A stretch of 24,000 nucleotides of DNA from positions 179,423-203,422 of the forward strand of contig FOXT01000006.1 in NCBI GenBank assembly GCA_900115795.1. Direction: 5' to 3'. The stretch comes from Lachnospiraceae bacterium XBB1006. Its GTDB lineage: Bacteria; Bacillota; Clostridia; Lachnospirales; Lachnospiraceae. Of the stretch, positions 1 to 24,000 are shown piece by piece. The notes under the pieces are model-generated. The model worked only from the letters and a program-made list of their open reading frames with translations, made no database searches and was not told the origin of the DNA. The position numbers and the translations under genes are program-made. The first letter of the stretch is position 1; each line of letters starts with the position of its first letter.

Positions 1-147
1 TTCTATAGAAGAAAGTTGGTGTGCATGAAGCCACCATATACGCAGAAGCGTAGTTGCAATGTCATGAAGGCACATATATCCCGATCATGGATTTATGCGC
101 TATTTTTTTGCGCAGAAGTATGAATGGACAAGAAAGAGGTAAGAAAA

Positions 148-1725
148 ATGCACAAAGCAATGAAGAAACTGACGGCGCTTTTGTTAACAGCTGCAATGGG
201 ACTTTCGGTAGCAGCATGTGGTGGAAAAGCAAGCGAAGAAAAAGCACAGACGAAACAGGAAACAAAAGAAACAAACAACACACTTGTATATGCCAGTGGT
301 GACTATACGCGCATCAATCCGGCTATGGATGAGCACGGAGAGATTAATGTGCTGCTTTTTAACGGGTTAACGGCACATAATGATAAGAATGAAGTAATCC
401 CATCCCTGGCAAAAGAATGGGAGTATGATAAAACGTCTTGTACTTATACCTTTCATTTAGAAGAAGGTGTAACCTGGCATGATGGGGAACCGTTTACCGC
501 AGAAGACGTTAAGTTCACCATCGAGGCAATTATGGATCCGGAGAATGGATCGGAGAATGCACCGAACTTCGAGGATGTAAAAGAGATTAAAGTAGTGGAT
601 GACAATACGATAGCATTTACACTGGAAGCACCAAATGTGGCATTCCTTGACTATATGACCATGGCTGTTTTACCAAAGCACTTGCTTGAAGGGGAAAACA
701 TGCAGGAATCCGACTTTTTTAGAAATCCGGTTGGAACCGGTCCATACAAGTTGGAGAAATGGGAAGATGGACAGGCCATTACCCTTGTAAAAAATGACAA
801 CTACTTCAAGGGTGCGCCCAATATTGATAAAATAGTTTTTAAGATTGTCGAAGATGACAATGCAAAAGCAATTCAGATGCAGTCCGGTGAGCTTGATTTA
901 GCGCAGCTTACCCCAAAGGATGCTCAGAATTTCAAGGATAAAGACGGATATACCTGCTACGATATGTTGACAAGCGATTATCGTGGAATTATGTACAATT
1001 TTGCAAATGAATATTGGCAGAAGAACAAAGATTTGATTCCGGCAATCAACTATGCAATTGATCGCCAGGCCATTATTGATGCGGTAATTCTGGGACAGGG
1101 AATGATTGCATATGGACCACTTCAGAGAAACATCTACAACAACGAGAATGTTGAGCAGTATTCCTATGACACCAGAAAAGCAGAGGAAGTATTGGTAAAA
1201 GCAGGATGTGAGAAAAAAGACGATGGATTCTACTATCGTGATGGAAAGAAAATTTCCTTTACCTGCAACTGTAAAGTGGGAGATCAGGTACGTGTAGATA
1301 TTGCCCAGGCAGCAAGTCAGCAGTTAGCAGCCGTGGGCATCGAGATGAAAGTAGAAGTTCCATCCAAAATCGATTGGGGCGGACAGGAAGCTTTTCTTAT
1401 CGGATGGGGAAGTCCGTTTGATGCGGATGACCATACTTACAAAGTATTTGGAACCAATAAAGGAGCAAACTACAACAGCTACTCAAATGAAAAGGTAGAC
1501 AAATATCTGCTGGAAGCGCGTCAGACAGAAGATACAGAGAAGCGTAAAGAAGCATATGGCAAATTCCAGGAAGAATTAGCAAAGGATCCGGCGTATACCT
1601 TTATCTGCTATATTGACGCAAATTATGTTGCAAAATCAAACATTTCCGGAATCAGTAAAGATACCGTTTTAGGACACCATGGTGTGGGAATTTTCTGGAA
1701 TGTTGCAGAATGGAAGATGAATTAA
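148..1725 (+). CDS. ABC transporter substrate-binding lipoprotein, family 5 (oligopeptide/dipeptide/nickel; Opp/Dpp/Gsi type)
   Basis: The maximal ORF is 124..1725 (533 aa). GAGG lies 8 nt upstream of the ATG at 148, so that is the likelier start. A signal peptide with lipobox (GLSVAAC-GG) is present. Length and overall pattern fit SBP_bac_5 proteins. It is the first gene of an operon with matching ATPase and permeases. Confidence 0.9.
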   Translation: MHKAMKKLTALLLTAAMGLSVAACGGKASEEKAQTKQETKETNNTLVYASGDYTRINPAMDEHGEINVLLFNGLTAHNDKNEVIPSLAKEWEYDKTSCTYTFHLEEGVTWHDGEPFTAEDVKFTIEAIMDPENGSENAPNFEDVKEIKVVDDNTIAFTLEAPNVAFLDYMTMAVLPKHLLEGENMQESDFFRNPVGTGPYKLEKWEDGQAITLVKNDNYFKGAPNIDKIVFKIVEDDNAKAIQMQSGELDLAQLTPKDAQNFKDKDGYTCYDMLTSDYRGIMYNFANEYWQKNKDLIPAINYAIDRQAIIDAVILGQGMIAYGPLQRNIYNNENVEQYSYDTRKAEEVLVKAGCEKKDDGFYYRDGKKISFTCNCKVGDQVRVDIAQAASQQLAAVGIEMKVEVPSKIDWGGQEAFLIGWGSPFDADDHTYKVFGTNKGANYNSYSNEKVDKYLLEARQTEDTEKRKEAYGKFQEELAKDPAYTFICYIDANYVAKSNISGISKDTVLGHHGVGIFWNVAEWKMN

Positions 1726-3560
1726 TGTTAAATGTAAACCATTTATCCGTAGAATTTAAAACAAAAAAAGGAACGGTACATGCCGTTCGCGATGTCTCTT
1801 TTTCGCTGAAAAAGGGAGAAGTACTTGCCATAGTCGGAGAGTCCGGCTGTGGCAAAAGTGCTTTATGTAAGGCAATTATGGGTGTGCTGCCGAAAAACGC
1901 AACGACAGAAGGCAGGGTAATGCTGCAGGATAGAAATCTGTTGACGGTAAAAGAAAAAGAGAGGCGAAGACTGCGTGGCAGCGTTTTTTCCATGATTTTC
2001 CAGGATCCGCTTACGGCATTAAACCCTACCATGACCATTGGAAGTCAGATTGCAGAAGCCATTTATATCCATCAGCCCAAAATGAGAAAAGAAGAAGTAA
2101 AAGAGCGGGTTTATGAGCTGCTGGAACTGGTAGGGATTGAGAATCCAAAGACCCGGGCGAAACAATATGCTTACGAGTTTTCCGGAGGAATGCGACAACG
2201 AAGTGTATTAGCCATAGCGCTCGCTAATGATCCGGCCATTTTGTTGGCGGATGAACCGACGACGGCGCTGGACGTTACGATTCAGGCACAGATTTTGACT
2301 TTATTAAGAGAAATACAGCAGAAGAAAAACATGGCAACCATGTTTGTGTCCCATGATTTGCGTGTAGTGAACCAGGTGGCAGACCGCGTAGCAGTTATGT
2401 ACGCGGGAAAAATTGTGGAAATAGGGACAAGAGAAGAGATTTTTAAAGACCCCAGGCATCCATACACTTGGGGATTACTTAAGTCGCTGCCGGAGTTTTC
2501 GCGTGGACAAAAGGAGCTGTTTACCATTCCGGGAATGCCCCCAAGTTTGTTGACACTACCTAAGGGGGATCCGTTTGCTGTGAGAAATGACTACGCCTTG
2601 GCGATTGATTACGAAAAGGAGCCACCGATGTTTGAAGTTTCCGCTACCCATCAGGCGGCTACCTGGCTATTGCATGAAAAAGCGCCTAAGGTAGCGTTTA
2701 CGACCCCGGCTGTGTTTGCAAGTGAGGCAGGTCCGGTGGAGGTTGCTAAGAGCACAGGCACGGAGATTATTCGGGTAAATCATTTGACGAAAGAATTCCG
2801 GATGCCGGGAAAACGTCGGTTTACGGCGGTGAGCGATGTGAGCTTTTCAGTAAAAGAAGGCGAAATTTTTGGCTTGGTGGGAGAATCCGGATCGGGAAAA
2901 TCCACGGTGGCCCGGTGTTTGATGGATGTGTACACGGATTATACAGGGGAAATTTTTTACGATGAAATTCCTGTGCATGACAAAGAGGCACGGAAAAAAT
3001 ATAAAAAGCGGTTACAGATGGAGCGGCAGATGATTTTTCAAGATTCTACCTCTAGTTTGAATCAACGAAAGAAAATTTCGTATTTGGTGACGGAGCCCTT
3101 TCGCATTCAACATCTCAAACCAAAGCGAGGGTCGTTGGAAAAAGAGGCTATTTTCCAGCTATCCTATGTAGGAATTGATGAACAAAGTATGCAAAAATAT
3201 CCGAGAGAATTGTCCGGAGGACAGCGGCAGCGTGTGGCCATTGCCAGGGCGGTGGCTACGGATCCGAAATTGTTAATCGCGGATGAGCCTGTTGCGGCAT
3301 TGGATGTATCCATACAGGCGCAAATTATAAACCTGTTTAAACATTTGCAGAAAGAACACGGATTTTCCATAATTTTTATAGCGCATGATTTGGCTATGGT
3401 AGAGTTCCTTTGTGACCGGGTGGGGGTTATGAAGAATGGAGAACTGGTAGAAGTGGGCGATACGGCAGAGATTTTTGCGAATCCAAAGCATGCTTACACA
3501 AAGGAGTTGTTAGCAGCTGTGCCCAAAATTTATAAGGAGGGTGCGCCATGCGAAAAATAA
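1710..3560 (+). CDS. ABC transporter ATP-binding protein with two fused nucleotide-binding domains (DppD/DppF fusion, GsiA-like architecture)
   Basis: One 616-aa polypeptide carries two full ABC modules. Walker A: GESGCGKS and GESGSGKS. Signatures: FSGGMRQR and LSGGQRQR. Walker B: [12 protein letters not shown] and [13 protein letters not shown]-loops: VSHDL and IAHDL. The start is ambiguous: ATG 1710, or ATG 1725 in a TAATG stop/start overlap with the SBP gene. Confidence 0.93.
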
Positions 3561-4522
3561 TTGGACGAATACTCGTATTCTTTGTAAGCGTTCTGCTGTT
3601 AAGCTTTCTGGTATTTGCCATTTCCAGATTGGCCCCGGGAGACCCGCTTTTGTCCTATTATGGAGACCGGGTGGAGAAGATGACTCCGGCAGAGCGGGCT
3701 TGGGCAGAGAAAAAACTGGGGCTTGATGAACCGATTTTGACACAGTATGGAAACTGGATGCAGAATGCGGCGAAGGGCAATTTTGGTATATCCTATAAAT
3801 ATAAACAGGATGTAATAGAAGTGGTTTTGGAAAGACTTCCCTATACGTTGGTGTTGGGAGGAATTGGATTTGTGCTGACCTTTGGGTTGGCATTGCTAAT
3901 TGGTATGGTATGTGCGCTTCATGAGGAACGTTGGATAGATCGTATCATTTGCAAGGTTGGTACAGTAACAAGCTGCATACCGGAATTTTGGATTTCTTTA
4001 ATGCTGATTTTAATATTTTCAGTAGAACTGCAGGTGCTTCCGAGTAGTGGAGCCCACAGCCTTACAGAAGATTCATTTATTGATCGGGTGTGGCATTTGG
4101 TTTTGCCGATGACCGTGGTGGTATTGGGGCATCTTTGGTACTATGCCTATATGATACGAAATAAGATTTTGGAAGAGATACGGGCGGATTATGTGCTTTT
4201 GGCCAAGGCAAAGGGCTTGTCCAGAAGACAGATTCTGTATCGACATTGTTTGCGGAATCTGTTGCCGAGTTACTTTAGTTTGATGGCGATTTCCATTCCA
4301 CATATTCTGGGTGGAACCTACATTGTGGAAACGGTATTTTCTTTTCCGGGAATCGGAAAACTGGCCTACGAATCGGCGCGGTTTAAGGATTATAATCTGT
4401 TGATGGTGTTGTGTATTTTATCCGGAATTACGGTAATTCTGGGGAATATGATTGCGCAGGCCATTAACGAGCGGATAGACCCGCGTATCCGGGCAGAGGA
4501 GGTGTTCCATGATGAACGATAA
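3548..4522 (+). CDS. ABC transporter permease (DppB/OppB-like)
   Basis: 324 aa and polytopic. It has an N-terminal TM helix followed by a long loop and the characteristic cytoplasmic loop AKAKGLSRRQILYRHCLRNLLP. The RBS AAGGAGG precedes the start, which overlaps the ATPase stop by 13 nt. Confidence 0.9.
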   Translation: MRKIIGRILVFFVSVLLLSFLVFAISRLAPGDPLLSYYGDRVEKMTPAERAWAEKKLGLDEPILTQYGNWMQNAAKGNFGISYKYKQDVIEVVLERLPYTLVLGGIGFVLTFGLALLIGMVCALHEERWIDRIICKVGTVTSCIPEFWISLMLILIFSVELQVLPSSGAHSLTEDSFIDRVWHLVLPMTVVVLGHLWYYAYMIRNKILEEIRADYVLLAKAKGLSRRQILYRHCLRNLLPSYFSLMAISIPHILGGTYIVETVFSFPGIGKLAYESARFKDYNLLMVLCILSGITVILGNMIAQAINERIDPRIRAEEVFHDER

Positions 4523-5396
4523 ATTTGTGGTTGTGGGACGATTGGAGCGTCCGGAACAAACGGTGACAAAGAATGTGCCGTGGTATAAAGAACATCCTGT
4601 AGTGGCAGAAATGATGTTAGTCATTTTGTTTTCCGGATGTTTTTTAGGAATTCCGTTTTTGCCAAAAGACCCAACCTTTATGGATATCCTGAAATACGGC
4701 ATTGCACCGGGAAAAGAATTTTTCTTTGGAACGGATACCATGGGGCGAGATATTTTTTCTATGATATGGTATGGGGGAAGAGTTTCCCTCTCAATCGGAA
4801 TCCTTGCAACCCTGATTTCTACGGCGATTGCCATTGTAGTGGGGGCCGTAAGTGGATTAGCCGGAGAGAAGGCAGACACACTGATTATGCGACTTACAGA
4901 GATATTATTAGCGATTCCGAATCTGCTGATGGTTATCTTTTTACAGGCGATTCTTGGTACGCCAAATCCAATCACCATTTCCGTGGTGATTGGTGTGACC
5001 AGCTGGATGAGTATAGCGAAAGTTGTACGTACCGAGGTGCGGCAGTTGCGCAACAGTGAGTATATTCTGGCGGCGCGGATGATGGGTGGCAATTTCTTTT
5101 ATGTTTTATGGCACCATTTGACACCAAATTTCATTTCTTCCATCATGTTTATGGTGGTCATGCAGGTGCGAAGTGCCATTGTGGCGGAGTCCACCCTAAG
5201 CTTTATGGGAATTGGTCTGCCACTTGAAATCATTTCCTGGGGAAGCATGTTATCCCTTTCGGAAAAAGCACTGTTATCCGGCAATTGGTGGATTATCGTG
5301 TTCCCGGGTGTATTTTTGGTGGGAACACTTTTGTGCATAACGGAAGTGGGAAACTATATCCGTAAGCGGGTGAGTGCTGGCGATAGTATGTTATAG
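4509..5396 (+). CDS. ABC transporter permease (DppC/OppC-like)
   Basis: 295 aa and polytopic, with the loop AARMMGGNFFYVLWHHLTPNF. The RBS GAGGAGG precedes the start, which overlaps the previous permease gene by 14 nt. Confidence 0.9.
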   Translation: MMNDKFVVVGRLERPEQTVTKNVPWYKEHPVVAEMMLVILFSGCFLGIPFLPKDPTFMDILKYGIAPGKEFFFGTDTMGRDIFSMIWYGGRVSLSIGILATLISTAIAIVVGAVSGLAGEKADTLIMRLTEILLAIPNLLMVIFLQAILGTPNPITISVVIGVTSWMSIAKVVRTEVRQLRNSEYILAARMMGGNFFYVLWHHLTPNFISSIMFMVVMQVRSAIVAESTLSFMGIGLPLEIISWGSMLSLSEKALLSGNWWIIVFPGVFLVGTLLCITEVGNYIRKRVSAGDSML

Positions 5397-5406
5397 AAAA
5401 TAGTAT

Positions 5407-5446
5407 AAAACGGAGCTGCCACATTGTGACAGCTCCGCTCGTTTTT
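5407..5446. terminator. bidirectional rho-independent terminator between the convergent permease and proC genes
   Basis: Stem CGGAGCTG (5411-5418) pairs with CAGCTCCG (5430-5437). An A-run lies upstream and a T-run (GTTTTT) downstream. Confidence 0.7.
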
Positions 5447-5451
5447 ACAGA

Positions 5452-6246
5452 TTACATTCTTCCGGAAAGATCTTCCACAACTTTCATTGCTTCAAAAACT
5501 GCACTACGAAGTCCACGTTCTTCTAAAACCCGAACGGCTTCAATGGTAGTTCCGGCAGGAGAGCAAACCATATCCTTCAGCTCGCCCGGATGCTTGCCGG
5601 TGTCAAGCACCATTTTGGCACTACCTAAAACAGCTTGTGCTGCAAACTTGTAAGCCTGTGGTCTTGCCATTCCGCCACTTACAGCTGCATCCGCCATGGC
5701 TTCGATAAACATGTATACGTAAGCCGGGGAACTTCCGCTGACAGCGGTAACGGCATCCATCAATTTTTCCGGTACAATTTCTACTTCACCAAAGCTCTTT
5801 AACAGCTCTATAACCGTGTTCTTTTCCTCTTCTGTGATGTGTTCGTTCGGGCAAGCAGCCGTCATACCGGCGCCAACCATGGCAGGGGTATTTGGCATCA
5901 GACGAACAATTTTCACTTTCTTCCCAAACTGATCAGCCAACCAGGAAAGGGTTTTGCCCGGTGCGATGGTAATCACAATTTGCTCATCGCGAATTTCACC
6001 TGCAATCTGCGCAATGACATCTTGATAATACTGTGGTTTCACAGATAAAAATACAATGTCGGTATTCGCTACAACTTCCAGATTATCATCTGTAGTGTGG
6101 ATACCGAACTGCTTTTCCACTTTTTCACGGCTTGGTGCGAACACATCTGCACCATAGACTTCCTCCGGTTTTGCCAGACCATGGGATAAAATACCGCCCA
6201 TAATTGCACTGGCCATGTTTCCGGTTCCGATAAATCCAATTCTCAT
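5452..6246 (-). CDS. proC: pyrroline-5-carboxylate reductase
   Basis: 264 aa. The N-terminal Rossmann motif is MRIGFIGTGNMA. The C-terminal dimerisation region contains the conserved SPAGTT (MVCSPAGTTIEAV). RBS GGAGG is present. Confidence 0.93.
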   Translation of the reverse strand: MRIGFIGTGNMASAIMGGILSHGLAKPEEVYGADVFAPSREKVEKQFGIHTTDDNLEVVANTDIVFLSVKPQYYQDVIAQIAGEIRDEQIVITIAPGKTLSWLADQFGKKVKIVRLMPNTPAMVGAGMTAACPNEHITEEEKNTVIELLKSFGEVEIVPEKLMDAVTAVSGSSPAYVYMFIEAMADAAVSGGMARPQAYKFAAQAVLGSAKMVLDTGKHPGELKDMVCSPAGTTIEAVRVLEERGLRSAVFEAMKVVEDLSGRM

Positions 6247-6278
6247 ACATCATACCTCCGATTCACCCATCTGTTTCT

Positions 6279-6307
6279 ATTATACTCTTTGTAAAAGTCG
6301 GAGTAAA
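6279..6307 (-). promoter_or_regulatory. candidate sigma-A promoter of proC
   Basis: On the minus strand, TTTACT (6307-6302) is followed by a 17-nt spacer and TATAAT (6284-6279), about 30 nt upstream of the proC start. Confidence 0.55.
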
Positions 6308-6591
6308 GAACCTAGGGTGTTGATATTATTTTATCTCGGCTTCATATTTCCGGATGGCCTGACGGATAATATATAAAACTTCGCCGTTTATCGAACGGCC
6401 ATTAAAGGAGATGAATTAGTATGATTAAGCAAAATGAAGCACCTGAAAACCAGATATTTCCAATAATATGGAGGCGGTATATGTTAGTATAGTGCGCATT
6501 GTAAAAGTTAATTTTGAAATATAAAAATACAGAGGGTCGGCAAGATTACTTGCTTTAGAGTGAAGTTTTATAGGAAAAGTGCCGGAAATGG

Positions 6592-6625
6592 TTGACAATA
6601 GTGGAAATTACACCTATGCTATAAG
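6592..6625 (+). promoter_or_regulatory. orphan sigma-A-like promoter with no downstream ORF
   Basis: TTGACA (6592-6597) is followed by a 17-nt spacer and TATGCT (6615-6620). An overlapping TGcTATAAG extended -10 is also present. No ORF of 60 aa or more follows before the terminator at 7176-7218. Confidence 0.5.
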
Positions 6626-6776
6626 TTGATTCTCAACGGAGGGTGTGATATTTTAATAACCGCTGAGCGCCGCACCGCATAATAAGCGGGGTTGAGGCAG
6701 TTTTTACGGATTAAATAATGATTTAATCTGTCATTTTGGGTTATGCGCCGCAAAGTGGGTCTGGGTTCGAAAAGGA

Positions 6777-7128
6777 TTACGTGTCATATACTATTTTTTC
6801 ATTTTTACCCGTAGGCTTCGGTTATGTTTTTCCGAATTTGTACGGGTAAATTCTGCAAAATTACAATTTACCCGTAGGCTTCGGTTATGCTTTTCCGAAT
6901 TTGTACGGGTAAATTCTGCAAAATTACAATTTACCCGTAGGCTGCGGGTGTGCTTTTTCAAATTCCTACGGGTGGATTCTTATAAGCGCATATCCACCCG
7001 TAGATTTTCCATAATTCATAGCAAATGGCTACGTGTAAAGAACGTGATTTCGTCGCAATACCCGTAAAGTTTTTCGTTTCACAAACTTCTGTTACGGGCG
7101 ATTTCTTCATTGGTGGAATCCACCCGTA
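6777..7128 (+). repeat. multi-hairpin tandem element, copy 1 (five complete inverted-repeat units plus terminal half-arms, ~63-bp period)
   Basis: The left-arm core ACCCGTA starts at 6807, 6870, 6933, 6996, 7060 and 7122, giving periods of 63, 63, 63, 64 and 62. Each left arm is matched 16-29 nt downstream by TACGGGT or TACGTGT. Units 1 and 2 (6804-6850 and 6867-6913) differ at a single base. Confidence 0.9.
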
Positions 7129-7175
7129 TTTTCTTATTAGAGTAGAGAAACAACTGGATATTTTATCTACAGTTT

Positions 7176-7218
7176 AAAACGGCATCACCAGTTTTGCGGG
7201 CTGGAGATGCCGTTTTTT
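7176..7218. terminator. rho-independent terminator (bidirectional shape)
   Basis: AACGGCATCACCAG (7178-7191) pairs with CTGGAGATGCCGTT (7201-7214) with one mismatch and a 9-nt loop. Six T residues follow, and AAAA precedes. Confidence 0.75.
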
Positions 7219-7309
7219 GTGCGCTTTTCGGCGTACAAGATTACAAATAAGCGTGGATTGTAGATGCCTAGCGGTGTAGCAATAAATGGTATATACAATG
7301 ATGTGACGA

Positions 7310-7480
7310 TTAATTATTATTACTTGTAGATTCCATGTTTTCTAATGCGTATTCACAGGCTTGTAAGACGAAGCTTGAAAAAGTAACATTCTGATTTTCT
7401 AACACTTTCTCGATTCTGTCAATGAGTGACAGGGGAAAGCGAAAATGAAAATAGGCATGCCTGCGCCGGCTGTGTGACTT
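7310..7480 (-). pseudogene. ribbon-helix-helix (CopG/antitoxin-like) gene remnant lacking a start codon
   Basis: The minus-strand frame reads ...HFRFPLSLIDRIEKVLENQNVTFSSFVLQACEYALENMESTSNNN* with the stop at 7312-7310. This is a beta-strand plus two helices, the RHH pattern. There is no ATG, GTG or TTG between the upstream in-frame stop and the RHH strand. The 5' end runs into the palindromic element at 7445-7579. Confidence 0.35.
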
Positions 7481-7579
7481 TTAGGCAACGTCGGTACTTA
7501 GCACCTATGGTGCTTAGTACCGTTACGTTGGCGCTGAGCGAAAGCGCTCACACAGTGGCGCAGGTACGCCTATTCATTT
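7445..7579. repeat. MITE-like long imperfect palindrome with two internal hairpins (three-stem element)
   Basis: The outer arms are AATAGGCATGCCTGCGCCGGCTGTGTGA (7450-7477) and TCACACAGTGGCGCAGGTACGCCTATT (7548-7574). The inner hairpins lie at 7487-7529 and 7535-7550 (TGAGCG-AAAG-CGCTCA). The right arm abuts and overlaps the TGA stop of the TetR gene. Confidence 0.6.
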
Positions 7580-8155
7580 TTTTATCCGAAAATGCTCCAT
7601 CATAATCGGCATAAATTTTTTACTAAATCCGGACAAGGAATAGGCTCCCTTATTCAGGCACCATTCCGTTACCATAGAACGTTCGCACATTGCATAGTAA
7701 TTGGCGATCTCGTGCGCCGGCATGGTGTCAAGGATTTCGCCCCGTCGTTGTCCGTCGGATATAATGCGGGTGAGCAGGGTGTAGTAGGTTCTGGTATAAT
7801 CCAGAAGATGGCGCCGACCCGCAGCCACCAATTGCGTAGAATACATGGAGGCCAGAATATCAATGTTGATTTTGTCCTCCACAAGCTTATGTGCTTCGAA
7901 GTTTAAGTACATCAGTTTATCAAAACAATTCATATTCGGATTCATAGTGGCATCCAGTTCTTCATAGAATTCATCAAACACTTCCGAAAGAGAATTCAAT
8001 AATTCATCCTTGGTACGAAAGTAGTAGTAAAAGGAACCTTTTGAGGTTCCGGATTGTTCGATGATTTCATCAACGGTTGTTTCCGAATAGCCTTTTTCAT
8101 AGAATAAACGCCATGCAGTGGAAACAATTTTGCTCTTTACAGTTTTTTCCTTCAT
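7574..8155 (-). CDS. TetR/AcrR family transcriptional regulator
   Basis: The N-terminal HTH is IVSTAWRLFYEKGYSETTVDEIIEQSGTSKGSFYYYFRTKDELL. The ORF reaches 8161, but AGGAG spacing favours the ATG at 8155. The gene starts about 10-15 nt after the GRE stop, so it is probably co-transcribed. Confidence 0.9.
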   Translation of the reverse strand: MKEKTVKSKIVSTAWRLFYEKGYSETTVDEIIEQSGTSKGSFYYYFRTKDELLNSLSEVFDEFYEELDATMNPNMNCFDKLMYLNFEAHKLVEDKINIDILASMYSTQLVAAGRRHLLDYTRTYYTLLTRIISDGQRRGEILDTMPAHEIANYYAMCERSMVTEWCLNKGAYSLSGFSKKFMPIMMEHFRIKK

Positions 8156-8170
8156 ATCCATAACTCCTAT

Positions 8171-10546
8171 TTACTGAAATGATTGTTCGGTTCGTTCAAT
8201 AATCTCATCCTGCAACGCTTTACTTAAATTGCGGAAGTGATCGGAATAACCGGCAACGCGCACAATCAAATCCTTATATTCCTCAGGATGCTTCTGTGCA
8301 TCAAGCAGGGTTTGACGATCAATCACGTTAAACTGAATATGATGACCATCCATGTTAAAGTACGTGCGAATTAAGTTTGCCATTTGGTTTAGCCCTTCTT
8401 CACCGGCAACAACACTTGGTGTGAATTTCTGGTTCAGCAGGGTACCACCGGTTTGCAGATGATCCATTTTGGAACAGGACTTAATAACGGAAGTCGGACC
8501 GTTTACATCGGCACCTTTTTCCGGAGAAATGCCTTCTGAAACCGGTTTATGTGCAAGACGCCCATTGGGACTTGCCATCATGACATCGCCAAAATACACA
8601 TGGCAGGTGGTTGGTAACATGTTAATGCGGTAGGTACCGCCAAGCATATTGGGACGTCCGGATACCTGACTCTTATAGTAAGCAAAAATATCGCGCATAA
8701 TGGAATCGGCATAGTCGTCGTCGTTTCCATATTTCGGTGTTTTGTTGCGTACCAGATTCAGAATACGGTCGTGGCCCTCAAAGTTGTCCTTCAAAGCCTG
8801 CATCAATTCTTCCATGGTAAAGTTTTTCTTATCGTAAACATTGTATTTTACAGCAGCGATGCAATCGGTAATGGTGCCAATACCGACACCTTGCAAATAT
8901 TTGGTGTTGTAGCGGGCACCACCACCATTATAGTCTTTTCCGCGACTTATGCAGTCGTTGGTAATGGTTGATAAAAATGGTACCGGCATTTGCTCCGCAT
9001 ATATTTTCTCGATTACGTTACTTCCTTTTAATTTAATGTTGATAAAATAAGTGACCTGTTTCTTGTAAGCATCCATCAATTCATCGAAGGTCTTAAAATC
9101 TGTCGCATGTCCTAACGATAGACCCAATTGTCGCTTGGCAACAGGGTCATATCCATTGTTTAATGTTAATTCAAAAATTTTGGGCAAATTAAAATAACCG
9201 GTTAAAATGTATGCTTCGTTTCCAAAGGCACCGGTTTCTACACAACCGCTGGTGCCGCCTAAGCGGGCATCATCCAAGGTCTTGCCGGCATTCATCAATT
9301 CTTGAATAATGGCCTCTGTATTATAAAAGGCGGGCTGCCCCCAGCCTTTTCTAGAGATTTCACAGGCACGTTTTAAAAACTTCTGCGGTGTTTTGCGACT
9401 AATCTGCACATTGGAACTTGGCTGCAGTAGTTTCATCTCATCCATGCAATCAAGAATTAAGTAGCTGACAGCATTCACACCGTCTTCGCCCTGTGGGGTA
9501 ATACCTCCGGTATTTAAGTTAGCAAAATCCGTGTAGGTACTACTTTCTTTTAAGGTGATGCCTACCTTTGGTGGGGCAGGCTGGTTGTTGAATTTCACCC
9601 ATAAGCACTCCAAAAGTTCCAAAGCCTTATCATCGTTCAAGATACCTTCCTCGGTATCTTTTATATAAAATGGATTTAAATGTTGGTCTAAACGTCCTGG
9701 ACTATAGGCATCCCAAGGATTTAATTCGCTGGTAACCCCAAGGTGTACGAACCAGTACATCTGGATTGCCTGCCAATATGTTTCCGGTTTATGAGCCGGA
9801 ACAACCTCGCAGTTTGCAGCGATTTGCAAAAGCTCAGCTTTACGGACTTCGTCATTTTCTTTAGCAGCCAATTCTCTTGCGTAAGAAGCATAACGCTGAC
9901 CAAGAATGATGATGGCCTCGCAGGCAAGCTTCATGCCATTTAATTCGTTCTTCTTATCAAGCGCCTCCGGGTCGTTTAGAAAATCCAGGTTGGTAATGGC
10001 TTCTTCAATCTCATCAATGCGATCCGCAAACCCTTTTTCATAAATTTTGCCGGAGCCAACGGTATGGCCCGGACCACGCTGTTCCATAAATTCCGTAAAA
10101 ATGCCGCATTCATAAGCAGCTTTCCATTCCGGTGTCATCTGACGAAGAATCTGGTTACGGATACTGCGTTTGTCCCAATAGGGAATCATCATGGTTTCCT
10201 GTGTCCGATAATCTTCCTCTTTTACCTTAAAACTAATAAGTTCCCGGTCGTTCATAACATGCATGTCTTCAATGCTGTGACAACAAAGCTCCGGAAAGGT
10301 TGGTGCTGCCTGGGGAGAGTCTCCCTTTTCGCCGACAATGAGCTCACCTTCCCCGATGTAAAGCGTTTTGGTGGAAAAATAGTCTTTTAATACCTGACCA
10401 CGTAACTCCGGAATCGACAGATATCCTTCGTATTGCTGATAGGTTTTGGTTTCGCTGATGGCGCGCTCTAAGTCAATGTGTGGTTGTGTATCCACGCTTA
10501 GGCGGCGAAGCGACTGAATTCGTTTATTCATTCCACGTTCTTCCAT
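8171..10546 (-). CDS. hypD: glycyl radical enzyme, probable trans-4-hydroxy-L-proline dehydratase
   Basis: 791 aa. The C-terminal glycyl-radical motif is LIVRVAGYSDHF. The thiyl loop GGTSGCVETG (Cys about 435, Glu about 437) belongs to the dehydratase/eliminase GRE class. A GRE activase lies directly upstream and proC lies nearby on the same strand. From memory, His161, Asp279, Ser335 and Phe341 and blocks such as ECLWVKFNNQPAPPKVGITLKESSTYTDFAN match HypD. The GRE call is about 0.95 confident; the HypD subtype needs an alignment. Confidence 0.7.
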   Translation of the reverse strand: MEERGMNKRIQSLRRLSVDTQPHIDLERAISETKTYQQYEGYLSIPELRGQVLKDYFSTKTLYIGEGELIVGEKGDSPQAAPTFPELCCHSIEDMHVMNDRELISFKVKEEDYRTQETMMIPYWDKRSIRNQILRQMTPEWKAAYECGIFTEFMEQRGPGHTVGSGKIYEKGFADRIDEIEEAITNLDFLNDPEALDKKNELNGMKLACEAIIILGQRYASYARELAAKENDEVRKAELLQIAANCEVVPAHKPETYWQAIQMYWFVHLGVTSELNPWDAYSPGRLDQHLNPFYIKDTEEGILNDDKALELLECLWVKFNNQPAPPKVGITLKESSTYTDFANLNTGGITPQGEDGVNAVSYLILDCMDEMKLLQPSSNVQISRKTPQKFLKRACEISRKGWGQPAFYNTEAIIQELMNAGKTLDDARLGGTSGCVETGAFGNEAYILTGYFNLPKIFELTLNNGYDPVAKRQLGLSLGHATDFKTFDELMDAYKKQVTYFINIKLKGSNVIEKIYAEQMPVPFLSTITNDCISRGKDYNGGGARYNTKYLQGVGIGTITDCIAAVKYNVYDKKNFTMEELMQALKDNFEGHDRILNLVRNKTPKYGNDDDYADSIMRDIFAYYKSQVSGRPNMLGGTYRINMLPTTCHVYFGDVMMASPNGRLAHKPVSEGISPEKGADVNGPTSVIKSCSKMDHLQTGGTLLNQKFTPSVVAGEEGLNQMANLIRTYFNMDGHHIQFNVIDRQTLLDAQKHPEEYKDLIVRVAGYSDHFRNLSKALQDEIIERTEQSFQ

Positions 10547-10563
10547 TTTGCTACCTCCTCTTA

Positions 10564-11472
10564 TTAACCTCCAATATATACCTTGTGATAACCGTTCTCT
10601 TTAAAAAGAGCAACGAACGTATCCATTTCTTCTGCTGTTGGTGCGTGCAAATTCTCACCGGGATACACAATTCCCATGCGAGCGTATTTGGCGCTGCCGG
10701 TTTTGTGGTAGGGCAGGAGATTGACCTGGGCTACCTGAATTTGCTTTTCCTTTAAAAAGCGAAGGATGTCAGCCATGGCTTCCCGATTGCCGTTTACTTC
10801 CCGAATGACCGGTATACGAATGTAAATGCGCGCACCGGCAGCACTTAACTTCTCAAGATTGGACAAAATCAGAGAAGGGTCGGTACCGATGTAAGCCTTA
10901 TGCAAAGCAACATCCGTTGTCTTAATATCATATAAAAAGGTATCGATATAGGGTAATAATCGTTCATAATTGCTATAGGGTGCCTGTCCGCAGGTGTCAA
11001 CAAAGATGGAAATTCCATAACGATATAATTTCTTACACAAAGCCTCTAAAAAGTCCATATCGGCAGTCATAACCTCGCCACCGGAGAGGGTAACACCGCC
11101 GCCGGATTGCTCGTAGAACATTTCATCTTTCTTAATCTGTGAAAAAAGTTCTTCTACTGTATAGGGGGTTCCTACCAGTTCGCGTAGATTATAATTGCAT
11201 GCATCAATGCAAGCACCGCAGTTCTTGCATAAGTCACGATTAAGATATGCCTTTTGTTGAACAAGTGTTATGGCCGATTCTTTGCATGCATAGATGCACT
11301 GCCCACAACCGACACAGTTGTCTTTGTGAAATAGAAGCTCCGGATGATAATGCTGTGTTTCCGGATTGTGACACCATTTACAGGAAAGGGGACACCCCTT
11401 AAAAAAAACGGTGGTGCGAATCCCGTCACCATCGTGAATAGAATATTTCTGTATACTGGTTATGATACTCAA
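10564..11472 (-). CDS. glycyl radical enzyme activating protein (radical SAM)
   Basis: The radical SAM cluster motif is CPLSCKWCHNPE. Two ferredoxin-type clusters follow: CVGCGQCIYAC and CKNCGACIDAC. The ORF extends to 11514, but GGGAGGGAG lies 6 nt before the TTG at 11472. That start gives about 302 aa beginning MSIITSIQKYSIHDG, the usual activase N-terminus. Confidence 0.9.
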   Translation of the reverse strand: MSIITSIQKYSIHDGDGIRTTVFFKGCPLSCKWCHNPETQHYHPELLFHKDNCVGCGQCIYACKESAITLVQQKAYLNRDLCKNCGACIDACNYNLRELVGTPYTVEELFSQIKKDEMFYEQSGGGVTLSGGEVMTADMDFLEALCKKLYRYGISIFVDTCGQAPYSNYERLLPYIDTFLYDIKTTDVALHKAYIGTDPSLILSNLEKLSAAGARIYIRIPVIREVNGNREAMADILRFLKEKQIQVAQVNLLPYHKTGSAKYARMGIVYPGENLHAPTAEEMDTFVALFKENGYHKVYIGG

Positions 11473-11551
11473 TGAATACTCCCTCCCAAATACATAGTCG
11501 TTCATGTGTGGCATGGTAGATGGGGTTTATGTTGGTAGCCACACATGAAAC

Positions 11552-11578
11552 TTATAGACTAAAGTCTAGACTATAGTA
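11552..11578. promoter_or_regulatory. overlapping perfect palindromes, candidate TetR operator
   Basis: TAGACT-AA-AGTCTA (11555-11568) overlaps AGTCTAGACT (11563-11572). Both lie just downstream of the -10 box of the activase-GRE-TetR promoter. Confidence 0.45.
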
Positions 11579-11580
11579 CA

Positions 11581-11609
11581 AATATAGCATGGTTTCCAAA
11601 ATCTGTCAA
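11581..11609 (-). promoter_or_regulatory. sigma-A promoter of the activase-GRE-TetR operon
   Basis: On the minus strand, TTGACA (11609-11604) is followed by a 17-nt spacer and TATATT (11586-11581). Confidence 0.65.
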
Positions 11610-11654
11610 TGATTAAAAACAAATAATCGTCACAAAATGCGCGGGTTTCCGCTA

Positions 11655-11684
11655 TTGACGGAAGAATGTCACTCATGGTAAAAT
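11655..11684 (+). promoter_or_regulatory. sigma-A promoter of the membrane protein gene
   Basis: TTGACG (11655-11660) is followed by an 18-nt spacer and the extended -10 TGgTAAAAT (11676-11684). The RBS AAGGAG and the ATG at 11724 follow. Confidence 0.6.
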
Positions 11685-11723
11685 TGTTTTGAAATAAAAA
11701 CAATTTAAAAAGGAGAAAAGAGT

Positions 11724-12761
11724 ATGTTTTTTCAAGTGTATGGTGATGGCGCCGGATGGCAACTGATTGGATGGCTCCTTGTGTTTGCCGGTTTGGTCAT
11801 CGTAAATGAAATTGAACGTCGCAGCAAGGCCGGAGGAATCTTTTTCTTCGTCATTGTACCACTTGCGTTGACTGCGTATTTCATTGCAATTTATGTGTGT
11901 GCTGCAAGCGGAGCGTCTTGGGCATTGAATAATCCAACCTATGTTCACATGAGCAGTTGGTTCCATTATGCAAAATTGTATGCAGCAACAGCCGGATGTA
12001 TTGGCTTTATGATGCTGAAGTACAAGTGGGGCATTGGAAAGAAAGAATGGTTCAAACCGTTCCCGTTTATTATCGTTGCGATTAACATTTTAATTGCAGT
12101 AGGTAGTGATTTTGAGTCCGGAATCCGTGGTGCAATGGCACTTGCTGACACCGGTAGCCGTTGGTGGTTATCTTCCGAAAACGTATGGTTATACGGTGGA
12201 TGGTGGAACTGGGCGAATGGTATTGCCGGAATCCTTAACATTTTCTGTATGACAGGATGGTGGGGAATCTACAGTTCTAAGAAGAAGGACGATATGTTGT
12301 GGCCGGATATGACCTGGTGCTTCATTATTGCATATGATTTGTGGAACTTTGAGTATACATACAACAATCTCACTACCCATGCGTGGTACTGCGGCCTGGC
12401 ACTTTTACTTGCACCAACCTTTGCCAATGCTTTATGGAACAAAGGCGGTTGGATCCAGAATCGTGCCAACACCTTAGCAACCTGGTGTATGTTTGCACAG
12501 GTATTTCCAATGTTCCAGGATTACAGCCGGTTTACAACCATTCCGGTATTATACGCAGATGGATTTATGGATCCGACAAAGCATCCAACGGCTGCAAATC
12601 CAACCATGCAGGGTGTGGTAGCAGTCATTGCTTTAGCAGCAAATGTTTTGTGCCTTGCTGTTATTATCAAGCGTTCTATGGAACAGAAGAAGAATCCGTA
12701 CCGCAACGAAATCTTTACTGATCAGAAGGATTTCCAGATTGCAATGGAACGTGCAGAATAA
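11724..12761 (+). CDS. polytopic Trp-rich integral membrane protein, unknown function
   Basis: 345 aa with about 8-9 hydrophobic segments. It is unusually rich in Trp (GGWWNWANG, TGWWGIY, WPDMTWCF). A good RBS is present. I recognise no transporter family signature. Confidence 0.8.
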   Translation: MFFQVYGDGAGWQLIGWLLVFAGLVIVNEIERRSKAGGIFFFVIVPLALTAYFIAIYVCAASGASWALNNPTYVHMSSWFHYAKLYAATAGCIGFMMLKYKWGIGKKEWFKPFPFIIVAINILIAVGSDFESGIRGAMALADTGSRWWLSSENVWLYGGWWNWANGIAGILNIFCMTGWWGIYSSKKKDDMLWPDMTWCFIIAYDLWNFEYTYNNLTTHAWYCGLALLLAPTFANALWNKGGWIQNRANTLATWCMFAQVFPMFQDYSRFTTIPVLYADGFMDPTKHPTAANPTMQGVVAVIALAANVLCLAVIIKRSMEQKKNPYRNEIFTDQKDFQIAMERAE

Positions 12762-12860
12762 GCAAAAGCGCAGAGGATCAGTTGCTTTTAGCTTCCGGAA
12801 TCTCCGGGGAAGAGTTGGCGATGGCAAAAGAGGTAATCAAAGAATCACAGGGAATGAGAT

Positions 12861-12909
12861 AAAAAGTGAGAGGCTAATGGTTGAAAGAACAACGGTTAGC
12901 CTCTTTTTT
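12861..12909. terminator. bidirectional rho-independent terminator between convergent genes
   Basis: GAGGCTAA (12870-12877) pairs with TTAGCCTC (12896-12903). Six T residues follow and AAAAA precedes. Confidence 0.7.
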
Positions 12910-12911
12910 AA

Positions 12912-14033
12912 TTAATGATTGTCAGTAAAAGCAGCTATCCGTACATCGCTTCGCCCATTGTTATAGAAAACTCCGGTAAGGTAATCATCATCCGTACAAT
13001 TGGAAATGGCTGATAAACGACCGTGGGAAAGGTTGCCATTTGCTGTGTAATACTGATAGGTAAGGGTTGCCTGCTCCGCATGGGAAGATAAGTCCATCTT
13101 CGCCTTCGGGTAATATATCAATACCATGTCGGAGCTTGTGGAAAGTTGGTATCCTTGCGCAATTTGTTTGGCTTTTATGAAACCGTTTCCGTTATACGCT
13201 TCCGGATTATCTACGGAGGCCGGCGTTAAACTGACAGGGGCACCGTCAAAGGTGCAAAGAATAATTCCATCCTGTTCGGTCCGGTGAATGACGGTGTATT
13301 GGCTGTCACGCTGGGCACTGTAAAGAAAATCCGATGTGTGCAGACCAAGAACGTTATGCCATGCCCCGGGTTTTCCCGGAATATAGCGATATTTTACGGC
13401 AGCCATATCCTCGGCAGAGCGATAGTTTACCACGTTAATATTCGTAACATGCAAAGCCTGATAAAGGGTATTTACTTGCGAGGAGAGGAAAGCCAAATTC
13501 TTATTTACCAGTGAAACAACGGCGGAAGAGTGGCCGTTTTTTGATGGATACAGAACGTCCTGTAAGTTGCTTCCATCAAAATAGTCATAAACAAGCCCGT
13601 TGTGTTCCGACATCCCCGGATGTAATCCATAGCCAAGGAGTACTTCGGAAGGCAGTAAGCCGGTAACGTTCTGAAAATGATCGGTAAAAGCTGCTACAAT
13701 TTCATCGTGTTGGTAGTCGTCGTAGCCTTTGGTCGTCCTCTTTTTACCGGAAATGGCTACGGTGAAGGTCTTGTGGTGGTAGCTCATGGTGACATATAGT
13801 TCGCCTGTTGGCATAGGGGTAAAATCGGGAACTGGACCGGAACCCGGATAGATGTGTTCGCATTCCTTAACATCGGCATCAAAGCCGTATTTTTCCTTGA
13901 TATACTCTTTTGCATTTTTCGACCCCTGCTTAATATAGTGATTTATTAACGCTTTTTCTTCCTTACTGTAGCCGCAGGCTGACAGTAGAATACATAGAAG
14001 TCCGATGCAGAGTAAAAAATGATTTTTTTTCAT
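12912..14033 (-). CDS. lipoprotein, unknown function
   Basis: 373 aa. The signal peptide carries a lipobox (CILLSAC-GY). The RBS is GGGAG. I recognise no catalytic motif. Confidence 0.8.
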   Translation of the reverse strand: MKKNHFLLCIGLLCILLSACGYSKEEKALINHYIKQGSKNAKEYIKEKYGFDADVKECEHIYPGSGPVPDFTPMPTGELYVTMSYHHKTFTVAISGKKRTTKGYDDYQHDEIVAAFTDHFQNVTGLLPSEVLLGYGLHPGMSEHNGLVYDYFDGSNLQDVLYPSKNGHSSAVVSLVNKNLAFLSSQVNTLYQALHVTNINVVNYRSAEDMAAVKYRYIPGKPGAWHNVLGLHTSDFLYSAQRDSQYTVIHRTEQDGIILCTFDGAPVSLTPASVDNPEAYNGNGFIKAKQIAQGYQLSTSSDMVLIYYPKAKMDLSSHAEQATLTYQYYTANGNLSHGRLSAISNCTDDDYLTGVFYNNGRSDVRIAAFTDNH

Positions 14034-14169
14034 ACGTAGAACACTCCCTAAACATTTCTCCTCTTTATTATAGTGTGTAAAAAATAAATGTGCAAGGGCG
14101 GAAACTTTTTATGAAAACAGAGCGTCAAATAAGGGTGTTGTGAAGATAAGAGGGAAGGAGTGTTGTTTG

Positions 14170-14838
14170 ATGAATAAGAAATGGATTAAGAATGGAATAT
14201 TAGGACTGGCGTTGGTGTCTGTTTGTGTTATGGTAGGATGCGGTTTTGCCGCGAAAGAGAAAGAGAAGAACAGTGATGCGGTGGTGGAAACGAAGCAGGT
14301 AAGTAAGAAATCGGAGACCAATAAGCCGACGGAGGAGTCGGAAGAACCGGAAGAAACGAGGCTTTTAAATGAGAATATTACTTGTATTGGGGATTCTGTT
14401 ATGCTTGGCGCGCAGGCGGAAATGGAGAACCGTATAGAAAATATTATGGTGGACGCCAGGGAATCAAGACAATTGGTACAGGCCAGAGATTTGGTGGATT
14501 CTTTGAAAAATGAGGACAAATTAGGCGGCCGTGTGGTAATAGGCCTGGGAACCAATGGAATTTTTTCTGAAGAAGAAGGACAAAAACTACTTGACGAAAT
14601 AGGAAGTGAGCGTAAAATATATTGGGTAACTGCATATGGCGCACACCTTACGAATCAGGAGGCAATCAACGAGGTAATACAGTCTTTGGCTGAGAAGAAT
14701 GAGAATGTAACGTTGATTCGCTGGGACGAACATGCCAATAGCCACAGTGAGTGGTTTTACAACGATGGGATTCATTTAAATGGCGAAGGTCGTGTTGCGT
14801 ATGCGGAATTGTTGCGTACGGAATTAGAGAAGGAGTAA
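14170..14838 (+). CDS. SGNH/GDSL-family hydrolase, probable lipoprotein
   Basis: Block I is ITCIGDSVMLGA and the C-terminal block V is NDGIHLN (DxxH). The N-terminal signal has lipobox VMVGC-G. GGAAGGAG lies 9 nt upstream of the ATG at 14170; the ORF opens at 14140. Confidence 0.8.
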   Translation: MNKKWIKNGILGLALVSVCVMVGCGFAAKEKEKNSDAVVETKQVSKKSETNKPTEESEEPEETRLLNENITCIGDSVMLGAQAEMENRIENIMVDARESRQLVQARDLVDSLKNEDKLGGRVVIGLGTNGIFSEEEGQKLLDEIGSERKIYWVTAYGAHLTNQEAINEVIQSLAEKNENVTLIRWDEHANSHSEWFYNDGIHLNGEGRVAYAELLRTELEKE

Positions 14839-14847
14839 GTAAATTCA

Positions 14848-15993
14848 ATGGATAGAGCGAAGCGAAGGAAAGTGACAAAGATATGTTTTTTATTGTACTT
14901 AGGTGTTGTGGGTAGCGTGGGCTATTTGCTATGGAACATTCACGATGCAGGGATGTTGCCACAACAGTACGAATTAGCTGCCTTATGCCTTATGATTAGT
15001 TTGTTGCTGTTTGAAGGGATGTTTTTTTTGAAATCCCGTATGCATCGGGAGAAAGGCAAGCGAATCGGCTCCGGTGTGATGGCGTTGCTGTTGGGAATTG
15101 CATTGTTTGGCGGTTCTGCCTACGCGTCTTTGATGTTAGATAAGACGCAGGATGTATTGCGGGCGTTTGCGGGCAAGGACAGTAAGGCGACGCAGGACTT
15201 TGATAAACCGTTTATTATGTATTTGAGCGGGTCGGATACAAGAAGTAAGACATTGCAGAAGAGTCGAAGTGATGTTAATATTTTGATGGTAATGAATCCT
15301 ACCACGAATAAGATTTTTCTGTTAAATACACCACGTGATTATTATATTCCCAACGCCGCCGGCGGCGGAGCGATGGATAAGCTTACCCATTGCGGTCTTT
15401 ATGGAATTGAGAATTCTATGAAGTCACTTGGGAATTTTTATGGGGTACCGGTGAAACATTATGGACAGATTAACTTTACCGGGTTTGAGCGCTTGATTGA
15501 TGCATTGGGAGGAATTACGGTGGATTCTCCGTCGGATTTTACAACGTATAAATCCAACATTCATTTTACCAAGGGAATAAACCAGTGTAATGGAAAACAG
15601 GCGCTGGCTTATGCCAGAGAGCGTCATGCGTTTGCAACGGGGGATAATGCTCGTGGTGAGCACCAGATGGAAGTAATTACGGCTATGGTGAAGAAAGCTT
15701 CGAATAATAAGCTGAGTGTGATTGCTAATTATGGAAGTCTTTTGAATAGTTTGGATGGAACATTTGTAACAGACTTTTCGGATGGGGACTTATCGGCATT
15801 AATTAAGACCTTTTTAAATGGAGCAGGAAAGTGGAAGATTGAGCGATATGCAGTCACCGGAACCGGAGGAAAGGCAACAAGCTTTTCAGCACCGAATTCC
15901 TACGCATATGTGACCTATCCGGATACAAATAGCGTAAACGAAGCGAAGGCGAAGCTTACAAAGCATATGACAGTAGAGGAGACGGAAGATTAA
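14848..15993 (+). CDS. LytR-CpsA-Psr (LCP) family cell-wall glycopolymer ligase
   Basis: 381 aa with an N-terminal membrane anchor. The LCP core blocks are SDVNILMVMNP...FLLNTPRDYY, INFTGFERLIDALGGITVD and GKQALAYARERH...GDNARGEHQ. Confidence 0.9.
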   Translation: MDRAKRRKVTKICFLLYLGVVGSVGYLLWNIHDAGMLPQQYELAALCLMISLLLFEGMFFLKSRMHREKGKRIGSGVMALLLGIALFGGSAYASLMLDKTQDVLRAFAGKDSKATQDFDKPFIMYLSGSDTRSKTLQKSRSDVNILMVMNPTTNKIFLLNTPRDYYIPNAAGGGAMDKLTHCGLYGIENSMKSLGNFYGVPVKHYGQINFTGFERLIDALGGITVDSPSDFTTYKSNIHFTKGINQCNGKQALAYARERHAFATGDNARGEHQMEVITAMVKKASNNKLSVIANYGSLLNSLDGTFVTDFSDGDLSALIKTFLNGAGKWKIERYAVTGTGGKATSFSAPNSYAYVTYPDTNSVNEAKAKLTKHMTVEETED

Positions 15994-16112
15994 CTCAGTC
16001 GGAGAAATCCCCCACCTCTAAGCGTTAGCGTTGGTGGGGGTTATGACAAACTATACTCAGTCGGGGTACAAGCTCCGACTGAGTCTTGACCAAAGGGGGT
16101 TGAAAAAAGAAT

Positions 16113-16523
16113 ATGAAAGTAAAATTAGACGATGTATTGGAAGCGTTGGAGTTGATAGATCAGTATTCTGAAAGCTTTTTAGATAAGCTGGTTGGACAAA
16201 TCGTACGAGTGAACGATATGGTGATGTCGCCGGAAGAACAGCGTGAGATTTTTGAGCGGTTGGATGAACATGGATTTTACCGGTTGCCGACTGCACGGGA
16301 AATCGGGGATTATAATATTATGGAAGCCTTTATTTCCGGATTGCCTGTGGAACAGCAGGCGACGCTTCGTGGCGTGATTCGTGGAAAAGGGGCATTTAGG
16401 AGATTTCGCATACAATTAGAGCAAATGGACATGGAGCAGGACTGGTACGAATTTCGCAATCAAGCGTATCGGGATATTGCAATGAAATGGTGTGAGCATA
16501 ACGGAATTGAATATACAGTATAG
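16113..16523 (+). CDS. small cytoplasmic protein of unknown function (possibly UPF0158-like)
   Basis: 136 aa, acidic, with no TM segment. A purine-rich RBS is present. The family guess rests only on size and the GAFRRFR...WYEF pattern. Confidence 0.6.
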   Translation: MKVKLDDVLEALELIDQYSESFLDKLVGQIVRVNDMVMSPEEQREIFERLDEHGFYRLPTAREIGDYNIMEAFISGLPVEQQATLRGVIRGKGAFRRFRIQLEQMDMEQDWYEFRNQAYRDIAMKWCEHNGIEYTV

Positions 16524-16629
16524 TAGCCGAAGGGCGTCTGCTTTTCGTGGATAAGGAAGTTGGTTGCATAGAATAGAAAAAAACGGACAGACTAATCGTA
16601 AGCGTATGGATTAGGAGGAGTATTTTTGT

Positions 16630-17346
16630 ATGAAGTCAACCTTTCGGCAGGAGATTATACCACTCATTGGCATCGTCCTGATTTCGGGATTGGCGATGGG
16701 AGGATTGCAGCTTTTAAAAGGCATTAGTCAGATGCCTCTACAGCCATCGGTATGGGTGGCAGGGGAGCGAAGTGATCCCACGCTTGGTCGTGGGATTGCG
16801 AGTATTGTATATGGTGTGCTATCGGTTTGTTTTCTTCGCATTGCGATGCGGAGAGAGAAACGATTATGGGAAGATGGAAATACCATATTTTTCTTTTCGG
16901 CAGCAGGAGGTATGTTGGCGTGGGTTGTGATTGGCGAACTATCCTGGCATTTTGGATTGCCGGTCACTACCAAAGAAGGAATGGTTATGACAACAAATTT
17001 CTCACGTATCGAAAGTATACAGGGGGTATGGATGTTTTTCCTGCTTTTGGGAATCGTTATTCACATGGTAAAACGCGGGATGATTGCGGTGACGCTGTAT
17101 GTGGGAACCTTTTTGGGAAACTGGTACGGACATCTTTGTATGATTGCGACCTACCCAATGGCAATGTGCCTGGGATGCAGGCTTTCTATGGCCAGTTGGT
17201 ATCGCGCAGTGGGATTAGGCAATGCCATTGTTTTTGGGGCAGTGGGGCTTTGGCTTTGGAGAAGAAAGACGAAGTACCTTGGTTCTGTGTGCATGTATGT
17301 TGCATTGGGAACGTTATTTTTTGGAACGATTATGGGAAAAGTATAA
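16630..17346 (+). CDS. integral membrane protein, unknown function
   Basis: 238 aa with about 6-7 hydrophobic helices. The strong RBS GGAGGAG lies 9 nt upstream. The overlapping ORF 16827..17411 in another frame has the Cys/Arg/Trp-rich look of an off-frame artefact. Confidence 0.75.
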   Translation: MKSTFRQEIIPLIGIVLISGLAMGGLQLLKGISQMPLQPSVWVAGERSDPTLGRGIASIVYGVLSVCFLRIAMRREKRLWEDGNTIFFFSAAGGMLAWVVIGELSWHFGLPVTTKEGMVMTTNFSRIESIQGVWMFFLLLGIVIHMVKRGMIAVTLYVGTFLGNWYGHLCMIATYPMAMCLGCRLSMASWYRAVGLGNAIVFGAVGLWLWRRKTKYLGSVCMYVALGTLFFGTIMGKV

Positions 17347-17583
17347 ATGATTTTACGACCCGTCATATCCTTTTTGCGGTTTTTGCAAGGGATGTAGCGG
17401 GTCGTAAGTAGTTTATGACTATTTATTTATGCTTCTTTTTTAGAAAGTGACAAAGTTGTAAAGTTAAACCTGCGAAAATGTCTATTGTTTTTGCTTTTCG
17501 GTATCTTTAGTATTAATGTTAGGTATTCTACACGGTGAGCGTGTGTTCCAACAAATAATACATATAGGAAAAGGAGATTAAGT

Positions 17584-19863
17584 ATGAGTATTAGCAAGCT
17601 TGAAGAAGCAATTGAGCAGAGTTTTAGCAAAACGGTGTATGATGAAATCAACAACGTGATTGGTGGGGATGAAGAAAACAAAGATCAAAAACTGACACTA
17701 TTACTTCCGGGTATTGCCCTTGCTAAGGAAGACTTCGAATATGATTACGAAGCACATGAAGAAAAGGGACCAACCGTAGAGGCAAATGAATCGAGATTGG
17801 TGAATAAGCTTTACGATAAATTCGATTTGAATAATGCAGATAATGGACGGATGTTACCGCACCAGTACAAGAGTGCGTTGGATGTTTTGACACCGAAGCT
17901 GAACGTAGAAATTGCAAAATCCAAAAATGCGCTGCGTGATTTGTTACTTACCAAATATCCGTATAAATTTAAGGATGAACAAGGAAACATCAAGGATGAT
18001 GACAACACGTTTCAGGAGGTGTTTTTCGCATTATACAATGATTACGTGAAAGCGTTGAAAGAATGGACGGAGGAACAGAATAAGAAGCGAGCTGAAATAT
18101 ATGATAAAGCCTATGATGAGGAAATAAAACGACTGACAGAAGAAGATGATGAAAAAGGCATCAAGAAACTGAATGTTAAGAAAAATGACGAGTATCTGAG
18201 ATGGTTTGAAACGGAAGCGTATTCAAGATTTACAGAATTAAACCAGACTATGGCAAATCTGCTGTCTGTTTTCTCAGAAAATGATATGAAGATTATTGAA
18301 GGTATTCTAGATAGTGGTTCCGGTGCAGAATTACAGGAAGCCAGGGAAACGTTGCGTAACCTTAGAAAACTTACCCCGGATGGTGCGTACGTTTATCCGG
18401 TAAAACTCAATCCAACCGGATGGTTTAAGTACCTGGATTCTAGTTTTACCTACGTTGATCTTTTAGAAGATCCCAATATGTTGCGGGCAAAAATGGAGGA
18501 GCTGGGCAGAAAGAAAATCGCAACAGTAGCAAGATATGAGTTGATTGCAAAAGCGATTCCAAATGATGAGACATTGGAGGCTGCGAAAAAATCGTTGACG
18601 GAAGCAAGGCAGGCTTGTTCAGAGGCATTTGACAATATATGTACCGTAGGATCGGAAAGCTTTGGCACTTTTGTGGCAGAGACAACCAAGTTAGTCATTG
18701 GCATTTATACGGATCCTACGTTGGTTGGAACTTCTAAGGAAAACGTAGCAGAGAAGGTTGCAGAAAAGAAGCCGGACATGGATAAGAAGGCTACGGAGTT
18801 GGTTAAAGAGCCGTTAATGAAATCGGCGGAAGCCGAGGTTGCGGAAAATAAAGATGGTGAGGTTGCACAAAAACTTGAAGCTAAAAAGAAAGAAAAGAAC
18901 TCAGGCATCAGTACAGTTGGAGATTTGGTAAATGGATTCGTCAAAAGTATTACGGATATAGGTACTAATGTAACAAAGAGCCTTGGAGAAATGAACCTTG
19001 CATTGGCGTCTTATATGGACACATTAGAAGAAAATGAGAAATTGAAATTAAATAAAGGATTGGAACTTGCTGCAGCAGATTTGAAAAAGGAGATTGCTCT
19101 TATTGATGAGGAAATGAAGGATGTTAAGAGTAGGTTGGATGTTGCAAGCAACATGATTGGGAAGGAAGAAGTGAATGTTGCAGCGCCACCGGAGGGGTAT
19201 GCAACAATTCTCATTGACCACAGCTGTAAGGATGTTCATGAGGAAGACTATACTCACACGTACGTTTCCCATAGTTCCTCTAGTGCAGGTTTCCTTTGCT
19301 TTAAGAAGCGTAAGAGTAAAACCACGACCGATTCCTATTCGCGGAAGTTATTTGTGGATAAAGAATCCAGCATGCAGATAGGAATGAACGTGGCGAAAGT
19401 GGGAATCGAACGCGAGTGGTTTAACCCGGGAGTATTTTTGTTATCCGAAAATATGTATAATCTAACGGATACGAAGTATACCAAGTTATTACCATGTTTC
19501 CCAACGGCGATGCTAATTGGACGGGATATTACCATCAAACAGAAGGTTAAAAATGCAAGGATGTTTAATTATGTCCACAATTCCGTTACGGAAATACAAA
19601 ATTCCGGTAGCTACGTATTTTACAATAAATCCAGTGGCTCTAAGGATTCATCTACCTATTCGTATTATGATGCAGAGGAAGAGGCTTGGATTATTATTAC
19701 AAAGATTGGCACACCACAGGTAATTGGTTTTTACCTGCAGGATCTTCCGGAGGACAAGAGCAAAAACTACAAAGTTTCTAATGATCCGGATAACATTAGA
19801 AAGTTCATTGAAGAGTATATGAATGTTATTAAGAAGCGTATGGCAGAAAATAAAAAGAATTAA
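17584..19863 (+). CDS. large uncharacterised protein, paralog 1 of a tandem pair
   Basis: 759 aa with RBS AAAGGAG. It has no signal peptide, TM segment, P-loop or metal or nuclease motif. The N-terminal domain is helical, the centre is Lys/Glu-rich coiled-coil-like, and the C-terminal domain is beta-rich with MNVAKVGIEREWFNPGVF. Confidence 0.85.
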   Translation: MSISKLEEAIEQSFSKTVYDEINNVIGGDEENKDQKLTLLLPGIALAKEDFEYDYEAHEEKGPTVEANESRLVNKLYDKFDLNNADNGRMLPHQYKSALDVLTPKLNVEIAKSKNALRDLLLTKYPYKFKDEQGNIKDDDNTFQEVFFALYNDYVKALKEWTEEQNKKRAEIYDKAYDEEIKRLTEEDDEKGIKKLNVKKNDEYLRWFETEAYSRFTELNQTMANLLSVFSENDMKIIEGILDSGSGAELQEARETLRNLRKLTPDGAYVYPVKLNPTGWFKYLDSSFTYVDLLEDPNMLRAKMEELGRKKIATVARYELIAKAIPNDETLEAAKKSLTEARQACSEAFDNICTVGSESFGTFVAETTKLVIGIYTDPTLVGTSKENVAEKVAEKKPDMDKKATELVKEPLMKSAEAEVAENKDGEVAQKLEAKKKEKNSGISTVGDLVNGFVKSITDIGTNVTKSLGEMNLALASYMDTLEENEKLKLNKGLELAAADLKKEIALIDEEMKDVKSRLDVASNMIGKEEVNVAAPPEGYATILIDHSCKDVHEEDYTHTYVSHSSSSAGFLCFKKRKSKTTTDSYSRKLFVDKESSMQIGMNVAKVGIEREWFNPGVFLLSENMYNLTDTKYTKLLPCFPTAMLIGRDITIKQKVKNARMFNYVHNSVTEIQNSGSYVFYNKSSGSKDSSTYSYYDAEEEAWIIITKIGTPQVIGFYLQDLPEDKSKNYKVSNDPDNIRKFIEEYMNVIKKRMAENKKN

Positions 19864-19892
19864 TCTGACAAACCATAGAAGGAGTTGCAAAC

Positions 19893-22154
19893 ATGGCTGA
19901 TGAAAAAGAAACACAGAAAGCGAACCTTCAAAAACTTGTGTATGTGTTAGGAAAGGTCAGAGATATGAAAAAAGAAGCGGAAACGGTGGAAGAGGAACAA
20001 AATTCTTTTGTCACAGAATTTTACAATGCAATTAATTCCCAAATAGGCGGAAACAACGCGGAGCAGTTTCTGTGCCTTTTGTTGCCGGGGATTATTTTGA
20101 ACAGGGAAGATTATGAATACGAAGGCATGAAAGGACCTGTGATAGAGGCGAACGAATCCCGTCTGGCGAACAAAATGTTTGAACCGTGCCAGATTACCAA
20201 TACCGATAATGGAAGAACGTTGCCTTATCAGTATAAGATGGCATTGGATATGCTGACGCCAAGATTGAACCGCAAGTTGGCTTTACAAAAGAATAAGTTG
20301 AGAAGACTTTTGATGTCTAAATATCCTTATAATTTTGGGGAAGAGGAGATGGAGTACACTTTGCTTGAGGTGTATGCAAAACTATACGATGAATACATGG
20401 ATGAGTTGTATCGCTGGAAAGTGAAATTGTCCGAGATAAAGGATGCGCTGCGCATGGCGCATCCTGACCCGGAAGAATTCGAAAACGAATATCTGAAATG
20501 GTATGAGGACAATGCAGGAGATTACCTGGATTCCATTAATGAGAAAAAATCGAAATTGCTTTCCGTTTTTTCGCCCAATGACATGAAGATTTTAGAGGGA
20601 ATTCTTGACAGTGGTTGCGGTGCAGAACTCCAGGAGGCAAGGCAGAATCTGTACAACCTTAGAAAAATAACACCGAACGGAGGTTATGTATATCCTGTTA
20701 GTTTTGAACCATCCAACTGGTTTGAAATGATTGGGACGTCCTTCACGCAGGCAGAACTTATGGACAGTCCGGACAAAATTGCGGAAAAAATACAACGGCT
20801 TTCTACAAGAAGGGCGGCACTTTATGCAAGTATGTGCGATTTGGCTCCGCTAATAGATGAATCTTTTCGGGAAACAAGCGAAAAAATCAAGAAAAGCAAA
20901 CAGGACATCGCGGCTAAATTGGAGAGGGTAGTGAGCAAAAATTTGCTTACGCCGAAAGGACGAACACCCCGTAAGCCCATTGTGTTATCGGAGACCGGAA
21001 AAAATCGCCTGATAGCCAAGGTGGCGTTGCCGACTTTGGAAATTAAGATTGGCACCAAGGTGCCGCTTTCTAAAAGAACCTTTACCCGATTGATGGAAGG
21101 GGCGATGCTAAAAGAAAAGGTTTCGCTATCGGACGAAGCTATCGCAATACTGAATTCTCTGAGTGATGAGTTAGGCAAGCATACCGAATTACAAAAGGAA
21201 AACCTGCTGCTATCACAAAAGCTTACAAATGATGTGCTGAGGTTTGTGGAAGAAAAGGGCAAAGCAGACAAGGGAATGAAACGCTATTTTAAGATGCTGA
21301 AACCAATCAAAGAAGAACTGGCTACGTTAGATGAGGAGATAGAAGAATGGAATAAGCTATTGAATGTGTCGACGGTTGTTCATGAGAATCGTTCTGATGA
21401 TGCACTGGTGGAGGAACTCCTTTTGCCACGGGTACCAAAGGGTTTTACGAAGATAGAGTTTGAAATGGATGCGGATTCCTTGGATAAGCAGTCGGAAATT
21501 GTGAAATCGTCATCCACAATCACCAAAGGGCAAAAGTTTCTTTTTAATGGGCAAAGAAGCAGGGGACAGTTTTTAAATGAGAGTCTGACGGAGATGATTG
21601 AGAAATCCAAATGCAGTAAGATTCATGTGAGCATGAACGTTGCCAAGGTTGGGATTGTACGGGAATGGTTTAATCCGGGTGTGTTTTCTTTGACGGGGAA
21701 TATGTATCGGTTATGTAGCGAACTAATAGCGCCGAAAACCAATGGGGTGGAATCTATGAGTGATTACATTCGAGGCATGAAAGGTATGGTGTTTCCGTGT
21801 TACCCTGTTTCCTTTGTACTTGCAAGGGATATGCAGATTCGTTTCCAATATAACCGAAAAGTTTCGGAAGATACACAGAAAATATTTGATAAGCATGCGA
21901 ACTCCAACGGCGGATTTTTGTTTTTCCGTGGTAGGGATGAATACGGAAAGTCGGATCAGGCGGGAGTTCACACCTATTATTCCGACCAGACGGTGACGTT
22001 GAAATTCGATACAACCCAGGTGATAGGCTATTACCTACAGGCGACAGCCGCAGATAAAAGCACCTATATTGACGATTGCAGTGAGGAACAGGAGAAAGAT
22101 TACTCTATGTCGGAGTTTACCGAGCACTATCGACAAATTATTAGTGGGCGGTAA
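19893..22154 (+). CDS. large uncharacterised protein, paralog 2 of a tandem pair
   Basis: 753 aa with RBS GAAGGAG, starting 29 nt after paralog 1. It shares these blocks with paralog 1: LLLPGI..(R/K)ED(Y/F)EY, GP.(I/V)EANESRL, DNGR.LP.QYK.ALD.LTP.LN, LLSVFS.NDMKI.EGILDSG.GAELQEAR, MNVAKVGI.REWFNPGVF and QVIG.YLQ. Confidence 0.85.
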   Translation: MADEKETQKANLQKLVYVLGKVRDMKKEAETVEEEQNSFVTEFYNAINSQIGGNNAEQFLCLLLPGIILNREDYEYEGMKGPVIEANESRLANKMFEPCQITNTDNGRTLPYQYKMALDMLTPRLNRKLALQKNKLRRLLMSKYPYNFGEEEMEYTLLEVYAKLYDEYMDELYRWKVKLSEIKDALRMAHPDPEEFENEYLKWYEDNAGDYLDSINEKKSKLLSVFSPNDMKILEGILDSGCGAELQEARQNLYNLRKITPNGGYVYPVSFEPSNWFEMIGTSFTQAELMDSPDKIAEKIQRLSTRRAALYASMCDLAPLIDESFRETSEKIKKSKQDIAAKLERVVSKNLLTPKGRTPRKPIVLSETGKNRLIAKVALPTLEIKIGTKVPLSKRTFTRLMEGAMLKEKVSLSDEAIAILNSLSDELGKHTELQKENLLLSQKLTNDVLRFVEEKGKADKGMKRYFKMLKPIKEELATLDEEIEEWNKLLNVSTVVHENRSDDALVEELLLPRVPKGFTKIEFEMDADSLDKQSEIVKSSSTITKGQKFLFNGQRSRGQFLNESLTEMIEKSKCSKIHVSMNVAKVGIVREWFNPGVFSLTGNMYRLCSELIAPKTNGVESMSDYIRGMKGMVFPCYPVSFVLARDMQIRFQYNRKVSEDTQKIFDKHANSNGGFLFFRGRDEYGKSDQAGVHTYYSDQTVTLKFDTTQVIGYYLQATAADKSTYIDDCSEEQEKDYSMSEFTEHYRQIISGR

Positions 22155-22160
22155 GGTAAT

Positions 22161-22272
22161 CATAAAGTGCGGTAGAGCCCGTATTTACGGGCTTTGCTGC
22201 ATTTTTGCTATTTCATCTTGGAGCGTCTGATCGTGTCAAATTTGGAAAAACTGGTGCACAAAACTGGGGGAG
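22161..22272 (+). repeat. direct repeat R1 (~115 bp)
   Basis: CATAAAGTGCGGTAGAGCCCGTATTTACGGGCTTTGCTGCATTTTTGCTATTTCATC...TCAAATTTGGAAAAACTGGTGCACAAAAC recurs at 22738-22853 with scattered substitutions and a small internal duplication. Confidence 0.85.
22168..22206 (+). terminator. probable terminator of the paralog operon
   Basis: An imperfect long stem pairs GCGGTAGAGCCCGTA with TACGGGCTTTGCTGC; the core AGCCCGT/ACGGGCT lies at 22176-22193. ATTTTT follows. Confidence 0.55.
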
Positions 22273-22277
22273 AGATA

Positions 22278-22622
22278 TCTTACGGGGCGTATGCGGTTTT
22301 CTCTATTTTCACACGTAGGCTTTCGTTGTGCTTTTTCTGATTCTTACGTGTGAATTTTCGATTGCTAAATTTGACCCGTAGTCCTCTAGAATGCTTTCCC
22401 ATCTTCTTACGGGTTATCCAAAGAAAATGCCATTTCACACGTAATCGTTCTGCTCCTTCTTACGTGTGAATTCTTGCAGACATAAATCCACACGTAGCTT
22501 TTCGAAAATCCATCTCTAAGGCTTACGTGTGAAACCGGTGTATTCGCCGCCTTACCCGTAAAGTTTTTCGTTTCACAAATTTCTGCTACGGGTGATTTCC
22601 ACAGCGATGTAGTTTACACGTA
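22278..22622 (+). repeat. multi-hairpin tandem element, copy 2 (colinear with copy 1)
   Basis: The left-arm core AC(A/C)CGTA starts at 22310, 22373, 22436, 22489, 22553 and 22615, giving periods of 63, 63, 53, 64 and 62. Each is matched by TACG(T/G)GT downstream. Unit E (22551-22594) is nearly identical to unit 5 of copy 1 (7060-7100). Confidence 0.9.
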
Positions 22623-22737
22623 ATTTCCATAAGAAAACGCTTTCCGAGCTTTGGGCTTTCGCCCAATGGGTAGGATAAAATAATCAGAAAAATTAGCACT
22701 CACCTCTTGAAGTAATCCGGTGGATTTCGACTTGTTT

Positions 22738-22853
22738 CATAAAGTGCTGTAGATCCCGTATTTACTGGCTTTGCGGCATTTTTACTATTTCATCGGAGAA
22801 CGTCCGAAGGTATCAAATTTGGAAAAATTGGTGTCAAAATTGGTACACAAAAC
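22738..22853 (+). repeat. direct repeat R2 (degenerate copy of R1)
   Basis: It aligns with R1 by eye over its whole length. The terminator stem is degraded here (GATCCCGTATTTACTGGCT). Confidence 0.85.
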
Positions 22854-22914
22854 GAGCCTGCAAATGGATGTGGAAGTGGCTATGTGTATTCGGAAATTAA
22901 AAACAAAAAATCTG

Positions 22915-22943
22915 TTGATAAATTTTCACGTAGGTGGTATACT
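22915..22943 (+). promoter_or_regulatory. sigma-A promoter of the ATPase gene
   Basis: TTGATA (22915-22920) is followed by a 17-nt spacer and TATACT (22938-22943), preceded by TGg as an extended -10. The spacer contains TTTCACGTAGG, which resembles a hairpin-element left arm. Confidence 0.65.
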
Positions 22944-23000
22944 ATCTGCGTAAAAGAATTTATTAACGGAAAATTCGTTTTTAATTTTGGAGGGCTGATA

Positions 23001-24000
23001 ATGAAACTATTACGAATCGTGGCAGATGGATTGCCACTCTTTAGAGAAAAACTGGATATATGTTTTTATGCCCAGCAGAGAGTGTCCGAGGAGCAGCAAG
23101 AACTTCTTTGCCCGGTGTTTTCGAATATATACTTAAATTCTGCCAATGGTATTATTGGTATTAATGCTTCCGGTAAGACATCTGTGTTGAAGGTAATACT
23201 TTTAGCGCTGGGGATTATTAATAACGAACCAATCAACCACATCGAGACCAAAGATATTCTGGGTAATGCAGAGAAAGCTGTGTTAGATATTTATTTCTAC
23301 TCTGCGTCAGGTAAGGAGATATGCCGTTTGGAAACTACTATTACATCAAACAAAACCAAGACGGAGGGTACTGTTTATAGTATATTATCAGAACGGATTT
23401 GGTCAAAGCAGATAGAAGAGATTACTACGCGAAAAGCGTTGCTTGATTTTGGTGATAGGGAGCCTATTATGCAAAGAAGTGGGCAGGAGGATTTTTTGCC
23501 GGATGATGTCAGCATCATGATTGCTCGAAATAAGCGAACAGGAGAGAATTTGCGGGTTGTGAATTTGCTTAGATTCACCAACAACAATGTGCTTCCTCTT
23601 TCCGACAATATTCCACCGGAGGTTATAACCTATCTGGATCCGACGATTGAGCGATTACAGTTTGAGGAAAAAGAACAAAAGACAGTCATATATCTCAAAT
23701 TCAAAGGAAAGGAAGAGATTGTGCTGAATAATCCTGCGCAATTAAATAATTATTTATCCTCCGGTACAGTGAAGGGAATCATTACCTTTACGCTGGCGCG
23801 GGAAGTGTTGCAGACGGGAGGATATATGATTGTTGATGAGTTGGAGAATCACTTTAACAAGGAAATTGTAACCACGTTGATGCGATTCTTTATGGATAAC
23901 AAGCTGAATAAGTATGGTGGTACATTGGTTTTTTCAACGCATTATCCGGAGCTGTTGGATGAGTACGACAGAAATGACAGTATCTATATTATTCGAAACA
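23001..24000 (+). CDS. AAA_21/ABC-type (SMC-like) ATPase, 5' partial, of the kind found in abortive-infection and defence systems
   Basis: This gene is absent from the ORF track because it runs off the window. I translated it myself from the ATG at 23001, with RBS GGAGGG 7 nt upstream. It is open for 333 codons to the window end. Walker A is GINASGKTSVLK, the signature-like motif is LSSGTVKG, Walker B is GYMIVDELENHF and the H-loop is VFSTHYPELL. Confidence 0.8.
   Translation, partial: MKLLRIVADGLPLFREKLDICFYAQQRVSEEQQELLCPVFSNIYLNSANGIIGINASGKTSVLKVILLALGIINNEPINHIETKDILGNAEKAVLDIYFYSASGKEICRLETTITSNKTKTEGTVYSILSERIWSKQIEEITTRKALLDFGDREPIMQRSGQEDFLPDDVSIMIARNKRTGENLRVVNLLRFTNNNVLPLSDNIPPEVITYLDPTIERLQFEEKEQKTVIYLKFKGKEEIVLNNPAQLNNYLSSGTVKGIITFTLAREVLQTGGYMIVDELENHFNKEIVTTLMRFFMDNKLNKYGGTLVFSTHYPELLDEYDRNDSIYIIRN

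Follow-up and report, generated by a model that had tools for sequence, protein, structure and literature searches.

Alternately inverted, helically phased DNA arrays in a Lachnospiraceae genome as predicted docking sites for a family of nuclease-like proteins

Introduction

The described systems that come closest to the locus reported here are those in which a dispersed repeat is tied to the gene of a dedicated enzyme. In Proteobacteria the REP and BIME repeats are accompanied by RAYTs, the REP-associated tyrosine transposases (PMC2817692; PMC3733652), the REP unit being a GC-rich imperfect palindrome of 20-40 bp with a centre of 2-4 nt and a 5' GT(A/G)G head (PMC2817692). NTS repeats are paired with SsnA, a representative of the GIY-YIG site-specific nucleases that act on single-stranded DNA (PMC11893778). 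The locus studied here, array W1, was found in a 24,000-nucleotide stretch of the genome of Lachnospiraceae bacterium XBB1006 (the window; contig FOXT01000006.1, positions 179,423 to 203,422). It is one of a group of arrays that resemble REP/RAYT, the nearest published kind, but are not members of it, and that are linked to the genes of a family of proteins of about 265 residues; a description of this pairing was not found in the literature searched.

Rows of short sites that serve a binding protein are also a feature of plasmid partition and replication systems, among them F sopC/SopB, R1 parC/ParR and the heptads of pSM19035 omega, where the binders are HTH, RHH or ParB proteins.

Results

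Anatomy of array W1

Array W1 (6777-7128, copy 1) is a block, homologous to other copies in the genome, of 12 arms in strictly alternating orientation, in the order RLRLRLRLRLRL. The extended arm motif, ATTYAC[A/C]CGTARG, is 13 nt long. The array starts with a lone right arm, R0 (6776-6788), which is TATGACACGTAAT on the minus strand and shows TTACGTGT at 6777, and ends with a lone left arm, L6 (7118-7130, plus strand), which is inverted relative to R0 and has its ACCCGTA at 7122. Between the two lie five dyad units, L1/R1 to L5/R5. Both arms of unit 1 (6803-6851; L1 6803-6815, R1 6839-6851) are of the C-type (ACCCGTA). Unit 2 (L2 and R2, 6866-6914) lies within the second copy (6867-6929) of a 63-bp tandem duplication and is followed by unit 3 (L3 and R3, 6929-6977). 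Unit 4 (6992-7040) is the sole mixed unit in W1, with a C-type L4 and an A-type R4 (TACGTGT), while conservation across the seven colinear copies is highest in the interior of unit 5 (L5 and R5, 7056-7103), AAAGTTTTTCGTTTCACAAAC.

The six left arms that the sequence-only reading had listed were all recovered, ACCCGTA occurring on the plus strand at 6807, 6870, 6933, 6996, 7060 and 7122 with spacings of 63, 63, 63, 64 and 62 bp. Its complement occurs within W1 at 6841, 6904 and 6967, and the imperfect right arms TACGTGT (7030) and TACGGGC (7093), belonging to R4 and R5, bring the L/R pairs to five. Counted on either strand of the whole window, ACCCGTA has 13 matches against 1.73 expected, a number reached in none of 100 shuffled sequences. 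The full core is kept in 11 of the 12 arms and the phase in all 12, the arm cores (CGTA or TACG) being evenly spaced at 31-32 bp throughout. The five pairs proposed earlier are thus real, but because the cores are evenly spaced the accompanying division into a 27-nt loop and a 22-nt spacer shifts with the position chosen as the start of the arm. A core spacing of 31-32 bp is approximately three helical turns, which places all arms on the same side of the duplex.

W1 lies next to proC and a TetR/glycyl-radical operon. It has no adjoining gene of the ~265-residue family, and a tblastn search of the flanks of W1 and W2 found no remnant of one below an E value of 0.01. A promoter-like site (TTGACA-17-TATGCT; 6592-6620, plus strand) precedes the array by about 155 nt; it has no conserved counterpart at the orthologous locus of the close relative SIG316 (see below), and its link to W1 is unproven. 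The interval between the site and the array (6621-6776) contains GC-rich hairpins, for example ccgctgagcgccgcaccgcataataagcgggg, and no ORF, and is not conserved in SIG316. Downstream of W1, at 7176-7219, there is a strong hairpin (-25.5 kcal/mol, z -4.5) preceded by an A-run and followed by a T-run, which is terminator-like in both directions and is kept together with the array in the sister species. A type III toxin-antitoxin system, in which W1 would be a ToxI-like RNA of tandem direct repeats with a toxin ORF beyond the terminator, was rejected, as no ORF of at least 60 aa follows on the plus strand (7220-7573) and the small frames there are unsupported.

Copies in the genome and their history

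The sequence-only reading had proposed a genome-wide count of the repeat. In the host assembly (2.72 Mb, 42% GC) this count comes to about 11 CGTA-core arrays with roughly 100 arms in 2.7 Mb, and seven of the arrays, W1 included, are colinear, being homologous over about 360-400 bp and 67-85% identical. The second copy in the window, W2 (22277-22674), has A- and C-type units, one of them short with a 21-bp spacing. The other colinear copies are at C18:244748-245145, C33:12742-13137, C29:61815-62195 and, on the minus strand, C31:142135-142464 and C18:7826-8211. Four further arrays have the CGTA core and the spacing in common with W1 and lack the colinear interior; two of these are at C33:35665-35795 and C19:58828-59076, and two are linked to genes of the paralogs C15a and C17 described below. 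Wherever the core spacing in the seven copies departs from 31/32 bp it takes only the values 21-22, 63, 74 and 96 bp, each of them close to an integral number of helical turns. The third unit is short in W2, C18d and C33, giving a period of 53 instead of 63 bp. Arm columns are better conserved (0.81) than non-arm columns (0.69).

All seven copies lie between co-directional genes, four in sense and three in antisense orientation to the downstream gene. A neighbouring gene shared by the copies was sought and rejected, as none is common to their flanks. A gene for a Zn-dependent-PLC-like protein of 225 aa beside copy C18a was also rejected as a partner: it is single-copy, and its eight homologs from 200 genera lack arrays within 1.5 kb. 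Its adjacency to C18a is probably due to chance.

Among close relatives, copies detectable by BLAST were confined to the MAG 'Lachnospiraceae bacterium SIG316'. The SIG316 ortholog of W1 is 95.8% identical over 377 nt, compared with 88.9% for the adjacent ABC-transporter genes, and is shorter by exactly one 63-bp unit. In W1 a 63-bp unit is detected at 6804-6980 by Tandem Repeats Finder, and 6804-6866 is 98% identical to 6867-6929. The earlier proposal that units 1 and 2 are a recent duplication is upheld by this identity and by the unit missing from SIG316, from which it follows that they were most likely duplicated after the two species split. The left flank of W1 is rearranged in SIG316. 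There a proC homolog with 76% identity (L020 2482-3322 against 5452-6287 of the window) is inverted, and the ABC genes beyond it are 89% identical; these differences suggest that sequence at the array's edge was locally rearranged or replaced.

Four copies occupy the same loci in the sister species, which indicates low mobility on that timescale, and the existence of seven colinear copies indicates that whole arrays have been copied. Target-site duplications and flanking repeats were absent from the eight other arrays tested, flanking repeats being found at W2 only. Here, the array and a tail of about 115 nt are bracketed by direct repeats of about 97 nt (22160-22256 and 22737-22833; 86% identical), the first of which contains the terminator of the upstream operon. 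An empty-site comparison found no array downstream of atpC in nine other members of the genus; synteny differs at this position, so that no clean insertion boundary can be drawn. Just downstream of W2 lies a gene for an AAA_21 (AbiEii/OLD-type) ATPase (22884-24000, continuing to C18:203577), followed by an ORF of 172 aa without a family match (C18:203589-204107); the two may form a defence module.

The host genome contains other repeats. A near-perfect palindrome of about 57 nt, AATTTGCATAATAAATCGTCTCTGCAAGTTAACTTGCGAGAACGATTTTTATGCAAATT, is present in 18 copies in both orientations, for example at C18:29749-29805, C18:82638-82694 and C17:570-625; it may be MITE-like or REP-like, and the CGTA arrays are unrelated to it. 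A non-coding tandem array at C18:5407-6056 comprises 6.4 copies of a 102-bp unit.

A family of nuclease-like proteins

A pattern search for CGTA-type arrays across 400 Lachnospiraceae genera, in which the genes neighbouring the matches were inspected, returned matches in 11 other genomes; the reversed pattern, used as a control, gave 0-2 per genome. One of the arrays abuts the start of a 268-aa ORF, a member of the ~265-residue family that has eight paralogs in the host genome. Neither Pfam nor NCBIfam gave a match to the family. Over its last ~120 residues the protein matches the C-terminal end of the PADLOC candidate PDC-S68 (1e-25) as well as HEAT_CxxC_PD-DEXK, and PHROG families of endonucleases and Holliday-junction resolvases are matched weakly. 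An AlphaFold2 model of a family protein (pLDDT 91.5) has as its best, though weak (E about 0.04), fold matches the PD-(D/E)xK domains of Bax1, the R2 endonuclease, DrdV, MunI and Can2. The protein combines a helical N-terminal half with a nuclease-like C-terminal domain of the PD-(D/E)xK type. The motifs RSKSE163, PD194F and E209-H210-x-G are invariant in 46 sequences.

The family is large, a profile search collecting 2,960 clusters (50% identity) at E<=1e-30, and in a sample drawn across the order it was present in two of about 34 bacterial families. Named homologs, from Pseudobutyrivibrio, Butyrivibrio and Lachnospiraceae MAGs, are all annotated 'hypothetical protein'. At one locus (L127; G213:C1:89411-89773) the nuclease-type C-terminal domain ends an open frame of 1279 aa, an arrangement like that of PDC-S68.

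Arrays precede genes of the family

Immediately upstream of genes of the ~265-residue family, a stretch of 250-400 bp is occupied by arrays of the same build as W1. With linkage defined as a 6-mer present at least three times in each orientation within 800 nt upstream, arrays precede 15 of 20 homologs from five genera, most of the downstream regions having 1-2 pairs; the genomes of these genera had been chosen for CGTA arrays, although cores other than CGTA predominate among the arrays counted. A second sample covered the order evenly and was not selected for arrays; in it, seven of nine closer homologs (E<=1e-57) have upstream arrays. Combined, an array precedes 22 of the 29 closer homologs from ten other genomes, compared with 1% of background genes in the host, although these counts overstate independence because genomes of one family are related. 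Within the host three of the eight paralogs reach the threshold, compared with 20 of 1971 background genes (1%), and two further paralogs have degenerate or long-period arrays. At L091, L092, L143 and L118 arrays stand on both sides of the gene. Upstream arrays were absent from the 13 distant homologs of the order-wide sample (12 with a full upstream window), several of which have downstream arrays.

Among the distant homologs from a second family of the order, L129, L139, L130 and L140 (G491 and G502; E 1e-23 to 1e-26) lack upstream arrays and have inverted 6-mers downstream, with up to eight pairs of CTCATC. The layout of gene and array may differ in this lineage.

The host paralog C15a and its four closest homologs have W1-like arrays with the arms CAGCCGTAA, AGACGTAA, TCACGTAG, TGCGCGTAA and GCACGTAA, in which R follows L at 20-21 or 29-31 bp and L follows R at 31-34 bp, and which stop 20-60 nt short of the start codon. 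At the 3' end of the C17 gene lies a 63-bp GAGCCGTAA array, which adjoins an N stretch (C17:56855-57000) such that its full length is not readable. The W1 core CGTA(A/G) is common to the arrays of C15a, C17 and four close homologs. The proteins whose arrays have a CGTA core all belong to a single clade of a maximum-likelihood tree; outside this clade the arrays have other cores, such as GGCTAA, GACTAA and CAGGGA. The ACC-CGTA and ACA-CGTA arm cores of W1 do not exactly match any paralog's own array; ACA-CGTA arms are closest to the array of C15a and ACC-CGTA arms to C17-type arrays.

Of 23 array periods compiled by hand (52-53, 60, 62-64, 73-75, 83-85, 95 and 115 bp), 22 differ by at most 1 bp from a multiple of 10.5 bp, the exception being the period of 60 bp, which belongs to a gene-linked array. 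Spacing in whole turns speaks for the geometry of duplex DNA. In the host, a non-coding array directly upstream of the family paralog at C18:23970-24761 (C18:23415-23816) has 3.5 copies of a 115-bp unit with inverted CGCTGGGGC/GCCCAGCG and TGGGCCAAT/ATTGGCCCA arms.

A predicted row of duplex-DNA docking sites

W1 is probably an orphan row of docking sites on duplex DNA for proteins of the ~265-residue family, a reading that we hold with somewhat better than even confidence. It agrees with the secondary suggestion of the sequence-only reading that 63 bp, six turns of DNA, marks a protein-binding array; the 31/32-bp arm spacing and the whole-turn periods favour this suggestion, and the binding is predicted. 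W1 is a member, without a gene, of a family of arrays scattered through the genome. One or two CGTA-clade paralogs would supply the subunits, which would dock on the duplex arms side by side along one face of the helix, and two-fold contacts between neighbouring subunits would account for the alternating arm orientation. The candidate binders are the paralogs at C15:107024-107842 and C17:57199-57999, suggested by the likeness of the arm cores, and the paralog at C31:139578-140378, which is a third candidate because an HTH-methyltransferase gene lies 196 nt downstream of the colinear copy on C31, with this paralog after it. An array beside its own gene would serve to control or load the protein, while at an orphan site such as W1 the array would be an extra docking platform, or the relic of one. 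Proteins docked on W1 may influence proC or the TetR/glycyl-radical operon, and the nuclease-like domain may cut DNA.

Folded single strands and other explanations

An unlikely alternative, which nevertheless fares best of those considered, is that W1 is a single-stranded DNA hairpin element of the REP/RAYT or NTS/Ssn type, whose L/R pairs fold during replication or DNA uptake and are recognized or cut by the nuclease-like protein, thereby spreading the arrays. Consistent with pairing, the C/A variant before CGTA is mostly matched within L/R units: counted by hand, the arm type switches about 13 times between units and four times within them. The same pattern would be expected if a symmetric protein dimer read two similar half-sites. 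The copying of whole arrays, the genes flanked by arrays on both sides, and the association of a dispersed repeat with a cognate nuclease gene, as in RAYT (PMC2817692) and Ssn (PMC11893778), also fit this alternative. Against it, stems of 7-10 bp around loops of about 21 nt are weak for DNA hairpins, the whole-turn spacing, which holds both from L to R and from R to L, points to duplex geometry, and the lack of target-site duplications, with flanking repeats at W2 only, and the retention of four copies at their loci in the sister species argue against active spread. Nor does the partner belong to the Y1/HUH or the GIY-YIG enzymes.

The headline of the sequence-only reading, a hairpin RNA, fares worse and is very unlikely. 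It would require a structured non-coding RNA of five stem-loops, an sRNA or a protein sponge, with plus-strand transcription starting at the promoter-like site (6592) and stopping at the terminator (7176-7219). These elements do bracket W1, terminators also follow copies C18d and C33, and the matching of arm types within L/R pairs is as expected of stems. The plus strand folds better than shuffled sequences (-107.1 kcal/mol, z -5.7), but in its minimum-energy fold every right arm is paired with the left arm that follows and the five L/R hairpins are not formed, and the minus strand folds as well or better (-109.1 kcal/mol, z -6.7). There was no Rfam 15 match at the gathering score in the whole window, and a search of 6400-7400 at E<=1 returned only noise of 15-20 bits. 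G.T mismatches (50) are not in excess over A.C mismatches (43), so that neither strand carries a wobble signature, and outside the invariant core both pairing registers are 41-44% complementary. The inner helix of units 1-2, TTCGG/CCGAA, is not kept in the other copies. The RNAalifold consensus structure mixes the pairing registers, as all arms are alike, and is therefore uninformative. Upstream of R0 there is no conserved promoter, the flank differing in SIG316, and the copies are divided four to three between sense and antisense to the downstream gene. Finally, loop length changes in steps of 10 bp and periods are whole helical turns, neither of which is required by an RNA. After these tests of folding, wobble, orientation and phasing the RNA gene reading was dropped.

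The least probable explanation is an inert relic that once preceded a since-lost family gene and now persists without function, changing only by slippage, which would accord with the missing neighbour at W1, the orphan status of most arrays, the recent slippage-type duplication and the imperfect R4 and R5, but not with an array better conserved between species (95.8%) than its flanking genes (88.9%), with 11 of 12 full cores and all arms in phase, or with flanks free of pseudogene remnants.

Discussion

The preferred reading of W1, a row of docking sites on duplex DNA, can be extended to the arrays as a whole. It is possible, although we put this forward tentatively and at less than even confidence, that the arrays and the ~265-residue proteins constitute an undescribed and widespread repeat-plus-nuclease system of the Lachnospiraceae and a neighbouring family, in which arm sequences private to each paralog are read on one face of the duplex, the protein forms a filament over sites phased in whole turns, and orphans that mix two arm types, such as W1, are platforms shared by two paralogs. 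If this is correct, a large unannotated protein family would gain a testable role together with a DNA code that is readable since arm cores differ between clades of the protein. Sequence-specific PD-(D/E)xK binders or cutters with private sites of 8-9 bp could also serve as reagents. If the docking reading holds, arrays of the W1 type should not be annotated as sRNAs, CRISPRs or terminators.

Several known systems share part of this picture. CRISPR arrays are similar in their period of about 63 bp, their partly palindromic repeats and their non-coding location. In W1, however, the arms alternate, the copies are colinear homologs, and the 'spacers' are conserved between copies and duplicated within the array. 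A CRISPR array needs direct repeats in one orientation and unique spacers, and was rejected since the inter-arm segments of W1 are homologous in the seven copies. Centromere, iteron and operator arrays likewise have rows of short, helix-phased sites beside or over the promoter of the presumed binder's gene, but they are not accompanied by as many as eight chromosomal paralogs with site sequences of their own, or by numerous orphan arrays.

The NTS/Ssn systems also tie a small nuclease gene to its own dispersed repeat, with many homologs that each have their own sequence. There the enzyme is of the GIY-YIG type and cuts single-stranded DNA at a single motif, whereas here the C-terminus of the partner matches PD-(D/E)xK models and folds, and phased arrays of inverted arms precede the gene.

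The likeness to REP/BIME-RAYT extends further. In both, a dispersed intergenic repeat forms clusters of regularly spaced, alternately oriented units, a cognate nuclease-type gene accompanies a minority of copies while most have none, and the repeat sequence changes with the protein. The partners differ, a PD-(D/E)xK-like protein here and a Y1/HUH transposase there, as do the repeats, a 13-nt arm here and a compact GC-rich palindrome with a GT(A/G)G head there. The arms are AT-rich outside the CGTA core, are not palindromic, lie 21 or 31-32 bp from their partner and have GTA(G/A) inside the core. The sequence-only reading had noted that GTAG recalls REP/RAYT; the analogy holds, but GTAG or GTAA is part of the arm core here, there is no palindrome head and no RAYT is linked to arms. 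A genome search with PF01797 for a RAYT flanked by arms gave a single match, C27:38022-38381, with no AC[AC]CGTA arms within 1.5 kb; this Y1 transposase is followed by a TnpB-like ORF, the two forming an ordinary IS200/IS605 tnpA-tnpB pair. A RAYT or IS200 element as the mobiliser was rejected on the grounds that this sole Y1 transposase has no arms nearby. Copy number may differ as well, with about 11 arrays, or roughly 100 arms, here against hundreds of copies there (usually more than 100 per genome). The spacing of the arms is quantised in helical turns, which suggests recognition of the duplex, and the host is a Firmicute. If the reading proposed here is true, the arrays and their proteins would be a Firmicutes counterpart to REP/RAYT and NTS/Ssn, built on a different enzyme and on the helical phasing of duplex DNA.

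Follow-up and report, generated by a model that had tools for sequence, protein, structure and literature searches.

A two-gene operon of Lachnospiraceae bacterium XBB1006 encodes paralogs of an undescribed protein family with a possible role in membrane permeabilisation for enzymes without export signals

The stretch of DNA analysed in this study, hereafter the window (24,000 nt of contig FOXT01000006.1), contains a self-contained operon of two genes, A and B, flanked by a hairpin on its 5' side and by a strong terminator on its 3' side. Both products are members of a large, undescribed family of cytoplasmically made proteins of roughly 750 aa. Tentatively, we propose that the proteins of this family are soluble and permeabilise the membrane for enzymes lacking export signals, and that the window carries a heteromeric variant devoid of such an enzyme.

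A and B were 33% identical over their full length (BLASTP, 332 bits, E 7e-107), a similarity far beyond chance, and they are full-length paralogs. All five shared blocks quoted in the first-pass annotation fall within this alignment, and its description of two homologous genes separated by a 29-nt gap and provided with ribosome-binding sites agrees with the coordinates, the AGGAG sites and the BLASTP result (Table 1). The B sequence matched a hypothetical protein of Lachnospiraceae bacterium XBB1006 with 100% identity. The structured terminator described upstream was also recovered, and it is likely that this hairpin terminates the preceding membrane-protein gene and constitutes the 5' boundary of the operon, the 3' boundary being the terminator located after gene B. 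A LytR_cpsA_psr gene is found 1.6 kb upstream of the pair. Downstream, the repeats and the AAA_21 ATPase gene from which an accessory context had been suggested are real (the ATPase ORF begins at 23001 and is cut by the end of the window). Their linkage to the pair does not stand, because they are about 850 nt away, past the strong terminator, and the ATPase gene was absent from every homologous locus compared. The ATPase is thus unrelated to the A/B pair.

Table 1. Features of the A/B operon and of its products (positions in the window)
Feature	Position	Strand	Remarks
Hairpin and U-rich stretch	17352..17409 (about)	+	Fold -36.7 kcal/mol, z = -7.5 vs shuffles
Shine-Dalgarno AGGAG, gene A	17572..17576	+	Read from sequence; 7 nt 5' of ATG at 17584
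Gene A	17584..19863	+	759 aa; A-type divergent paralog, always first in pair
A motif MNVAKVGIEREWFNPGVF codons	19384..19437	+	Residues 601-618; most conserved family motif
Shine-Dalgarno AGGAG, gene B	19880..19884	+	Inside 29-nt gap; AGGAG-ATG spacing 7-8 nt for both genes
Gene B	19893..22154	+	753 aa; B-type, always second in pair; nearer single-copy members
B "head", N-terminal conserved part	20010..20768	+	Residues 40-292; pLDDT mostly > 90; conservation profile
B "stalk", long antiparallel helical hairpins	20769..21386	+	Residues 293-498; model and conservation
B C-terminal conserved beta-rich domain	21435..22052	+	Residues 515-720; AlphaFold model
First Ser/Thr-rich loop of B	21471..21611	+	Residues 527-573; pLDDT about 58
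B motif MNVAKVGIVREWFNPGVF codons	21633..21686	+	Residues 581-598; includes family-invariant R590, W592
Second Ser/Thr/Gly-rich loop of B	21903..21992	+	Residues 671-700; GGFLFF core
Intrinsic terminator	22164..22205	+	10 nt past B stop; 19-pair stem, then T run

Searches of A and B against Pfam, NCBIfam, PADLOC and PHROGs gave nothing beyond sub-threshold noise and none of the PDB sequences matched, in agreement with the earlier statement that the proteins have no recognisable domain or family. The absence of transmembrane helices, HExxH and conserved P-loop motifs was likewise confirmed. Neither A nor B showed signal peptides, transmembrane segments (including clearly amphipathic ones), hydrophobic 19-residue windows with a Kyte-Doolittle mean > 1.2, or ATPase or other nucleotide-binding motifs, and the sole P-loop-like match, [AG]xxxxGK[ST] at residue 680 of B, is in a variable Ser-rich loop. 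The family-invariant residues are kept in both A-type and B-type proteins, those of A being E69, G88, W161, P277, W280, R610, W612, and G715. Within the A motif, M601, K605, I608, R610, W612-G616, and F618 were invariant in A1.

The AlphaFold model of B was confident (pLDDT 87.8, pTM 0.81), and from it the family fold is predicted to consist of a conserved alpha/beta head, to which both terminal regions contribute, and of a variable coiled-coil stalk that separates these two regions. The N-terminal part of the head comprises a strand (residues 58-69), helices and short strands, and contains the blocks LLLPGI, GPxxEANESRLANK, DNGRxLPxQY, and ILDSGxGAELQEAR. Across the family, conservation is lowest and length variation greatest in the stalk (majority fraction 0.09-0.41), where homologs of roughly 950 aa carry up to about 200 extra aa. 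In the C-terminal domain, long strands (574-589, 636-653, and 692-717) are accompanied by two disordered, Ser/Thr-rich loops whose tips are aromatic. The first one may insert into the membrane; its core is aromatic/Gly (FLFNG in B and GFLCF in A), and Ser+Thr make up 38% of it vs 17% of the whole family alignment. In the second one, the family-wide fractions are 40% for Ser+Thr and 58% for Ser/Thr/Gly/Asn. These arms do not display the alternating hydrophobic pattern typical of classic beta-barrel stems. Comparison of the model with PDB and viral folds gave no significant match, nor did a profile of the C-terminal beta domain find any PDB sequence. The best PDB match of this domain by Foldseek, the bacterial gasdermin 7n52_C (E 0.043, probability 0.57, TM 0.26; not significant), was the only non-helical top fold match of the B model and is only a lead. 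Matches to XaxB, PaxB, Smh, and Tc proteins (E > 0.03) involved helices only and were not significant (SmhB, E 0.038; XaxB, 0.36; PaxB, 0.71).

The family comprised 892 clusters from Firmicutes, Fibrobacter, Bacteroidetes, spirochaetes, enterobacteria, and fungi, the fungal homologs being intron-containing genes without signal peptide. It is sporadic, moves between phyla and is missing from most genomes, including all 5,426 E. coli genomes searched. Given that it was essentially absent from phage and plasmid collections and from 2.9 million viral contigs, a phage lysis gene is ruled out. Family loci occupy unrelated genomic contexts from Gram-positives through Gram-negatives, spirochaetes, and fungi, and this broad distribution argues for an activity that would be self-sufficient and independent of the envelope type. 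Most loci are surrounded by housekeeping genes, some adjoin integrases or ICE-like genes, and in one clade an HTH-like gene precedes the family gene; the neighbouring genes are not conserved across loci. Tandem A/B-type pairs were also present in Ruminococcus, Oscillospiraceae, other Clostridia, and Fibrobacter. The A-type and B-type proteins form two clades with parallel (congruent) branching, which indicates a single old duplication, and the retained, co-inherited pairing fits a hetero-oligomer. The hetero-oligomeric machine proposed in the first-pass annotation is consistent with pair retention and congruent trees. Obligate pairing must be discarded, as about 49 of the sampled loci were single-copy vs 14 with a pair.

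Single-copy genes were not solitary genes without conserved partners, the finding that would have spoken against the earlier proposal, but had a conserved partner slot. Of the 49 single-copy loci whose downstream sequence was long enough, 29 had a same-strand gene that began no more than 50 nt past the stop codon and often overlapped it. The occupants belong to unrelated families and those identifiable are mainly peptidoglycan hydrolases: a PF11860 muramidase in five enterobacterial genomes, Amidase_3, Amidase_5/NlpC_P60 with a ZoocinA target-recognition domain, and a GH108 fragment. Amidase_2 and GH25 were encoded directly upstream of the family gene. PF11860, a catalytic domain of phage lysins (10.1101/2022.01.10.475687), was the Pfam family encountered most often in the 97 flanking proteins. 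The label of cell-wall hydrolase partner covers only part of the slot, which also holds a 10-member cluster, DUF6765, weak C39-like and ACD-like matches, and some non-enzymes (SUKH/SMI1_KNR4, whose gene overlaps the stop codon in locus L007 and recurs in L030). Two partner types occur also as N-terminal fusions to the family protein: the N-terminal muramidase of P0130 was 51% identical to the separate enterobacterial partners, and the N-terminus of P0264 was homologous (E 1e-8) to the commonest partner cluster without a family name. In addition, astacin and matrixin peptidases are fused N-terminally in three proteins. No signal peptide was found in partner enzymes or fusions, and predicted signal or transmembrane segments were restricted to unrelated flanking genes (a Fibrobacter OMP-like gene, L055, L067, and L071). 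Holin-like small transmembrane genes were not found in the slot, secretion-system genes were not found at family loci, and at most loci no candidate immunity gene followed the partner. Elsewhere, the informative conserved partner is a downstream gene for a variable enzyme, in many cases a cell-wall hydrolase; the window has no such gene, and no hydrolase partner gene was present at the other paired loci.

Since the partner enzymes have no export signals, they need some route across the membrane. In our proposal, the family protein would open the membrane and signal-less enzymes would gain access to its other side, most likely from the cytoplasm to the outside. Endolysin-type hydrolases could thus reach the wall and cause lysis or release, as with a holin or a gasdermin pore. 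Most genomes have one family gene, with such an enzyme encoded after it or fused to it, while in the clade of the window the duplicated A and B would probably form a hetero-oligomer with no dedicated enzyme gene, and its output may be membrane permeabilisation itself. This reading is carried over to the window from relatives at 33-40% identity, and against it stand the lack of significant similarity, in sequence or fold, to any pore-former, the lack of a hydrophobic or clearly amphipathic transmembrane segment in A and B, and Ser-rich arms unlike classic beta-barrel stems. From the earlier suggestion of a defence effector, a toxin or a membrane role, the toxin or membrane-active direction is the best supported, whereas PADLOC had no model matching A or B.

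It must be considered that the same scaffold could act from outside, as the binding/translocation (B) component of a binary or single-chain AB-type toxin or bacteriocin, freed by lysis of some producers and bringing a cell-wall hydrolase, a peptidase, a phospholipase-like protein or other variable effector into competing bacteria or eukaryotic cells; A and B would then be a bicomponent cytolysin like XaxAB/YaxAB. A constant scaffold with a variable effector, either a separate gene or an N-terminal fusion, follows the logic of polymorphic and AB toxins, and the patchy, HGT-like distribution in dense gut and rumen communities also suits it. SUKH/SMI1_KNR4 proteins are typical in toxin immunity, a lytic exoenzyme is known to carry the ZoocinA target-recognition domain, and the long helical hairpins of the two neighbouring paralogs are reminiscent of bicomponent alpha-pore-forming toxins, although through non-significant matches. 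The astacin and matrixin peptidases and the weak ACD-like partner resemble extracellular or anti-eukaryotic effectors; indeed, an exported toxin would account better than self-lysis for the fused peptidases and for a SUKH neighbour. Nevertheless, we consider such a toxin unlikely, given the components without signal peptide, the lack of secretion-system genes at the loci and of a candidate immunity gene at most of them, and the absence of any significant fold match to a toxin translocation domain. Moreover, an external muramidase could not reach the wall of the enterobacteria encoding it unless the outer membrane was breached too, and intron-bearing fungal homologs fit interbacterial warfare poorly.

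A large constant protein with an interchangeable effector is also the standard architecture of many defence systems, and a cytoplasmic sensor or scaffold could perceive a trigger such as a phage and activate or release the neighbouring effector with no pore, in the manner of Lamassu (SMC-like LmuB with variable LmuA effectors). The swappable or fused partners, the SMC/Rad50-like topology of a head from both termini with an antiparallel coiled coil, the integrases or ICE-like genes and the HTH-like gene at some loci, and the AAA_21 ATPase of the window are in line with this role in defence or cell suicide. We regard it as quite improbable, because nucleotide-binding motifs and PADLOC matches are absent, the ATPase is past the terminator and missing at all homologous loci, most loci lie amid housekeeping genes, and hydrolases activated in the cytoplasm would still be cut off from their substrate, so that a membrane lesion would be required anyway. 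Finally, proximity or fusion to peptidoglycan hydrolases, long coiled coils, a weak Foldseek match to the RipA N-terminal coiled coil (E 0.43) and the LytR_cpsA_psr gene could be explained by a housekeeping regulator or scaffold controlling autolysins (PcsB/CwlO/RipA/EnvC-type) during growth, division, sporulation or vesicle formation. The chances of this are slight: known systems of that type are exported or membrane-anchored and kept in core positions, whereas this family is sporadic, crosses phyla, has no conserved neighbours and is present in fungi, which have no peptidoglycan.

The permeabilisation model can be compared with several known systems. Pesticin and colicin M deliver wall-targeting enzymes, and modular bacteriocins and polymorphic toxins share with the family the constant scaffold with swappable enzymes including muramidases, the occasional SUKH/SMI1_KNR4 and the patchy distribution; they differ in that the family enzyme is a downstream gene or an N-terminal fusion instead of a C-terminal toxin tip, in the absence of known translocation, receptor-binding or secretion domains, and in the lack of immunity genes at most loci. 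SMC/Rad50-like proteins and Lamassu LmuB are alike in their head from both termini, long antiparallel coiled coil and variable partner effector, but the family lacks Walker A/B and signature motifs, matches neither SMC_N nor PADLOC models, and has a head that includes a beta domain with Ser-rich loops. Type 10 secretion systems derive from holin-endolysin cassettes (TcdE/TcdL, the typhoid-toxin muramidase system, Yersinia Tc release). Such cassettes resemble the family loci in having a putative membrane-breaching gene directly 5' of a signal-less peptidoglycan hydrolase whose type (muramidase, amidase or endopeptidase) is freely exchanged. A holin, however, is small and multi-TM, whereas the family protein is soluble, of roughly 750 aa and without TM helix; spanins are lacking, the family is missing from phage and viral collections, the enzyme can be an N-terminal fusion, and the window has a second paralog in place of the hydrolase. 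Gasdermins are also cytosolic, without signal peptide and present in bacteria and fungi (and in animals), with a beta-sheet domain bearing two poorly ordered segments, possible membrane hairpins; the large helical region of the family could be an auto-inhibitor, and some loci have peptidase-like neighbours or fusions. In contrast, the fold match is not significant, the Pfam Gasdermin and PADLOC models do not match, the family protein is three times the size of bacterial gasdermins and has no evident cleavage site, and its partners are mostly wall hydrolases and not caspase-like, CHAT or subtilisin activators. With respect to the bicomponent and tripartite alpha-pore-forming toxins (XaxAB/YaxAB/PaxAB; Hbl, Nhe, Smh, and Ahl of the ClyA superfamily), A and B are twice as long, have no hydrophobic foot or beta-tongue and give weak, helix-restricted fold matches, and the family, mostly single-copy, conserves the alpha/beta head and not a helical tip. 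Even so, these toxins are the closest analogy for the A+B pair: as with A and B, their genes are neighbours and encode structurally similar products that have long helical hairpins but lack a classical signal peptide. The toxin subunits must combine to form the pore.

The first-pass annotation had described two adjacent homologous genes, here A and B, lying behind a structured terminator. Both points hold: the proteins share 33% identity end to end (BLASTP, E 7e-107) in an alignment that covers each block it had quoted, and the hairpin 5′ of the operon has a fold of −36.7 kcal/mol (z = −7.5). Its reading of the pair is supported in part. The two genes are separated by 29 nt, with AGGAG ahead of each start, and the stop codon of B is followed after 10 nt by an intrinsic terminator with a 19-pair stem. 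Given the strong hairpin ahead and the intrinsic terminator behind, A and B can be regarded as a self-contained unit. Protein B shows 100% identity to a hypothetical protein from Lachnospiraceae bacterium XBB1006. Neither protein contains a signal peptide, a transmembrane (TM) segment, an HExxH motif or a conserved P-loop, and the peak Kyte-Doolittle mean in 19-residue windows was 0.96 for A and 1.2 for B. The positions of these and the remaining features are provided in the table.

Features of the window, with positions and strand
Feature	Position	Strand	Details
Tandem unit, 63 nt	6804-6980		2.8 copies
Glycyl-radical enzyme cluster	7574-12761
TetR regulator	7574-8161	-	glycyl-radical enzyme cluster
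PFL-like glycyl-radical enzyme	8171-10546	-	791 aa; same cluster
Radical-SAM activase of PFL-like enzyme	10564-11514	-
DUF5692 membrane protein	11724-12761	+	divergent
373-aa protein	12912-14033	-	no Pfam match; not conserved beside A/B homologs
238-aa protein	16630-17346	+	about five hydrophobic segments; no Pfam match; directly upstream of operon
Hairpin 5′ of operon	about 17352-17409
Gene A	17584-19863	+	ORF, 759 aa
Gene B	19893-22154	+	ORF, 753 aa
Direct repeat, 97 nt	22160-22256 and 22737-22833		two copies
Intrinsic terminator of B	22164-22205
Palindromic unit cluster	22308-22623		downstream of B
Inverted repeat, 31 nt	22894-22987		near AAA_21 ORF
Sigma-70-like promoter of AAA_21 ORF	22915-22943
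AAA_21 / ABC-type ATPase ORF	23001-24000, past window end	+	PF13304, E 8e-13

The repeats and the ATPase gene that had been noted downstream of the operon are both real, but they lie past the B terminator and an ATPase of this kind (AAA_21) is missing from all homologous loci, so repeats and ATPase were discarded as parts of the A/B system; the ATPase gene may open a defence-type module whose other genes lie outside the window. The 238-aa protein encoded upstream was also rejected as a partner or immunity protein: it is unrelated to the 238-aa gene found after the pair in another locus (L003), it is a multi-pass membrane protein, and a terminator separates its gene from the operon. None of the upstream genes of the window (the multi-pass membrane protein, UPF0158, LytR_cpsA_psr, a weak GDSL match and the glycyl-radical enzyme cluster) is conserved beside homologs elsewhere.

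As regards the repeats, the two 97-nt copies are 86% identical and 577 nt apart, and each holds a terminator hairpin, that of the first copy being the B terminator. The non-coding segment that they bracket could have been left by a small element that was inserted or duplicated. The clustered palindromic units are about 45 nt long (TTCACACGTAGG...CTTACGTGTGAA), and the motif TTCACACGTAR was found in 7 copies within this cluster vs. 0.5 expected in the whole window. The tandem 63-nt unit (TTTACCCGTAGGCTTCGG...TACGGGTAAA), which is related, lies in a 1.3-kb gap free of ORFs. Both resemble intergenic repeats of a REP- or MITE-like family. A search of the window against Rfam found no RNA family.

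By all the libraries searched with their sequences, A and B belong to no known family. The best matches to Pfam-A (E 0.024-0.9) were all under the curated cut-off, there were none in NCBIfam or PADLOC-DB, and PHROGs yielded just one tape-measure coiled-coil match (E 0.014). PDB sequences, queried with single proteins, the full-length profile and a profile of the C-terminal domain, gave coiled-coil noise or no match. The reported lack of a recognisable domain is thus borne out, and the profile searches found no characterised family that would explain the two proteins. In addition, a precomputed Pfam domain was absent from all of the approximately 300 homologs listed, and no relevant description of an equivalent protein or system was found in the literature.

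Word-indexed searches returned about 170-190 matches per query, all of them annotated as hypothetical and without Pfam domains, while an exhaustive profile search gave 892 clusters (50% identity) at E ≤ 1e-3 and 300 at E ≤ 1e-30. We located 64 genomic loci carrying the family. They belong to Clostridia (Ruminococcus, Oscillospiraceae, Lachnospiraceae and others), further Firmicutes (Erysipelothrix, Lysinibacillus, Leuconostoc, Streptococcaceae), Fibrobacter, Bacteroides, Prevotella, Treponema, Spirochaetaceae, Helicobacter, Desulfovibrionaceae, Anaerobiospirillum, Kluyvera, Atlantibacter and Salmonella enterica subsp. diarizonae. The basidiomycete Tulasnella sp. (L076, contig WSUI01000941.1) belongs to a distant branch; its two paralogs in tandem (1-2411 and 6001-9166) both contain introns. 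The introns and the second paralog indicate a genuine eukaryotic gene, and therefore a tandem duplication of the family that arose independently in a eukaryote.

An origin in phages or plasmids was ruled out, since tblastn found no family matches in 50,697 phage records or in the plasmid collection, IMG/VR gave nothing beyond one marginal match of 55 residues, and the three-gene operon of Kluyvera had no blastn match in 5,426 E. coli genomes. The flanks vary between loci, often consisting of housekeeping genes and sometimes of integrases or ICE-like genes. These varying flanks indicate a mobile accessory module.

Copy number was determined by an HMM scan of every ORF in the loci. Homologs are not always paired, a question that the first-pass annotation had raised: tandem pairs are present in the window and 13 other loci (Firmicutes, Fibrobacter), and about 49 loci carry a single copy. 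In a neighbour-joining tree, the first genes of the pairs all fall in one clade (A-type) and the second genes all in another (B-type), with parallel internal branching, and orthologs of B are 51-52% identical to B vs. 33% between A and B. It follows that the pair stems from one old duplication and that its two genes have since been passed on together, by descent or by transfer, as would be expected if their products formed a hetero-oligomer. Residues invariant in the family are kept in both types, and the single-copy members are nearer to the B-type.

The AlphaFold model of A (43 sequences) was poor (pLDDT 64), with only coiled coils among its Foldseek matches. That of B, obtained from a 143-sequence alignment including the distant and fungal branch, reached a pLDDT of 87.8 and a pTM of 0.81. 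It comprises a conserved N-terminal alpha/beta region (residues about 40-292), long antiparallel helical hairpins (residues 293-498), a C-terminal beta-rich domain with three long strands (residues 515-720) and a helix as last element. Two segments of the beta domain are rich in Ser and Thr (38-40% vs. 17% overall) and have low charge, low pLDDT and aromatic/Gly cores (e.g., GFLCF, FLFxG); they could be loops or hairpins that insert into a membrane. The family is large and unannotated, and its predicted fold is confident but without a match.

The gene position directly after a single-copy family gene proved to be informative. In 29 of 49 single-copy loci the stop codon is followed within 50 nt, in some cases with overlap, by the start of a gene on the same strand (about 150-360 aa), and only 2 of the 14 paired loci have a gene at this distance. 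In the Kluyvera locus L008, for example, the family gene lies at 10001-12301 and the muramidase gene at 12314-12934. The families occupying this slot are unrelated to one another: PF11860 muramidase (three Kluyvera loci and Atlantibacter; split in Salmonella), Amidase_3, Amidase_5/NlpC_P60 with a ZoocinA target-recognition domain, a GH108 fragment, DUF6765, a C39-like papain fold (weak match), SUKH/SMI1_KNR4, an ACD-like protein (weak match) and several clusters without a named family (biggest n = 10). In other loci Amidase_2 or GH25 is encoded directly upstream of the family gene, and in the enterobacterial loci a 302-aa protein encoded upstream weakly matches a permuted papain-like amidase. 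Among 97 immediate same-strand neighbours, the commonest Pfam family was PF11860, a catalytic domain of phage lysins (10.1101/2022.01.10.475687), and peptidoglycan hydrolases were the only functional theme recurring across unrelated taxa. Signal peptides were absent from all enzyme partners, the few signal or TM predictions corresponding to unrelated flanking genes, and no small holin-like membrane protein was found in the slot. No paired locus, the operon of the window included, had a hydrolase.

The biggest partner cluster, aligned as A5 (about 205 aa; L016, L023, L025, L033, L038, L041, L046, L050, L058 and L060), has invariant Cys, His and Asn positions in the motif SW...C...GGHV...LLPIC..HN. 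Profile searches with it against Pfam, PHROGs and PDB gave no matches; its fold may be HNH-like. The DUF6765 partner and those of loci L073 and L045 were likewise without a PDB sequence match. It must be noted that in the Salmonella locus (L040, 6202-9811) the family gene is intact and the flanking partners look decayed, with the muramidase in two ORFs (94 and 103 aa) and the upstream 302-aa gene cut to 195 aa. Moreover, in one clade (L017, L024, L028, L045, L047, L068, L075) a conserved protein of 100-155 aa is encoded directly upstream, possibly a dedicated regulator, judging from an HTH-like pattern assigned by eye.

Modules of the slot were also found fused to the family. The protein P0130 carries an N-terminal muramidase with 51% identity to the separate enterobacterial partners, the N-terminal domain of P0264 is homologous to A5 (E 1e-8), and three family proteins have N-terminal astacin and matrixin metallopeptidases. 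No signal peptide was found in the fusion proteins. This double occurrence is strong genomic evidence that family protein and partner act together physically, and, as far as gene order and fusions can tell, the link to cell-envelope-degrading enzymes is conserved.

Signal-less hydrolases of the endolysin type reach peptidoglycan only past a breached membrane, and for making this breach the obvious candidate is the constant protein whose gene directly precedes theirs or is fused to it. We tentatively propose, at somewhat less than even likelihood and from relatives at 33-40% identity, that the family protein passes from a soluble to a membrane form and permeabilises the membrane for signal-less enzymes. 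The likeliest direction would be from the cytoplasmic side outwards, with lysis or release following a logic like that of holins or gasdermins, and the A and B operon would be a heteromeric version without enzyme. In keeping with this, the family works in Gram-positive, Gram-negative, spirochaete and fungal hosts without any shared accessory genes, so the activity must be self-sufficient. The Ser/Thr-rich segments with their aromatic/Gly cores fit such permeabilisation, as does the weak gasdermin match of the B model. It is weakened by the lack of significant similarity to any pore-former, by the absence of a hydrophobic or classically amphipathic segment, by the absence of the family from phages, by partners other than wall hydrolases and by paired loci that are all without hydrolase. 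An alternative is an AB-type or bicomponent toxin that is released and acts from the outside. In its favour are the exchangeable effectors, the fusions with astacin/matrixin, the neighbouring SUKH gene and the ecological setting; against it, export and immunity genes are absent and fungal members exist, and we consider it rather unlikely.

A role in defence, as a cytoplasmic sensor or scaffold of Lamassu-like topology that serves variable effectors, appears decidedly unlikely: ATPase motifs and PADLOC matches are lacking, and switching on a cytoplasmic muramidase would be useless without a membrane lesion. The sporadic and cross-kingdom distribution makes a housekeeping regulator of autolysins very improbable. 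Returning to membrane permeabilisation, the family may turn out to be a pore-former or lysis device of a new kind. In its broadest form, which is speculative and rather doubtful, it would be a self-sufficient soluble-to-membrane gateway class common to bacteria and fungi, perhaps a distant giant relative of gasdermins, that opens the membrane from the cytoplasm and passes folded signal-less enzymes (wall hydrolases, peptidases and others), with A/B as the first heteromer of a non-holin, non-phage route of lysis or release.

If permeabilisation is correct, cells would have a new means of breaching a membrane, in which a soluble protein of 750 aa takes the part of a holin or gasdermin. The family has spread horizontally among gut and rumen Firmicutes, Fibrobacter, Bacteroidetes, spirochaetes and enterobacteria (Kluyvera, Atlantibacter, Salmonella diarizonae) and is present also in fungi. 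Three matters would be touched by such a mechanism: the exit of large signal-less proteins and enzymes from bacterial cells in the absence of a dedicated secretion system, the reach of the cell-death pore-former repertoire beyond gasdermins, and the agents behind lysis or antagonism among rumen and gut microbes. Independently of mechanism, a large family without annotation (892 clusters at 50% identity) is now defined, and its confident structure model, conserved partner slot and fusion evidence make it directly testable.

With respect to known systems, A and B have no SMC_N/AAA match, conserved P-loop or PADLOC match that would relate them to SMC/Rad50-like ATPases (e.g., Lamassu LmuB), in which both termini form a head with Walker A, Walker B and signature motifs. 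They differ from polymorphic toxins in having no trafficking domain (LXG at E 0.1, under cut-off); in those toxins the variable toxin is C-terminal and an immunity gene is adjacent, whereas the variable module of the family is N-terminal or a separate gene and a SUKH neighbour occurs in just 2 loci. Comparison with the XaxAB/YaxAB and ClyA superfamily folds gave no significant similarity (XaxB E 0.36, PaxB 0.71, SmhB 0.038, AhlB 0.48; TM ≤ 0.21), and alpha-pore-forming toxins have a hydrophobic foot or beta-tongue, while A and B are without a hydrophobic segment. The adjacent, co-inherited genes for related subunits seen in the XaxAB/YaxAB type are found likewise in A/B, by analogy only.

The gasdermin N-domain folds as a twisted beta sheet, and two extension segments of it turn into transmembrane hairpins. 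Neither A nor B matched PF04598 or the PADLOC bacterial gasdermin models at E ≤ 1. Gasdermins are activated when a protease encoded next to them takes off an inhibitory segment at the C-terminus. Caspase-like, CHAT or subtilisin partners were not found near the family and no cleavage site could be inferred; some relatives have fused astacin/matrixin domains or weak papain-like neighbours. Holins are small proteins with one to four TM helices from phage or prophage lysis modules, unlike A (759 aa) and B (753 aa), which are TM-free and whose family has no matches in phage records. The holin-endolysin gene order is absent from the window and the other paired loci, whereas many single-copy relatives display it, with the family gene directly before that of a signal-less peptidoglycan hydrolase.
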